Shown: positions 1 through 64,000 of the stretch, piece after piece
How positions within the stretch are numbered: position 1 is the first letter of the stretch
Layout: each line of letters opens with the position of its first letter
Origin: Gammaproteobacteria bacterium
Lineage (GTDB): Bacteria > Pseudomonadota > Gammaproteobacteria > Pseudomonadales > Pseudohongiellaceae
Direction: 5' to 3'
Assembly: GCA_030832825.1 (NCBI GenBank)
Contig: JAURIJ010000009.1
Coordinates: 8,902 to 72,901 of the forward strand
DNA length: 64,000 nucleotides
Program-made: the position numbers and the translations under genes
The notes under the pieces: generated by a model
What the model was told of the DNA's origin: nothing
What the model saw: the letters and a program-made list of their open reading frames with translations, nothing else
Databases searched by the model: none

Positions 1-411
1 ACCGATCATGAAGACGGTGAGCTGATCTGCGGCCTGCAGGGTCTGCTGCAGCCGGTTCACGGCCGACTCGATGTCCTCGCGCCGCGAGCTGCCGTCCACA
101 CGCGGGTTCGCGCCGGCGGTGGTGCCGTCATCCAGCAGCAGCGTGATGGTGTCGGCGCTGTAACCGTAGTCGCGTGCCAGCACGTCATGCAGCGAATTGG
201 ACCACTGCGAGAAGCGGGCGCGGATATCATCCGAGGCCGCAGCGCCCGTGATGATGAGCGCATGGCGGGCCGCTTCGGGACCGCCGCGGAACCAGACGTC
301 CTCCTGGTCGGCGCCCTGGGCGAGCAGCGTGGCAGGCAGACTGAGACCCAGCGTGAGCGCCAGACGCGCCGCCGCGGTCAACCGAGTCGTAGTGCGCATC
401 GCATGCATCAT
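1..411 (-). CDS. Secreted protein, N-terminal part only (gene runs off the left edge); clan CD (caspase/legumain-like) peptidase suspected
   Basis: Absent from the ORF track because it is truncated. The minus-strand frame from ATG 411..409 is open for all 137 codons to position 1. It reads MMHAMRTTTRLTAAARLALTLGLSLPATLLAQG (signal-peptide-like), then HALIITGAAASDD...SRREDIESAVNRLQ...DQLTVFMIG. That layout normally precedes the catalytic GHG of clan CD peptidases. ATGA overlap with the upstream stop (408..411). Confidence 0.55.
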   Translation of the reverse strand, partial: MMHAMRTTTRLTAAARLALTLGLSLPATLLAQGADQEDVWFRGGPEAARHALIITGAAASDDIRARFSQWSNSLHDVLARDYGYSADTITLLLDDGTTAGANPRVDGSSRREDIESAVNRLQQTLQAADQLTVFMIG

Positions 412-2717
412 GACAAGCCCTTGAATCGGCGCGCGACCCAGTCGGCGCACAGCAGCAGGATCAGGAGGAACAGCAGGGCCGGGGTGTCCCACAGGTCTTC
501 CTGCACTTCCACGGAGTAGGCATTGGGCGTGTAGGTGATGTCGTTCACCAGCGAGGAGGACTGCTCCAGGTCGTAGTAACGCCCGGCGCTGACCTGGGCG
601 ATGCGCTCCAGCAGGGCGGTGTCGCGACCGGCCGAGGTGAATTCGCGCAGGGAGGGCGTGACGACGAAGGCACTCATGCGCTCCGTGTCGCTGCGATCCG
701 CCTCGCCGGCGGCGCTGGGCACATCCACCAGCAGATTGAACACGCCCTCGTTCTGCACCTCGAAGCTGGTGCGGTAGACACCGTCACGGTCGATGTCCCA
801 CTCCATGGCAGCGTCCAGCAGCTCGCCCTGCGGGCCGGTCAGATGCACCCACACGGAAGCATTGTTGTCGGGCTGGTAATTGATGTCCCGCACGGTGGCG
901 GTGACCTCGACGCGGTCGCCCACGTGATAGAACTCGCGGTCGAACTCGATGGTGACGCGGTCGAGCGCCGACACCGAAAGCCAGCGCAACAGCTGACGCC
1001 AGAGGCGCTCATGGGACTGGTCCTCGGCCGGCATCATCATCTGCCAGCGCCAGGTGCTGGCACTGGTGATGGACATGCTGCGCCCACTGCCATAACGCTG
1101 CATTGCAATGATCGGCAGCGCCTGATTCTGGAACTGCAGCGCATTGTGCTCCATCAGCACGGTGGCGCCGGGCTTGGCGCGGCCGGTGACATAGGCACCC
1201 TGCAGATCGGGCATGGCAGCCCACAGGCGACGGTTCTCGGCGTCGTCACTGTGCAGGCGCAGCAGTTCAGAGAATTCGCCCGCCGTGGTGAGTGTCGGCG
1301 TGAAGACCTCGCCTGTCAGATGCGTGCCGCGCGTGATGCCGCCCTGCAGGTTCTGCGGCAGCACAGTGGACGGCACCAGGGTCACAGGCAGGATGTCGGC
1401 CAGCACGGTGTCGACGAACTCGTCCTGCAGCACGCCGGCCACGAGCAGGCCGCCGCCGCGCTCGGCCACGAAATCCTGCAGCATTTCCAATTGCTCATCG
1501 GTGAGGAAGTCACGGTCGATATCGCCCAGGATCACCGCCTCGTACTGATAGAGTTCCTCGCGCGACGAGGGGAAACCGGCGGACAGCTCCAGCGCCGACT
1601 CGATGCCCTGGCGGTAGAACTTGCCGGGGCCCGTCTGCAGGTACGTGGCCAGGCGCAGGGAGGTGTCGCCCTCCACGGCGCGGCGGATGAACTTGTATTC
1701 GTTGCGGGGGTGGCCGTCGACGTAGAGCACGTCCAGCGCCGGGCGTTCGGAGTTGTCGACGAGAAAGCTGTAACGATTGTTCTGCAGCACGATCTCGCCT
1801 TCCTGCTCCGCCACCTGCAGGGTGTAGACGATGGCTTCGCGCCGCTCCGGCTCCAGCTCGATGCTGACGCGCCGCGTGGAATTGTCGTCGCCCAGCACCA
1901 CCTGCTGGGTGCTCACGACCGTCTCGCCTTCGAGCACGGCCACTTCCACGGAACGATTGGCATAGCCCTGGTTGCTCAGGGCGATGTCCACATTGAAGAC
2001 CGAGCCTTCCAGCACCGTCTTGGCCGCCACCACATCGACAATGCCGACGTCGCGGGGAATGTTCTCCTGCCCCACGCCCACGGTGAACACCGGGATCTCG
2101 CGAGCGCCGAAGCTCTGGGCGCGGGGCAGCGGGTCGACGCCTTCGTTGTCGGCACCGTCACTGATCAGCAGCACGCCACCCAGGGCCAGTCCGCTCAGTT
2201 GCTCGTCCACATACTGCAGGGCCTGATCCAGCGAGGAGGCCGTGCCGGCCGCCGTGAGGGCGCCAGGCTCCGAGACACGCTGGGTGTTCTTGTCGAAGCG
2301 GAAAGTGCGCACCTGGAAGGTGTCGCCCAGGCCCTCGACGGTGCCGGCACTGCCGTACAGCAGTTCGCTCACGGCTGCCGCCCTGGTCTGCGCGCCGGCC
2401 AGATCGGGAATGCTCATGCTCTGGGAATCATCGACCAGGATGGCGAGGTAGGTCTCCTGGGGCACGACCTGCTCGGTGGTGACCACCGGCCGCAGCAGAC
2501 AGATGAAGAGCAGGATCAGCACCAGGGAGCGCAGCGTGATCAGCCCCGTCTTCCAGGCCGGCGACAACGCGCGGGTGGTCTTGCGATAGGACCACCAGAC
2601 CACACTGACCAGCGCCACCACGAGCAGCAGCGCCAGCCAGGGACTGAGGCCGTAAGCGAAGGTGAAACGCCCCTGCGCGATGGCCTCCAGATAGTGTTGG
2701 TCCAGAATGAAATTCAT
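408..2717 (-). CDS. BatA-like membrane protein: N-terminal double-TM region, VWA domain, C-terminal GATase1-like region
   Basis: 769-aa ORF with two N-terminal hydrophobic helices (WLALLLVVALVSVVWW, LVLILLFICLL). VWA MIDAS motif AILVDDSQSMS with downstream LLISDGADN. A later segment (LDVLYVDGHPRNEYKF...AVILGDID...GGGLLVAG) is typical of Bat/DUF1355-like proteins. Confidence 0.85.
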   Translation of the reverse strand: MNFILDQHYLEAIAQGRFTFAYGLSPWLALLLVVALVSVVWWSYRKTTRALSPAWKTGLITLRSLVLILLFICLLRPVVTTEQVVPQETYLAILVDDSQSMSIPDLAGAQTRAAAVSELLYGSAGTVEGLGDTFQVRTFRFDKNTQRVSEPGALTAAGTASSLDQALQYVDEQLSGLALGGVLLISDGADNEGVDPLPRAQSFGAREIPVFTVGVGQENIPRDVGIVDVVAAKTVLEGSVFNVDIALSNQGYANRSVEVAVLEGETVVSTQQVVLGDDNSTRRVSIELEPERREAIVYTLQVAEQEGEIVLQNNRYSFLVDNSERPALDVLYVDGHPRNEYKFIRRAVEGDTSLRLATYLQTGPGKFYRQGIESALELSAGFPSSREELYQYEAVILGDIDRDFLTDEQLEMLQDFVAERGGGLLVAGVLQDEFVDTVLADILPVTLVPSTVLPQNLQGGITRGTHLTGEVFTPTLTTAGEFSELLRLHSDDAENRRLWAAMPDLQGAYVTGRAKPGATVLMEHNALQFQNQALPIIAMQRYGSGRSMSITSASTWRWQMMMPAEDQSHERLWRQLLRWLSVSALDRVTIEFDREFYHVGDRVEVTATVRDINYQPDNNASVWVHLTGPQGELLDAAMEWDIDRDGVYRTSFEVQNEGVFNLLVDVPSAAGEADRSDTERMSAFVVTPSLREFTSAGRDTALLERIAQVSAGRYYDLEQSSSLVNDITYTPNAYSVEVQEDLWDTPALLFLLILLLCADWVARRFKGLS

Positions 2718-2719
2718 CG

Positions 2720-5700
2720 TCAGGGCGCCGTGCCGCCTGCCCCGTTGTTCTCGGACAGCACGCGATAATACTCCTCGACGAGGCGGCGGTATTGATCGGG
2801 TACGTCTTCCTCAGCCGAGGCATAGAGTTTCTGATTGATGCGGTCCAACTCGGCCTGCGCCCGCAGCGCGGCTTCCAGTTCCATGATCGGCTGCAGCAGG
2901 GCTTCGAACAGCTCCGGCTGACTCAGGAAATCCTCGATGCCCTGACGGGTGATCTCGCTGCGGATGGAGCGAGCATTGCCCAGAGCAAGCGTGGTGCCGC
3001 CGGTGCCCGGACGGCCATCACCGCCGCCGGCATTCTGCCCCTGCTGCGCCTGCCCCTGCTGTCTGCCGGACTGCTGCCCCCCCTGACTCTGCTGGCCCTG
3101 TTGCCCGGGCTGCCCGGGCTGACCAGGTTGCCCGCCCTGCGCCAGCTGGCCGCGCTGGGCGGCCGTGCGCTCGGCCATCTGCTGCTGTTGCAGCTGTTCG
3201 GCGAGTTGCTGGGAGAGTTGCTGCGAACGCTCGAGCTGCTGCCGCATCTGGGCGATGGAGGCGTCGCTCTGATTGCCGCCATTCAAGGCCTGCACCTGAT
3301 TCTGCAGCGCCTGCATCTGTTCCATCAGCTCGGCCGCGTCACGCGCGGCCTGTTGGATCGGATCTGCCGAGTTCGGCTGATTGGCAGAGTTCATGGCTTG
3401 GAGACTGGCACCGAGTTCCTCCAGAGAATCACCCACTTCCCGCTCCAGATCGACGGCCAGATTGACCATGCCATTGCTGAGCACGCGGCCACTGGTGTCC
3501 ATGGTCTCGCGCAGCGGACGGATGGCACGGCTGGCCTGCTGGGCCTGGGACAGCAGCTGCTGATCCTCGGCCTCGCCCCGCGCGATGATGGCGCGCAGCA
3601 TCCTCTCGATCTCTTCCAGCTCGCGGCGCTGCTGCTGTTGCTCGGCCACCAGCTCCTGCAGTTCCTCGTTGCCGCGGGCCGTCTGCCGGGTCTGGCCCAG
3701 GCCCTGCTGACGATTCGCGGCTTCCAGCGCCTGCTGCAGTTCGCGCTGATCCTCCAGCAACTGCTGGCCGCGCTGGGCGGCGTTCTGTGCCAGCTGACTC
3801 ACGGACGTGGTCTGCTCGGCCCGCATCTGGCGCTGCTGCTCTCGCAGACTCTCCAGCGCGCGCTGGCTGCGGGCGGCTGCCTGGGCAGGGGATTCTGCCT
3901 GAGCGGCTTCGGCCATCTGCTGTGCAGCACGCTCCAGCTGGCTCTGCCCCCCGGACTGCTGGGCGGTCTGCTGGGCGGTCTGCTGGCCGCCCTGCTGCTC
4001 CGGAGACGACTGCCCGCCGGAGGCCCCGGCCTGCTGGGACTGGCCGCTCTGCTGTGACTGCCCGGACTGCTGGGACTGGCCAACCTGGCCGCCCTGCTGC
4101 CCCTGGGCACCCGGCTGCTGCTGACTCTGCTGGCTGCGCTGGCCGCCCTGCTGACGCGAGAGTTGCTGGGCCAGCTGCTGCACTTCCTGACTCAGCTGTT
4201 CCTGTTCACGCTGCAGACGCTCCAGCTCACGTCGGCGCTGCTCTTCATTCATGGCTTCCAGACGACGGGCCAGATCGCGCTGGGCACGGGTCAGCCCTTC
4301 CTGGCGCCGCGCCAGCTCCTCCAGCTTGTTCTCTTCCTCGGTGGCCTGAGCCCCACCGCCGCCACCGGCGCTCTGCGGGGTCTCATAGCGGTTCTCGAGC
4401 TGGCCCATCTCCATCTCGAACAGCTCGCGCAGGTCCTCGCGCTCCTGCTGGGCGCCGCCGCCCCCGCCGCCACCCCCGGCCTGCTGGGTGCTGATGTCGG
4501 TGCGATTGATCTCTGCCTCGGCCTTGAGCACGTACTGCAGCGCCACCTGTTCCGGCTTGAGGGCACTGGTGACCTGCTGCTTCTCGAGTTCGGCGATCGC
4601 CAGATTCATCTGCTCGATGGCCAGTTGCAGGTTCATCACCGCGTTGTCGTAGCTGTCATCGGAGAAATTCAGCCGCTCGGCAAGACGGTCGATGGACTGC
4701 TGCGCCCGCGTGGTGGCCTCGGCCTGGGACTCGGCGATGATGCGGATATCCTCGGCCAGCGTGGCCGGATCGGTGTCGATGGGCAGATTGCGCAGCTTCC
4801 AGGTGGCCGCGATGATGTCCTTCTGCAGCGTGACCAGGGCACTGCTCTCGCCGCCCTGCTGCCCGCCTCCGCCGCCACCACCGCCCTGCTGCCCGCCCGC
4901 GCGGCGGAATTCCTGGTCGGTGGGAATGACCTGCAGGAAATAGATGTCGGACACCACCTGGGCGGGGCCGCTGAGCCCGTTGTTGTCGGCCAGGGTGAGG
5001 TAGTAGCTGACGAAGTCCCCCGGGGCGACACCCAGGTCTTCCAGGTAGAGCATCTCGGCGCCGGAAATGGTGCGGGTCTGCTCGTCCGGCAGGAAATCCA
5101 CTGCCACCTCATCACTGCCCACCACGTTGTAGTGCAGATTGAATTCGCTCAGGCCGTAATCGTCGCTGGCATCGACTTCCAGCACCACCTCTTCCAGCGG
5201 CATCACGTCGGTGTCACGCCCCGGGCTGCGCAGCGCCAATTCCGGCGGCAAGTCGGGAATCGCGCGGATGTAGTAGTCCGCCGGGTCCTTGCTTTCCAGG
5301 TCTTCGAAGTCGCGGGCCACGATGCGGTAGACGCCGTCAGCCGCCACAGTGAAGCTGGCCGTACCTGTGCTGCCGTCGATGTTCAGGGGAATGCTGGTGT
5401 AGCCGGAGCCTTCCTGGAATTCGATGCTGGCCGTCTCGATGGCCTTGTTGAAGCTGACCTGCAGGCTGACCTGGGTTCCCTCGGGCACCAGCATGTCGCC
5501 GGCATCCTCTTCGGTGTTGTCCGCGATGCCGGTGTAGTCGGGGTACTCATAGGCCACGTCGATCGACTCGACGCGGGGCAGGTCGAACACGGTGATGCGG
5601 AACTGCTCGGAACGCTGCTCGCCGTTCTGCTCGAAGTTGACGTAGTAGACCAGGCTTTCCTGCACCGATGGCAGGTAATAGCTGTAGCTGGCGCTGTCAC

Positions 5701-6502
5701 TGCCGCTGGCCTCCTGCGGCATGCTCAGATCCTGCCAGTTGACGTTGTCGCTCTGGATGCGCAGCTGGATCTCGCTCGGCATGGCATTGGTGACGCGCGC
5801 CACGATGGTGGCGGGCTCGCCGCGCTGCATGGAGATGTCGCCCGGCTCGATGCTGATCAGTATCTCGCGCGGCGGCTCCTGCACCGCTATTTCGGCCTGC
5901 GGTTCGGCGCTGAAGGGCCAGAACAACCGGCTCGCGGCTGACAGCATGACTTCGGAGAGCATCAGGGCCACGACGGCCACCCCGAAGGCGGCGGTCGCGG
6001 CACCGAGGGAGATCCAGGGCGTCTTCGATTCGGCCACCTGTTCGACGCGGGCCTGCTGCTCCTGCACGTGGGCCTCGGCGTCCGCCCACAGCTGTCGCAC
6101 GAACTGGCGCGAGACACCGGAGCGACCGGCGCCCTGCTCGTCGGAGGTGAACTCCAGCGAGGTCAGCAGCCGCTGCTCGAGGTCGGGAATGCGATCCTCC
6201 ACGAAATGCGCCAGGAACTGGTCGTCCCCCTGCAGACGGCGCAGACTACCCGCCGTGAACCAGGCGGCTGCCGCGATGCCGCCGAGCAGCAGCAGAAACA
6301 GCAGAACGGCACCGGTGCGACCGGGATTCAGCAGAGCCTCTATGCCGGCGAGCAGCAGCGTCCAGGCGACGATGGCGAAGACGGCGAGACTGACATGGTG
6401 CAGGGTGTTCAGCCGGGTGCGGCGACGACGGATGGTGCTGAGGGTATGGCGCAGGTTTTCGAGTGTGGGAGATGCCATGTCGATTCTTCTTGCCTCTGCC
6501 AA
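2720..6502 (-). CDS. Large membrane-anchored, Q/G-rich coiled-coil protein (DUF4175-like), first gene of a Bat-like operon
   Basis: 1260-aa ORF with N-terminal TM helices and a beta-rich middle region. The C-terminal half is dominated by Gln/Gly/Ala/Glu/Arg heptad-like low complexity, three poly-Gly runs and GQSQQS / GQPGQP repeats. Its stop lies 2 nt from the next gene's start. This resembles the low-complexity DUF4175 proteins that accompany VWA/BatA genes. Confidence 0.8.
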   Translation of the reverse strand: MAEARRIDMASPTLENLRHTLSTIRRRRTRLNTLHHVSLAVFAIVAWTLLLAGIEALLNPGRTGAVLLFLLLLGGIAAAAWFTAGSLRRLQGDDQFLAHFVEDRIPDLEQRLLTSLEFTSDEQGAGRSGVSRQFVRQLWADAEAHVQEQQARVEQVAESKTPWISLGAATAAFGVAVVALMLSEVMLSAASRLFWPFSAEPQAEIAVQEPPREILISIEPGDISMQRGEPATIVARVTNAMPSEIQLRIQSDNVNWQDLSMPQEASGSDSASYSYYLPSVQESLVYYVNFEQNGEQRSEQFRITVFDLPRVESIDVAYEYPDYTGIADNTEEDAGDMLVPEGTQVSLQVSFNKAIETASIEFQEGSGYTSIPLNIDGSTGTASFTVAADGVYRIVARDFEDLESKDPADYYIRAIPDLPPELALRSPGRDTDVMPLEEVVLEVDASDDYGLSEFNLHYNVVGSDEVAVDFLPDEQTRTISGAEMLYLEDLGVAPGDFVSYYLTLADNNGLSGPAQVVSDIYFLQVIPTDQEFRRAGGQQGGGGGGGGQQGGESSALVTLQKDIIAATWKLRNLPIDTDPATLAEDIRIIAESQAEATTRAQQSIDRLAERLNFSDDSYDNAVMNLQLAIEQMNLAIAELEKQQVTSALKPEQVALQYVLKAEAEINRTDISTQQAGGGGGGGGAQQEREDLRELFEMEMGQLENRYETPQSAGGGGGAQATEEENKLEELARRQEGLTRAQRDLARRLEAMNEEQRRRELERLQREQEQLSQEVQQLAQQLSRQQGGQRSQQSQQQPGAQGQQGGQVGQSQQSGQSQQSGQSQQAGASGGQSSPEQQGGQQTAQQTAQQSGGQSQLERAAQQMAEAAQAESPAQAAARSQRALESLREQQRQMRAEQTTSVSQLAQNAAQRGQQLLEDQRELQQALEAANRQQGLGQTRQTARGNEELQELVAEQQQQRRELEEIERMLRAIIARGEAEDQQLLSQAQQASRAIRPLRETMDTSGRVLSNGMVNLAVDLEREVGDSLEELGASLQAMNSANQPNSADPIQQAARDAAELMEQMQALQNQVQALNGGNQSDASIAQMRQQLERSQQLSQQLAEQLQQQQMAERTAAQRGQLAQGGQPGQPGQPGQQGQQSQGGQQSGRQQGQAQQGQNAGGGDGRPGTGGTTLALGNARSIRSEITRQGIEDFLSQPELFEALLQPIMELEAALRAQAELDRINQKLYASAEEDVPDQYRRLVEEYYRVLSENNGAGGTAP
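3101..3136 (-). repeat. In-frame 9-nt tandem repeat x4 (encodes GQPGQPGQPGQ)
   Basis: Plus strand reads ttgcccggg ctgcccggg ctgaccagg ttgcccgcc, inside the 1260-aa gene. Confidence 0.9.
4028..4081 (-). repeat. In-frame 18-nt tandem repeat x3 (encodes GQSQQS GQSQQS GQSQQA)
   Basis: Minus-strand units are GGCCAGTCCCAGCAGTCC / GGGCAGTCACAGCAGAGC / GGCCAGTCCCAGCAGGCC, read directly from the sequence. Confidence 0.9.
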
Positions 6503-6770
6503 AACGTGAGGGACACCAGCGTTTCAAGACCATGTCGCATTCCGCAAAATGCGCCCGACAGGACCTGCTCCTGTGCCGCCGGGAAGGCCCAACTATCCCA
6601 CTAACTCCGCAGCGAAAGCAAGCAAGCCGCAGCCCGTAGGGGAGACCGCAGGCACGCGCCAAGACTTTCCGCTGCGCTCCACATTTTGCCACCATTGCGG
6701 CCAGCCGAGGCTTGAGAACCTTGCCCGAGGTCGCTAGATTGCCCGGGTTTGCCGCCCTCTGGATGCCTTC

Positions 6771-7907
6771 ATGAAAGCCCTGCTCCTGTCTGCCTACGAC
6801 GCCGCAAGCCATCGTGTCTGGCGGGAAAATCTGTACGCCATGTTGCCGCAGATCTCGTGGACCACGCTGACACTGCCACCGCGCTACTTCGCCTGGCGCG
6901 TGCGCGGCAACAGCCTGAGCTGGGCATTCAAGCACCGGTCCGAGCTGACAGAGCACCACGACTTCCTGCTCTGCACCTCGATGACGGACCTCTCGGCCCT
7001 GCGCGGCTTCGTCCCGTCACTGGGGCAGCTTCCCACCATCGTCTACTGTCACGAGAACCAGTTCGCCTACCCGGAGAATCCGCAGGGTCCGCGCGTGAAC
7101 CCGGTCGAGCCCCAGATGCTCAGCCTCTACACGGCCTTGTGCGCTGACCGCCTCGTCTTCAATAGCGAGTGGAACCGCAGCAGTTTCCTGCAGGGTGCCT
7201 CGGCCCTGCTGCGCAAGCTGCCGGACGAGGTGCCCGATGGGCTGCCGGAGCGCCTGGGGCGCAGCGTCGTGCTGCCGGTGCCACTGGACGCCTCGCTCTG
7301 GCAGCCGCGATCGACGCCGGCGGAAGCGGAGGTGCTGAGCATCGTGTGGAATCATCGCTGGGAATTCGACAAGGGCCCGGCGCTGCTGCTGGCGATCGTG
7401 GACGCGCTGATCCAGCAGCGCGTGCGCTTTCGGCTGCATCTGCTCGGACAGCGCTTCCGCCAGGCGCCGCCCGAGTTCGGCGCCCTGCAGGCACGGCTCG
7501 CGCACTGGCATGTTGAGACAGGCATCCGGGCCGGCCACATCGGCTGCGTGGACGAGCAGAGCGCGTATCGCCAGCTGCTGGCGGCCAGTGACGTGGTGCT
7601 GAGCACCGCCCTGCACGATTTCCAGGGCCTCTCCCTGCAGGAGGCCAGTGCGCTGGGCTGTGCCGCTCTGGCGCCGTCACGACTGGTCTATCCGGAATAC
7701 CTCGCGCCGGCGCATCTTTATCAAGGCACGGGGACGGTGTCGGAACAAGCGGCGAGCGCAGCGGCGCGTCTGCAGGAATGGGCAGGGCGCAAGGCGGCCG
7801 GCCTGCCGCTGCCCTTGGCCGACATGCGCGCCTGCCATCCCGAGACCCTGCGCTCCGGCTATCAACAGCTGATTCAGGGGCTGTTCAGCCCGCCTGCAGC
7901 ACCGTGA
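6771..7907 (+). CDS. DUF3524 + GT4-type glycosyltransferase, homologue of vertebrate GTDC1/QTMAN (tRNA-queuosine mannosyltransferase)
   Basis: 378-aa ORF. Motifs IVYCHENQFAYP, LVFNSEWN, IVWNHRWEFDKGP, DVVLSTALHDFQGLSLQEA and LVYPEYL line up with blocks I recall from human GTDC1 (YFHENQLIYP, VVFNS, IVWPHRWEHDK, DVVISTAKHEFFG, LVYPEIF). Confidence 0.88.
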   Translation: MKALLLSAYDAASHRVWRENLYAMLPQISWTTLTLPPRYFAWRVRGNSLSWAFKHRSELTEHHDFLLCTSMTDLSALRGFVPSLGQLPTIVYCHENQFAYPENPQGPRVNPVEPQMLSLYTALCADRLVFNSEWNRSSFLQGASALLRKLPDEVPDGLPERLGRSVVLPVPLDASLWQPRSTPAEAEVLSIVWNHRWEFDKGPALLLAIVDALIQQRVRFRLHLLGQRFRQAPPEFGALQARLAHWHVETGIRAGHIGCVDEQSAYRQLLAASDVVLSTALHDFQGLSLQEASALGCAALAPSRLVYPEYLAPAHLYQGTGTVSEQAASAAARLQEWAGRKAAGLPLPLADMRACHPETLRSGYQQLIQGLFSPPAAP

Positions 7908-8019
7908 GAACAGCAGGCGCCGGGGAGAATCTTCTTGAACGCGGCGCCGCCGAAACGCTACAGTTCGGCCAGACCGGATGCTGCCTGCGCGCAGGCCGCC
8001 ACTTCACCTCGGAGCCACC

Positions 8020-9090
8020 ATGACGTCAGTTCGCCACGGATTCTTCACCCTCACCGCTCTCGCCGCTGCGCTCGGCGTCAGCCTGCTGCAGGCGCAGCCG
8101 GCAGAACAACCCGCGCCCGAGCCGGTGGATGACACCGCCGCCTTCCAGGCCTGGCTGGCGGATTTTCGCACCGAAGCGCTGAGCCGCGGCATCCGCGCCG
8201 CAACACTGGATGCCATCCTGCCCACCATCGAACAGCAGCGCCGCGTCATCCAGGCCGATCGCGCCCAGGCCGAGTTCGTCGAAACCTATGCGGATTATCT
8301 GGAGCGCGTCAGCCCGCGCCGCATCGAGATGGGCAAGACCCTGTTCGCCGAACAGGGTGCCATGCTGGAGGCAGCTGCCGCTCCCTACCACGTGCAGCCG
8401 CGCTTCGTGGCAGCAGTGCTGGGCATGGAAAGCAACTACGGCACCTTCCCGATCACCGAACCACTGTTCAATGTGGTGGCCACGCTGGCCTTCGACAGCC
8501 GGCGCGGCGAGCAATTCCGCAACGAGCTGTTCGCCGCCTTCGAGATCGTCGACAAGGGCTATGCCACGCCGGACATGATGAAGAGCTCCTGGGCGGGTGC
8601 GCTCGGCGCCCCGCAGTTCATGCCGGGCAGCTATCTGCGTCTGGCGGTGGATCAGGATGGCGACGGCCGCCGCGATCTGTGGAACATGGGTCCGGATGTG
8701 ATCGGTTCCGTGGCCAATTATCTGAACTCCACGGGCTGGCAGGACAATCAGACCTGGGGCCGCGTGGTGAGCCTGCCGCCGGGTGGCGAACAATCCCTGC
8801 CGGCGCCGCAGAACGTGGGACTCGACCCAGACGCCACCTGCCGGCGCTACACCACCATGGGCGCCTGGCGCAGTCTGAGCGATTGGCAGGAACTCGGGGT
8901 GCGCAAGGCCGACGGCACGGACCTGCCCACGCGGCCGCTGGCGGCGGCGCTGATCATCGGGGATGAAGGGGATGACAAGGGCTATCTGGTGTACCGCAAC
9001 TTCTGCTCGCTGCTGCGCTACAACCCGTCGTTCAAGTATGCGCTGGGCGTGAGTCTGCTGTCGGACGCCATCGCCGGCATCGAGGACTGA
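8020..9090 (+). CDS. Lytic murein transglycosylase (MltB / SLT_2 family)
   Basis: ORF track gives 7978..9090. I prefer ATG 8020, preceded by GGAG at 8011, giving signal peptide MTSVRHGFFTLTALAAALGVSLLQAQP. Family motifs: AAVLGMESNYG, GALGAPQFMPGSY, DGDGRRDLW and C-terminal YNPSFKYALGV. Confidence 0.88.
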   Translation: MTSVRHGFFTLTALAAALGVSLLQAQPAEQPAPEPVDDTAAFQAWLADFRTEALSRGIRAATLDAILPTIEQQRRVIQADRAQAEFVETYADYLERVSPRRIEMGKTLFAEQGAMLEAAAAPYHVQPRFVAAVLGMESNYGTFPITEPLFNVVATLAFDSRRGEQFRNELFAAFEIVDKGYATPDMMKSSWAGALGAPQFMPGSYLRLAVDQDGDGRRDLWNMGPDVIGSVANYLNSTGWQDNQTWGRVVSLPPGGEQSLPAPQNVGLDPDATCRRYTTMGAWRSLSDWQELGVRKADGTDLPTRPLAAALIIGDEGDDKGYLVYRNFCSLLRYNPSFKYALGVSLLSDAIAGIED

Positions 9091-9094
9091 AGGC

Positions 9095-11332
9095 TCAGCC
9101 CCCGGAGCTGCTCTGCAGCTGCACCGGCTCCAGCACGGGGAAGGCCACGGTCTGGCCGATCTGGATCTGACGGAAGTTGAGGTCGGGGTTGTACTGGCGC
9201 AGCAGCCACATCGGCACAGAGTACTTGCGTCGGGCCAGGTTGGCGATGTTGTCGTTCACGGCCACCTTGTACTGGTCCACATTGCGGATGCGGTACTGAC
9301 GGAAGAAATCCTGCTGCTCCTCCACATGGAACTGGCGCCGCTTCAACTCGAACTCGGCCACCGACACCTGGCTGAAATCCAGCACCAGTCTGTCTCCCAT
9401 CACCACCGGTGCGCTCGCGCGCAGATTGTTCAACTGGCGCAGCCGCGCACTGCTTACCCCCAGCCAGTCGGCATAGTGGCTCAAGGTCTCGGAGGCCTGG
9501 ATCTCGATACTCTGGTTGGTGGCCACACTGTAATCCGACGGATCGGCGGCAAGGTCTTCCTGCGCCTGCGCATTGCCTTCCTCGACGCTCGGGGCCTGCG
9601 CGAGTTCCGCCGGAGCGTCGCCATCCGACACGTCGTCCTGCGGCATGACTTCGAGCACAGGAGCGGCATCGTCCTGGATACTCAGGCTGACAGGGGCCGG
9701 CGTGGGCTCGGCCGCAGGCAGAGGCACCGCCACCGGCTCGCGGGGCGTGACGTACACGACAGGCTCTGCGGCAGGGGCATTGCTGCCGGGCAGGCGCAGT
9801 GTCTGGCCGGGATAGATCAGGTCAGGATGATCGATGTTGTTGGTCTGCAGCAGCGCCCGCTCGGAGACGCCGAAACGCCGGGCGATGGAAGAGAGCGTGT
9901 CGCCACGACGCACATCGTAGCTGGTGGCACCCGGCCGGCTGCTGCCGGCGCTCGCCGTGCTGGTGTTGCCACTGGCCTGCGCGGTGGCCGTCGCCGCGAT
10001 CTGTGCCGAGGTCTGTCCGGTGGCGGCAGCGCTGTCCTGCGGCAGCAGCAGTCGCTGGCCGACGCGGATGCGGTGACTGTCCGCCAGTTGATTCAGGGAC
10101 GTGAGTGCCGCCACCGAGGTGCTGAAGCGGCGTGCGATGGCCGACAGGCTGTCGCCGCTCTGCACCACATAGGCGATGTCGGGTGTCTGGATCGGGAAAC
10201 GCTGATCGGCGGGAATCTGGCTGACCAGCTGGGCCAGTGGAGCACGCAGGGCTTTGCGCTGCACCTTCACCACATAACCCTTGGGAATGCGCTTGCTGCC
10301 GTCCCAGACCACGGGGCGCAGGGCGGGATTGTCGAACTTGAGATGCTCCAGTGCGATGCCAAGGGTGTCGGCCAGGGTCTGGGCCTCCACGTAGTGGTCG
10401 AGTTCGAATTCGTCATACTCCGGATGCGGGTCGAGCTGCAGCACGCCGAAGAGCGTCTGCGCCTGACGCTCGACGTCCAGCACCGCCAGGAACTGCGGGT
10501 AGAAGTTGCGCGAGGCGAAGCCGAAGCTGGGCCCCTTGTAGTTCATGATGATGTCTTCGATACGGTTGGTGCCCGTCTCGCGCACCGCCCGGCTCATGCC
10601 GCCGGTGCCGTGGTTGTAGGCGGTCAGGGCCAGCGGCCAGGTGCCCAGGATGCGATAGTTGTATTCCAGCAGGCTCATGGCGGCGTAGGTGGCGGTGTAC
10701 GGGTCCATGCGCTCGTCGACGATATGGTCGATGCGCATGAAACGCTGACCCGTGGTGCGCATGAACTGCCACATGCCGGCAGCCGCCACGCTGGAATAGG
10801 CGCCGGGATGGAAAGAGGACTCCACGTGGGGCAGCGCACCCAGCTCGATGGGCAGGTTCTTGGCCCGGATCACGCTGTGGATGTGGTCACGGTAGGCGCC
10901 GGAGCGGATCAGCCCCTCGACGAAGCGGTCGGACTGGCCGAGCTGGAAGCGGACATTGCTCGCGGCCGTGGCCAACGTGTCGTTGCTGACGCCCGCTGGC
11001 CAGAGATCGAGGATGTCCTGCTCCAGGGATGTCAGGCCGCTGCGCTTGCCGCTGGCGAGTACCTTGAGGGCATCCTGGATGCGGGTGCGCTGGCGTTCGA
11101 GTTCGGGCCGGTCGTAGTCGACGCGTTGATAGACGATGGCGAGGTTGTTGGCGTCGTGGAGAAAGCCGCTCTCAGTGTCCACTTCGGTGTAGACGCGCGT
11201 CCAGAACTTGATGGCGGGCTCGAGTTCGGGTGGTCGCGGCAGCAGGTCGGAACCCTGGGCAGTCGCCGCTCCCGCGAGGCAGAGCAGGCACAGCAGCGTG
11301 AACGTGCGCAGGATTGAGGGAACAGGCGGCAT
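9095..11332 (-). CDS. Membrane-bound lytic transglycosylase with LysM repeats (MltD-like)
   Basis: SLT catalytic region (ESSFHPGAYSSVAAAGMWQFMRTTG). At least three LysM-like modules (YVVQSGDSLSAIARRF, YDVRRGDTLSSIARRFGV, YKVAVNDNIANLARRK). Start moved to ATG 11332, giving signal peptide MPPVPSILRTFTLLCLLCLAGAATAQG; the longest ORF starts at 11431. Confidence 0.88.
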   Translation of the reverse strand: MPPVPSILRTFTLLCLLCLAGAATAQGSDLLPRPPELEPAIKFWTRVYTEVDTESGFLHDANNLAIVYQRVDYDRPELERQRTRIQDALKVLASGKRSGLTSLEQDILDLWPAGVSNDTLATAASNVRFQLGQSDRFVEGLIRSGAYRDHIHSVIRAKNLPIELGALPHVESSFHPGAYSSVAAAGMWQFMRTTGQRFMRIDHIVDERMDPYTATYAAMSLLEYNYRILGTWPLALTAYNHGTGGMSRAVRETGTNRIEDIIMNYKGPSFGFASRNFYPQFLAVLDVERQAQTLFGVLQLDPHPEYDEFELDHYVEAQTLADTLGIALEHLKFDNPALRPVVWDGSKRIPKGYVVKVQRKALRAPLAQLVSQIPADQRFPIQTPDIAYVVQSGDSLSAIARRFSTSVAALTSLNQLADSHRIRVGQRLLLPQDSAAATGQTSAQIAATATAQASGNTSTASAGSSRPGATSYDVRRGDTLSSIARRFGVSERALLQTNNIDHPDLIYPGQTLRLPGSNAPAAEPVVYVTPREPVAVPLPAAEPTPAPVSLSIQDDAAPVLEVMPQDDVSDGDAPAELAQAPSVEEGNAQAQEDLAADPSDYSVATNQSIEIQASETLSHYADWLGVSSARLRQLNNLRASAPVVMGDRLVLDFSQVSVAEFELKRRQFHVEEQQDFFRQYRIRNVDQYKVAVNDNIANLARRKYSVPMWLLRQYNPDLNFRQIQIGQTVAFPVLEPVQLQSSSGG

Positions 11333-11531
11333 ATCGAGTCTCTCTGGGACACTGGCTTGGTAGACCGTCGTTCGGGACATAAATTCCGTCAGGCCGGGGC
11401 CAATACTACAAGAGCCCCCCGCAATGTCCAAGCCTGCGCGCAGCCTGTGCAGCGCCCGGGGGGCGGCGGTTTCGCCGGCATCGGCAATTGACTATACTGC
11501 GCGCCCGATGTTTCGAGCGGCAGCGCTGACG

Positions 11532-13178
11532 ATGACCGACAACAAGAAACTGGCCGAAGCCAGCCTGGAGAGCCTTTACCGCATCTTCACCGTCCCGGAA
11601 GCGCCGGATTCCACTCTGGGACTGATCGACCAGTCGATCTCCCGCAACATGGCGGGCTTCCTGCAGGAACACATCGTTGCCGCCGAGCGCGACCTGCAGC
11701 TGATCGAGAAGGACTTCGCCAACCCCCGCATTCCCGACAAGCCGATCTTCGTCTCCGAGCAGATCGACTTCCTGCTGGACAAGGTCGTCGCGCAATCCGT
11801 GCACATCGCCTCGCCCGGCTTCGTGGGCCACATGGCCTCCGCCCTGCCCTACTTCATGCTGCCCCTGGCACGCATCATGACGGCGCTGAACCAGAACCTG
11901 GTCAAGGTGGAGACCTCCAAGGCCTTCACGCCACTGGAGCGGCAGGTGATCGGCATGATCCACCAGCTGGTCTACCAGCAGGACGACGCCTTCTACGAGC
12001 GCTGGATGCACGACCGCAACCACGCCATCGGCAGTTTCTGCTCTGGCGGCACCATCGCCAATCTCACTGCGCTGTGGGCCGCCCGCAATGCACTGTTCCC
12101 GATCACGACCGATTTCGCGGGCATCGGTCAGGAAGGCCTCGCCGCCGGGCTGGTGCAGCAAGGCTATCGCGCCCTGGCGATCGTGGTCTCGGAGCGCGGG
12201 CATTACTCCCTGGGCAAGGCCGCTGACATCCTCGGCATCGGTCGCCGTCAGCTGGTGGCCGTGGAAACCGACGCCCGCAACAAGGTCAAGCCCGCAGAAC
12301 TGGCGCGCCGCTGCGACGAGCTGCAGCGCGAAGGCGTTCGCGTGATGGCGATCGTGGGGGTCGCGGGCACCTCGGAGACGGGCAGTGTCGACCCGCTGGA
12401 AGCACTGGCCGACATCGCCGCCGAACGTGACATCCATTTCCATGTCGACTCGGCCTGGGGCGGCCCCACGCTGTTCTCGCGCACCCACCGCCATCTGCTC
12501 ACGGGCATCGAGCGCGCCGACTCGGTGACCCTGGATGCCCACAAGCAACTGTATGTGCCCATGGGCGCCGGCCTGTGTGTCTTCCGGCGCCCGGAAACGC
12601 TGTCCGCCGTCGAGCACCACGCCGAATACATCATTCGCAAGGGCTCGAAGGATCTGGGCAGTCACAGTGTGGAGGGCTCGCGCCCCGGCATGGCCGTGCT
12701 GGTGCACGCCGGCCTGCACATCATCGCGCGCGAAGGCTACGAGCTGTTGATCGACCAAGGCATCGCCAAGGCCAGGGCATTCGCCGAACGAATCAAGGCC
12801 ACGGACGACTTCGAGCTGATCTCGGAGCCAGAGCTGAACATCCTGACTTACCGCTATCTGCCCGCTGCCGCACGTGAGCTGCTGGCCTCCGACAATCCGC
12901 AGATCCGCCAGCAGGCCAACAGCGTGCTCAACGCTCTGACCCGCAGCCTGCAGAAGACTCAGCGCGGTCTTGGCAAGTCCTTCGTGTCACGCACACAGCT
13001 GACGCCCGAACACCATAAGCGCACACCCATCGTCGTGTTCCGGGTGGTGCTCGCCAACCCACTCACGACACTGGAGATTCTGGACAATATCCTGCAGGAA
13101 CAACGGGAGCTGGCAGCGCGCGCCCCGGTGCTGCAGTTTGTCGAGAAGCTGCAGGCACTGGCGCAGGGCGCGCACTGA
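11532..13178 (+). CDS. PLP-dependent group II decarboxylase, PanP-like (putative aspartate 1-decarboxylase)
   Basis: PLP-lysine context SVTLDAHKQLYVPMGAGLCVF. N-terminal SLYRIFTVPEAPDSTL is typical of the pyridoxal-dependent aspartate decarboxylase clade as I recall it. Start set at ATG 11532 (MTDNKKLAE); the longest ORF (11424) would overlap the divergent promoter region. Confidence 0.75.
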   Translation: MTDNKKLAEASLESLYRIFTVPEAPDSTLGLIDQSISRNMAGFLQEHIVAAERDLQLIEKDFANPRIPDKPIFVSEQIDFLLDKVVAQSVHIASPGFVGHMASALPYFMLPLARIMTALNQNLVKVETSKAFTPLERQVIGMIHQLVYQQDDAFYERWMHDRNHAIGSFCSGGTIANLTALWAARNALFPITTDFAGIGQEGLAAGLVQQGYRALAIVVSERGHYSLGKAADILGIGRRQLVAVETDARNKVKPAELARRCDELQREGVRVMAIVGVAGTSETGSVDPLEALADIAAERDIHFHVDSAWGGPTLFSRTHRHLLTGIERADSVTLDAHKQLYVPMGAGLCVFRRPETLSAVEHHAEYIIRKGSKDLGSHSVEGSRPGMAVLVHAGLHIIAREGYELLIDQGIAKARAFAERIKATDDFELISEPELNILTYRYLPAAARELLASDNPQIRQQANSVLNALTRSLQKTQRGLGKSFVSRTQLTPEHHKRTPIVVFRVVLANPLTTLEILDNILQEQRELAARAPVLQFVEKLQALAQGAH

Positions 13179-13187
13179 GCGGAAGAA

Positions 13188-14150
13188 TCAAGGCAGCGAG
13201 TCGGCCTCGTTTTCCTTGGGCGGGGGCAACAGGTCTTCCTTGCTGACATTCATCATCAGCAACAGAGTGGACCCAACGTAGATGGACGAATACGTGCCGA
13301 TGATGATGCCCAGCGTCAGGGCGGTGGCGAAGCCCTTGATGGAGTCACCCCCGGCGAACAACATGGCCAGCACCACCAGCAACGTGGTGCCTGACGTGAT
13401 GGTGGTCCTGCTCAGTGTCTGATTGAGGGAGATGTTGATCAGCTCGGCCGGCGTGCTCTTGCGCAGCACGCGGAAGTTCTCCCGCACCCGGTCGAACACC
13501 ACGATCTTGTCGTTCACCGAATAGCCAATGATGGCCAGAACTGCCGCCAGCACGGTGAGATCGAATTGCAGCCTGGCCAGCGAGAATACCCCCAGCGTGA
13601 TGATCACGTCGTGCATCAGACCAAGCACCGCCGCAATGGCGAACTTGGACTGAAAACGGGCGCCGACGTAAATCATCACCATGCCCAGAGACACCAGAAT
13701 GCCCATGCCACCACTTTCGGCGAGTTCTTCGCCCACTCGCGGTCCCACGAACTCCATGCGGCGTATCTCGACGTCGGCAGAGGTCCCCGCCTGCAATGTC
13801 GACAGCAACTCCTCACCAAGCACAACGAGCTGGCTGGCCATTTCGACCTCGGAGAGGCTTTCGTCTACCGGCATGCGAATCAGGATGTCCTGATCCGAAC
13901 CAAAGGCCACTACCTGGGCTTCTTCATAACCTGCCGCAGCCAGTTGAGCACTGATCTGGGGCACCGCCACAGGCTCGGAGTACCCTACCTCCACCAGTGA
14001 GCCGCTGGTGAAGTCCAGCCCGAGCTCCAGCGAGTTGATCAGCAGAGATCCAAGCGAGATGAGCACTGCCACTGCAGAGACATACGTGAGCCTGCGGCCC
14101 GTGGTCACGAAGTCAAACGATGTTTTTCCAAACGCCATACCTTTCTCCAA
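13188..14150 (-). CDS. secF: Protein translocase subunit SecF
   Basis: 320-aa ORF with SecF layout and motifs (LGLDFTSGSLVEV, six TM helices), directly downstream of secD. Alternative start ATG 14138. Confidence 0.93.
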   Translation of the reverse strand: MEKGMAFGKTSFDFVTTGRRLTYVSAVAVLISLGSLLINSLELGLDFTSGSLVEVGYSEPVAVPQISAQLAAAGYEEAQVVAFGSDQDILIRMPVDESLSEVEMASQLVVLGEELLSTLQAGTSADVEIRRMEFVGPRVGEELAESGGMGILVSLGMVMIYVGARFQSKFAIAAVLGLMHDVIITLGVFSLARLQFDLTVLAAVLAIIGYSVNDKIVVFDRVRENFRVLRKSTPAELINISLNQTLSRTTITSGTTLLVVLAMLFAGGDSIKGFATALTLGIIIGTYSSIYVGSTLLLMMNVSKEDLLPPPKENEADSLP

Positions 14151-14197
14151 AACCTTTCATGACGGCCTTGCTGGCAACTGCACGACTGGCAGTGCGC

Positions 14198-16048
14198 TCA
14201 GGCATAAGCTCCGATGGACAGTGACTTCACCTGACGGCCGCCGTACATCAGATTCACCACGGCACGAGTGATCACAATGGCGGTCCAGACGGACGTGAAG
14301 ATGCCAATCATCAGCGTGACGGCGAAGCCCTTCACCGGACCTGTGCCGATGGAGAAGAGCACGATGCCCACCAGCAGGGTGGTGAGGTTGGCGTCCAGGA
14401 TCGTGCCGAGTGCGCGATCGAAACCGGCAGCGATCGCGCCCTGAGGGGACAGACCATTGGCAATTTCCTCGCGGATTCGTGTGAAGATCAGCACGTTGGC
14501 GTCCACCGCCATGCCCATGATCAGCACGATACCGAAGATGCCGGGCAGAGTGAGCGTGGCGGAGATGATGGACATGATGGCCACCAGCAACAGCAGGTTG
14601 ACGCCCAGGGCGATATTGGCAGCCAGTCCGAAGAGCCGGTAGTAGAACAGCATGAACACCACCACCATGCCGACTCCGATGAACGTGGCGCGCTTGCCCT
14701 GCTCGATGTTCTCTGCCCCCATGCTCGGGCCCAGCGTGCGCTCTTCCACGAAGTACATCGGCGCGGCGAGAGCGCCGGAGCGGATCAGCAGCGAGAGCTC
14801 GTTGGCTTCCGTCGTCGTCAGACCGGTGATGACAAACTCGCGGCCGAGCGCTGCCCGTATTGTGGCGTGACTGATCAGACGCTTCTCTTCGTAGGTCTCC
14901 TGACGTTCGACCATGTTGCCGTTCTCGTCAGGTTCCAGCACCGTGCGCGTCTTGGTCTCACTGAGGACGATGTCCATCAGGCGACCGATGTTGTCACGGG
15001 TCACACGGCTGAACTGCTCCCCGCCCTGGGCATCCAGGTTGATCGCCACCTGGGGCAGACCCTGCTGGTCGAGCGTGGAACGCACGTTGCTGACACGGTC
15101 GCCCTGCAGAATGACTTCATTGCTGACATCCACCAGCATGCCCTGATAGTCGTAGGTGGTGTAGGACGAGGGAGGCGATCCGGGCGCGGCTTCCAGATGG
15201 AAATTGAGCGTGGCGATACGCTGCAGGATGCGCTTGGCCTGGGCCGTGTCCTGCACGCCCGGCAACTCCACCACGATGCGGTTGGCGCCCTGCTGCTGCA
15301 CCACTGGCTCCGCGACGCCGAGCGAGTCGACACGGTTGAGGATGGTGGTCTTGTTGGCAGCGATGGTGTCACGCTGCATCTGCAGGATGTCGGCTTCCGC
15401 AAGACTCATGTCCAGGAAGAAATCGTCGCCCTGCTCGCGGTTGATTGTCTGCAATTCCACGAAGTTCTCGCGAATGAGGGCACGGGCTGCGGAGCGAGAC
15501 TCCTCATCATCGAAGCGGGCAACAATCAGGTTGGGCTCATCCAGTTCGATCGCACGAGAGCGAATGCGCTCGCTGCGCAGCAGCTGGCGGATGGTGCTGA
15601 CGGTGTTGTCCATGCGTCGCTCGAGGGCCGCTTCCATGTCGACTTCCATGAGGAAGTGCACACCACCCTGCAGGTCGAGCCCCAGGCTCATCTTGCCGGC
15701 GTTCAGTGCCTGCAGCCAGCCGGGAGTGGTCGGTGCCAGATTCAGCGCGGTGAAGTAACCACTGCCAATGGCGGCCTCGATCACCGACTTGCCTCGCAAC
15801 TGATCGTCGAGATTGGCAAAGCGGATGATGCCGGAACGCCCGTCCACCGTCTCGCCGAAGAAATCGATGCCTTCGGCACGCAGCGCGTCGGTGGCAGTGG
15901 CAATCAGGAATTCGTCGACGGGATCGCTTTCGTGCGTGATCTGCACGGCAGGGTCGTCCGGATAGAGATTGGGTGCCGAATAGATGGCACCCAGCACCAC
16001 GACAAAGAGAATGAGGAGATTCTTCCAGAGAGGATACTTGTTCAGCAT
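14198..16048 (-). CDS. secD: Protein translocase subunit SecD
   Basis: 616-aa ORF with MLNKYPLWKNLLILFVVVLGAIYSAPNLY N-terminus, a large periplasmic domain and a C-terminal six-TM SecD/F domain. Confidence 0.95.
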   Translation of the reverse strand: MLNKYPLWKNLLILFVVVLGAIYSAPNLYPDDPAVQITHESDPVDEFLIATATDALRAEGIDFFGETVDGRSGIIRFANLDDQLRGKSVIEAAIGSGYFTALNLAPTTPGWLQALNAGKMSLGLDLQGGVHFLMEVDMEAALERRMDNTVSTIRQLLRSERIRSRAIELDEPNLIVARFDDEESRSAARALIRENFVELQTINREQGDDFFLDMSLAEADILQMQRDTIAANKTTILNRVDSLGVAEPVVQQQGANRIVVELPGVQDTAQAKRILQRIATLNFHLEAAPGSPPSSYTTYDYQGMLVDVSNEVILQGDRVSNVRSTLDQQGLPQVAINLDAQGGEQFSRVTRDNIGRLMDIVLSETKTRTVLEPDENGNMVERQETYEEKRLISHATIRAALGREFVITGLTTTEANELSLLIRSGALAAPMYFVEERTLGPSMGAENIEQGKRATFIGVGMVVVFMLFYYRLFGLAANIALGVNLLLLVAIMSIISATLTLPGIFGIVLIMGMAVDANVLIFTRIREEIANGLSPQGAIAAGFDRALGTILDANLTTLLVGIVLFSIGTGPVKGFAVTLMIGIFTSVWTAIVITRAVVNLMYGGRQVKSLSIGAYA

Positions 16049-16097
16049 GTCATGTTCACTCGCAGAGGCTGCCTGATGACTCGGCGGCCGGGTTCAC

Positions 16098-16430
16098 TTA
16101 CTGAATCGACTTGATCGTGCCCTTGGGCAGCGCGGCAGCGATCGACAGCTTCTGCATGCAAAGCTCTACCCCGTCGGCCACCTGCAGAGTGACGTAATCA
16201 TCGGTGACCTTGGTCACTCTGCCGAGCAAGCCACCGCTTGTCAGCACTTCATCGCCCTTGACCAGGCCGGCCACCAGCTCGCGGTGCTCCTTGGCGCGCT
16301 TGGACTGCGGGCGCCATAGAACCAGATAGAACAACACGAACATGCCGCCAATGAAGATCAGGTTGAAGACGGGACTCGGGCCCTGGACCGCGGCGTCCTG
16401 CGCATGAGCGGCGCTGATGAAGAAGTTCAT
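16098..16430 (-). CDS. yajC: Preprotein translocase subunit YajC
   Basis: 110-aa ORF with the motif FYLVLWRPQSKRAKEHRELV...GDEVLTSGGLLGRV, lying between tgt and secD as in the canonical operon. Confidence 0.93.
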   Translation of the reverse strand: MNFFISAAHAQDAAVQGPSPVFNLIFIGGMFVLFYLVLWRPQSKRAKEHRELVAGLVKGDEVLTSGGLLGRVTKVTDDYVTLQVADGVELCMQKLSIAAALPKGTIKSIQ

Positions 16431-16523
16431 GGTGTCGATCTCTCTGTAGATGATGTGCGATGCATGGGGTCTGTGGCGCTTCGTCAGCGACCCGACTCGG
16501 GCCGGCGATCTGAAGGCTTTGGA

Positions 16524-17666
<1,143 letters not shown>

Positions 17667-19253
17667 TCAGTGTTCCCGCGTGGCGTGGAATTCGATCTCG
17701 GGCCAGCGCTCCTCCATCAACGCCAGATTGACGCGGGAAGGGGCCAGATAGGTCAGGTGCTCGCCGCCATCCACGGCGACGTTGTCGTAGGCCTTCTTGC
17801 GGAACTCCTCGAGTTTCGCTCGGTCCTTGCTGCGCACCCAGCGGGCGCTGTGGACACTCACGCCTTCGTACAGACAATCCACCTTGTATTCATCCTGCAG
17901 GCGGAAGGCGACGACCTCGAACTGCAGAGCGCCGACCGCCCCCACGATCAGGTCGTTGTTCTTCAGCGGCATGAACACCTGCACCGAACCTTCCTCGGCC
18001 AGCTGCTTCAGCCCCTTCTGCAACTGCTTCATCTTCAGCGGGTCCTTCAGGCGGATGCGCTTGAAGAGCTCCGGGGCGAAGTGGGGGATGCCCGTGAACT
18101 GCAGCTGCTCGCCTTCCGTGAAGGTGTCACCGATCTGGATGGTACCGTGATTGTGAAAGCCCAGGATGTCGCCAGAGACGGCCTCTTCCGCCTGCTCGCG
18201 CTCGCCGGCCAGGAAGGTGACGGCGTCGCTGACACGCACCTCCTTGCCAATGCGCGTGTGCAGCACTTTCATGCCCCGCGTATAGGCGCCCGAGCACACC
18301 CGCAGGAAGGCCACGCGGTCACGGTGGTTAGGGTCCATGTTGGCCTGGATCTTGAAAACGAAAGCGCTGAACGGAGGCTCATCGGGCGCCACCAGACGGG
18401 TCTGGGTCTTGCGTGGCAGGGGCGACGGCGCCCATTCCACGAATTGCTCCAGCATCTCGCGAACGCCGAAATTGCCCAGGGCGGTGCCGAAATAGACAGG
18501 CGTCATGCGGCCGGCCAGATACTCGTTCACGTCGAACAGATTGCTGGCGCCGCGCACCAGCTCGATGTCCATCTGCACATCGTCGGCGTAGGCGCCCAGC
18601 AGCGCGCGGGCCTCAGGACTGTCGAGGCCCTGTATGCGGACATCATCCGGAATCCGATCACCCTGCCCCTGCTGGTAGACGTGAATCGTGTCGGTGTAGA
18701 GGTTGTAGGCGCCCTTGAATTCCTTTCCCATGCCCAGCGGCCAGTTGATCGGCGCGCATCGGATCTTGAGCACGGTCTCTATCTCGTCCAGCACCTCAAT
18801 GGGGTTGAGGGTCTCGCGATCGAGCTTGTTGACGAAGGTGAAGATGGGGGTGTCACGCAGACGGCAGACGTCCATCAGCTTGATGGTGCGCTCTTCCACG
18901 CCCTTGGCACCATCCACCACCATGAGTGCTGAGTCCACCGCCGTGAGCACGCGGTAGGTATCCTCGGAGAAGTCCTCGTGACCGGGCGTGTCCAGCAGAT
19001 TCACGATGCGGTCATTGTAGGGAAACTGCATCACGGAGGAGGTCACCGAAATGCCGCGTTGCTGCTCCATGGCCATCCAGTCGGACGTGGCGTGGCGATC
19101 GGACTTCTTGCCCTTGACCGTCCCGCCCTTCTGGATCAGGCGCCCCAGCAGGAGCAGCTTTTCGGTGATGGTGGTCTTGCCGGCGTCAGGGTGGGAAATG
19201 ATGGCAAAGGTGCGTCGACGGGCGATTTCGTCTGCCAGGGCACTCAGGGTCAT
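17667..19253 (-). CDS. prfC: Peptide chain release factor 3
   Basis: 528-aa ORF with GTPase G1 [13 protein letters not shown] and [11 protein letters not shown], and full-length RF3 architecture. Confidence 0.95.
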
Positions 19254-19338
19254 GAATTGATTCCTGTACTGATTGGGAGCTCGCAGCCCGACGGGCGCTG
19301 ATCACGGAAGCTTGGGAAATGACAGCTGGCGGGAGACG

Positions 19339-20130
19339 TTAGTGCACGGTTGCGGAAGCAGGACGACCCGTGGTGATGGCAAAATCCGGATGCAGCAGGT
19401 CGGCACGCTTGACCAGCAAAAGATCATGCCGGCTCAGACGCTCATCTTCCCCTTCGGACTCCACATCGATCTCATCCAGCAGAACGCAGACCACTTCCTC
19501 GTTGTCGATGTCCACGACAACGCAGCGCTTGAAGCCATCAAGCGTGTTCAGGGATGCGAAGCTGCCAATGTCACAGGGGTGGGCCGGGTAGACGCCGCTT
19601 GAGGGCTTCAACACCCCTTGGGAACTGTAGGCCATGCCGAAGCCGGCGGCTGCCACCACGTGAATGATGTCGATGATGGCTGGGTCCGTGAGATCGATGC
19701 GCACGCTGTCGAGCATGGCGAGTCGGTGCTCATTCTGTTCGTGTGCCACCAGTTTCAGGAACAGGCTGATGTCGTCCTGATTCCATTCCAGCATTTCTTC
19801 GGTTTCCGCGCGCGAGCTGTCAGAGGCAAAACTGACGACGCTGGTCTCGATGGTCAGATCGCGCCGGTCGTCATCGGATTCGTAGGGAACCACCATGGAC
19901 ACTGCGCACAGACCTTCGCTGGACTCTGGGCTCAGCCTCCACAAGAAAGGAATGTCACCGGTCAGCTCTACCATTTTCACGCCACGGATCACAGAAAACA
20001 CGCCGACACGATACCACCGATGTCCAGACAAGACAAAGTCATAATCCCCCGGCGACGCGCTCGCACGCCCGACTGGTAACACTTTCGAGCAGGTTTTGTT
20101 TCCTTCCTGCACACTCGGAAAATGCCCCAT
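19339..20130 (-). CDS. Hypothetical acidic protein, no family recognised
   Basis: 263-aa ORF with GC3-rich codons over most of its length. The first ~52 codons use atypical AT-ending codons, so ATG 19974 (MVELTGD...) may be the real start. Confidence 0.6.
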   Translation of the reverse strand: MGHFPSVQEGNKTCSKVLPVGRASASPGDYDFVLSGHRWYRVGVFSVIRGVKMVELTGDIPFLWRLSPESSEGLCAVSMVVPYESDDDRRDLTIETSVVSFASDSSRAETEEMLEWNQDDISLFLKLVAHEQNEHRLAMLDSVRIDLTDPAIIDIIHVVAAAGFGMAYSSQGVLKPSSGVYPAHPCDIGSFASLNTLDGFKRCVVVDIDNEEVVCVLLDEIDVESEGEDERLSRHDLLLVKRADLLHPDFAITTGRPASATVH

Positions 20131-20214
20131 CCAATGCTTGCGTCAAGTGGCGCACATTCGCGGCGATTGGCGGTTGACGACGAATGCTGATTGTGATGTG
20201 ACGCCCTGAAATTC

Positions 20215-20249
20215 TTTTCCACAGAATCTGTGGATAAGTCAGTTGATAA
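20215..20249. promoter_or_regulatory. Inverted pair of DnaA boxes plus a weaker third box
   Basis: TTTTCCACA (20215..20223, 8/9 to TTATCCACA) faces TGTGGATAA (20229..20237, 9/9 on the other strand), forming the palindrome TCCACAGAATCTGTGGA. AGTTGATAA (20241..20249) matches 7/9. Confidence 0.5.
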
Positions 20250-20417
20250 GGTGAAAATAATGCCCGCAAACGCTGAAAAATCCGCACTTCCACACAAGTT
20301 GGTTATTTTTTAACCAATTTCTTTTCTTAATTTATTTCAAATAGATAGCAAATTATCGAACGTTCTCACCGCGAAAAACGTGGGTTTTCAAGAGAAACGT
20401 GACAAAGCAGCCAATTG

Positions 20418-20426
20418 TGTGCATAA
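20418..20426. promoter_or_regulatory. Additional DnaA-box-like site (8/9)
   Basis: TGTGCATAA versus TGTGGATAA, within the same low-GC intergenic region. A TATAAT hexamer lies at about 20499. Confidence 0.3.
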
Positions 20427-20554
20427 AAGCAGGGCACTTTTAAAAAACTTGTTGAATGGCGACGGTTTGAACGCTGTTTTTATTAGCTTTTCTTGCTCTA
20501 TAATCCGGTTAGATTCTGCTCTTTCAGGCAGCCCCGCACCCAAGTGAACCGCAA

Positions 20555-20896
20555 GTGAAAACCGGCCTTTTCCGCATCGCTTGCACTCTCGCCGCTGTCG
20601 TCTTCCTGATTGCAGGGAATTTCGCCGCCGAGTTCCTCCACCAGATTCGAACGAACGCACTGGAGCACCGTCTGGTCACGGACATCACCCAGTCGCTGCT
20701 GGGAAGCGCAGACCCGCCCCCAATCCTGGCACTGGCGAACGCCGGGCTCGACCTCCTGGTTCCCGATCTGGCGCCCTTGCAACGGTTTGGGGAGCTGATC
20801 GTGATGGACGCACCCTTCGGCACCGTCTTCGTTCCGCCACCGTTCAGCGGCGTAACAGGAAGCGCCAGCCTGCAGCTGCGCGCCAGCTTGGCCTAG
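20555..20896 (+). CDS. Hypothetical small membrane-anchored protein (GTG start)
   Basis: 113-aa ORF with GC3-biased codons and one N-terminal TM helix (LFRIACTLAAVVFLIAGNFAA). No clear Shine-Dalgarno and no recognised family. It could be a truncated remnant. Confidence 0.35.
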   Translation: MKTGLFRIACTLAAVVFLIAGNFAAEFLHQIRTNALEHRLVTDITQSLLGSADPPPILALANAGLDLLVPDLAPLQRFGELIVMDAPFGTVFVPPPFSGVTGSASLQLRASLA

Positions 20897-20998
20897 GTCA
20901 CGGCCGACGTGGCCGCGGACCTGGATTACCGGAAAGGCTCCTGTCACCTGCGCAGCTATGTTCTGACACCGGGGAGCGGGGTAATGTAGCAAGGCGGT

Positions 20999-21232
20999 TC
21001 AGCGCAGTACCACGACGCCGAGCAGAGCTGCCAGCAGCAGATCCTGATCCACCGTACGGCCTCCATGCGGTCCGGCTGGCAGCGTCAAGTCAAACCCCAG
21101 CAGCAGCAGCACCACCGCCATCAGGACCAGACTGCGACCCGCCAGCATGACGGTGAAGATAGCACCGCAAAGCACCATGGGCGGATAGCTCGATTCCAGA
21201 CCAAAGCGACTAAGGACTTCCCGCGCCAGCAA
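20999..21232 (-). CDS. Hypothetical small hydrophobic protein (possible gene remnant)
   Basis: 77-aa ORF with two hydrophobic segments, just downstream of the ATPase pseudogene. Weak support only. Confidence 0.3.
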   Translation of the reverse strand: MLAREVLSRFGLESSYPPMVLCGAIFTVMLAGRSLVLMAVVLLLLGFDLTLPAGPHGGRTVDQDLLLAALLGVVVLR

Positions 21233-21410
21233 CAGCCCGATACAGCGAAACTCGCGAGGACAGACAAGAGTGACTTCACGACGGACAACTCCCAGGCGTC
21301 ACGCACTCACCAGAAGCGGCAGGCGCGGCGCCACTATAGCGAGCGGGGTGTCGAATGCTTAGCGCGAGAGTGCAGAAGCTTGAACCGGTTCAACAAACGC
21401 AGCGTCGAGA

Positions 21411-23757
21411 CTACTCCGCGACCACGCGCAGCAGTTGCTTGTAGTCGCTCAGCCCCATGAAGATCTTGTTGATGCCGTCCTGCTTGAGGGTGCGCATGCC
21501 GTCTCGCGAAGCCTGTGTGCGCAGGGTATCGAGATCGGCCTTGTTGTAGATCAGGCTGCGCAGTTCATGCGTTCCCACCAGCAACTCATGGATGCCGGTG
21601 CGCCCCTTGTAGCCGGTGCCCCCGCATTCATCGCAGCCAACCGGGCGATACAGCTGCACGGTGGCGGCATCCACCCCGGGCTCGGGGAAGATGTCGCGGC
21701 CATAGCTGTTGATCAGGTGCTCGAGTTCCTGCGCGCTGGGCCGGTACGCTTCCTTGCAGCTCTTGCAGAATATGCGCATCAGACGCTGCGCCAGCACCCA
21801 GAGCAGGGCATCGGAGAAGTTGACCGGGTCGAGCCCGAGGTCCAGCAGACGCATGATGGTTTCCGGCGCAGAGTTGGTGTGCAGCGTCGAAAGCACCAGG
21901 TGTCACGTCAGTGAGGCCTCGATGCCGATCGAGGCCGTTTCGTGGTCACGCATCTCGCCGATGAGAATGACATCCGGGTCGGCACGCAGGAACGCGCGCA
22001 TGGCCGTGGCGAAGGTGAAGTTGATCTTGGGCAGCACCTGCACCTGTTGCAGCCCCGGCTGGGTGATCTCCACCGGATCCTCGGCTGTCCATATCTTGCG
22101 GTCGGGCGTGTTGATGAAGCCGAGCACGCCACGCAGCGTCGTGGTCTTGCCCGAACCGGTCGGACCGACCACCAGCAGCAGACCATGAGGATGCCCCGAC
22201 AGCTCGACGATCTTGTTGTAGTTGGGGACGGACAGGTTCAGCTTTTCCAGCGGCATGGCACTGCCGGCGGCGAGCAGGCGCAGCACCGCGCTTTCTCCAT
22301 TGACCGTCGGCACGGTGGCCACCCGCAGTTCCAGCTTCTTGCCACGCACCTTCAGCTTGCACTTGCCGTCCTGCGGCAGGCGACGCTCGGCTATGTTCAA
22401 GCGCGAGATCACCTTGATGCGGGCGATCAGGGCGGACGTGTGTTCCTTGGGCACCTTGAGCAGTTCGCGACAGATGCCATCCACGCGGATGCGCACAATG
22501 CCGGGCGCCTGATCCTTGCCAGGCTCGACATGGATGTCCGACGCGCCTAGAAGATGCGCCTCGGTGATCATGCGATTGACCAGCTGAATGATGGCCGAGG
22601 TGGCCGCGAGACTTTCCTCTTCCTGCTCCTCCTCGGACTCCACCTCGACATTGCCCTGCTCTTCCAGCCGCGAGAACACATCGTCGAAGCCCGCCTCAGC
22701 GTCGGTGCCTTCGTCATCGCGCAGGAACATCTGGATGTGCTCCGGCAGGCCGACGCGGAAGGCATAGTTGCGGGCATTGAGCACGCCTTGGATTTCCATG
22801 ATGCGCTGATAGTCGCTGGGGTCATCGATTAGGATGACGGCCTCTTCCTTGTTGCCCGCCACCGGCAGCCAGAGATTCTTGCGCAGATAACTGACGCCGA
22901 TGTTCTCGAACAACTCGGACGGCAGAACGTGCCTGGGCTGATACTTAATGTAAGGGACGCGATAGTAATACTTGAGCGAGGCGCCAATGGTGTCGGCGTC
23001 AATGCCGAAATCCTCCATCAGGATGCGCGACACCGATCCGCCGTAGAGGCCGACCTTGTTCTGCACATCCTCGAGTTCCTGACTGCTGATCTTGTTCTTC
23101 TGCACCAGAAAGTCATAGGGCCCGTGGGTGCTCTGCAATTCCGACCGGAACTGCTTGGCCAGCATCTGCGAGACCATCATCGCGTGCTTGAGGTCGGTCT
23201 TGGTGAAGTCGCGATCGCCGACGAAATTGATCAGTTGCAACACGCCGAGCAGGATGCCGTCCTTGATCGGCATCACGATCTGGGACTTCACGGCCAAGCC
23301 CTTGGCATCACTGAAACGCCGATCGAAGCGAAGCCTTGGGTGGATGTCCAGCAACTCCTGCTTGCTGATCCAGCACATTGCGAATCACCAGTGCACGCTG
23401 GCTCAGCGCCACGTATCCCACCAGGGACGTGGGGCTGAAAGGAACGCGGATTTCCGTGGTGTTGTTGTCGTCGGGGTCGCCCCCCTTGAAACTGGCATGC
23501 ACTTCCTTGCCGTTCTGCACACACTGATAGATGGTGAACAGACGCACGCCGAGCAGCTCCAGCAATGAGCTCTCGACCTCCTTCATGGCTTTCTTGAGAT
23601 GCTTGCTCTGCTTGAGCCGCTGATAGATCAGCGCCAGCCCGCGAACGAATTCGTCCTGCGGCTCGGGCTCTTTGACGTCAATGACTTCTGCTGTCTGATT
23701 CAAGTAAGCTTGCTCGCACTGTTCTGCACGGGCTGGCAACGCAGGTGGCACTGCCAC
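21411..23757 (-). pseudogene. GAF-domain GspE/PilB-family secretion/pilus ATPase, disrupted by one frameshift and one in-frame TGA
   Basis: Three ORF pieces: 23308..23757 (GAF N-terminal half), 21903..23378 (GAF C-terminal half, GspE N-domain, Walker A VVGPTGSGKTTT, IGEMRD) and 21411..21896 (STLHTN, tetra-Cys CKSC...CDECGGTGYKGR). The reading switches frame near 23358..23366 (..VIRNVLDQQ | KQELLDIHP..). TGA at 21903..21905 sits where the family motif is ASLT-G-HLVLSTLHTN. Confidence 0.85.
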
Positions 23758-23791
23758 ATTTATTTATGCATTCAACTTCAGGAAATATGCA

Positions 23792-24610
23792 GTGAAGAAA
23801 CGTCCCTTGTCCCTTGCGCTGTGGCTGCTCGTCCCCATGCTCTTCAGCGCGTGTTCGCGTCAGCCTCAGGATGAGCTGCCGGCTTTGACGGTCGAGCAGA
23901 CCGAGTGGATCGGGAAACGCATTTTCGCCAACGAGTGCAACCTGAAAACCGCGTGCTTAACCAGTTGGAACGCGGGCGAGGATTTCCCGTCACTGGGCAT
24001 TGGACATTTCATCTGGTACAGAGGAGACCAGCAGGACGTGTTCGTGGAAAGCTTTCCGGCTCTGCTCGACTTCTACGAGGCGCAGGGCGTTGCCATTCCC
24101 GAGTGGATTGCGAGTCTTCCCGGGCGCGATTCGCCCTGGCCGGACAAGGTCACCTTCCTGGCTGACCTCGAGAGCCCCCGCATGCAGATCCTGCGCGACT
24201 TCCTGAACGACACCCGCGCGATCCAGGTGCAGTTCATCATCGAGCGCATGCACGCCAGCCTGCCCGCTCTGCTGGAACACACCGCGCACAAGGAGGAAGT
24301 GGCTGCCCTTTTCCTGGAGATCGCGCGCAGTGAACCGCCGCTGGGCATGTACGCCCTGATCGACTACGTCAACTTCAAGGGGGAAGGCACCTCCGAAACC
24401 GAGCGCTACGCAGGTCAGGGCTGGGGTCTTCTGCAAGTGCTGGAGCAGGTGCTGCAAACGCGCAACGAGACGCCACTGATGGCGCAATTCTCCCGCTCGG
24501 CGAAGGTCATTCTGGCACGAAGAATCATGAACTCCCCGGGCGACCGTGGCGAGCAGCGCTGGCGCGAGGGATGGAACGCTCGAGTGGCCACCTACATGGA
24601 AGGCCTTTGA
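23792..24610 (+). CDS. Lipoprotein of unknown function
   Basis: 272-aa ORF with GTG start 7 nt after AGGAAA and lipobox LFSAC. Conserved-looking core FANECN...SWNAGEDFPSLGIGHFIWY...GQGWGLLQV. No family assigned with confidence. Confidence 0.8.
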   Translation: MKKRPLSLALWLLVPMLFSACSRQPQDELPALTVEQTEWIGKRIFANECNLKTACLTSWNAGEDFPSLGIGHFIWYRGDQQDVFVESFPALLDFYEAQGVAIPEWIASLPGRDSPWPDKVTFLADLESPRMQILRDFLNDTRAIQVQFIIERMHASLPALLEHTAHKEEVAALFLEIARSEPPLGMYALIDYVNFKGEGTSETERYAGQGWGLLQVLEQVLQTRNETPLMAQFSRSAKVILARRIMNSPGDRGEQRWREGWNARVATYMEGL

Positions 24611-24905
24611 GCAAGTTGATTCCGCCATCGCTCATTCCATGCAATTGAAGTAGCACCAATTAAAGGAACGCTCAATCCATATTCCGCCTCACCAAGTGAA
24701 TTGAGCCAGCACCGCGGCGCGCCCGACATCCTGATACCAGGTCGCGCTGACAGCGCCGATGCAACTTCCGCCGGCAGGCGGCATGCCATGACACCTGCAA
24801 GCGGATTGAACCACGATCCATTAACCAGTAACCTTGGCCGCTCTGATTCCGTCCGGCAGGCCGCACCCCGCGGTCACTGCCGGCCCTGCAGCGACACCCG
24901 ATCCT

Positions 24906-26009
24906 ATGAGCTACGAACGCCCCAACATCCAGCGCATGACCGGCTACAGTTCCGGTGAACAACCGAACCAGCCGGGCATCATCAAGCTGAACACCAACGA
25001 GAACCCCTACCCCGCGAGCGCGGCCGTGGTCGCCGCCCTGCAGGGTCTGCGCGTGGAAGACCTGCGCCGCTATCCTCAGCCGCTGGCCAACGAGTTCCGC
25101 CACGTGGCGGCGGAATGTCATCATCTGCAGGTGGAGAATTTCATCGCCACCAATGGCGGTGACGAGCTTCTGCGCCTGATCATCACCACCTTCGTCGAAC
25201 CGGGAGGCGCCATCGCCATCGCGGAGCCCAGCTACTCGCTGTATCCGGTGCTGGCCGAGATTCACGGCTGCGATGTGGTGCGCATCGACCTGCAGGACGA
25301 CTGGACGATGGGGGCCGACTTTGCCGAACGCCTGAACGCCAGCGGCGCCAGTCTGGCTTTCCTGGTGAATCCGCACGCTCCTTCCGGGCTGCTGACGCCG
25401 ACGGCCAGCCTGCGCGCCATCGCCAGCACCTTCAAGGGCGTGCTGGTGATCGATGAGGCCTATGTGGACTTCATCGATCCGACGCTGCGCCACGATGCCG
25501 TGAGCCTGGTGCGGGAGCTCGACAATGTCCTGATCCTGCGCACCATGAGTAAGGGCTACTCCCTGGCAGGGCTGCGTTTCGCCTATGGCATCGGAGCCGC
25601 CAGCCTGATCGCGCCCATGCTGTACAAGACCCGGGACAGCTACAACACCGACGTGATCTCCCAGGTGCTCGCCACGGCGGCTCTGCGCGACCGTGCCAGT
25701 GCCGCCCTGGGCTGGGAGAAGGTGCGTGTCGAGCGCGCCAGAGTGGCCGCAGCCCTGGCGGCACTGGGATTCTCCTGCGCCCCCAGCCAGAGCAACTTCC
25801 TGCTGGCGCGTGTGCCCAGTGGCGACTCCCGCTTCGTCAATACCGAGATCATGGCGCGCGAGTTCTACCAGCGACTGAAGGACAGCGGCATTCTGGTGCG
25901 CTATTTCGACCAGCCGAGACTGCGCGACAAACTGCGCATCACCATTGGCACCCACGACGAGAACACCCGCTTGCTGCAGCAGCTTGAGTCCTATGTCCGA
26001 CTGACCTGA
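24906..26009 (+). CDS. hisC: Histidinol-phosphate aminotransferase
   Basis: KLNTNENPYP motif and PLP lysine context LRTMSKGYSLAGLRFAY. Start set at ATG 24906 (MSYERPNIQRM); the longest ORF starts at 24834. Confidence 0.92.
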   Translation: MSYERPNIQRMTGYSSGEQPNQPGIIKLNTNENPYPASAAVVAALQGLRVEDLRRYPQPLANEFRHVAAECHHLQVENFIATNGGDELLRLIITTFVEPGGAIAIAEPSYSLYPVLAEIHGCDVVRIDLQDDWTMGADFAERLNASGASLAFLVNPHAPSGLLTPTASLRAIASTFKGVLVIDEAYVDFIDPTLRHDAVSLVRELDNVLILRTMSKGYSLAGLRFAYGIGAASLIAPMLYKTRDSYNTDVISQVLATAALRDRASAALGWEKVRVERARVAAALAALGFSCAPSQSNFLLARVPSGDSRFVNTEIMAREFYQRLKDSGILVRYFDQPRLRDKLRITIGTHDENTRLLQQLESYVRLT

Positions 26010-26023
26010 CGAGGTGCCACCCT

Positions 26024-26482
26024 ATGCCGGCCGATCTGCTCGGTGACTCGCCTGCCGCAGTGCCCGTGCGCCAGCCGCTCTGCCCCGCCTGCCGCAAACC
26101 ACTGCGCAGGATCGAAGGCCGGATGGGACCGTTCTGGGGATGCACGGGATACCCGGACTGCAAGACCACGCTGTTCGATCTGGACGGCAAGCCATCCAAG
26201 GTGCCGGATGAACGCTATCGCTGCCCGGTGTGCACACGACAACTGGTGAGGGCAGAGAATGCCCAAGGTGCCTACTGGTATTGCACGGGCTATGACAAGG
26301 CTTGCAAGACGCGGCTTGCGGACGATAATGGCATCCCGGCCAAGGCGTGGCGCTGCACATCCTGCGGGCAACTGCTCAAGCGCCGGCGCGGCAGGAACGG
26401 CTTTTTCTGGGGATGCAGTCATTATCCCGAGTGTCTGCACACCTGGCCGGACAAGGACGGTGCCCCCGTATTCACTCGTTGA
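26024..26482 (+). CDS. Topoisomerase-type C4 zinc-finger repeat protein (YrdD-like)
   Basis: 152-aa ORF with three repeats of CPxC...G.FWGC.GYP.C (CPACRK..FWGCTGYPDC; CPVCTR..YWYCTGYDKAC; CTSCGQ..FWGCSHYPEC). Confidence 0.8.
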   Translation: MPADLLGDSPAAVPVRQPLCPACRKPLRRIEGRMGPFWGCTGYPDCKTTLFDLDGKPSKVPDERYRCPVCTRQLVRAENAQGAYWYCTGYDKACKTRLADDNGIPAKAWRCTSCGQLLKRRRGRNGFFWGCSHYPECLHTWPDKDGAPVFTR

Positions 26483-26508
26483 AGGCAAACAGGCCATAAG
26501 CAGAGACC

Positions 26509-26775
26509 ATGAAATTTCCCCGCCTCAAAATGCGCAAGAGCACTCGATCCACTCTCAGCGGCCTGGCCATCGGCGCCGCATCGCTTTACGCGCTGGCCAC
26601 CGCCTATGCGGAAGCGCGCGACAATCTGCTGCGCTTCTTCATCAGTTGCATTGTGCTTGTCTTGCTGGTGATGGTGTTCGCGCTGATCGTGGTGGCGCTC
26701 GTCAATGCGGGGCGCTATGTGTGGCACCGATTCGTCAGCCGCGAGCTTCCAGAGGAAGAGCACACGAAAGAATGA
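26509..26775 (+). CDS. Small membrane protein, unknown function
   Basis: 88-aa ORF with two hydrophobic helices. Its 3' end overlaps rimI convergently by 41 nt. Confidence 0.5.
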   Translation: MKFPRLKMRKSTRSTLSGLAIGAASLYALATAYAEARDNLLRFFISCIVLVLLVMVFALIVVALVNAGRYVWHRFVSRELPEEEHTKE

Positions 26776-27235
26776 GCGCATCCTCGCGCTGCATGTCGCC
26801 GGGCTCCAGAGGGTAGTACTGGCGACGCTCCCCCACCTGCACGAAGCCCATGGCAAGATACAACGCCCTGGCCTCTGCATTGGAAGGACGCACTTCCAGA
26901 AAGCACACCCGCGCCGCCTTGCGGTAGCCTTTGTCCAGCAGCTGCCGGAGCATGCGGCGGCCATAGCCCTGTCGCCGGAAATCCGGATGCACGCACAGCG
27001 TGAGCACATGGGCCTCTTCCGCGCCAACGGACAGCACACCATGGGCCACGATGCGGTCACGCGTGGCCAGCACCCAGCACTCGTATCCGGCACGCAGGCA
27101 ATCGGCAAAGATGCGTTTGGACCACGGACTCTTGAGCGACAGGGTTTCGCTCTCCACGACCAGATCGAGGTCACTCGGGCGCATGGCGCGCAGGAAAACA
27201 TTCACGGAGTCGGAACGGGTGGGTTGAGGCAGCAA
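26735..27235 (-). CDS. rimI: Ribosomal-protein-alanine N-acetyltransferase
   Basis: GNAT motif VHPDFRRQGYGRRMLRQLL...LEVRPSNAEARALYLAMGF. It lies immediately downstream of a psi-like gene, as in holD-rimI. Alternative start ATG 27184. Confidence 0.85.
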   Translation of the reverse strand: MLPQPTRSDSVNVFLRAMRPSDLDLVVESETLSLKSPWSKRIFADCLRAGYECWVLATRDRIVAHGVLSVGAEEAHVLTLCVHPDFRRQGYGRRMLRQLLDKGYRKAARVCFLEVRPSNAEARALYLAMGFVQVGERRQYYPLEPGDMQREDALILSCALPLEARG

Positions 27236-27239
27236 GTCG

Positions 27240-28049
27240 TCACACCTGGGGGCGCTGGTCGCGCGGCGCGGCTTCGACGAGTGCCTGCTTCAGAGGCTGA
27301 AGGGCCTCCCACGCGGAGCGCTTGAGCTCGCGCACCGCTTCCATGGCATGCAGGCTGTGGGTGACGAGCACCTGCACGGGGAAATGCGGGTGTGTCTGCA
27401 ACCCGTCCGTTTGCGGTTGGCTCGCCGCGGGAAACAGAAACTCTGCAGACTGCTCGGCAAGAATCAGCAGAAGCGGCACGGCGCGCAACTTCAGGCGGCG
27501 GGACACGAAGCCTTCGAGCATGTGTCGGGCTGTCTGCGCATCCTGCGGCATCTCGCCGGCATCGGCCAGCGGCCAGCTGAACACCATCGCCGCCAGCCTG
27601 TCCGCGTCGCAGGGAGCACCAATCGCCTTGAGCATGTCAGCCAGCAACTGCCTGCAGGAAGGCGTCAACACAGCCGAACGCGCCCAGGGCAGCTCGCAGA
27701 TCACGGCCAGACGCTCGTTGACGGGCACGTAAGCGAACGCGAAATGGACGGCATCGGCTGCTGTCGGAGTCGGGGAGGCCACCGGCCTGGCGGGCGGCAC
27801 TCGCGCCGGGGGTGGCGACTGGGGTGGCGACGCGAGCATGACAGTTGTCGGCGTCAAGTCAGACGGCTCGACGCCCGACGGGTGCAGTCGCTCAGCGGCG
27901 CCCATCATGGGCCGCGGAGCCGGAGTCTCCGGCCGGCCCGACTGCCTGATCGGCGAGGGCCTGGCGCCAGGCACGGCGATACGCGGAACATAGGTCTGGA
28001 TACCCATTTCCTGCAGAATGACGTGTCGCTGACCTGGCGCAAGTCGCAT
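27240..28049 (-). CDS. holD: DNA polymerase III psi subunit-like protein with a proline-rich insert
   Basis: Start at ATG 28049, because the longest ORF would overlap the AraC gene. N-terminus QRHVILQEMGIQTYVPR resembles E. coli psi RRDWQLQQLGITQWSLRRP. The position upstream of rimI matches holD-rimI synteny. A roughly 90-aa P/A/S-rich linker separates the N-terminal peptide from the C-terminal domain. Confidence 0.55.
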   Translation of the reverse strand: MRLAPGQRHVILQEMGIQTYVPRIAVPGARPSPIRQSGRPETPAPRPMMGAAERLHPSGVEPSDLTPTTVMLASPPQSPPPARVPPARPVASPTPTAADAVHFAFAYVPVNERLAVICELPWARSAVLTPSCRQLLADMLKAIGAPCDADRLAAMVFSWPLADAGEMPQDAQTARHMLEGFVSRRLKLRAVPLLLILAEQSAEFLFPAASQPQTDGLQTHPHFPVQVLVTHSLHAMEAVRELKRSAWEALQPLKQALVEAAPRDQRPQV

Positions 28050-28101
28050 GCTCGACCCTGTGCGTTGGTGGATGTGCGCGAAGTATAGCCGAGGCGACGC
28101 C

Positions 28102-29148
28102 TCAGGCCAGCGCTCTGCTGCGATAGATGGATGGCGTGACGCCGTGCAATTCCTTGAATGCCTTGTTGAAGGACGACAAGGAGGCATAGCCCACGTCGAG
28201 GGCAATGGTCGAGATCGGCACCTGGCTTTCCTCCGCGCTTTGCAGCCGGCGGGCCGCCTCGGCGATGCGGTACTGGTTCAGGTACTGATTGAAATTGCGG
28301 TAGTGCAGCTTCTGGTTGATCAGCTTGCGCAGGCGGTATTCCTGCATCGATACCCGCGCGGCGAGTTCTCCAATGGTCAAGCCGGGCTGGGCATACAGCC
28401 GCTCGTCCTCCATCAGGGCGTGGATGCGGTCGATCAGGGGACGATCCTTGTCGCGCTCGCTCACCCGACTCTTGAGCGAGGGCAGCGCAGTTTCCACCAC
28501 GGGCTCGATCAGTTGTGGCGAATCCTTGTGCAGGCGGAAGGTGGCCAGATTGAAGAAGAGAATGAATAGGAAGATGGCCCCGATATACACGCTGAAAAGC
28601 CACTGCCCCGGCAACGGCAGAAAGCCAGACCCCACGATGATGGCGACGATGGACCCCATGGTGATGGCAAAGGGGACACGCAGGCGCCGGCGCGGCTCGA
28701 CCAGATCGCTGCCCAGACCCAGCACCGCCATGTAGACCACATGACAGGCAAAGCCCAGCATGGCCAGCTGCGGGAGCACAAACATCAACAGATAGGGCAG
28801 GCCTTCGTCATCACCGACCACCATCCCGACGGCACGCAACGCGATATAGGTGCCGATTATCGCCCAGATCCGAGCGTCCACCTTGGGTTCGTCCACGAAG
28901 AGATAGCGGGTGATCACCCACAGCAGGGCGGGCGACGTGATGGCGAGAATGCCGAAGGCGATGTCCAGTGCGCGCGGGCCGCTGTCAAATTCCGGCAGCA
29001 CCGCCAGGATGAAGCCCATGAGGCAGATGGCATACAGGGCCATCAACTTGCCGAGCATCTGATGACGATAATAGGCCAGGTAGAACAGCGCCATGAACAG
29101 CAGCTGCGAAAGCGCAAGAAAGCTTGTTGCGTGCTGTAGCAGTTGCAT
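28102..29148 (-). CDS. AraC-family transcriptional regulator with N-terminal multi-TM domain
   Basis: 348-aa ORF with about six hydrophobic helices, then the AraC HTH region (IGELAARVSMQEYRLRKL...ISTIALDVGYASLSSFNKAFKELHGVTPSIYR). Confidence 0.87.
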   Translation of the reverse strand: MQLLQHATSFLALSQLLFMALFYLAYYRHQMLGKLMALYAICLMGFILAVLPEFDSGPRALDIAFGILAITSPALLWVITRYLFVDEPKVDARIWAIIGTYIALRAVGMVVGDDEGLPYLLMFVLPQLAMLGFACHVVYMAVLGLGSDLVEPRRRLRVPFAITMGSIVAIIVGSGFLPLPGQWLFSVYIGAIFLFILFFNLATFRLHKDSPQLIEPVVETALPSLKSRVSERDKDRPLIDRIHALMEDERLYAQPGLTIGELAARVSMQEYRLRKLINQKLHYRNFNQYLNQYRIAEAARRLQSAEESQVPISTIALDVGYASLSSFNKAFKELHGVTPSIYRSRALA

Positions 29149-29259
29149 GATCCTGTCGCTGCAGTGACTCCGTCAAGAACTCAGGCCGGCGAAGATAGTG
29201 GAGCCGCCAGGGCATTGCAAGCCAGGCGCTCGCGCTGACGCACGCGAGCCGAGCGCGGC

Positions 29260-31464
29260 TCATTGAAAGGTCTTGCGCACCGTGAAAACGTATTGTGGAC
29301 CGGTGATGTTGCAGTTGTTTTCATATTCCACCACCGGTGCCGCCAGCACCAGCGAACCACCGAAGCGTTCGCGTGTCCGGCAGCGCTCGCCGTCGGTGAC
29401 ATTGTTGGCATCCAGCCGGAAAGCATAACCGCCGAAGGCGCGTTTCTCGACAAAGAGGTTCAGCGCAGGTGGAAAGCCGACGACGTCGATCTTGTCGATG
29501 TCCACGATCCTGCGATTCCCCTCGATGCCCTTGCGGTAATTCATGCCCAGACTCAGGCCCAGAGCCGGCAGATCCTGACGCACGCCAAGCCGCACATTGC
29601 CACGATCGAAGGGCACGATGCGGCGCTCGAAGCCGCCCATCGGATCGATGATGGTGGAGTCCTGCACCAGCAGCCCGGCGGTGATCAGTGCGGGCGGCAG
29701 GCCAAGCACGCTGTAGCGGATGCTGGCATCCAGGTTCACCCCGTAGATCTCGCCATCCCCAGTATTGCCATTGGCGGAGAGAATCTGCGTGGGCGAGGGC
29801 GAAATATCGATCTTGCCGATGGCGTCCTCGACGTCATAGAAGAACAGATTGGCATTGAGCACGCCGCGATCCTGCGCCAGGCGATATTCCAGATTCGCCG
29901 TATAGCGCCAGGACTTCTCCTGTTCCAGTTCCGGATTGCCGGCCACGATGGCCTGCTGTTCATCTCGATTGTTGGCCGATGCCGCCGCGAAGTCCGCGAA
30001 CGCCAACTGGGAAATGAAACGCTCCACGGTCAGCCGCAGCTGAGTGGACGCATTCATGTCGAAACGGTAATCGACCTTCGGACGCGGAAAGGTGAAGCTG
30101 CGGCGATTTTTCACATCGCCCCATTGCTCGATTTCGGACACTTCCACCAGCAGCGTGCTCTCCAGCGCCATGCGCGGGTTGAGCTGCCAGTTGTGCACGC
30201 CGAAGGCCTCGTAGCGGATCTCCTGCACGGTGGAATTGGCATTCGGCACGACAACGGGCACCAGGTCCCCATGGGCGGGCGAGGTGCTGCCTCCCGCCAC
30301 CGCCATGCCCATGCGCAGCGCTGAATCCAGCCGGGTCAGTGCGCGCTCAACCCCGATCTCCACGCCCTGCGAGGCAGCGAGCTGGAAGTTGTAAGACGTG
30401 CGCAGAATGCGCTCGACGTTGCGCGTCTGGGTCGCCAGAAACAGGTTCTTGCGCGTGGTGCTGTCGGCGGTGGCACCGGCAAAGCGCTCGCGCACGGTGT
30501 CCTGATTCTCCTCATTGAAGATCACCAGTGCACGGTAGCGGCTGCCATTGGGAAACAGGTGCTCATAATCGCCACCGGCCTCCCAGTTGTCCCGCGTGGA
30601 GGGCAGGGTCTCGCGTTCCCAGCGCGACACCGCGGGAGCACGATTCAGATTGATGATCTCCCGCTCGAGGCGGGTGGGCGGATCGGTCTCGCTGTAGAGC
30701 GCGTTGAACGCAAATCGATCATTCAAGCTCAGATCATAGGTGAGATTGCTGTTCAGGCTCAGATTGTTCTGTTCGCGCACCTGGTCCACGAAGATGCGGT
30801 CATTGGGCGAGAAGTCGGCGTTGTAACTGGACTCCCAGCTGTGCAGCGATTCGTAGTTGGCGCGACTCTCGGCGCTGAACAGATAGTTCAGTCCGCCGCG
30901 CTGCCCGCTGTAAACCACACTGCCCTGGGGCTCGATGTGGTCATCGCGGTAGGCAATGGCTCCCGCCTCCAGCGACACTGTGGACGTCGCGAGGGTTTCA
31001 AGCAGGACGATGTTGACGATCTGCCCGGCGCTGCGCACGTCCAGGTCCCCCGAGGTGCCCCGGATGATCTCGATGTGGCGGACCTGGGCCGCCGCGATCC
31101 GGCTCAACTGGGTGCGCGCCTCGTTGTCCTTGCCGGCAAGCCGCTTGCCGTCGATGAGGATCTGCGCGCCGGCCCCCAGGCCGCGATTGTTGGCATTGGT
31201 ATTGTTCGTCGCCCCGCCGCCACTGGGTGTGCCGGCATTCAGAGCGACGGAAATCCCCGGCACGCGATCGATCATGTCGTTCACGTTCACGGGATTGAAC
31301 TGGGCGAAGTAGTCCGCGGGGTATATCACGGTGGAATCGAGTGCAGCGGTGTCCTGGGCGACGCTGCTGTCGGTCAAGCCGAGGATGGCACAGCACACAG
31401 CCATGGCGACAGCGAGACGCTTGAGGCTGAGCACGGGTTCGGTGACAGGCACTGGCATGTTCAT
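29260..31464 (-). CDS. TonB-dependent receptor
   Basis: 734-aa ORF with a signal peptide, a plug region (NVNDMIDRVPGISV, GKRLAGKDNE..IEIIRGTSG) and a long beta-barrel with alternating pattern. Confidence 0.9.
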   Translation of the reverse strand: MNMPVPVTEPVLSLKRLAVAMAVCCAILGLTDSSVAQDTAALDSTVIYPADYFAQFNPVNVNDMIDRVPGISVALNAGTPSGGGATNNTNANNRGLGAGAQILIDGKRLAGKDNEARTQLSRIAAAQVRHIEIIRGTSGDLDVRSAGQIVNIVLLETLATSTVSLEAGAIAYRDDHIEPQGSVVYSGQRGGLNYLFSAESRANYESLHSWESSYNADFSPNDRIFVDQVREQNNLSLNSNLTYDLSLNDRFAFNALYSETDPPTRLEREIINLNRAPAVSRWERETLPSTRDNWEAGGDYEHLFPNGSRYRALVIFNEENQDTVRERFAGATADSTTRKNLFLATQTRNVERILRTSYNFQLAASQGVEIGVERALTRLDSALRMGMAVAGGSTSPAHGDLVPVVVPNANSTVQEIRYEAFGVHNWQLNPRMALESTLLVEVSEIEQWGDVKNRRSFTFPRPKVDYRFDMNASTQLRLTVERFISQLAFADFAAASANNRDEQQAIVAGNPELEQEKSWRYTANLEYRLAQDRGVLNANLFFYDVEDAIGKIDISPSPTQILSANGNTGDGEIYGVNLDASIRYSVLGLPPALITAGLLVQDSTIIDPMGGFERRIVPFDRGNVRLGVRQDLPALGLSLGMNYRKGIEGNRRIVDIDKIDVVGFPPALNLFVEKRAFGGYAFRLDANNVTDGERCRTRERFGGSLVLAAPVVEYENNCNITGPQYVFTVRKTFQ

Positions 31465-31486
31465 CCACTTCGTAGCAGAGGAGGTT

Positions 31487-31541
31487 CCGCCCTCAGGCGG
31501 ACCCCCGTGTTCGGAGCAACACGGGGGCAGCCTGAGGGCGG
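31487..31541 (-). other. GC-rich nested hairpin between the two receptor genes (possible attenuator or RNA-stability element)
   Basis: CCGCCCTCAGGC (31487..31498) pairs with GCCTGAGGGCGG (31530..31541). The inner arm CCCCCGTGTT (31502..31511) pairs with AACACGGGGG (31518..31527). No U-tract follows on either strand. Confidence 0.6.
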
Positions 31542-31568
31542 AGGGAGGTACTCCTTGGGGTCGGGATA

Positions 31569-34424
31569 TCAGAAATCGACGTCCAGACCGAGAGTGAACA
31601 TACGACCGTAGGGATCATAGAGACGTGTTGCCAGACCACCCTGGATCGGCAGACGCGTCGGTTCCCAGTCAAACAGGTTACGCACTGCCAGACTGATGTT
31701 GGCGGACTCGCCGAAACCGAACAGGCTGTCCATCGTGTAGCCATAGTTCAGGTTGGCGCGGTAGCCCCCTTTCACGTTCATCTTACGCAGCCCGCCAGTG
31801 GTTGCCGGTGGGTTGGCCAGTGTCACAGGCGCCAGCAGACCGAAGTTCACGTCGTCGTTGTAGCGAACAGACATGCGCACGGAATGCGCCCCACCCATCC
31901 AGCTCAGGGTGTAGTTCACCTTGGTCTTGGGCAGGGGTGGTGCCTTGCCGGTGTCACCGTTCATGAAGCCCACCATCTCACGCGTTGCACCGCTGAACTC
32001 GGTCAGCATGTAGGTGGTGTAGTGAGTGGCATCAATGGCAACGTTGAAGTCACCCAGGTTGTCCAGCGAGAACCTGTAGGTGGCCTGCAGATCCACTGTC
32101 TTGACGTCCATCTGGTCGACGTTCTGCGGTTGACGCAGGATGCGCTGAGCGCGCAGGGTCACTGGATCACGCACGATGGCCGGGTTCGGGTTGGCATTCA
32201 CGTAGGCACGTGCCGCTTCCCAGGTGGCGGAACCGGGCACTCGACTGAAGGACTCCGGGGTGGCTCCGATCGCTGACAGCACATTGATGAAGTCCTGTGT
32301 GCCGATATCCTGGTTGGTCAGCGTGAAGATACGGCCGGTGTACTTGATCTCCTGGTAGTCGATACCAATGGACAGACCATCGAGCGGCTCCCAGGTGAAG
32401 CCGATGTTCTGCAGCGTGGAACGCTCAACGTCCAGCAGCGGGTTGGTGGTGGTGCAGCCATCCACGCCGATGAAGGACACGCCAGTCAGCTGATCCGTGC
32501 CGTCGCGGGCGCTGGAGCATGCACTCAGGTTGATCGCTCCGACCTGGCTTGCCAGCGGCGCGAGGAAGCCTTCACCCCATGACGCACGCACTGCAAGCGT
32601 CGGCAGCGCTTCCCAGCGCAAGGCCACCTTGGGCGTGGTGGTGCGCAGCTTCAGGTCGTCGAACTTCTCGTAGCGGGCAGCAGCCTGCAGCGAGAGCGTG
32701 TCGAGGATCGGCACTTCGAACTCCAGGAAGGCCGCACGCACGGTGGACTCGGAGGCGGACTGTCGCTGAATGGCGGCAGGCGCGTTGAAGTCCTCGCCGA
32801 TGGTGCGCGCCTTGACGGGGTTGTCGATGACCTTGTCGTCACGGATGTGACCACCGAAGGCCACCTGCACGGCACCTGCCGGCAATTCGAACAGCGGGCC
32901 GGTCACGACGGTATCGAACACGCGGTAACGACGCAGGTCTTCGGTGGTTTTCTGAATCGACAGCCAATCGACCAGCGCCTGGCTGTTCTCAGTGACACCC
33001 TTGCGGAAGAACGGGGAACGCGGATCAGACGACATGAACGGGTTGAACCACTCGTTGCCGTTGGGACCGCCTCGACCCTGGAAGCCGGCAAGAATGCGGC
33101 TGGCCTGCTCTTCGTAGGTGGTGTAGCGGTCACGACGCAGCTGATGGCTGATGGACGTCGAACCAGACCAGTCGTTGCCCAGCTCATAACGAGCGGAGAG
33201 GGTGTGTCGGTCAGTCAGATACACCGTGTCATCCCACTGCGAGCCTGCCTTCAGGTAGCTGGGCTGTGGCGCCTGTGAGCGCCCGTTGAAGGTACGGAAG
33301 GCGATCGGGTAGACCGCCTGGCCGAAGGGGTTCGCCGGGTGGGCGGCCGGAATCACCATGGACGGGCCGCGGGTGGTGTTCATCGGCGACGCGGCTTCTG
33401 TCGGGAACACGGACAGGTTGTGATCGAACACGGCCTGATATTCCAGTTCCAGCCAGTCGGTGGTCTGGTGCGTGACATTCACATAGCCCGTGAACTGCTC
33501 GTTCGGGCGGTTGTACTCGATCCACTGACCGAAGAAGATCGCGCAGCGCTGGCCATTGGCGAGACGGATGCCGCTGGGGAAACTGTCAAACTGTCCCTTG
33601 TCGTTCTGATCGTTGCCGAAAGTGCCACAGGATGGGTCCACCAGGGGCGTTGCGCTGGTCAGGCCACGGAAGGTGCCGGGCGGACCATCGGTGAAGATGT
33701 CGTTGTCAGCGCGCAGATACTTCGGGCGCTCGTACCGCATCATCGGGGTTTCCTTCTTTGCCTGCAGGGCGGCAACGATGTTGAAACCGTTGATCTCCGT
33801 ACCGTAGAGCAAGCCAAGGGAGTATTCCTCCATGGTCCCGTCCTGATCGCGACCATAGGTGCTGCGCGCACGCATGCCGTCGAACTCCTTGATCGGGATC
33901 AGGTTGACCACGCCTGCAACCGCGTCGGAACCGTAGAGAGCGGAACCACCGTCCAGAACGATTTCCATGCGGCTCAGGGCGATATCCGGCACGATGGAGC
34001 CCACTTCCTCGTTGTTGACGACACGCTTGCCGTCAAACAGGGTCAGCGTGCTGCTGCTGCCCAGACCGCGCAGGTTGAAGCCCGAGGTATTGCCGTCCTG
34101 GCCGCCGCCCGGACCGCCGAGAATGTTGCCCACCGCATCGATGTTGTCGGTGTACACAAGGTCGCGCATGAACTGGGAGGTGCTCACAGAGCCCGTGGAG
34201 AGCATGGCTTCCTGGTCGATGGTGTCGACCGGCGAGGCACCGGCAAAGGCGCTGTTGCGGATATAGGTCCCCGTGACCACCACTTCTTCCACTTCAGGCT
34301 CATCGGTGGCAGCGGCGGCTTGCGCGAAGCTGACTCCTGGCAATGCGGTGGCGATGGCAATCGAGGTGTAGAGAATGGAATGTTTCAGGTGCATCAGGCT
34401 GTTGCGGTGAAAGTGATCACTCAT
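31569..34424 (-). CDS. TonB-dependent receptor (large)
   Basis: 951-aa ORF with a signal peptide, EEVVVTGTYIRNS plug start, NLRGLGSSSTLTLFDGKR, and a terminal ...FTLGLDVDF aromatic residue. Confidence 0.92.
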   Translation of the reverse strand: MSDHFHRNSLMHLKHSILYTSIAIATALPGVSFAQAAAATDEPEVEEVVVTGTYIRNSAFAGASPVDTIDQEAMLSTGSVSTSQFMRDLVYTDNIDAVGNILGGPGGGQDGNTSGFNLRGLGSSSTLTLFDGKRVVNNEEVGSIVPDIALSRMEIVLDGGSALYGSDAVAGVVNLIPIKEFDGMRARSTYGRDQDGTMEEYSLGLLYGTEINGFNIVAALQAKKETPMMRYERPKYLRADNDIFTDGPPGTFRGLTSATPLVDPSCGTFGNDQNDKGQFDSFPSGIRLANGQRCAIFFGQWIEYNRPNEQFTGYVNVTHQTTDWLELEYQAVFDHNLSVFPTEAASPMNTTRGPSMVIPAAHPANPFGQAVYPIAFRTFNGRSQAPQPSYLKAGSQWDDTVYLTDRHTLSARYELGNDWSGSTSISHQLRRDRYTTYEEQASRILAGFQGRGGPNGNEWFNPFMSSDPRSPFFRKGVTENSQALVDWLSIQKTTEDLRRYRVFDTVVTGPLFELPAGAVQVAFGGHIRDDKVIDNPVKARTIGEDFNAPAAIQRQSASESTVRAAFLEFEVPILDTLSLQAAARYEKFDDLKLRTTTPKVALRWEALPTLAVRASWGEGFLAPLASQVGAINLSACSSARDGTDQLTGVSFIGVDGCTTTNPLLDVERSTLQNIGFTWEPLDGLSIGIDYQEIKYTGRIFTLTNQDIGTQDFINVLSAIGATPESFSRVPGSATWEAARAYVNANPNPAIVRDPVTLRAQRILRQPQNVDQMDVKTVDLQATYRFSLDNLGDFNVAIDATHYTTYMLTEFSGATREMVGFMNGDTGKAPPLPKTKVNYTLSWMGGAHSVRMSVRYNDDVNFGLLAPVTLANPPATTGGLRKMNVKGGYRANLNYGYTMDSLFGFGESANISLAVRNLFDWEPTRLPIQGGLATRLYDPYGRMFTLGLDVDF

Positions 34425-34571
34425 TGTGAATCTCCGTCGTTTAGTAGCACTACATCTTGTTGTTGTTCCGTCGCGTTACCGGTGCCATCGCCTTCGCGAT
34501 GAGTCACGCAACCCATTGTCATCCGTGAGCCGGTCGAGCACCCCGATCCACGCATTGCAATTTCGTCCTGC

Positions 34572-35540
34572 TCAGGGCGCCACGTTGACCGTGACGTACT
34601 GATCGTGAAACAGCCCGCCATCGTCGGCGCGCGCCCACAGCACATAAGTGCCGGGCTTGTCGAAGGTAACGTTCACGGAATACATGCCGTCCTCGGGGAT
34701 CGGCGGCGGCACCCAGAGGGCGCCCCAGGGCGAATTCGCGGAAGTGCGGGTGTCCTCCCAGGGCTTGACCTGGGGCGGATCGAAGGTGGCATTGCCCTCG
34801 CCGCGGTAAATGTTCCAGGACAGGAAGAGGCCGTTTGTCTTGCCGACGGTGACCCGTGTGGGCGGACGCATCATGCGCTGCAGCGGTGTTCCGCCAGCCG
34901 GAAATCCGCCCACGCCAGCCGCACGCGGCTTGGGCAGACCGTCATCGGCCACATGGGCCTGGAGTGTCAAGGGCTGGCCCACACGGACGCTGCGCACGAT
35001 CTCGTCACCGACACGGTCGCCCTGCACGGTGACGAGCGGCGGCTGATTGGAACGCGACTCGGGGCTGCTGGTACCGGCACCCAGTGAGCCGGTTTCGGAC
35101 GCAATCACCACGTTGTCGATCACGTAGTCGCGCGCCAGGGTGGCATAGGCCACCTTGGTCACGCCGTTGACGGTCAGCGTCCAGGAAAGTTCCTTGTCAC
35201 CCCAGTCGGCCGGGACAGGGACTTCGAAGGTGAAACGGTTGCGCCGCGGAAGGAAATGCGTGGGCTGGCCACGGTCCTCCAATCCGGGAGAGAAGAAATT
35301 GTTTTCGCCTACCGGGACTTTCAGTTCCTCTTCCCAGTTCTCGTTCTGATAACCAAAGATGAATACATAGGTGCCATCGGCATTCTGGCGCCAGCCTTCG
35401 TACGCTGGTTCAAGGAACTGTCCCTTGCGGTAGGCGGGCTCGGCGAGTGCCGCGTTCATGAGGCAGACGCTGACGAGGGTGGCCGCAAGCCATGAGACGG
35501 TGCCGGCACTGCACAGCCGGCTGATACGGACGGACATCAA
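34572..35540 (-). CDS. Secreted protein of unknown function, first gene of the receptor locus
   Basis: 322-aa ORF with a signal peptide (..LMNAALAEP) and beta-rich sequence, with no catalytic motif I recognise. Same direction as the two receptor genes, 147 nt upstream of the first. Confidence 0.75.
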   Translation of the reverse strand: MMSVRISRLCSAGTVSWLAATLVSVCLMNAALAEPAYRKGQFLEPAYEGWRQNADGTYVFIFGYQNENWEEELKVPVGENNFFSPGLEDRGQPTHFLPRRNRFTFEVPVPADWGDKELSWTLTVNGVTKVAYATLARDYVIDNVVIASETGSLGAGTSSPESRSNQPPLVTVQGDRVGDEIVRSVRVGQPLTLQAHVADDGLPKPRAAGVGGFPAGGTPLQRMMRPPTRVTVGKTNGLFLSWNIYRGEGNATFDPPQVKPWEDTRTSANSPWGALWVPPPIPEDGMYSVNVTFDKPGTYVLWARADDGGLFHDQYVTVNVAP

Positions 35541-36041
35541 TGAACTCCCTGAGACGCCGCAACGACGTCATGGTTGGTGGACGAACGGGGAACTCGTAGG
35601 AAAGACCGTGTTGAAGAGAATTGCGGCGTGATCGCGACCGGCAGACCGGCTGCCGTCACGAATCCGCCAGCCCGGCGAATAGCGGCATGAATCAAGAGTT
35701 TCGAAACCTGCATGGGGCGCTTCCTTTTATTTTTATTAGAGCACGCTGGCCAGCACTGTCGCTGCCAGAAATTGCCGGGCGGCCTCGAACGGGCGCTCAC
35801 ATACGACTGCATGACACCATGGGCGCCTTCAAGCGTCTCCCGCATATCGAAATAGTTCTGGCGTAATCCGGAAAAACCCGATTTTTTGGAATTCGTCAGG
35901 CAGAACTATAGTGAACCTGCTGACGCATTCCTGGGGATTTGCCAGATACTGGAATGTCTCCGACATTCCGCTTTACAAGGATCATCCGGGTCATGCTATA
36001 AAAACCGCCGTTCATGCACCGCCATCTCGAGGACCTGGCCC

Positions 36042-36554
36042 ATGTCATTGCTGCACTTGAAGAAAGTCTCACTATCCGGCACTCGCCGCGCGGTCTCGAG
36101 CCTGTGCGCCCTGCTGCTCGTGCTGCTGAGCCCGCTGGCCAGCGCCCAGCATGTCATGACGATCAACTCCAACAGCGACGTGGTCACGGAAACCGCACCC
36201 GTAGACAACGCGGTCCTGGCCGAAGCGCCGGCTGACCTGATGATGCGCTTCAGCACTTATGTGCGCCTGGTGAAACTGGTGCTCAAAGCACCGGGAAACA
36301 CGCCAGTGGATATCGGCTTTCGCTACAACCCGGATGCCAGCCGGGTCTTCTTCTGGGACCTGCCACCACTGCCGGCAGCGGACTACTACACCGTGGAATG
36401 GGCCGCCATCGACCCGGTGAATTTCGTGGCGCGGGGAAGCTTCAGTTTTTCCTTCGGCCCGGATGCAAGTCCGCCCTCTGAACTGATCCCACAGGACGAG
36501 GAGCTGGCCCCCGTCATCGTGCCGGACTTCCGCCTGATCGATCAGGGGTTCTGA
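36042..36554 (+). CDS. CopC-domain-like periplasmic protein
   Basis: Start at ATG 36042 (MSLLHLKK...LASAQH signal peptide). The pattern ..APADLMMRFS...VKLVL....DYYTVEWAAID....RGSFSFSF follows the CopC beta-sandwich signature (G.Y.V.W......G.F.F.V), but the usual His ligands are not evident. Confidence 0.65.
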   Translation: MSLLHLKKVSLSGTRRAVSSLCALLLVLLSPLASAQHVMTINSNSDVVTETAPVDNAVLAEAPADLMMRFSTYVRLVKLVLKAPGNTPVDIGFRYNPDASRVFFWDLPPLPAADYYTVEWAAIDPVNFVARGSFSFSFGPDASPPSELIPQDEELAPVIVPDFRLIDQGF

Positions 36555-36925
36555 GCAGCACGTCTCGCGGCTGCGCGCCCTGGCGCACGTCGCAGCGTGA
36601 CCATGATGGCGCCGGTATTGCCCTCGTCATGGTCGAAGTCCAGTATCTCGCCACTCATCGCCAGCCAGCTCAGCTGGCGCATGACTTCGTCGCGAATCAC
36701 CCCTCGCCCGACAGCAAGACGCACCCCGACGGCATGACTCCGTCGGCAATCCTGCAACGCGTGCTCCAGCTTTGCCATGGCCTGAGCCACCGTTTCATGC
36801 TGATGCGCGATGTCCCGATGCAGCACGGAGCCATCCGTCTGCTCGTCCAGCAGCGCGTCGCATTTTGGGCAAGTCAGAACCCCTGCAGTCACCCGCATGC
36901 CACAGCCAAGGCACTCCGCTGCCAT
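36542..36925 (-). CDS. Zinc-ribbon + Smr-like domain protein
   Basis: 127-aa ORF with N-terminal CLGCG...CPKCD ribbon, then DIAHQHETVAQAMAKLEHAL.......VRLAVGRGVIRDEVMRQL, resembling the Smr DLHG...A......iihGkG layout. Family call is tentative. Confidence 0.5.
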   Translation of the reverse strand: MAAECLGCGMRVTAGVLTCPKCDALLDEQTDGSVLHRDIAHQHETVAQAMAKLEHALQDCRRSHAVGVRLAVGRGVIRDEVMRQLSWLAMSGEILDFDHDEGNTGAIMVTLRRAPGRAAARRAAQNP

Positions 36926-37194
36926 TCCACAGCCCTCCTTCTATGCGGCAGACCGCCGCGACACCACACCATCAAAAACAGAAAAAACCAAAGGAATTCA
37001 TACCGTTAAAGCAAGGAAAAGCTGGCTAAAATTTTACCAGACTGCCTATTGCTTTATCGAATTTTAACTCCATAATTCGCAACGTGACGCGCCGGGCGGA
37101 ATGTCTTGACAACGTTGCAAAAATGTTTCGCCCAATGCACGTACTTCGCGGGCAATTCGATCGATACACACTGATTGAGCGAGAGATTAATCAC

Positions 37195-37470
37195 ATGAAA
37201 AGTCATCAATGGGATGATATCGCTGATACCTCCAAGGACTTTTTTGATTCGGCTGCCTTTATTCCAGAGACTGAGATTGATGAGGCGAACGACAAGCGCG
37301 TGCACAAGCGCCGTCTGACCGAGCTTCGTCGCCGCACGGAAGAACGCTTGGACTGGAAGCGCATGTATGGCGACCTGCAGTTCGAGGAAGATGGCAACGA
37401 TCAGAGCTTCAAGGACAGTTACGAAGTCGACGATTACGACGACTACGACGACAATCTCGACGACCACTGA
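37195..37470 (+). CDS. Small highly acidic protein (C-terminal DDYDDYDDNLDDH tail)
   Basis: 91 aa from ATG 37195. A central basic helix (KRVHKRRLTELRRRTEERLDWKR) is flanked by D/E-rich segments. It may belong to the small PA3496-like family, but I cannot confirm this. Confidence 0.55.
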   Translation: MKSHQWDDIADTSKDFFDSAAFIPETEIDEANDKRVHKRRLTELRRRTEERLDWKRMYGDLQFEEDGNDQSFKDSYEVDDYDDYDDNLDDH

Positions 37471-37491
37471 GCAGCCTCAGCGCCCTTCCTG

Positions 37492-37516
37492 CAGCCTCTG
37501 CCATCTGCAGAGGCTG
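37492..37516 (+). other. 10-bp hairpin downstream of the acidic-protein gene
   Basis: CAGCCTCTGC-catct-GCAGAGGCTG, 22 nt after the stop. No T-tract follows, so it is not a canonical intrinsic terminator. Confidence 0.5.
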
Positions 37517-37660
37517 GCCCCCGTGCCCTCCGCGTTCTGGCCCGGGGCGGCCTGAAAAAGGACTCCGCACTTCTATTCACCTTCCCAGACAACTAGTGTA
37601 CTGTTCCGGTCAACGTGTTCCCACACGGCAGTTACCCACCATCAGATCGGTTAATGAATC

Positions 37661-38419
37661 ATGACGTATTGTGTGGCAATCGCAGTAGATGCAGGCATGG
37701 TCTTTTGCTCTGATTCCCGCACCAATGCGGGCATCGACCAGGTCAGCACCTATGGCAAGATGTACAGATTCGGAGTCGAGGGCCAGCGTCAGTTCGTCAT
37801 CCTGACGGCTGGCAACCTCGCCACCACCCAGGCCACCATCGCCCAGGTCAAGCGCGACATCAAGGAGCGCGCCAACGTCAGCCTGCTCACGGTGGAAACC
37901 ATCAGCGACGCGGCCGACTATCTTGGCGATGTCAGCCTGGCTCAGCAGGAAAAGCACGCCAAGCTGGGCAACACCTTCGAAGCCAGCTTCATCATTGGCG
38001 GCCAGATTGCCAACAGCAAGCACCGCATCATGCTGGTCTACCCGCAGGGCAATCACATCACCAGCTCCAAGGACACGCCCTATCTGCAGATCGGCGAGAG
38101 CAAGTACGGCAAGCCGATTCTCGACCGTATCCTGACGCCCGACCTGAACCTGGACACCTGCGCCCTGTGCGCGCTAGTCTCCATGGACTCCACCATGCGC
38201 AGCAATCTGAGCGTTGGGCCGCCCATCGAGACGCTGGTCTACCGCACGGATACCCTGACACTCAACGAGCCGCTGCGCTTCGACGAGAACAGCGAATTCC
38301 TGCGCGAACTCAAGCGCAGCTGGGATCAGCGATTGAAGGATGCCTTCAGACAGATGCCTCCATTTGCGTGGGCATCGAGCTGGGATAAATCCGCTGATGA
38401 ACGTAGCGGAGTTTCCTGA
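37661..38419 (+). CDS. Anbu (ancestral beta subunit) proteasome-type Ntn peptidase
   Basis: 252-aa ORF starting MTYCVAIAVDAGMVFCSDSRTNAG, so Thr2 becomes the N-terminal nucleophile with no propeptide. It has the proteasome beta-fold pattern and lies beside ATP-grasp/alpha-E/transglutaminase genes. Confidence 0.9.
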   Translation: MTYCVAIAVDAGMVFCSDSRTNAGIDQVSTYGKMYRFGVEGQRQFVILTAGNLATTQATIAQVKRDIKERANVSLLTVETISDAADYLGDVSLAQQEKHAKLGNTFEASFIIGGQIANSKHRIMLVYPQGNHITSSKDTPYLQIGESKYGKPILDRILTPDLNLDTCALCALVSMDSTMRSNLSVGPPIETLVYRTDTLTLNEPLRFDENSEFLRELKRSWDQRLKDAFRQMPPFAWASSWDKSADERSGVS

Positions 38420-39425
38420 GCGTCATTTCGGAGTGAACAAAGGGGTAGGCGTCTTCCAGACCCATGCTGCGATTGAGCGCATTCATGGCAACGGAAACCC
38501 GTGACCACTGCCACAGACACCATTCGATGTCGGGCTGACGTCGCAGGTCCATGACGCCGCCCGGCACCAGGCCATAGTCTGACGCTGTCTCCAGCGTATC
38601 CATCATGTGCAGATAGTGCGCCCAGCACTCCGCCCAGTCCTCCAGCGGATGCGCCTGGGCGTAGGCACTGATCATCTCGGGCCACTTCTTTGGCGGCATG
38701 GGCTGCGTGTAATGGCGAGCCAGCGCGGCGTCGTAGTCCTCCCGCTCGTCCCCGAACAGCTCCCTGAAACCCTCGAGTGCCCCCTGCCGCACCACACACT
38801 GCTCGAAGAAGTAATGCCCGCTTTCGTGACGCAGGTGCCCCAGCAGGGTTCTGTAGGACTCGCCCAGCCCCTGCCGCATCTTCTCGCGCTCGACATGGTC
38901 AGCCTCGGCGAGATTCACCGTGATGAGCCCCTGCCAATGCCCGGTCAGCACATGCTGCTCCAGCACTTTCGGATTGGAACGCTGATCTTCAAGAAACGCG
39001 AAGGCAAGACCCTCGCTCTGCGACTCGGACTTGGACATCACGGGCAGCCCCATGGCCAGCAAGGTGAACAGCAGACGACGCTTGGCCTGCTCCAGCCGCG
39101 CCCAGCGCTCGCGACGCAGCGGTGCCTGGGTGCTCGATTCGAGGCCAGGCACGATGTGATTCAGGCGGCAGGAGAGGCAGTATTGCTGATCAGAGTCACT
39201 GACCAGCCAATTGCAGACATGAAAGTCGAGGTCATTGCGGCACAGACGGTATGTGAGCTCGGTATCGGCACAGCGCCACGAGCCCCCGGCGGGGTCCGCG
39301 TGATCCGGCTCGAGTGCCAGCAGTTCTCCGCGCTGAGGATCGAATCCGAGGCGACGCCTGCACGCCGTGCACAGGGTGTTCTCGAAGAATACTCCCTGGC
39401 CGCAGACGCAGGTGAAATTTCTCAT
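38346..39425 (-). CDS. Zinc-ribbon + zincin-like metallopeptidase ('putative zinc-binding peptidase' family)
   Basis: 359-aa ORF with N-terminal Cys clusters (CVCG...CTAC, CLSC) and the HExxH motif LGHLRHESGHYFFE. ATGA overlap with the alpha-E stop (39422..39425). Confidence 0.85.
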   Translation of the reverse strand: MRNFTCVCGQGVFFENTLCTACRRRLGFDPQRGELLALEPDHADPAGGSWRCADTELTYRLCRNDLDFHVCNWLVSDSDQQYCLSCRLNHIVPGLESSTQAPLRRERWARLEQAKRRLLFTLLAMGLPVMSKSESQSEGLAFAFLEDQRSNPKVLEQHVLTGHWQGLITVNLAEADHVEREKMRQGLGESYRTLLGHLRHESGHYFFEQCVVRQGALEGFRELFGDEREDYDAALARHYTQPMPPKKWPEMISAYAQAHPLEDWAECWAHYLHMMDTLETASDYGLVPGGVMDLRRQPDIEWCLWQWSRVSVAMNALNRSMGLEDAYPFVHSEMTLRKLRYVHQRIYPSSMPTQMEASV

Positions 39426-40390
39426 GCGGACTGTTGTTGACCGCTGACCACTGGCAGAAACCAGGTCTGCGTGATGCGGGCATGCACTTCGGCAATCTGG
39501 ATCTGCAGCGCATCAATGTATGCGAGCAGGCCCTGCTGCAACAGCAGCGGGATGTCCGCGTCATTGGCCATGGCCTGCACCCGGGCGACTTCCACCAGGG
39601 CAGCGCCGTTGTTCGGCAAGGCCTGCAGACAGGACTCAAGCTTGGCGAGACTGTGCACGACCGAGCGCGGAAACTGACGATCCTGCAACAGGAAGGTGAC
39701 GACATCCTCGCCGTTCACGCGATCGAGCACATGCTGGCGATACATCTGGTAGGCGCTGAGCGAGTTGAGCACCGCCATCCAGATCATGTTCTCGAAGGGC
39801 TCGATCTGCTCGGACTTCACGCCCTGGGTGAGCCCCGGCAGCAGCGTGACGGAGCCGACATCGACGATGCGCGTCGTCATGTCCGCACGCTCGAGACTGC
39901 GCGCGATGCGGATGAAGTTGTAGCCACTGTTGTGACTCATGGTGCCCGCGAACAGACCAGCGATCTGCTGGCAATGTGCGATGATCTGATTCAGCAGATG
40001 GTGCCGTGGCCCGCGGGCCACGCCCTTGCTGGCATTCTCCTTGGCGAACAGATACAGATTGTTGATCTGCTCCCAGGCTTCCGAGGGAATGATCTCGCGC
40101 GTGGTGCGGGCGTTCTCGCGCGCCATGGAAAGCGAACTGAGAATGGAGCTGTAATTGCTGGTGTCCGAGAGCAGGAAGCGGATGACGGAGCGCTCGTCGG
40201 GCGCCTGATACTTGTCGGCGAACTCCGCATGACTGCCGGTGATGTCCACCAGCGTGTGCCAGCCGATCTTGGCCCCACGCGGAAGATCCAGCAGCAGTGT
40301 GGAATAGACGTTCAGAAGTCGCGCCGTGTTTTCGGCACGCTCGAGATATCTGCCCAGCCAGTAGATACGTTCGGCAACCCGCGACAGCAT
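39422..40390 (-). CDS. Alpha-E domain protein
   Basis: 322-aa ORF starting MLSRVAERIYWLGRYLERAENTARLLNV, the hallmark alpha-E N-terminus. It lies 3 nt downstream of the ATP-grasp gene. Confidence 0.9.
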   Translation of the reverse strand: MLSRVAERIYWLGRYLERAENTARLLNVYSTLLLDLPRGAKIGWHTLVDITGSHAEFADKYQAPDERSVIRFLLSDTSNYSSILSSLSMARENARTTREIIPSEAWEQINNLYLFAKENASKGVARGPRHHLLNQIIAHCQQIAGLFAGTMSHNSGYNFIRIARSLERADMTTRIVDVGSVTLLPGLTQGVKSEQIEPFENMIWMAVLNSLSAYQMYRQHVLDRVNGEDVVTFLLQDRQFPRSVVHSLAKLESCLQALPNNGAALVEVARVQAMANDADIPLLLQQGLLAYIDALQIQIAEVHARITQTWFLPVVSGQQQSA

Positions 40391-40393
40391 GAC

Positions 40394-41842
40394 TCAGCGC
40401 TCCTCTTCCGTGACGATCCAGGTGTCCTTGCTGCCGCCGCCCTGTGAAGAATTGACGACATAGGACCCCTTCACCATCGCCACGCGTGTCAGCCCTCCAG
40501 GCGTGACATAGATGTCGCGGCCCTGGAGGATGAACGGTCGCAGATCGATGTGGCGCGGCTCTGCCCCGCGCTCGCCCAGCACAGGCGCCGTCGACAGGGA
40601 GATGAGCGGCTGCGCCATGTAGTTGCGTGGATTGGCCTTGATGCGGCGCGCAAACTCCTCGCGCTCCTTCTTGCTGGCCTGCGGCCCCATCAGCATGCCG
40701 TATCCACCGGATTCGTTGGCGGGCTTGACCACCAGCTTGTCGAGATTTTCCAGCACGTACTTACACTGCTTCTCGTCGATGCACAGATAGCTGGGGACAT
40801 TCTCCAGAATGGGCTCTTCACCGAGGTAATACTTGATCATGGCCGGCACATAGGTGTAGATGACCTTGTCATCGGCCACCCCAGCGCCAGGCGCATTCGC
40901 CAGGGCCACATTGCCCTTGAGCCACGCACGCATGAGACCCGGCACCCCCAGCACGGAATCAGGGTGGAACACCTGCGGATCGAGGAACATGTCATCGATG
41001 CGGCGGTAGATCACATCCACCCGAGACAGGCCGTTGATGGTGCGCATGTAGACGCAGTCGTCCTCCACTACTAGATCACCGCCTTCCACGAGTTCGGCGC
41101 CCATGCGCTGAGCCAGGAAGGAATGTTCAAAATAGGCGGAGTTGTAGATGCCCGGCGTCAGCACGACAACTTCGGGATAATCGAGCGGACGCGGCGAGAT
41201 GGCAGCCAGCATGTCGAACAATTGCGTGGTGTATTCGGTGATCGGGAGAATGTTGTAGTTCTCGAACAACTCCGGGAACACGCGCTTGGTGACCTTGCGA
41301 TTCTCCAGCATGTAGGACACGCCGGAGGGCACGCGCAGATTGTCTTCCAGCACATAGAACTGGCCGTTGGTGTCACGGATCAGATCAGTGCCGCAGATGT
41401 GCGCCCAGACATCGAAGCGCGGCTTCATGCCCACGCATTCGTTGCGGAAATTGGCGGACTTCGCAATCAACTCCGCAGGCACCACCTTGTCTTTCAGGAT
41501 CTTCTGATCGTTGTAGACATCGTGAATGAAACAGTTCAATGCACGCAGGCGTTGCTCAAGGCCTTTGCTTGTCGAGCGCCATTGTGTTTCCGTGATGATT
41601 CTGGGAATAATGTCGAACGGCCACTCGCGATCGATGTTGCCCGCTTCGCTGTAAACCGTGAACGAAATTCCCATCGCCTTGATGGCAAGTTCAGCAGCTG
41701 TCTTGCGCTGCTGCAGCTCTTCGTTCTTGAGGGAAGCGAGATAACGGGCGAGGATGCGACCAGACTTTCGAGCATGCCCTGGCGATCTGATCAGCTCGTC
41801 ATAGAACGCTCCGGGATCATATGTTTTCCAGTCGATACGCAT
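40394..41842 (-). CDS. Circularly permuted type-2 ATP-grasp protein
   Basis: 482-aa ORF with typical blocks: FTVYSE...REWPFD.IPR, VLEDNLRVPSGVSYMLENR, VVKPANESGGYGML and C-terminal NSSQGGGSKDTWV-like. Confidence 0.9.
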   Translation of the reverse strand: MRIDWKTYDPGAFYDELIRSPGHARKSGRILARYLASLKNEELQQRKTAAELAIKAMGISFTVYSEAGNIDREWPFDIIPRIITETQWRSTSKGLEQRLRALNCFIHDVYNDQKILKDKVVPAELIAKSANFRNECVGMKPRFDVWAHICGTDLIRDTNGQFYVLEDNLRVPSGVSYMLENRKVTKRVFPELFENYNILPITEYTTQLFDMLAAISPRPLDYPEVVVLTPGIYNSAYFEHSFLAQRMGAELVEGGDLVVEDDCVYMRTINGLSRVDVIYRRIDDMFLDPQVFHPDSVLGVPGLMRAWLKGNVALANAPGAGVADDKVIYTYVPAMIKYYLGEEPILENVPSYLCIDEKQCKYVLENLDKLVVKPANESGGYGMLMGPQASKKEREEFARRIKANPRNYMAQPLISLSTAPVLGERGAEPRHIDLRPFILQGRDIYVTPGGLTRVAMVKGSYVVNSSQGGGSKDTWIVTEEER

Positions 41843-41861
41843 ATGCGAGTCACATTACCTT

Positions 41862-44800
41862 ATGACAATTAAAGTAGCAATACACCACCAGACGACGTAT
41901 AAATTCGACCGTCTTGTACCGATTTTTCCACATGTCGTGAGACTGCGGCCTGCACCACATTGTCGCACGCCCATCAGCGCCTACTCGCTCAAGATTTCTC
42001 CTGCCACGCATTTCATCAACTCGCAGCAGGATCCCTTTTCGAACCATTTGGCACGTCTTGTGTTTCCAGAACAAGCGCGCGAACTTTCCATCACGGTCGA
42101 ACTGATTGCCGACATGACCGTGATCAATCCCTTCGACTTTTTCGTCGAGGAAAGTGCCGAACATTTCCCATTTCAATACGACGCGCAATTGTCACGTGAT
42201 CTGGCACCTTATCTTGAAGTCGAGACACCGGGACCGCAGATGCGGGAGTGGCTGAAAGGCGTCAACGCGTCGCGCCAACCCATCGTGAGTTTCCTCACTG
42301 GCGAGAATTCCCGCACGCAGCGCGGCATCAATTACATCATCCGCATGGAGCCCGGCGTGCAGAGCTGCGAGGAATCGCTGGAGCGCAAGCTGGGTTCCTG
42401 CCGCGACAGCGCCTGGCTGCTGGTGCAGACCTTGCGCCACATGGGACTGGCGGCACGTTTCGCGTCGGGCTACCTCGTGCAGCTGAGTGCCGATATCCGA
42501 GCCATTGATGGCCCTTCCGGCCCGGGCGAGGATTTCACCGATCTGCATGCCTGGACGGAAGTGTTCATTCCCGGCGCCGGCTGGATCGGCCTCGATCCGA
42601 CCTCCGGACTGCTGGCCGCTGAAGGCCATATTCCTCTGGCCTGCACGCCGGACCCGATCAGCGCCGCGCCCATTTCGGGCGCGACCGGTGTCTGCGAGGT
42701 CGAGTTCTTCCACGAAAACAGCGTCACCCGGATTCACGAGGACCCGCGTGTCACCAAGCCCTACACCAACGAGCAATGGCAGACCATCGATGCCCTCGGC
42801 CAGCGCGTGGACGAGGAGCTGGCCGCGAACGATGTGCGGCTGACCGTCGGCGGCGAACCCACCTTCATCTCCATCGACGACATGCAGAGCGCGCAGTGGA
42901 ACACGGCCGCTCTCGGCAAGGACAAGCGCAGGCTGGCGGGTGAGCTGCTGCTGGCGCTGAAGAAGCATTATGGACCCGAAGGTATAATTCACATCGGCCA
43001 GGGCAAGTGGTACCCGGGCGAACCCCTGCCGCGCTGGGCGCTGGGGCTGTTCTGGCGCATCGACGGCAAGGCGCTCTGGCACAATCCCCAGCTGCTGGCC
43101 GATGATCGCATTCCCGGCCCCTGCAGCAGTCGCCAGGCCGCCGGTTTCATCACCGCGCTGGCTCGCCGCCTCGGCATCAGTCCGCGCTACGTGCTGCCGG
43201 CCTTCGAGAACAAGGAGCATTACCTGCGCCGCGAGGCGGAACTGCCCGCAAACGTCAGCCTGTGGGACAACAAGCTGCTCGATCCGCTGGAAAGTGCGCG
43301 CTTGAAGCGCGTGTTCAGCCACGGGCTCGACAAGGAAAGCGGCTATGTGCTGCCGCTCGGCTCGACGGTGCACGAGGGCGGCATTCGCTGGCTGAGCTCG
43401 CGCTGGTATTTCCGCAAGGAGAAACTCACGCTGATTCCGGGTGACTCGCCCATCGGCCTGCGCCTGCCGCTCGACAGCCTGCCCTGGCAGGAGCCTGACG
43501 CGCTGGCGCAGGAACATGCACCTGACCCCTTCGCCCCGCTCGCCGAGCTGCCCTATCCGCTGCTGCAGGAAGAGGACAGCGAAGCCCTCGACGCTGGGGA
43601 ATCCAGTGACGGGCGCATCTTCCACACCGCGCTGTGCGCGGAAGTGCGGGATGGTCGGCTGTACCTGTTCCTGCCGCCGCAGACAGACCTGGAGCGCTAC
43701 GTGGCCCTGATCGCCGCCATCGAGGCGACCGCGGAGGCACTGACCTGCCCCGTGGTGCTGGAAGGCTACGAACCACCGCGCGATCCGCGCCTGCAGAAGA
43801 TGCTGATCACGCCGGACCCGGGCGTGATCGAAGTGAATGTGCAGCCCGCCTCCAGCTGGCCGGAGCTGACGCATATCGTGCACACCCTCTACGAAGAGGC
43901 GCGGCAGACGCGTCTGGGCACCGAGAAGTTCATGCTGGATGGACGCCACACCGGCACTGGCGGCGGCAATCATGTGACACTCGGCGCCGCGAAGCCCGAG
44001 GACAGCCCCTTCCTGCGCCGCCCCGATCTGCTGGGCAGCCTGCTGCGTTTCTGGCAGAACCACCCGAGCCTGTCCTATCTTTTCTCGGGCCAGTTCATCG
44101 GCCCTACCAGTCAGGCACCGCGAGTGGATGAAGCCCGTGACGACAATCTCTATGAACTGGAGATTGCCCTGCAGCAGCTAGAGAGCGAGACGAAAGGGCA
44201 GTACTGGCTCGTCGACCGCATCCTGCGCAATTTCCTGGTGGATCTCACAGGCAACACGCACCGCGCCGAGTTCTGCATCGACAAGCTGTATTCGCCGGAC
44301 AGCGCCAGCGGGCGTCTGGGGATCGTCGAGTTCCGCAATTTCGAGATGCCGCCGCACTGGCAGATGAGCGCCCTGCAGGTGCTGCTGCTGCGCACACTGG
44401 TGGCCCATTTCTGGCAGAAGCCTTACACACGACCTCTGATCAACTGGGGCACCGAGCTGCATGACCGCTTCATGCTGCCGCACTTCGTGTGGGAGGACCT
44501 GGGCTGGGTGATCGACGATCTGAACAAGGCGGGCTATCCGCTGCAACTGGACTGGTTCGCGCCCTTCCAGGAATTCCGCTTCCCGCACTACGGCACCATC
44601 CATGTGGCCGGCATCCAGCTGGAGCTGCACCGAGCCATCGAGCCATGGCATGTGCTGGGCGAGGAGTCCACCGGACAAGGCACCGCGCGCTACGTGGATT
44701 CCTCGGTGGAGCGCCTGCAGATCCGCACGCGCAACATGACGGGCAACCGTTTCATCGTGACCTGCAACGGGCGCAAGGTGCCGCTGCGCAGCACCGGCAC

Positions 44801-45128
44801 CGAGGGCGAGTTCGTCGGGGGAGTTCGTTACAAGGCCTGGGCGCCATGGTCAGCGCTGCATCCCACCATCGGTGTGCATTCGCCCCTGGTGATCGACGTG
44901 GTGGACATCCATCACCAGCGTTCTCTGGGCGGCTGCACCTATCACGTGGCACACCCGGGAGGTCGCAACTACGAGACTTTCCCGGTCAATGCCAACGAGG
45001 CGGAAGCGCGCCGCGGGGCGCGCTTCTGGCAGCATGGGCATACCCAGGGAGTGATGACGCTGGATCTGGGCGAGCCGCATGAAGCGCATCCCTACACGCT
45101 GGACATGCGCTTCCGGGCTCGCCGCTGA
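41862..45128 (+). CDS. Large transglutaminase-family protein (Bact_transglu_N + transglutaminase core + DUF2126-like C-terminal region)
   Basis: 1088-aa ORF with N-terminus MTIKVAIHHQTTYKFDR...VRLRPAPH. Cys/His/Asp contexts GSCRDSAWLL, DLHAWTEVF and GLDPTSG, followed by a long C-terminal extension. Confidence 0.9.
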   Translation: MTIKVAIHHQTTYKFDRLVPIFPHVVRLRPAPHCRTPISAYSLKISPATHFINSQQDPFSNHLARLVFPEQARELSITVELIADMTVINPFDFFVEESAEHFPFQYDAQLSRDLAPYLEVETPGPQMREWLKGVNASRQPIVSFLTGENSRTQRGINYIIRMEPGVQSCEESLERKLGSCRDSAWLLVQTLRHMGLAARFASGYLVQLSADIRAIDGPSGPGEDFTDLHAWTEVFIPGAGWIGLDPTSGLLAAEGHIPLACTPDPISAAPISGATGVCEVEFFHENSVTRIHEDPRVTKPYTNEQWQTIDALGQRVDEELAANDVRLTVGGEPTFISIDDMQSAQWNTAALGKDKRRLAGELLLALKKHYGPEGIIHIGQGKWYPGEPLPRWALGLFWRIDGKALWHNPQLLADDRIPGPCSSRQAAGFITALARRLGISPRYVLPAFENKEHYLRREAELPANVSLWDNKLLDPLESARLKRVFSHGLDKESGYVLPLGSTVHEGGIRWLSSRWYFRKEKLTLIPGDSPIGLRLPLDSLPWQEPDALAQEHAPDPFAPLAELPYPLLQEEDSEALDAGESSDGRIFHTALCAEVRDGRLYLFLPPQTDLERYVALIAAIEATAEALTCPVVLEGYEPPRDPRLQKMLITPDPGVIEVNVQPASSWPELTHIVHTLYEEARQTRLGTEKFMLDGRHTGTGGGNHVTLGAAKPEDSPFLRRPDLLGSLLRFWQNHPSLSYLFSGQFIGPTSQAPRVDEARDDNLYELEIALQQLESETKGQYWLVDRILRNFLVDLTGNTHRAEFCIDKLYSPDSASGRLGIVEFRNFEMPPHWQMSALQVLLLRTLVAHFWQKPYTRPLINWGTELHDRFMLPHFVWEDLGWVIDDLNKAGYPLQLDWFAPFQEFRFPHYGTIHVAGIQLELHRAIEPWHVLGEESTGQGTARYVDSSVERLQIRTRNMTGNRFIVTCNGRKVPLRSTGTEGEFVGGVRYKAWAPWSALHPTIGVHSPLVIDVVDIHHQRSLGGCTYHVAHPGGRNYETFPVNANEAEARRGARFWQHGHTQGVMTLDLGEPHEAHPYTLDMRFRARR

Positions 45129-45131
45129 GTG

Positions 45132-46013
45132 TCAGCCCGCGTTGCGCAGGGCGGCGATGCGGGCGGTAAGCGGCGGGTGGGACATCAGCAGGCCGGCCAG
45201 GGAACCCATGCCCTTGCTGTTGATGCCGAAGGCCACCAGTTCATCCGGCAGGGCAGCCGCCTGCCCCCTCTGCAGCCGCTCCAGGGCGGCGATCATGTTC
45301 TGCCGGCCCGCCAGGCGGGCACCGCCCGCATCGGCGCGGAATTCACGCTGACGGCTGAACCACATCACGATGATGGACGCCAGGATGCCCAGCACCAGCT
45401 CCGCCACGATGGTGGTGATCCAGAACGCCGGACCATGCCCGCGCTCGGTCTTGAAGACCACGCGGTCCACGAAGTGACCGATCACCCGCGAGAAGAAGAT
45501 CACGAAGGTGTTCACCACGCCCTGAATGAGCGTGAGCGTCACCATGTCGCCATTGGCCACGTGACTCACTTCATGAGCCAGCACCGCCTCAGCCTCCGGG
45601 CGCGTCATGTTCTGCAGCAGCCCGGTGCTCACCGCCACCAGGGAACTGTTGCGCGAGGCGCCCGTGGCGAAGGCGTTCACCTGGGGCGAATCGAAGATGG
45701 CCACCTCGGGCATGCCGATGCCGGCTTCCTGGGCCTGACGACGCACTGTCTCCACCAGCCACTGCTCGGTGCTGTTGGCGGGCGAGGCAATGACACGGGC
45801 GCCGGTGCTGCGCTTGGCCATCCACTTGGACATGGCCAGCGAGATGAAGGCGCCGCCGAAGCCGAAGACGGACGAGAAGATCAGCAGGCTGTTCAGATCC
45901 AGCCCGGCGCCCTGTTCGTCGAGAATGCGTTCCACACCGAGCAGCCGCAGCGTGATGCTCAGGACAACAATGATGGCCAGGTTGGTCATCAGGAACAGTG
46001 CTATGCGTTTCAT
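45132..46013 (-). CDS. htpX: Protease HtpX (M48 zinc metalloprotease)
   Basis: 293-aa ORF with [19 protein letters not shown] and the HEVSH zinc motif ([14 protein letters not shown]). Confidence 0.93.
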
Positions 46014-46037
46014 GGCGCGTCGAAGCCTCCTCGAGTG

Positions 46038-47411
46038 TCAGCCCAGCAGAGACTCGATGTCGTCTGCCCGGGCAGGTGGATGGATCAGGTGCTGTTCCGC
46101 GTCATAGAGCGGATCGCTGCGTGGCATCTCGCGGAAGATCAGGTCAAAGTGCTTCTGCACCCGTCCCAGGTTCACCACCGAGATGCCACTGGAGAAACCG
46201 AACCAGACGTACAATCCATTCATGTTGCGGAAAATGGCAGGGATATGATGGGGGCCGGCAATGGTGCCTTCAAGGTAATGCTGGTAGAGGATCGGGATGT
46301 CGTCCAGCGTCACCTTGCCCACGAACAGCATGGGTATGATCTCCGGCACGCCGGCGTTGATGGCGCTGCGGATGAAGTTCACGTTCTCGACGAAGCCACG
46401 CAGATACGACAGGTCCTTGGTGAACGCCGAGCCTCCGGCGAGCATGCCGCCCCGGAATACCCGCTGGGTGATGCGATAGCTTTCGCGTTCGGTGAGACCG
46501 CGGTTCACGAAGTGGCGATAGACCTCGATGAAATCCGCGCCCTGCTCCGCCATGTCCACAGCCACCACGCGATCGCTCACCCGCAGCGCACGCTGCGGGT
46601 AGGAGCTGAATGTGAGGGTTTCCATCAGCACGGCCAGGCCTTCCTGACACGCCGTCACCCGGGGTGAACCCACGCTGAGCCAGCTGGCCCAGGGCTGGCG
46701 GCGCCCGTTCAGCGTGGTGCCCACGTGCACCCAGCCCTCGTGGACCTCCAGGATCTGCAGGTCGAACTCGGAGAAGTCGGAATCCTGGTTGATCTTGATG
46801 TAGTCACCGCCGGCCGCCGCGTCGGACACGATGCCGTCGCTTAGCATCACGCGGATATCCCCGGCCGGAAAATAGTTCTGCAGACGCTGACGCAAGAGTC
46901 TGACGGCATCGGCCGCCGCGATGGTCTTGCCGTAGGGGCGGCTCATGTGTTCGGCCGCGGGCAGAGAGAAGATCTGGCAGAGTTTCTCGCCCAGCTTGAG
47001 CAGCGTCTTGCGGTCACCGCGCAGCCGGTCGGAGGCCGAGCCGTACAGTTCGCGGCTGATCTGCCCGAAGGCTGACTGTCCGCGGTTCTTCAGCAGGTCG
47101 ATCACCAGCAGGTACTGCTCGATGGTGGCGCACAGGATGCTGCCCAGACCGTCGTGGGCGCCGAGCTGGCGCTGCACATCCTCACGCAGTTCCCGAAAAC
47201 GTGCAGCGAGCTGGTCAGGCTGGAAGTTCAGGGCGATGGCCTCGTAGTAGGCCAGATCAACCGGTGGCAGGCGCGTGCCCTTGCCGGCGATGAAGTCCTG
47301 CTCGAAACGCGCAGGCCACTTGATGGCATCGAGTATCCGGATGGGCTGCTGCAGCGCGATCAGTCGATCCGAGAGCGTCCTGACGCGCTGGCGATACTCC
47401 GAGGGGTTCAT
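46038..47411 (-). CDS. DUF1704 / QEGLA-motif protein (MATCAP-like putative metallocarboxypeptidase)
   Basis: Start at ATG 47411, with ATGA overlap on the TerC-gene stop. The literal QEGLA motif is present ([14 protein letters not shown]), and an HExxxH motif in [11 protein letters not shown]. The longest ORF (to 47657) would run antisense-free into the upstream gene and is Arg/Pro-rich junk. Confidence 0.85.
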
Positions 47412-48964
47412 CCGATATACAGCTCCTGCTGCAGGACACGGGAAATCTGCACCAGCGCGATACGCTGCTCCTCGAGGGCGAGGACCTGGAAGCTGAAGCC
47501 CTCCAGTTCCAGAATCGCGCCCACCTCGGGCAGGCCGTCGAACTTGCTCATCAGGAAACCGGCCAGCGTGGCGAAGTCGTCGATGTCGGCGTCGAACAGG
47601 CCCGTTTCCAGAACGCGGGACAGTTCGTGCAGGTCGGCGTGGCCAGCAACGCGCCACTGCCCCTCCTCCAGCGCCTCGATGGCGGGCGTCTCGTCCTCGT
47701 CGGGGAACTCGCCCGCGATGGCCTCGAACACGTCGATGGGCGTGATCAGGCCGGCGATGGTGCCGTACTCATCCACCACCAGCACCAGCTGGCCCCTGGA
47801 GCGACGCAGTGTCTCGATCAGGGGCAGCACGGCGATGGAATCCGGCACATAGATGGGCTTGCGCAGGGCGTCGCGCAGCGTGATGCGGCCGTTGACGGCC
47901 AGATCATTGAGCAGATCCTTGGCGCGGGCGATGCCCACGATCTCATCCAGGCTGCCCTTGCAGACCGGGAAGAAGCTGTGCGGCGTCTCGATGAGCATGG
48001 CACGGGTGGTGCCCACGTCGTCTTCCAGGTCGACCCAGGAGATGTCGGTGCGTGGCGTCATCAGCGAGCGCACGGAACGCTCGGCCAGTGTCAGCACGCC
48101 GGTGACCATGTTGCGCTCGGCCACATGGAAGGCGGCCTCTTCCTCGGCGGCGGCCTTCTCGTCCACGGTTTCCGGCTGATCATAGGCACGTCCGCCCAGC
48201 AGGCTGAGCACCGCGGCGGCCGTGCGCTCGCGCAAGGGGCGGCGAGCCTCGTTCTTCTGCCGGTTGCGGTTCGCCACCTGGTTGAAGAACTCGATGGTGA
48301 TGGAAAAGCCGATGGCGGCGTAGAGATAGCCCTTGGGAATGTGGAAGCCGAAACCATCGGCCACCAGGCTCAGGCCGATCATCAGCAGGAAGCTCAGGCA
48401 CAGCACCACGACGGTCGGGTGCTTGTCGACGAACTCGGTCAGCGGCTTGGACGCCAGCAGCATGAGGGAGACGGAGATCACCACCGCCGTCATCATCACA
48501 TAGATGTTGTTGACCATGCCGACCGCCGTGATCACGGCGTCAAGCGAGAACACGGCATCCAGCACCACGATCTGCGACACCACCAGCCAGAAGCCGGCAT
48601 AGACACGGTTTTCCAGATGCACGCGCGCGGACCCCTCCAGGCGCTCGTGCAGTTCGGTCGTGGCCTTGAACAGCAGGAACAGGCCCCCGAACAACAGGAT
48701 CAGGTCGCGTCCGGAGAACGGCACCGTGAAGACAGTGAACAAGGGCGTGGTCAGCGTCACCAGCCAGGAGACAATGCTGAGCAGACCGAGCCGCATGATG
48801 ACGGCCAGTCCCAGCCCGATGATGCGGGCCTTGTCACGCTGATGCGGGGGAAGTTTGTTCGCCAGGATGGCGATGAAGACGAGATTGTCGATGCCCAGCA
48901 CCACCTCGAGAATGATCAAGGTGATGAGGGCGACCCATAACGAAGGGTCCAACAGGAATTCCAT
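47408..48964 (-). CDS. TerC-family membrane protein with CBS pair and CorC/HlyC C-terminal domain (YoaE/YegH-like)
   Basis: 518-aa ORF with [17 protein letters not shown] (TerC), tandem CBS-like segments and a C-terminal transporter-associated domain. Confidence 0.9.
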
Positions 48965-49124
48965 AAATCCTCTGTGGGTGGAAACGGAAGCCCGAGTTTA
49001 GCCGGGAAACGTGGCGAAGGTAAACGCCGCGTGTGGCAGGTCTGCTTGCAGCAGTGGCGGCGGATGCCGAGGTATACCCGCAAGCGGACGCGATGCCATA
49101 ATCGCCACAGCCCATTGAGCCGCC

Positions 49125-50915
49125 ATGACAAGGTCCATGAATTCTCGCCGCCTGAATCTGCTGATGCTGCTCTGCCTGAGCACCCCTGCCCTGGCGCGGG
49201 ACGCCACGCCGCAGCCGCAGATCCTGATCACGGGCGCCAGCCCGGCCCTCGAGGCCAATATCCGGGCCCTGCTCTCCATCGACAGCGAGCGCTGCGACGC
49301 CGATCAGGTGCTGCTCGACTCGCGGCGCCCGGCGCTGCGCCGCGAGATCGAACGTGCTGCGCAGGGACTGGGCTTCTATCGCCTCACGCACAGCCTCGAA
49401 TTCAGCCGCGCCGACGAGTGCTGGGCCCTGCGCATCGACGTGGTGCCTGGCGACCGGGTGCTGTTCGGCAATGTCGACGTGCGCTTCCCGGGCACCGAGG
49501 CTGCCGCGGCCGCACCCTTCGCCACCCTGCTCGCCGGCTCGCCGGTGGTCGAAGGCGCCGTGCTCAATCACCGCCTCTACGAGAACCTGAAGTCCTCCCT
49601 CAGCGCCCTGGCGGTGGAGAACGGCCATTTCAGCGCGCGCTTCTCACGCTCGGAACTTGCCGTGGACCTGGCGCGCAATCGCGCCGACGTGGTGATCGAG
49701 TTCGACCCGGGCCCGCGCTACGGCTTCGGCAGCATCGACATCAGCCCCATCGAGGCGTTGTCGGAGCGTTTCATCTCGCGCTTCGTGCCCTTCGCGCCCG
49801 GCGCGCCCTATTCCACCGAGGCGCTGGTGGCACTGCGCGAGAGCTTCAACAACAGCCAGTACTTCTCCGATGTGGCCGTCACGCCCCAGCTCACCTCGGC
49901 ACAGACCGCGCCCGGCGCCGCGCGCACGGTACCGGTGAACATCGCCCTGCAGGTGCGGCCACGCCGTTCCTGGACCGGCGGACTGGGCGTGACCACCGAC
50001 AACGGACCGCGCATGACGGTCAATTACGAGGACCGCTATTTCAACCGCTCCGGCCACCGGCAAAATGGCGATGTGGCGCTGTCCACCATGGAAAGCCGCG
50101 CCAATCTGAGCCACATCATCCCGATGGCCGACCCGGCGACGGAGAGCCTGAGCGTCTCTCTGGGCTATGTGGGCCAGGACAACGACACCTTCAGCATCGA
50201 CACCTACAAGCTCGGGGTGAGCTATCGCTCCACCATCGACATTCCGCTGCTCGGGGATGAGTGGCTGCAGAACATCTTCAGCAACTTCCAGCGCGAGAAC
50301 AGCGCGCTGAACACCGTGACGGTGAACTCCCACGAGAGCAGCAACCTGACCATCTCCGGCATCAACTGGACGCGCACGGCGGCCGACGACCCGATCTTCC
50401 CGACCCGGGGCTGGCGCGTCTTCACCCAGGTCAGCGGTGCCTCCAACGCGTTTGTGTCCGACCTGAGCTTCCTGCAGCTGTATGGCAGCGGCAAGCTGGT
50501 GCAGACCGTGGGCCCCGGGCGCGCCCTGCTGCGCGTGGAGGCGGGCACCACCCTGGTGGACGGCGTGAGCGAGCTGCCTGTGTCCATCCGTTACTTCACC
50601 GGGGGCGATCAGAGCGTGCGCGGCTATCAGTTCGGCAGTCTGGGCGCGCTCAACGCGCTGGGCGAGGTGATCGGGGGCAAGCATCTGCTCACGGCCAGCG
50701 TGGAGTACGACTTCAGCGTGCGCCCGAGCTGGAAGCTCGCGGTGTTCATGGACGCAGGCAATTCCTTCGCCGACTTCACCAACATCACCCTCAACAAGAG
50801 CGCGGGCCTCGGCCTGCGCTGGCTGTCGCCCATCGGCCCGATCCGGGCCGACATCGCCAAGGGCCTGGACGGCGGCAACTTCCGTCTGCACATCACCATG
50901 GGGCCGGACCTGTGA
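49125..50915 (+). CDS. tamA: Translocation and assembly module outer-membrane protein TamA (Omp85 family)
   Basis: 596-aa ORF with a signal peptide, POTRA-like repeats and an Omp85 barrel (IRYFTGGDQSVRGYQFGSLG). It is followed by tamB with a GTGA overlap. Confidence 0.87.
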   Translation: MTRSMNSRRLNLLMLLCLSTPALARDATPQPQILITGASPALEANIRALLSIDSERCDADQVLLDSRRPALRREIERAAQGLGFYRLTHSLEFSRADECWALRIDVVPGDRVLFGNVDVRFPGTEAAAAAPFATLLAGSPVVEGAVLNHRLYENLKSSLSALAVENGHFSARFSRSELAVDLARNRADVVIEFDPGPRYGFGSIDISPIEALSERFISRFVPFAPGAPYSTEALVALRESFNNSQYFSDVAVTPQLTSAQTAPGAARTVPVNIALQVRPRRSWTGGLGVTTDNGPRMTVNYEDRYFNRSGHRQNGDVALSTMESRANLSHIIPMADPATESLSVSLGYVGQDNDTFSIDTYKLGVSYRSTIDIPLLGDEWLQNIFSNFQRENSALNTVTVNSHESSNLTISGINWTRTAADDPIFPTRGWRVFTQVSGASNAFVSDLSFLQLYGSGKLVQTVGPGRALLRVEAGTTLVDGVSELPVSIRYFTGGDQSVRGYQFGSLGALNALGEVIGGKHLLTASVEYDFSVRPSWKLAVFMDAGNSFADFTNITLNKSAGLGLRWLSPIGPIRADIAKGLDGGNFRLHITMGPDL

Positions 50916-53900
50916 GCCCGCTGCTGCGTCGACTGCTGCTCACTCTGGCCGCGCTGGCGGGCGTGGTCCTGCTGCTGCTCGGCGCTCTGGCGGCCGTGAT
51001 CAGCACGCCCGCAGGCAGCCGCTGGGCCTTTAGTCAGGCGCAGCTCGCGGCCGCCGTGGCCGGCCTGCAGATCGAGGTCGGCCGCCAGAGCGGCACCCTG
51101 CTGCGCGGCCTGCAACTGCAGGACCTGACGCTGCGCCTGGCCCCCAACCGCGTGCAGGTGCAGGCGCTGCAGGTGCGCTGGAACCCGTTCAGTCTGCTGA
51201 GCGGCACGCTGGTGCTCGACGAACTGCGGTTGCAGGGACTCGACGTGGAATGGAACAGCGCACCGACCGACGCCGCAATGCCCGCCCTGGCGCCCCTGCT
51301 GGCGGCCCGACTGCCGTTGCCCATCGCTCTGGAGCTGGACGCCCTGCGTCTGGAGCAGGGGCAACTGAGCCTGGACGGCAGCCGGCTGGAGATTGTGCAG
51401 GCTGCGCTGAATGCCCGTCTGGACGGCACCGCCCTGGCGCTGGACGACATGCTCCTGCAGACCCCGACGTTGCAGGTGCGCGGCACGCTGCAGGCCGACC
51501 TGACGGGCAGCGTCGCACTGCGCGGCGCGCTCGACTGGCAGTTCGACAATGCCGCCGCGCCGGCGTCCGCCGCCGGGCACCTGGTGCTCAGCGGCACACT
51601 CGACACGCTGGGCGTGACTCACAGCCTGCACACACCCCTGCAGGTGGAGACCCAGGGCAGTCTCGTGCTCAATCTGGCCACCGGGGGCGGTGCGCCGACA
51701 CTGGGCTTGACCCACACGCTGCAGACCCAGTCGCTGGCCGGCCTGCTGCCCGACGGCGGGGCGCAGGTGAGTATCCGCGAGGCCGAGATCAGCACCACCG
51801 GCTGGCCCGACGCGCTGCAGATCAGCGGCCTGGGCGCCCTGCGCGTGAGCAATGCCGAGGGCACGCCGCTGCCGGACGAGCTGGCGCTCAACTGGAACGC
51901 CGTGCTGCACAGCCAGTCGCTGCAGGTGGATCAGCTGAGTCTGAGTACCCGCAGCGGCAATCTCGGCGGCAGCGGCGAGTTGCGCTGGGACGACGGCGTG
52001 CAGGCCAGCCTGAGCTATGTGCTGCGCGAGACCGACGCCAGCCGCTACAGCGCGCTGCTGCCTGCGGGTGTGCTGCCGGGCGAGCTCGCCAGCACGGGCA
52101 GTCTGACGCTGCAGCAGCGCCCCGACGCGCTGAATGGCCGGCTTGTCATCGATTCCCTGCAGGGCACGCTCAACGACTACCCCTTGGCAGGCAGTGGCGA
52201 GATCGCCCTCGACGGCGAGGATATCCACTTGCAACGGCTCTCCCTGCGCAGTGGCCCCAATACGCTGCAGGTGGACGGCCGCTGGGCCGAAAGTCTCGAC
52301 CTGCAGCTGCGTCTGCAGGCCCCGCAGCTGGGCACGCTCTCGCCACTGCTGGCGGGCAGTCTGGACGCCACGGCCGCCATCGCGGGCACCCCGCAGGCTC
52401 CTCGCCTGACCTTGCAGGCCGACGGCAGCGCCCTGCGCGTGGGCCGCATGGCGATTGCGAGCCTGAATGCAACCGGCGCCCATGCCGAGGGCCGCAACCG
52501 AGTGAAGGTGAATGCCCGGGAGCTGAGCCGAGACAGTGTCACTGCTCGTTCGATGACACTTATCATCCTAGGGGGCGCAGAGGCACATCGGCTGCAGCTC
52601 AGTCTGGACAGCCCGTTCCTGCAGGCGCAGGTCGCCGTCGAAGGTGCGCTGAGCGGGCTGACGGCGGACACGGCGCTGCAATGGACGGGCCGCCTGCGCA
52701 GCGGAACGCTGGGCACGGAGCTGGGCGAGTGGCGCCTGGACAGCCCTGCCGCCTTGCGCTGGAGCCCTGCGGACTGGCAGCTCGCCGAGCACTGCTGGCA
52801 ACAGGCCGGCAGCAGAACCTGCCTGCAGGCCACGGGCGCCGCGGATGGGGCCCTGCAGGCCACGGCCCGCCTGCAGGGCCTGCCGCTCGACCCTTTCAAC
52901 GCACCCACCACGCCGGCGCCAGGCCGTCAGCTGCCCGCCCTGCCGCAGGGCACCACGCTGACCGGTCTGCTCGACGCCACGATCAATGTCGCGGGCATGG
53001 CAGGCGCCACCCTGCCCGACCTGCGCGTGGCGGCTGACCTGCAATTGCAGAATGCCATGCTCACCCTGGCCACCCCTGCGAGGGCGTCGGACGACGACGC
53101 CCCGGCGGCCGTGCCGCGGCAGCTGCAGCTGCGCATTGCCACCCTGAGCGCCGAGCAAGTGGCGGGCGCCTGGCAGTTGCAGAGCCTGCTGGAATTCGCC
53201 CAGCCTCGGCTTGGCGCGACCGCCGGCCTGCAGGGTTCGGCGCGCACCCGCCTGAACATCGCCCCGTCCGGCGCCCTCGACGGCGACGTCGCCCTGGGGT
53301 TCGCGGCCTTGCAATGGGTGGAGGCGCTGGTGCCCGCCCTGCGCAATGTCGACGGCCGCCTGACCGGACTCGCCGTCATTGGCGGTTCGCTGCAGACCCC
53401 GCAACTCGGAGGCACCCTGAACCTGCAGGACGGGGCGCTGGAAGTGCCCGCGCTCGGCCTTGCACTGGAGGGTGTCAACGCCAGCCTCGTCGCCGACAAC
53501 GACGCGCGTCTGGCGCTGCAGGGCGAGGCCCGCTCCGGCACCGGCTCGCTGCGCTTCTTCAGCGATGTCGAGGCGCCCCTCAGTGAGACCCCGACGCTGC
53601 ACCTGCGGCTGGTCGGCGACAATTTCACGCTGGCCGAGCGCCCCGAACTGCGCATGACCGTGAGCCCGCAACTGACGGTGGAGGCGAGCCCGCAGGGCGT
53701 GCATGTCAGCGGCAATCTGCTGCTGCCCTTGCTGGACGTGCGCATCACCAGCCTGCCCGAGACGGCCATCGATGTCTCCGCCGACACCGTGCTGGTGGCC
53801 CAGCCCGAGGATGGCCCGGCCGTGCGCAATGCAGCCACCTCATCCCTCGGGCCACTGCAGAACGTGCCGCTGACGGCCCAGGTCTCACTGCAGCTGGGCG

Positions 53901-54568
53901 AGGCCGTGCATTTCGCCGGCTGGGGGCTGGACACAGACCTGAACGGCGCCCTGGAGATTACGCAGCGCGCCACTGGCGCTCCGCTGACCTATGGCGAACT
54001 GACCGTGCGCCAGGGCAGCTACCAGACCTATGGGCGCACGCTGAACATCGAGCACGGCAAGTTGCTGTTCTTCGGCAGCTATGACAACCCCGCGCTGGAC
54101 ATCCGCGCCACGCGGGAGGCCGAGGACGTGAAGGTGGGCGTGCAGATGAACGGCACGCTGCGCAATGTCAGCAGTCAGCTGTTCTCCACCCCGACGCTGC
54201 CCGACGGCGACATCATCGCGGTGATGCTGACGGGCCGCCCGCTGGCCGAAGTGGGCAGCCAGGACAGCAATGCGCTGGTGGGCGCCATCACCTCGCTGGG
54301 CATCAACCAGGGGCAGAACCTGACGAACCAGATTCGCAATCAGCTGGGCCTGGACACGCTGGCCATCAGCAGCACGGGGGACGTGGCCAACAGCAGCCTG
54401 ACCCTCGGCAAGTATCTGACGCCGCGCATCTTCATCCAGTACGGCATCGGGCTGTTCGAGACGGAGTCGACGCTGGCGGTGGATTACACGGTGTCGGAAC
54501 GGGTGAAGCTGGAGGCGAAGTCGGGGAGTACACAGAGCCTGGACATCACCTATACGGTGGAGCGGTAG
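50912..54568 (+). CDS. tamB: Translocation and assembly module protein TamB
   Basis: GTG 50912 overlaps the tamA stop and gives VSPLLRRLLLTLAALAGVVLLLLGALAAVI (signal anchor). The body is long and beta-rich, with a DUF490-type C-terminus (GKYLTPRIFIQYGIGLFE...LEAKSG). The track's 50261 start lies inside tamA in another frame. Confidence 0.87.
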   Translation: MSPLLRRLLLTLAALAGVVLLLLGALAAVISTPAGSRWAFSQAQLAAAVAGLQIEVGRQSGTLLRGLQLQDLTLRLAPNRVQVQALQVRWNPFSLLSGTLVLDELRLQGLDVEWNSAPTDAAMPALAPLLAARLPLPIALELDALRLEQGQLSLDGSRLEIVQAALNARLDGTALALDDMLLQTPTLQVRGTLQADLTGSVALRGALDWQFDNAAAPASAAGHLVLSGTLDTLGVTHSLHTPLQVETQGSLVLNLATGGGAPTLGLTHTLQTQSLAGLLPDGGAQVSIREAEISTTGWPDALQISGLGALRVSNAEGTPLPDELALNWNAVLHSQSLQVDQLSLSTRSGNLGGSGELRWDDGVQASLSYVLRETDASRYSALLPAGVLPGELASTGSLTLQQRPDALNGRLVIDSLQGTLNDYPLAGSGEIALDGEDIHLQRLSLRSGPNTLQVDGRWAESLDLQLRLQAPQLGTLSPLLAGSLDATAAIAGTPQAPRLTLQADGSALRVGRMAIASLNATGAHAEGRNRVKVNARELSRDSVTARSMTLIILGGAEAHRLQLSLDSPFLQAQVAVEGALSGLTADTALQWTGRLRSGTLGTELGEWRLDSPAALRWSPADWQLAEHCWQQAGSRTCLQATGAADGALQATARLQGLPLDPFNAPTTPAPGRQLPALPQGTTLTGLLDATINVAGMAGATLPDLRVAADLQLQNAMLTLATPARASDDDAPAAVPRQLQLRIATLSAEQVAGAWQLQSLLEFAQPRLGATAGLQGSARTRLNIAPSGALDGDVALGFAALQWVEALVPALRNVDGRLTGLAVIGGSLQTPQLGGTLNLQDGALEVPALGLALEGVNASLVADNDARLALQGEARSGTGSLRFFSDVEAPLSETPTLHLRLVGDNFTLAERPELRMTVSPQLTVEASPQGVHVSGNLLLPLLDVRITSLPETAIDVSADTVLVAQPEDGPAVRNAATSSLGPLQNVPLTAQVSLQLGEAVHFAGWGLDTDLNGALEITQRATGAPLTYGELTVRQGSYQTYGRTLNIEHGKLLFFGSYDNPALDIRATREAEDVKVGVQMNGTLRNVSSQLFSTPTLPDGDIIAVMLTGRPLAEVGSQDSNALVGAITSLGINQGQNLTNQIRNQLGLDTLAISSTGDVANSSLTLGKYLTPRIFIQYGIGLFETESTLAVDYTVSERVKLEAKSGSTQSLDITYTVER

Positions 54569-54604
54569 GGCTTCTCGCGTCTGCATGGTCCGTGGCGGGC
54601 CGGG

Positions 54605-54632
54605 CTTGAAATTTGAGGCGGCAGCCCTGTTC
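54605..54632 (+). promoter_or_regulatory. Possible sigma-32 (RpoH)-type promoter upstream of the Hsp20 gene
   Basis: CTTGAAA (54605..54611), a 13-nt spacer, then CCCTGTTC (54625..54632). Consensus is CTTGAAA-N13-17-CCCCATnT. It lies about 48 nt upstream of ATG 54680. Confidence 0.35.
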
Positions 54633-54679
54633 ACGGCATGGGCTGAATGCCGTTGTGTACAGACTGACGAGAGAGAACC

Positions 54680-55318
54680 ATGAAAGACACGCGTAATCTG
54701 TGGATTGCAGGACTTGCCAGCGTCCTGGTCATCACCCTGGCCGCCTTGGGCTGGTCGCACTGGCGCCTGAGCAACGAGCTGCAGGCCCTGCGCGGCGATG
54801 AGCCGTCCGCCAACCCCGCCCTGCTGGAAAGACTGGAGGAGATGGCCGAGGAACAGTCGCGCCCGCGCGGGCCGGCCTCCCTGTTCGACCCGGACTTCGA
54901 CCCCTTCGGCGCCAGCCTGTTCGGCACCGACCCCTTCGCGCGCCTGCAGCAGATGCAGTCGCAGATGGACCAGCTGTTCAACACCGTGAACAGCAGCTTC
55001 GGCTTCAGTGGCTTTTCCGCCGCGTTCCAGCAACCGCAGATCGCGGTGGAGGAGCTGGACAAGGAATTCCGCGTGGTGATCACCCTGACCGAGGGCAGCG
55101 AAGTGGAGCTGGAGACGGCATTGGAGGACACCACGCTGTCCATCTCCGCCCAGGTGCGCAGCAGCGTGCAGGACCGCCGCGCCGGGCTGCAGACGAGCAG
55201 CACCAGCGTGAGTCAGTTCTCACGCCGCATCGATCTGGGGGAACCGGTGGACGCGCGCGGCATGCGCACGCAGAAGTCGGACAGCGAGATCGTGATCACG
55301 GTGCCGAAGCTGGGGTGA
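54680..55318 (+). CDS. Hsp20/alpha-crystallin family protein with N-terminal membrane anchor
   Basis: 212-aa ORF with TM helix LWIAGLASVLVITLAALGW. C-terminal alpha-crystallin-like domain (VEELDKEFRVVITL...LSISAQV...FSRRIDLGEPVD...SEIVITVPK). Confidence 0.8.
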   Translation: MKDTRNLWIAGLASVLVITLAALGWSHWRLSNELQALRGDEPSANPALLERLEEMAEEQSRPRGPASLFDPDFDPFGASLFGTDPFARLQQMQSQMDQLFNTVNSSFGFSGFSAAFQQPQIAVEELDKEFRVVITLTEGSEVELETALEDTTLSISAQVRSSVQDRRAGLQTSSTSVSQFSRRIDLGEPVDARGMRTQKSDSEIVITVPKLG

Positions 55319-55326
55319 GCAGGAAA

Positions 55327-55347
55327 ACGGCGCGTCAGTCGCGCCGT
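55327..55347 (-). terminator. Hairpin at the end of the toxin-antitoxin operon (weak intrinsic terminator)
   Basis: ACGGCGCG-tcagt-CGCGCCGT. On the minus strand it is followed by TTTCCT. The loop contains the antitoxin stop codon. Confidence 0.4.
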
Positions 55348-55661
55348 GGCACCGAGTCGATGGCTCGGGCGAGATCGCGGGGGGATGCGCCGAGGGCCAG
55401 CAGCGACTTCATGAGCAGGTCCACTGACACGCCTGGATCCCCGGCCTCCATCTTCGCGATGCGCGACTGACTGGACTGCACCAGCCTCGCGAGGTCGGCC
55501 TGAGTCAACTCACTTTGCAAACGACGCTCGCGCAGGGCAAGCGACAGGGCAAGTTTCACCTGCACGTAATCCGCTTCCTGCGGCGACAGACCGAGAAACT
55601 CTTCGGCACTGCCCACTCGCCAGCCTGCCGCCTCCAGTCTTTCACGCTTGTCTGCTCGCAT
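55335..55661 (-). CDS. higA: XRE-family HTH antitoxin (HigA-like)
   Basis: 108-aa ORF with HTH segment LTQADLARLVQSSQSRIAKMEAG. It overlaps the upstream toxin gene by 20 nt. Confidence 0.8.
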   Translation of the reverse strand: MRADKRERLEAAGWRVGSAEEFLGLSPQEADYVQVKLALSLALRERRLQSELTQADLARLVQSSQSRIAKMEAGDPGVSVDLLMKSLLALGASPRDLARAIDSVPRRD

Positions 55662-55986
55662 GGTCGTAACTCCTCAATCGGCTTCTGCAGCGCATCAAGG
55701 CGCTGGCAGGGGTGGTGTCGGTCTTCTTTGCCATCACTTCCACAATGACGACGGCATCGGAATCCAGTCGGTAGAAAATTCGCCAGTCAGCCCCTTCGTC
55801 AGTGATGCGCAGCTCGTGACAGCGCGCGCCAATCACTGGCATCGGCCGGGACTGGGGCATTCCCAACAACTCGCCTTGCTGCAATAGGCGCAGCAGATAC
55901 CCGGCCTCCAAGCGAGCGGCGCGCGAGAAGGGAGGCGACTTCACATCTCCATGTAGCCAGACCACCGGCTTGTCCATTGTGCCCAT
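55642..55986 (-). CDS. higB: RelE/ParE-superfamily toxin, HigB / Gp49-like
   Basis: ATG 55986 is preceded by AAGGA at 7-nt spacing. The pattern KPVVWLHGDVKSPPFS...EAGYLLRLLQQGE...MPQSRPM..IGARCHELRI....ADWRIFYRLD.DAVVIVEVMAKKT matches the toxin-first HigB-type family. Confidence 0.75.
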   Translation of the reverse strand: MGTMDKPVVWLHGDVKSPPFSRAARLEAGYLLRLLQQGELLGMPQSRPMPVIGARCHELRITDEGADWRIFYRLDSDAVVIVEVMAKKTDTTPASALMRCRSRLRSYDHASRQA

Positions 55987-56031
55987 GGCATGATCCTTAT
56001 GCCCAATATGACATAAATACTGAAAACACAA

Positions 56032-56047
56032 AACGGAAAATTCCGTT
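56032..56047. promoter_or_regulatory. Inverted repeat AACGGAA-aa-TTCCGTT, likely operator of the higBA promoter
   Basis: 7-bp arms, 46-61 nt upstream of the toxin ATG. On the minus strand a TATTTA -10-like hexamer follows 12 nt after the repeat. Confidence 0.45.
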
Positions 56048-56386
56048 CTGGTGCCATCAAGCGTAGCAGTTGGATGACGAGGTGCTGGTCTGCAGCCCGG
56101 GGCTTGAACAAGCCGGCTGACTCATGGATAAAGCCGGGGACGTGCGTGACGTGGATTGGGATTGATTTGAATTTGATGGGATAAAGGACGCGATTTTCAC
56201 GAAATCGGATTGGCGCAAAATCGTCGATTTACTGTGTTCAAGGTCAACACACTGATAGTAATTGGAACAGGACTTCAGCCTGAACACCCTGTGACTGGCC
56301 CCCTTGGCTCCCCTCTCCCGAAGATCGAGGAGCCCGGCGTCGCGCGGCACTGGATGGAGTCGGGCGGCGCACGAAGCCCAAAGACC

Positions 56387-57982
56387 TCAGAACTTCGACC
56401 CCAGAATCCACGTATCAGACCGCGCCCACGCCTCCTCGAAGCGCTTGTCGATCTCCTCGTCCACCTTGCCCTGCGCCGCCAGCGCCTGCTTGATGCCGAA
56501 GAGCGCCCAGCCATTGTGCGGATGCTCGCGCAGGTCCTCCTCGTACAGACTGATGGCCTTGTCGAACTCGCCCACCTCGATGTAGGCCGCGCCCAGCCAA
56601 TGCTTGGCCGAGAACGGGTAAGGCTCCGGCTCGTCATAGATGATGGCGTCGTAGGCGTCCGTCGCATGCTCAAAGGCCTCGACGGCACTCGCCATGTCGC
56701 CCGTGCTCCAGGCGATCTCGCCCTCCAGGATGCCCACCAGCACTTCCAGCAGATTGTTGCCGTCATGGAAGCGGTAATTGTCGGTGGTGTCCGCCGCCAG
56801 TTGATCCAGCTTGGCCAGATACTCGCGCGCGGTGGCCGTGTCGCCCATCTTCAATGCAGCATAGCCCTGGGCAAAGTCCCAGGAGCCGCCGTCGAAATCA
56901 CTGTTCTCAGGCCGCTTGCTCACCGCCGCCACTTCGTCGAAGCGGCCGAAACGCACCAGGGTCAGCACGTGATAGATGGAGCTGTCCATCAGCTTGTCGT
57001 AGTCCTTGGCCGCCTGGATGGCGATGGCGCCCTGCCCGTCCATGCTGGCCGCGAACAGCAGCATGGCCAGATTGTGCATCGGGTAGATGGCGAAGCCTTC
57101 GCCGATGGCCGCCTTCTGATCGGAATGCCAGGCCTGGATGTTGGCGCGCACGGAGTCGTTCCAGCGCCCGATCTCGTTCCAGGTGTGGCTGGGCATGTGG
57201 TTGATGTGGCTCGCGCCCGGAATGGCATTGCCCAGGAATTCCGCGCACTCCTCGGCCAGGCCGGGGTTGGGCGTGGACTCGGTGGCGTGCACATACAGGT
57301 GACAGGCGCCCACGTGGGTGATGTCGCGCTCCAGCACGCTGGTCAGCACATTGTGCAGGCGTATCACATCCGGATCGTCGAGGTCCCGGGTGCCGCGACG
57401 CGGTTCCAGCAGGAACAGGGCATCACCATAGAGCGTGACGATGTCCAGATCATCCGGGTATTTCGCGGCCACTTCCGCCATGGCATCGGCATAGGCCTGC
57501 TCCTGCTCCATGCGACGCTCGGCCGAGAAGTTCGCCACGTAGCGCTGGGACATGGCCATGATCAGATCGGCTTCCTTCTGCGTGGCCTGGTCCAGACGAC
57601 GCAGCGCCTCGCGGATGGCGGCATAGGCGCGCGGCGACTCTTCGGCGGTCATTGGCCCGTTCAGATACGAGCCCCAGGCCCAGGCCTCGCCCCAGTAGCA
57701 GATGGCGCATTCCGGGTCGAGCTTTTGCGCCTCGCGGAAGGAGCGCGCGGCATCCACCTTGGTGAAGGCATACATCATCTGGAAGCCCTGGTCGAAAAAG
57801 GCCTGGGCCTGCGGATTGCGCGTGGAGATCGGGTAGCTGTGGTCTCCCAGTGCGGTGGTGTAAAGGGGAATCGGGGTGTTGAACTCTTCCGGATCGGGCA
57901 CGCTCGCATGATCCTGCGCAAGCACGGCGGGGGCGCTGGCAAGGGCGGCCAGACACAGCAGAAGGGTGGCGGAAAAGCGCAT
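56387..57982 (-). CDS. Secreted TPR-repeat protein
   Basis: Start at ATG 57982 gives signal peptide MRFSATLLLCLAALASAPAVLAQ. Contains multiple TPR-like helical repeats (e.g. AQAFFDQGFQMMYAF...ARSFREAQKLDPECA). Confidence 0.8.
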   Translation of the reverse strand: MRFSATLLLCLAALASAPAVLAQDHASVPDPEEFNTPIPLYTTALGDHSYPISTRNPQAQAFFDQGFQMMYAFTKVDAARSFREAQKLDPECAICYWGEAWAWGSYLNGPMTAEESPRAYAAIREALRRLDQATQKEADLIMAMSQRYVANFSAERRMEQEQAYADAMAEVAAKYPDDLDIVTLYGDALFLLEPRRGTRDLDDPDVIRLHNVLTSVLERDITHVGACHLYVHATESTPNPGLAEECAEFLGNAIPGASHINHMPSHTWNEIGRWNDSVRANIQAWHSDQKAAIGEGFAIYPMHNLAMLLFAASMDGQGAIAIQAAKDYDKLMDSSIYHVLTLVRFGRFDEVAAVSKRPENSDFDGGSWDFAQGYAALKMGDTATAREYLAKLDQLAADTTDNYRFHDGNNLLEVLVGILEGEIAWSTGDMASAVEAFEHATDAYDAIIYDEPEPYPFSAKHWLGAAYIEVGEFDKAISLYEEDLREHPHNGWALFGIKQALAAQGKVDEEIDKRFEEAWARSDTWILGSKF

Positions 57983-58113
57983 GATCGTCTCCTGGAAGCA
58001 AGATTCTTGAACTGCAGGCAAGCCTAGTGAAGAGCGTGAGGAATGTCCACACGGCAACTTGGCCCACCCTCTTCATCCGGGGCTGAGTGACGCGGTTCGC
58101 TGGCACAGGGCGA

Positions 58114-58254
58114 GGCCACGGGGCGCCGTCAGCGCCTTCAGCGGCATAAGAGACCCGCACCGAGTGAGCAATGAGACCGAGGCTCGTTGCGATGCGAGGG
58201 CAGCGGGGACCGCTGCGGGTCAGCCGCAGAAGGCGCTGACGGCGCCCCGTGGCC
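58114..58254. repeat. 141-nt intergenic element bounded by a perfect 26-bp inverted repeat (MITE-like or structured RNA)
   Basis: GGCCACGGGGCGCCGTCAGCGCCTTC (58114..58139) pairs with GAAGGCGCTGACGGCGCCCCGTGGCC (58229..58254). The stem extends 5 bp beyond an A.A mismatch. Inner hairpins lie at 58168..58190 (8 bp) and 58201..58215 (6 bp). Confidence 0.85.
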
Positions 58255-58292
58255 GGGTCAAGTATGGTTCGCCTGCATGCAGGCTCCAACAC

Positions 58293-60743
58293 TCAGCCGT
58301 CGATTCGATACCGCAACTTGATCGCCCACGTGTCGATGATCTTGTCCGTCCACGCCGACTGGAACATGTCCTGCGTGTCGCCCTCGAAGCTGCGCGGCAG
58401 ATTGCTGCCCCGTGTGTACACCACGAACAGATCCGACAGCGGCGCGATCTCCCAGCGATAGCGCGCCTGGAAACTCATGCGACTGATGATGAAGTCCTGA
58501 CTCGGCCCCGGCGGCGGCAGGATCTGCTCCATCGTGTCCAGCCGGCCCGAGCGGATGCGGTAGAACTCGTCGGCATTGGCGTCGATGCCCGCCCACTGCA
58601 TCGACACCCGGAACTGCTGCTTCGCCGTGAGGAAATACTCCATCGCCAGCTTCGGCGCCCATTCCTTCGTCTCGTAGGAGTTGATGCGCCCGCCACCCCG
58701 GTTGACCAGCCAGCCTTCGCGATCCACGCGGTCCACATCCAGCTGCACCGAGAAACGATCCGCCGGCCGCCACACCACGCCCACCGAGGCCGTGAGTCGG
58801 CGCACGCCCAGGAATTCCTGCTGCAGGTTCATGGCGCCGCGCAGGCTCACCGCCCGCGCCCGGTCACTCGTCCAGCTCAGCCGGCCGTCCCAGCGCTCCG
58901 GAATCTTGAACGTGCCATTGCCACGGCTCAACTCGTCGTCCACGCGACGCGGGAAATAGTTCATGCTCAGGCCAAGACTGTGATTGTTGTTGAACACCCA
59001 GTCCTGATCGGTGTAGATGCCGGCGCGAATGCCCTCGCCCTTCGCGTTCCAGTAGTAGCGCAGGATGCCGCTGCGCGTGCGGCTGCGCAGGTTCGGCAGG
59101 TCCGACTCGGTGACCTTGTACTGATACTCCACGCCGATGCTGTCATTGCGGCGCCAGAAACCAAAGTCGTCGATGTCCAGGGTCTCGTCGAGGTATTCCG
59201 CGCCGATGCGGTGCTGCCGCCCGCGATCCGGCTGATAGCTGGCATCGAAGAGCATGCCCTTGCCCGTGGTGCCCGCCACATCGCTGTGCAGCAGCTGGCC
59301 GTCGAAGAGCCAGCGCGTGTCGGCCGAGAAATAGTGCAGGTCGATGCCATTGACCGAGGCATCGGCCACGTCGGACTGCAGCTGCGTGTTCATCCAGCCG
59401 ATGGCACGGCGGCCGCCGCCCGAGGTGTCCTCGTAGAGCAGACGCCCCACCAGGAACTCACGGCCCTCGGCCTGCACGCGTGCGGCATTGCCCAGCGCGT
59501 CGCGGCCGCGCAGCTCGCTGTCATCCTCAGCCGCCAGGAAGGCGCCATAGCGCAGATTGCCCGACTGACCAGTCAGCTTGACCGCGCCCAGCAGATCGGC
59601 CGGACGCCCCAGGTCCACGTCGCTCGCCGTGAAGCCGGCGGGCAGCTGATAGTCCGGCGTGGCACCGATGCGGCGGGTGTTGAGCATGGTGGTGGGCTGG
59701 CCGCGCGCGCCCGAGCCCCGCGGACCGGCATTGCTCGGCCCGCCGTCATCGCCGGCACGCGGCGAGGTGATGAAGATCTCCTGCCCTTCCAGGAAGAAGG
59801 CGCGCTTCTCGGCGTAATAGGTCTCGAAGGCGTCGAGGTTGACGATCACATCGTCGGACTCCACCGAGCCGAAATCCGGGTTCAGCGTGGCCGCCAGCTG
59901 CAGGTTCGAGGACGGACGCCAGTAGATGTCCGTGCCCACACGGCTGTCGCGCTGGTTGCTGCCATTGTCGAAATTGCTGGCGATGAAGGGATACCAGGTC
60001 AGCTGCTGGCGCGGCGCGATGTCGCGCACGCTCACCAGCGTGAAGGCCGACAGAAAGCCTGGCGAGGTGTCAGGCAGCGCCGGCATGGACCAGGTCTCGT
60101 TGCTCTGCGCGATGCGCCGCTCGGTGTACAGCCCCAGGGTGCGCACGTCACCCGCCGAGGGCAGACTCATCATGGACCAGGGCACGAAGATCTCGGCGGT
60201 CCAGCCATCGGCCGTGGCTGCCGTGCGGGCATTCCAGGGGCCGTCCCACTGCAGGTTGATCTGACGTTCGGGCAGGATGGTGCCGTCGTTGAGGGTGTCG
60301 CCCAGGTTGATCTGCAGCAGATAACCGTAAAGCCCGCTGCCCGACGGGTCGAGCCCCAGCACGAAGGCGTCGCGCTCCAGATCCTGATCGCGGGAACTCA
60401 TGCGGGCGATCAGCGTGTCCGGCGCCTGCTGGTTGTGTACCGCCACGTAGAGGCCGCGCTCGGTGTAGAAGAACCGGGTCAGGGTCTGCAGTGCGGGTGT
60501 CGCCAGCGTGTCGGGGCGGATCACGCGCATGCCGTCAAAGGGGGCGACCTGCTGCCACACGGCCTCGTCGGGCACGCCATCCAGGGTGATGCCGGCGGTG
60601 GCGTGCTCGAAACGCGGCAGCTCGGCAGGCGGCGCCTCGGCATTCTGGGCCAGGAGAGTGACAGGTGTCAGGAACAGGGCGGCCATGCCGGCCAGCGGCA
60701 GGACACAGCGCCCCGCCGCAGAGTTCTTCTTGTTGTGCTTCAC
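58293..60743 (-). CDS. CBM9-like + DUF5916 outer-membrane protein
   Basis: N-terminal GITLDGVPDEAVWQQVAPFDGM (CBM9-type), then a long beta-barrel-like region. Start is uncertain: GTG 60743 (VKHNKKNSAAGRCVLPLAGMAALFL..AQN) gives a good signal peptide, while the longest ORF starts at 60818. Confidence 0.8.
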   Translation of the reverse strand: MKHNKKNSAAGRCVLPLAGMAALFLTPVTLLAQNAEAPPAELPRFEHATAGITLDGVPDEAVWQQVAPFDGMRVIRPDTLATPALQTLTRFFYTERGLYVAVHNQQAPDTLIARMSSRDQDLERDAFVLGLDPSGSGLYGYLLQINLGDTLNDGTILPERQINLQWDGPWNARTAATADGWTAEIFVPWSMMSLPSAGDVRTLGLYTERRIAQSNETWSMPALPDTSPGFLSAFTLVSVRDIAPRQQLTWYPFIASNFDNGSNQRDSRVGTDIYWRPSSNLQLAATLNPDFGSVESDDVIVNLDAFETYYAEKRAFFLEGQEIFITSPRAGDDGGPSNAGPRGSGARGQPTTMLNTRRIGATPDYQLPAGFTASDVDLGRPADLLGAVKLTGQSGNLRYGAFLAAEDDSELRGRDALGNAARVQAEGREFLVGRLLYEDTSGGGRRAIGWMNTQLQSDVADASVNGIDLHYFSADTRWLFDGQLLHSDVAGTTGKGMLFDASYQPDRGRQHRIGAEYLDETLDIDDFGFWRRNDSIGVEYQYKVTESDLPNLRSRTRSGILRYYWNAKGEGIRAGIYTDQDWVFNNNHSLGLSMNYFPRRVDDELSRGNGTFKIPERWDGRLSWTSDRARAVSLRGAMNLQQEFLGVRRLTASVGVVWRPADRFSVQLDVDRVDREGWLVNRGGGRINSYETKEWAPKLAMEYFLTAKQQFRVSMQWAGIDANADEFYRIRSGRLDTMEQILPPPGPSQDFIISRMSFQARYRWEIAPLSDLFVVYTRGSNLPRSFEGDTQDMFQSAWTDKIIDTWAIKLRYRIDG

Positions 60744-60925
60744 GATGCAATACCCGGGGACTTCAAAAGGCCCGGATACTAGCACAGCTTCCGAGCAGGC
60801 TGGACGCTCACCTGCCAAGGCAATGCCTCATGTCGCTGCACACGGGGCACCAATCCCGGCCCTTGCATTTTGCGTATTGCCCCAAGTTATAAGAGGATCG
60901 CTCGACACCAAAAAGGAGCCCGACC

Positions 60926-62107
60926 ATGATCCGCACCGCCCAGGAAACCATTGCCAACTTCTTCAAGATGGAGTCAGCCAGCGGCCTGCTGCTGATGGCT
61001 GCCGCCGTGCTCGCCATGATCATGGCGAACTCGCCACTGGCGCCCTGGTATGAGCTGCTGTTCGACACTCCCGTGCAGGTGAAGATCGGCCAGCTCGACG
61101 TCGCCAAACCCCTGCTGTTGTGGATCAACGACGGCCTGATGGCCATGTTCTTCTTCCTCGTCGGCCTCGAGCTCAAGCGCGAGCTGGTGGAAGGGGAACT
61201 CTCCAGCCTGCGCAAGATCGTGCTGCCCGGCGTGGGCGCCATCGGCGGCATGGCCATTCCCGCAACGATCTACCTGTTCGTCAATGCCGACGACCCGACC
61301 GCCGTTTCCGGCTGGGCCATCCCGGCTGCCACCGACATCGCCTTCGCGCTGGGCATCCTCTCCCTGCTCGGCTCCCGCGTGCCCGTGGCGCTGAAGGTGT
61401 TCCTGACCTCGCTCGCGATCTTCGACGACCTCGGGGCCATCATCATCATTGCGATCTTCTACACCGCGCAGATCTCGCTGACCTCCCTCGCCGTCGCGGG
61501 CGCCTGCATCCCCGTGCTGTATCTGCTCAACCGCTACGGGGTGACCGCGCGCAGCGTCTACCGCATGGTCGGCATCATCATGTGGGTGTCCATGCTCAAG
61601 TCCGGCGTGCATGCCACGCTCACCGGCGTGATCCTGGCGCTGTTCATCCCCATGCGCTCGCCGAGCGACCCGGACGAGCGCCCGCTGCACGACTGGCAGC
61701 ACGACCTGCACGTGCTGGTGGCCTTCATGATCCTGCCCGTGTTCGCCTTCGCCAATGCAGGCCTGGCCCTGCAGGGGGTGGGGCTGGAGCAGATGCTGCA
61801 CGGTGTGCCGCTGGGGATCGCCCTGGGGCTGTTCCTGGGCAAGCAGATCGGGGTGTTCGGGCTGTGTGCGCTGGCCATCAAGCTGCAATGGGCTGACATG
61901 CCGCGCGGCATGAACTGGCTGTCGCTCTACGGCACCAGCGTGCTGTGCGGGGTGGGCTTCACCATGAGCCTGTTCGTCGGCTCGCTGGCGTTCGAGAGTT
62001 CCGGGGTGAACATGATCTTCGACGAGCGCCTGGGCATCATCATCGGTTCGCTGTTCTCCGGCATACTGGGCTACCTGGTCCTGCGCTTCAGCCTGAACAA
62101 GGCCTGA
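60926..62107 (+). CDS. nhaA: Na+/H+ antiporter NhaA
   Basis: 393-aa ORF with WINDGLMAMFFFLVGLELKRE and FLTSLAIFDDLGAIIIIA (the DD pair). Confidence 0.94.
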   Translation: MIRTAQETIANFFKMESASGLLLMAAAVLAMIMANSPLAPWYELLFDTPVQVKIGQLDVAKPLLLWINDGLMAMFFFLVGLELKRELVEGELSSLRKIVLPGVGAIGGMAIPATIYLFVNADDPTAVSGWAIPAATDIAFALGILSLLGSRVPVALKVFLTSLAIFDDLGAIIIIAIFYTAQISLTSLAVAGACIPVLYLLNRYGVTARSVYRMVGIIMWVSMLKSGVHATLTGVILALFIPMRSPSDPDERPLHDWQHDLHVLVAFMILPVFAFANAGLALQGVGLEQMLHGVPLGIALGLFLGKQIGVFGLCALAIKLQWADMPRGMNWLSLYGTSVLCGVGFTMSLFVGSLAFESSGVNMIFDERLGIIIGSLFSGILGYLVLRFSLNKA

Positions 62108-62127
62108 GGCAAACAGGCAGCAAAGAA

Positions 62128-62166
62128 AGAGGGGTGGCTCCTTGCGGAACCACCCCTCTCGTTTTT
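62128..62166. terminator. Bidirectional rho-independent terminator between nhaA and the convergent receptor gene
   Basis: AGAGGGGTGG (62128..62137) pairs with CCACCCCTCT (62150..62159). It is followed by cGTTTTT on the plus strand and by TTTCTTTG on the minus strand. Confidence 0.75.
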
Positions 62167-62186
62167 CCAACTCAGTCAGACGTGTC

Positions 62187-64000
62187 TTACATCTCGTAAG
62201 TCACGCGGGCGTAGAGCAGACGGCCAGTCGGGTCGTACATGATCGATTCCATGCCGCCCAGCATCGGTACTTTCTGGGGCAGACGGTCGAACAGGTTGCG
62301 GGCGCCCACGGTGAAGGCAAGCTCGCCACCCAGTGCTTCGAACTGGCTGAAGTTGTAGGACGCATCCACGGTGGTGAAGGCGCGCAGCGTGTCCACAGTG
62401 CGGTAGTTGCTGAACGGCAGACGGGCCTGATAGGCGAACGGGTTCGCATCAAACACCATGTCGTGCAGGTAACGCACTGTCACGTTCGCGCTGTGCTGAC
62501 CAGAGAGCCAGCCCAGGCTGAGGTTCGACTTCCAGCGCGGCAGCGGGGGCACGGCGCCAGTCGGCTCGTTCTGGAGGCCGGCACCTTCCACCACGGGGCG
62601 GTCAGGACGCAGCTGGTAGGAGTACGTGTCGAGGTAGGACGCATCCAGGGCAACGTTGATCATGCCCAGGTCGGCCAGGTCGAAACGGTAGCTCAGCTTC
62701 AGGTCAGTGGCGCGTACCAGCATGCTGGAAGCATTGCTGTCGCCGCTGATGATGCGGTCGATCTGATCCATCGCATCCGGGTTGCGCTGAATGCGCTTGT
62801 CGGAACGTGGGTCAGCATTCCAGGCAGCCACCTGCGCCAGCGAGGGCTTGCCAGGACCGGCGAAGCCAGTGGCCTGCTGGAAGTTGAAGTAGTCAGTCGC
62901 CAGCACGTCGGTGGTGGTGGAGGTGACGATACGGTCGGTGAAGTCAGTCTCGCTCCAGTCGATCTGCAGACGCATGCCTTCGATCAGATCCAGTTCGAAA
63001 CCGATGCTCTTGGTGTCGGCAGACTCGGGCACCAGGTTCGGGTTGCCCTTTGAGCAGTTCGCAGTGAACGCCGCGAACGTCGTGAAGGGGTCAGACACGT
63101 TGGTCAGACCACAGGACTCGGGGGAGTTCAGCTGTGTCAGGCTCGGGGCCACGAACGAGGAACCCATGCTGGCACGCACGGTCAGGAAGTCGAACGGGGT
63201 GTACACCAGACCGTATTTCGGGTCGGTGGAAGCCTGGCCAGTGGAGTAGTCTTCGTTGCGCACGGCAGCCTGCAGTTCCAGGTTGTCGAGCAGCGGCAAA
63301 GACAGTTCCATGAACAGGGAGTCCACAGTGCGCTGGTCGCTGGTCGGGAACAGCTTGGTGCCGATGAATACGTCGCCCGTCAGGCTGTGCAGGCTCGGCA
63401 TGTTGTTGTAGCCGTCCTTGCGACGCTGATAGCCAAGCGCAGCAGCGATGGAGCCGCCGGGCAGTTCGAAGCCGCCGAGCGGCACTTCACCGTTCAGCAC
63501 GACGTCGAAGGTCTGCAGCTTGTCCTGATCATTCACACGGTTGCTGGTCAGCACTGTGGAGTCAGCCACGGCCTGAGTGTTCAGGACGGCGGGGCTGGTG
63601 GCCACGAAGGGGTTGAAGCAGGCTTCGCGATCGTTGATCACGTCGCAGTTCAGACCCTGAGCGATGGCGCCGAAGCTGAAGTTCGGGGCAAGGCTCTTGT
63701 CCTGCTGGAATGCGTAAACGTAAGTCGCATTACCTCTCCAGTCTTCCAGGAAGGGCACAGCGAAGTCGGCCTTGAAGGTCTGACGGTAGCCACGGATGTA
63801 GGTGTCGGAACCCAGGGAGCCGTCGGAGTTCAGCTGTGACGGCAGGGTGCCTTGCTTGCCCCAGGGACGCCATGCAGAGAAACGCACATCTTCATAGAAC
63901 GGAATGCCTGTCGGGCGCACGATCACGTTGCCAGTGGCATCACGATCAGGCACGCGGTCGTTGTTGGCATCCTGTGCGAACAGCGGCGTGCCGTTGGCGC
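62187..64000 (-). CDS. TonB-dependent receptor, C-terminal about 600 aa (5' end beyond the right edge)
   Basis: Beta-barrel sequence ending ..LLYARVTYEM. The frame stays open upstream of the track's GTG 63953 (..ANGTPLFAQDANNDRVPDRD..) to position 64000, so the gene is truncated by the window. Confidence 0.85.
   Translation of the reverse strand, partial: ANGTPLFAQDANNDRVPDRDATGNVIVRPTGIPFYEDVRFSAWRPWGKQGTLPSQLNSDGSLGSDTYIRGYRQTFKADFAVPFLEDWRGNATYVYAFQQDKSLAPNFSFGAIAQGLNCDVINDREACFNPFVATSPAVLNTQAVADSTVLTSNRVNDQDKLQTFDVVLNGEVPLGGFELPGGSIAAALGYQRRKDGYNNMPSLHSLTGDVFIGTKLFPTSDQRTVDSLFMELSLPLLDNLELQAAVRNEDYSTGQASTDPKYGLVYTPFDFLTVRASMGSSFVAPSLTQLNSPESCGLTNVSDPFTTFAAFTANCSKGNPNLVPESADTKSIGFELDLIEGMRLQIDWSETDFTDRIVTSTTTDVLATDYFNFQQATGFAGPGKPSLAQVAAWNADPRSDKRIQRNPDAMDQIDRIISGDSNASSMLVRATDLKLSYRFDLADLGMINVALDASYLDTYSYQLRPDRPVVEGAGLQNEPTGAVPPLPRWKSNLSLGWLSGQHSANVTVRYLHDMVFDANPFAYQARLPFSNYRTVDTLRAFTTVDASYNFSQFEALGGELAFTVGARNLFDRLPQKVPMLGGMESIMYDPTGRLLYARVTYEM

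Follow-up and report, generated by a model that had tools for sequence, protein, structure and literature searches.

A five-gene variant of the predicted Anbu/ATP-grasp ligation-plus-hydrolysis system with a putatively accessory zincin peptidase

The canonical Anbu operon encodes a circularly permuted (CP) ATP-grasp protein (COG2308), an Alpha-E protein (COG2307), a small transglutaminase (TGase; COG1305) and the proteasome-like protease Anbu (Valas & Bourne 2008, PMC3235984; Piasecka 2018, PMC6376114; Fuchs 2017, PMC5666114), and examples are known from P. aeruginosa (PA1733, Anbu), P. putida (PP_2685/PP_2688) and Yersinia bercovieri (PMC3235984, PMC6376114, PMC5666114). Thr1 of Pa-Anbu binds proteasome inhibitors (PMC5666114), Pi release from ATP was shown for the ATP-grasp encoded in the Yersinia operon, and neither peptidase activity nor a stable complex with the other operon products was seen for purified Anbu (PMC6376114). 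A related cluster of B. cenocepacia, I35_5080-5083, encodes an ATP-grasp protein (DUF404/407) and an Alpha-E protein (DUF403), along with a protein resembling TGases and a large one that contains a TGase, and is under NtrC/sigma-54 control (PMC5491218). We confirmed the co-directional order of ATP-grasp, Alpha-E, small TGase and Anbu genes in Klebsiella and Ralstonia. The type structure of Anbu is an open split-ring dodecamer stabilized by the C-terminal helix H5. To our knowledge, the function of Anbu and of its ATP-grasp/Alpha-E/transglutaminase partners has been an open question since 2008 despite these structures, with no substrate, activity or partner established, and no member of the Anbu/ATP-grasp family has, as far as we know, been assigned a substrate, product or tag. 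Iyer, Abhiman, Burroughs and Aravind (2009; Mol Biosyst 5:1636) are said to have predicted, by comparative genomics, a peptide-tagging system composed of a CP ATP-grasp, a CP glutamine-synthetase-like ligase, a peptidase of the NTN-hydrolase type and a new alpha-helical domain.

The locus described here occupies positions 37661-45128 of the window, the 64,000-nucleotide stretch of a Pseudohongiellaceae contig that we analyzed. It is a real, well-delimited variant of the known predicted ligation-plus-hydrolysis system and not a new kind of system. Genome comparisons show its five genes to be a single co-inherited cassette, and we place at roughly 0.6 the probability that they form one functional cytoplasmic cassette of the CP-ATP-grasp/Alpha-E/transglutaminase/Anbu ligation-plus-hydrolysis family to which the zincin peptidase (Mx) is accessory. 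An independent gene caller found the same five ORFs on identical metagenome contigs, and by our reading of the translations none of the five N-termini has an apparent signal peptide. The preliminary description of this DNA had claimed five adjacent genes of these families, and this claim was robustly upheld: the ORFs are all present with strong HMM or PDB matches, every named family was matched by its Pfam profile, the catalytic motifs of Anbu, Mx and the TGase are invariant in homologue alignments, and the families occur together in both related and distant genomes.

Anbu (252 amino acids [aa]; 37661..38419, plus strand; PF00227 and solved Anbu structures) converges on the Zn-ribbon and Peptidase_Mx zincin metallopeptidase Mx (359 aa; 38346..39425, minus strand; PF10005 and PF15887), and their 3' ends overlap by 74 nt (38346..38419) according to the ORF coordinates and our reading of the sequence. 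Mx is the final gene of a co-directional minus-strand string that opens with the CP ATP-grasp (40394..41842; PF14403 and PDB 3n6x) and continues with Alpha-E (322 aa; 39422..40390; PF04168). A 3-nt gap separates the ATP-grasp stop codon from Alpha-E, GAGGAG lies upstream of the Alpha-E start, and an ATGA overlap joins Alpha-E to Mx; these junctions, read in the sequence as the preliminary description had reported them, show that all three genes are tightly coupled in translation. The TGase-DUF2126 fusion (1088 aa; 41862..45128, plus strand; PF08379, PF01841 and PF09899) diverges from the ATP-grasp gene across a spacer of 19 nt between the start codons as read in the sequence (41843..41861), and each promoter would therefore have to lie within the coding sequence of the other gene. 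The ends of tblastn matches give a similar spacing in three other loci (L006-L008). In L090 and L094 the spacer is larger, ~300-440 nt.

The earlier proposal that these families had already been linked by comparative genomics, and that this locus varies on the canonical operon with Anbu convergent and the large TGase divergent, is sound, given the canonical order that we verified in Klebsiella and Ralstonia, the recurrence of the families together and the layout seen here. The window and the canonical operon share all four families with intact catalytic residues, an Alpha-E gene immediately after the ATP-grasp gene, a propeptide-less Anbu with Anbu-1-like S1 residues, and a cluster that encodes no AAA+ unfoldase. 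The four-gene co-directional order, however, is not found in the window: Anbu, canonically last in the string, is convergent, Mx is third, and the TGase is both divergent and fused to DUF2126. Canonical proteins are 50% (ATP-grasp) and 41-43% (Anbu) identical to those of the window, which fall in a separate clade.

The weak score of Anbu against the Proteasome profile (PF00227; E 1.4e-5, Pfam) is resolved by its matches to the solved Anbu structures 5loy (E 3.3e-71, residues 2-237), 5lox (1.1e-61) and 5nyw (8.5e-60), and the alignment to 5loy runs through the C-terminal region, to residue 237. Its N-terminus reads MTYCVAI, with Thr directly after the start Met, so that there is no propeptide, as the preliminary description had stated; Thr2, Asp18 and Lys33 (Thr1/Asp17/Lys32 in mature-protein numbering) are invariant in 48 of 48 homologues. 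The S1 residues, T20/Y30/T48/L52/T55 by our own count in mature numbering against T20/F30/T48/L52/S55 in Pa-Anbu (PMC5666114), appear to resemble the Anbu-1 type.

The ATP-grasp protein covers the whole CP_ATPgrasp_2 profile (PF14403; 9.9e-170, profile positions 1-374 of 374, Pfam) and aligns with PDB 3n6x over residues 30-477 (1.8e-164), and in a neighbor-joining (NJ) tree it groups with Mx- and DUF2126-linked ATP-grasps, apart from those of canonical Anbu operons. Alpha-E likewise covers its profile in full (PF04168; 7.6e-91, positions 1-294 of 294, Pfam), carries the N-terminal ER motifs VAERIYW and YLERAEN, and has no solved relative that we could find by sequence search. Wherever both genes were detected, it immediately follows the ATP-grasp gene and is, on that evidence of gene order, the obligate partner of that gene. 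The N-terminal portion of the fusion (~residues 1-276) is a TGase-like Cys-His-Asp domain that matches Bact_transglu_N (PF08379; 1.9e-23) and Transglut_core (PF01841; 3.8e-15) in Pfam and the TGase-like cysteine protease 3isr in Foldseek (E 1.4e-8). Its triad, said earlier to be intact, is indeed invariant in 42 sequences (C180 in GSCRDSAW, H229 in DLHAWTEVF, D245 in GLDPTSG). The label "giant transglutaminase" proved only partly apt: the TGase domain is present, but the remainder (~residues 277-1083) is DUF2126 (PF09899; E 0, 1290 bits, profile positions 2-826 of 826), which carries the annotation of a putative second amidoligase. No match to DUF2126 was found in the PDB by sequence, and Foldseek with an AF2 model of pLDDT 66 returned weak matches to glutamine synthetase GlnA (8v1y and 9n4x; E 0.2-0.4, probability 0.57-0.69). 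If DUF2126 is the glutamine-synthetase-like ligase, our component list is identical to that of the 2009 prediction, with the TGase domain added. Our reading takes over its prediction that ligation precedes the action of a peptidase.

Rather than tagging proteins, the cassette could be a small-molecule or peptide-metabolite pathway, in which two ligases make and three hydrolases break a small amide-linked compound, such as a gamma-glutamyl-amine, a short nonribosomal peptide or a nitrogen-storage oligomer, or in which exogenous peptides or amines are scavenged as a nitrogen source. The one relative of the ATP-grasp with a solved structure, 3n6x, bears the deposition title "putative glutathionylspermidine synthase," which suits such a pathway, as do the glutamine synthetase matches of DUF2126, the nitrogen-scavenging character of the rest of the homologues' NtrC regulon (urease; urea, polyamine and dipeptide transporters) and a cassette in which we found neither a candidate tag gene nor an unfoldase. 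The Anbu ring, though, has 12 active sites and binds proteasome inhibitors, and its authors argue for processive protein degradation (PMC5666114); the double zinc ribbon of Mx is, in our own reading, more typical of macromolecule recognition; and across the loci compared the cassette has no conserved transporter or enzyme that modifies amino acids. We regard the metabolite pathway as possible but somewhat doubtful.

Mx matches Peptidase_Mx (PF15887; 3.9e-91) and Zn_ribbon_DZR_6 (PF10005; 2.4e-23) in Pfam. Its HESGH motif (residues 200-204) and eight Zn-ribbon Cys (C6, C8, C19, C22 and C62, C71, C83, C86) are invariant in 62 sequences, in agreement with its first description as a zinc-ribbon metallopeptidase. 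In fold comparison with the PDB, its AF2 model (pLDDT 85.8) came closest to PPEP-1 and anthrax lethal factor, zincins of the M34 type, but both matches are weak (E about 0.05). The literature that we searched contained no demonstration of peptidase activity for the Peptidase_Mx family and no mention of Peptidase_Mx/PF15887 in an Anbu-operon context. Among 80 Mx loci, the same ATP-grasp type lies within 10 kb in 41, Anbu in 39 and TG-DUF2126 in 9; about a third of the sampled Mx genes are solitary, without a conserved neighbor, and Mx may therefore also have an independent role. Cultured carriers of both Mx and Anbu are Marinimicrobium locisalis ISL-43, Gilvimarinus sp. 2_MG-2023, Pseudidiomarina halophila BH195 and Glaciecola sp. 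XM2. Because otherwise equivalent cassettes lack it (L089, L091, L092, L093 and L096), Mx is best read as an accessory component. The idea that the Zn-peptidase fills the slot of the small TGase accordingly holds in part: replacement fits ~30 other genomes in which Mx is linked to Anbu and a TGase is absent nearby, but here Mx has been added to a TGase-containing core, since the closest relative, L091, carries the same cassette without it.

In 36 of the 80 Mx-bearing genomes, Anbu lies convergent directly behind Mx, in two different layouts; 24 of these 36 pairs were computed as overlapping, 2 of them with implausible lengths, and L006, L009, L010, L013 and L021 also show an overlap of exactly 74 nt. 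This conserved pair, often with overlapping 3' ends, stays together even when the ligases switch side and could be the mark of a two-protease machine, physical or functional, in which Mx is the missing partner of Anbu, a proposal that we consider unlikely. The Zn-ribbon zincin would then recognize or preprocess ATP-grasp-modified substrates, or activate an inert Anbu ring, a role that the small TGase would fill in other genomes, and the complementary 3' mRNA ends could also balance expression of the protease against that of the ligase operon. If true, this would explain the inactivity of Anbu in every in vitro assay so far.

The same arrangement raises the separate prospect of two loose modules, an Mx-Anbu protease pair (Mx being partner, activator or processing enzyme) that works independently of the ligases and adjoins them through co-regulation only. 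Anbu and Mx are direct convergent neighbors in both layouts, Anbu remains beside Mx when the ATP-grasp/Alpha-E pair sits on the other side, Anbu alone is inactive in vitro, and at one locus (L058) Mx and Anbu are present but a search of the neighborhood detected no ligase. Yet Anbu accompanies the ligases without Mx in L089, L091-L093, L096 and the whole canonical operon family, Mx accompanies the ligases without Anbu in L018, L059, L061, L063 and L068, and Mx is coupled to Alpha-E at this very locus, and we hold such a division to be quite unlikely.

The single-cassette reading draws on natural variants that delimit the unit. In a close relative, L095, the genomic backbone (AMP-binding, small ORF, HtpX, MATCAP) is kept and the entire Anbu-to-TGase block is absent; the small acidic ORF that adjoins the cassette thus belongs to the backbone, as it persists where the cassette is absent. 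L091 and L089 carry the cassette minus Mx, and L096 carries it without Mx and with a TGase that has lost DUF2126. The Anbu>TG-DUF2126 arrangement occurs in other orders (L092, L093 and the A. caldus megaplasmid), L042 and L061 reshuffle the same families once more, and altogether these families recur side by side in no fewer than five distinct orders and orientations. In rough NJ trees, the Anbu and ATP-grasp proteins of these clusters each fall in one clade apart from the canonical-operon proteins, with several matching subclades. These comparisons support a recurring sub-type that combines a TGase-DUF2126 fusion, an Anbu gene that does not run in the direction of the ligase genes and an extra zinc peptidase. 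The identical five-gene layout also occurs outside the window, in L006-L008, L090 and L094.

Presence or absence of the block between close relatives in a fixed backbone is a pattern also typical of accessory islands, and the adjacency could in principle be accidental or mark a mobile or anti-phage defense island unrelated to housekeeping proteolysis. We consider this extremely improbable: these families recur together in several orders of Proteobacteria and on one contig assigned to Nitrospirota, with matching Anbu and ATP-grasp subclades, no flanking repeats were found around the block, its borders have no integrase, transposase or tRNA gene, and its GC content resembles that of its surroundings. 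PADLOC gave no match for any of the five proteins, and a known anti-phage defense system was rejected on that basis.

The preliminary description regarded the physiological trigger as unknown, but for homologues it is documented: in P. putida and B. cenocepacia, nitrogen limitation induces clusters of these families, the large TGase among them, in an NtrC/sigma-54-dependent manner (PMC8050072, PMC5491218, and a note in PMC3235984), and PP_2685 (Anbu) and PP_2688 (ATP-grasp) of P. putida are induced on nitrate relative to ammonium (PMC8050072). The abundance of these domains tracks that of urea-metabolism domains in marine metagenomes (PMC3597751), and the A. caldus cluster lies ~3 kb from glnL-ntrC. 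The B. cenocepacia cluster, which supplies this documented trigger, shares with ours the ATP-grasp, Alpha-E, TGase-like and large TGase components in one cluster; as listed, it differs in lacking Anbu and Mx and in having an extra small TGase. It is under NtrC/sigma-54 control, whereas no sigma-54-type promoter is recognizable in the window. Near the cassette, no sigma-54 -24/-12 or NtrC-type site scored above background, and nitrogen control here is therefore only an extrapolation from homologues.

From the known chemistry of these families and the published expression data on homologues, we propose that when fixed nitrogen is scarce the ATP-grasp, with Alpha-E, would activate a carboxylate as an acyl-phosphate and ligate it to an amine, the substrate being a peptide or protein, and that DUF2126 may carry out a second ligation. 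The resulting amide- or isopeptide-linked substrates would then be cleaved or trimmed by three hydrolase-type modules: the Cys-His-Asp domain of TGase type, the Anbu split ring with its Thr1, and Mx with its HExxH motif. Mx and the small TGase appear to be interchangeable or additive hydrolases beside Anbu. Overall, tags would direct turnover, and amino-acid nitrogen would be recycled. The Pup-proteasome of Actinobacteria, in which the glutamine-synthetase-like ligase PafA and the depupylase Dop act with Mpa and the 20S proteasome, is linked to survival under nitrogen starvation, and its logic is similar: an ATP-dependent carboxylate-amine ligase, an amidase or peptidase, a proteasome-family protease and a nitrogen-starvation link. 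It differs in its closed 20S barrel, as opposed to the open split ring of Anbu. Membership in the Pup-proteasome system was rejected, as the cassette and its immediate neighborhood encode no Pup-like tag, PafA/Dop homologue or AAA+ unfoldase; the resemblance is one of possible mode of action only.

Comparison of this locus with its counterparts sharpens the question of what Anbu does. It defines a distinct, widespread sub-type with a separate Anbu and ATP-grasp clade, a TGase-DUF2126 fusion and an Anbu gene that is not co-directional with the ligases, and the natural presence/absence variants delimit the functional unit precisely. A zincin peptidase emerges as a recurrent, sometimes TGase-replacing neighbor of Anbu, which suggests that the third component of the system acts as a hydrolase rather than a cross-linker. 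Should the cassette turn out to recycle nitrogen by a tag-and-degrade pathway, pupylation would have an analogue in Proteobacteria.

All five reading frames of the preliminary description were recovered by our ORF scan at exactly the same coordinates, and a Pfam profile search of the five proteins bore out every one of its family assignments. The cassette (37661-45128) begins on the forward strand with Anbu (37661-38419), which matches the structures 5loy (3.3e-71) and 5lox (1.1e-61) and scores weakly against Pfam Proteasome (E 1.4e-5) because Anbu diverges from the Pfam model. Three genes follow on the reverse strand: Mx (38346-39425), in which a zinc ribbon (Zn_ribbon_DZR_6, 2.4e-23) precedes a Peptidase_Mx zincin domain (3.9e-91); Alpha-E (39422-40390; Pfam Alpha-E over its full length, 7.6e-91); and a circularly permuted ATP-grasp (40394-41842; CP_ATPgrasp_2, 9.9e-170), whose solved match, 3n6x (1.8e-164), is a structural-genomics entry. 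The fifth gene, again on the forward strand (41862-45128), encodes TG-DUF2126, a transglutaminase (TGase) fused to DUF2126 (Pfam Bact_transglu_N, Transglut_core, and DUF2126, E 0). For Alpha-E, Mx, and DUF2126, no solved relatives were detectable by sequence. The catalytic motifs quoted earlier are all present in the window proteins and conserved in their homologues: Anbu T2/D18/K33 in 48 of 48, the Mx HESGH and eight ribbon cysteines across 62 sequences, and the TGase C180/H229/D245 across 42. Independent gene calling on identical metagenome contigs also returned the same five genes. Pseudohongiellaceae and other Gammaproteobacteria are the best named relatives, placing the source of the window in an uncultured gammaproteobacterium.

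One residue of Anbu stands out. Position 32 (window 37754-37756), just before the catalytic Lys33, is Gly (STYGKMY), while the 48 compared homologues carry mostly Ser (STYSKM), otherwise Thr, Pro, Lys, or Arg, and in no case Gly. A sequencing error seems unlikely, since a 252-amino-acid Anbu is also called at the same position in L001 and L002, which are identical metagenome contigs.

The genes are packed tightly. The coupling that had been proposed can be read directly from the sequence, Alpha-E and Mx sharing an ATGA overlap and ATP-grasp being separated from Alpha-E by 3 nt, the latter junction with a GAGGAG upstream. The start codons of the divergent ATP-grasp and TGase genes lie just 19 nt apart, and the convergent Anbu and Mx genes overlap at their 3' ends by 74 nt (38346-38419), so that regulatory signals must all sit within coding sequence. 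The Mx and Anbu mRNAs must have complementary ends. Exactly the same 74-nt overlap recurs in five homologous loci (L006, L009, L010, L013, and L021), whose Mx proteins are 46-58% identical to that of the window.

We examined the company that Mx keeps in 80 genome loci containing its closest relatives, with 10-kb flanks onto which the other four families were mapped. Within 10 kb of Mx, a window-type ATP-grasp was found in 41/80 loci, Anbu in 39/80, and TG-DUF2126 in 9/80. Two arrangements dominate. The first, ATP-grasp>Alpha-E>Mx> <Anbu, is that of the window: ATP-grasp and Alpha-E lie directly upstream of Mx in 24 loci, 22 of which also have the convergent Anbu, on contigs assigned to Pseudomonadales, Marinimicrobium, Gilvimarinus, Porticoccaceae, and Wenzhouxiangellaceae. 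The second, Mx> <Anbu ATP-grasp>Alpha-E>, occurs in 11 loci, including Pseudidiomarina, Paraglaciecola, and one Nitrospirota contig. Organisms in culture that have an Mx/Anbu cluster of this type include Marinimicrobium locisalis ISL-43 (L017), Gilvimarinus sp. (L032), Pseudidiomarina halophila BH195 (L045), and Glaciecola sp. XM2 (L052). Mx and Anbu are convergent direct neighbors in both (36/80 loci), and their 3' ends were computed to overlap in 24 loci, 2 of these with implausible lengths. About 30 of the loci carrying ATP-grasp, Alpha-E, Mx, and Anbu gave no TGase within 10 kb when searched with a sensitive TGase-core HMM; the earlier suggestion that Mx occupies the slot of a TGase thus holds for these TGase-less loci and fails for the window itself, where Mx is an addition. 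Among the 26 loci examined in which Mx is "lonely," no conserved partner emerged. In two loci (L054, Pseudoduganella umbonata, and L061, a Saccharospirillum MAG), a single Mx lies between a canonical-like ATP-grasp/Alpha-E/small-TGase set and a set made up of TG-DUF2126 and another ATP-grasp; as many as three ATP-grasp subtypes surround it, with about 65%, 52%, and 33% identity to that of the window.

A comparison centered on the TGase gives a complementary view. Anbu, ATP-grasp, and Alpha-E accompany TG-DUF2126 in all six homologous loci inspected on long contigs: L090 and L094 have a five-gene layout identical to that of the window, L089 and L091 keep this layout except that Mx is missing, and L092 and L093 read Anbu>TG-DUF2126> <Alpha-E<ATP-grasp. 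On the Acidithiobacillus caldus megaplasmid the order is Anbu>TG-DUF2126>ATP-grasp>Alpha-E, and glnL-ntrC lies about 3 kb away. That locus (L086, from NZ_CP005987.1; 1645-16237 in locus coordinates) holds two Anbu paralogues, one of which adjoins glnL-ntrC and is annotated merely as a "hypothetical protein"; its TG-DUF2126 gene is apparently split (TGase core at 8803-9627, DUF2126 from 11061), and IS elements lie near the cluster.

The borders of the cassette emerge from the surrounding gene backbone. L091, whose Anbu is 86% identical and which is the nearest relative beyond L006-L008, shares with the window the flanking AMP-binding gene, small ORF, HtpX, and MATCAP. In L095 (9001-9317), from a Pseudohongiella nitratireducens-like genome, the backbone is intact and the entire Anbu-to-TGase block is absent, leaving just 43 nt from the small ORF to HtpX. 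In L096 the block is present without Mx, and its TGase has lost DUF2126, the remaining 291-amino-acid protein (12793-13668) corresponding to the N-terminal domain of the large one. These three loci place the borders of the cassette at the very coordinates first proposed, and gain or loss affects the block as a whole. Rough neighbor-joining (NJ) trees of Anbu and of ATP-grasp put all of these cluster types in one clade, apart from the canonical-operon proteins; the two topologies agree in several subclades, and loci that lack Mx branch from within those that contain it. The possibility, raised at the outset, that the adjacency is accidental is rejected on the Mx, TGase, and backbone views as well as on the trees.

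The same comparisons separate the cassette from its neighbors. Directly upstream of Anbu, on the forward strand, a 91-amino-acid, highly acidic ORF (37195-37470) contains the conserved motif LTELRRRxEERLDxKR and ends in a tail, DDYDDYDDNLDDH, that is both acidic and aromatic. A perfect 10-bp stem-loop lies on its 3' side (37492-37516), and 12 related loci also have it beside Anbu. We considered it as a candidate tag or substrate and rejected it as a component of the system, because L095 keeps the ORF at this place in the backbone although it lacks the entire cassette, and because in L018, where Anbu has been lost, the ORF remains beside the AMP-ligase gene. The small ORF is a backbone gene. 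For the NCBIfam family PA3496 ("putative envelope integrity protein"), with its cutoff of 22 bits, a homologue is a borderline case at 21.1 bits, while the protein of the window gave no match. Downstream of the TGase, L091, L095, and L096 likewise identify as backbone genes HtpX (45132-46013), whose stop codon is 3 nt from that of the TGase, and a MATCAP/QEGLA-family metallopeptidase (46038-47411), both rejected as members of the cassette. They form a co-directional reverse-strand string (45132-48964) with TerC-CBS-CorC (47408-48964), which the MATCAP gene overlaps by 4 nt. The MATCAP/QEGLA peptidase, a bacterial protein homologous to the tubulin tyrosine carboxypeptidase family, sits beside HtpX in L091, L095, and L096 as well. 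Farther upstream, on the reverse strand, a 127-amino-acid protein (36542-36925) that combines a CxxC...CxxC zinc ribbon at its N-terminus with an Smr domain (PF01713, E 1.3e-6) at its C-terminus is conserved solely in the nearest relatives, L006-L008. We also rejected a defense or mobile island, as PADLOC gave no match and there were no flanking repeats or Rfam elements.

In the canonical Anbu operon, the genes for ATP-grasp, Alpha-E, a small transglutaminase, and Anbu, four in all, follow one another in the same direction (PMC6376114, PMC3235984), an order that we confirmed on Klebsiella and Ralstonia replicons. The window differs from it in gene orientation, in the fusion of its TGase to DUF2126, and in the extra Mx gene. 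Its proteins are 50% (ATP-grasp) and 41-43% (Anbu) identical to those of canonical operons, compared with 64% and 49%, respectively, for the DUF2126-type cluster of A. caldus.

Structure models were compared with solved structures for Mx and TG-DUF2126. The AF2 model of Mx, of good confidence (pLDDT 85.8), gave weak Foldseek matches to M34 zincins, PPEP-1/Zmp1 and anthrax lethal factor (E about 0.05), and on this model Mx is a zincin without a close solved relative. A MATCAP-type or other carboxypeptidase, acting as "eraser" to the ATP-grasp "writer," was rejected because the Foldseek matches were these weak M34 ones and included no MATCAP. The N-terminal part of TG-DUF2126 has a TGase-like cysteine-protease fold (3isr, E 1.4e-8); the DUF2126 part, labeled a putative amidoligase in Pfam, drew weak glutamine-synthetase matches from a low-confidence AF2 model (pLDDT 66), which did not confirm a glutamine-synthetase-like fold.

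Family chemistry suggests how these parts might work together. ATP-grasp, with Alpha-E as its obligate partner, would convert a carboxylate to an acyl-phosphate and then ligate an amine, and DUF2126 may act as a second ligase. Hydrolysis of amide bonds in products made or marked by the ligases would fall to the TGase-like Cys-His-Asp domain, the Thr1 Anbu ring, and the HExxH Mx. Parts of this mechanism are supported by the release of phosphate from ATP by the Yersinia ATP-grasp (PMC6376114) and the binding of proteasome inhibitors by Pa-Anbu (PMC5666114). Purified Anbu showed no peptidase activity and did not associate stably with the other products of its operon (PMC6376114). The physiological trigger, called unknown in the preliminary description, is nitrogen limitation for homologues (PMC3235984 note, PMC8050072, PMC5491218): the Anbu operon of Pseudomonas putida is among the genes most strongly induced under this condition (PMC3235984 note; PMC8050072), and a Burkholderia cenocepacia cluster including the large TGase is NtrC/sigma-54 dependent (PMC5491218). 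Around the cassette, scans for sigma-54 promoters and NtrC sites found none above shuffled or window-wide background, and sigma-70 and terminator scans were uninformative. Given the trigger and the NtrC/sigma-54 dependence of homologues, we favor a nitrogen-limitation-induced tag-and-hydrolyze function that would recycle amino acids, with a small-molecule amide pathway as the main rival explanation.

The cassette belongs to a kind of system predicted in 2008-2009. In the literature that we searched, which left out Iyer et al. 2009, we found no description of a distinct DUF2126/Mx-associated subtype, of the recurrent convergent, overlapping Mx/Anbu pair, or of the presence/absence variants that delimit the unit. 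The cassette would not surprise a specialist, and alone it makes the question of function no more directly testable than do the operons of model organisms. It is nevertheless solid and well delimited, and its chief testable handle is Mx, as a partner of Anbu or a substitute for the TGase.
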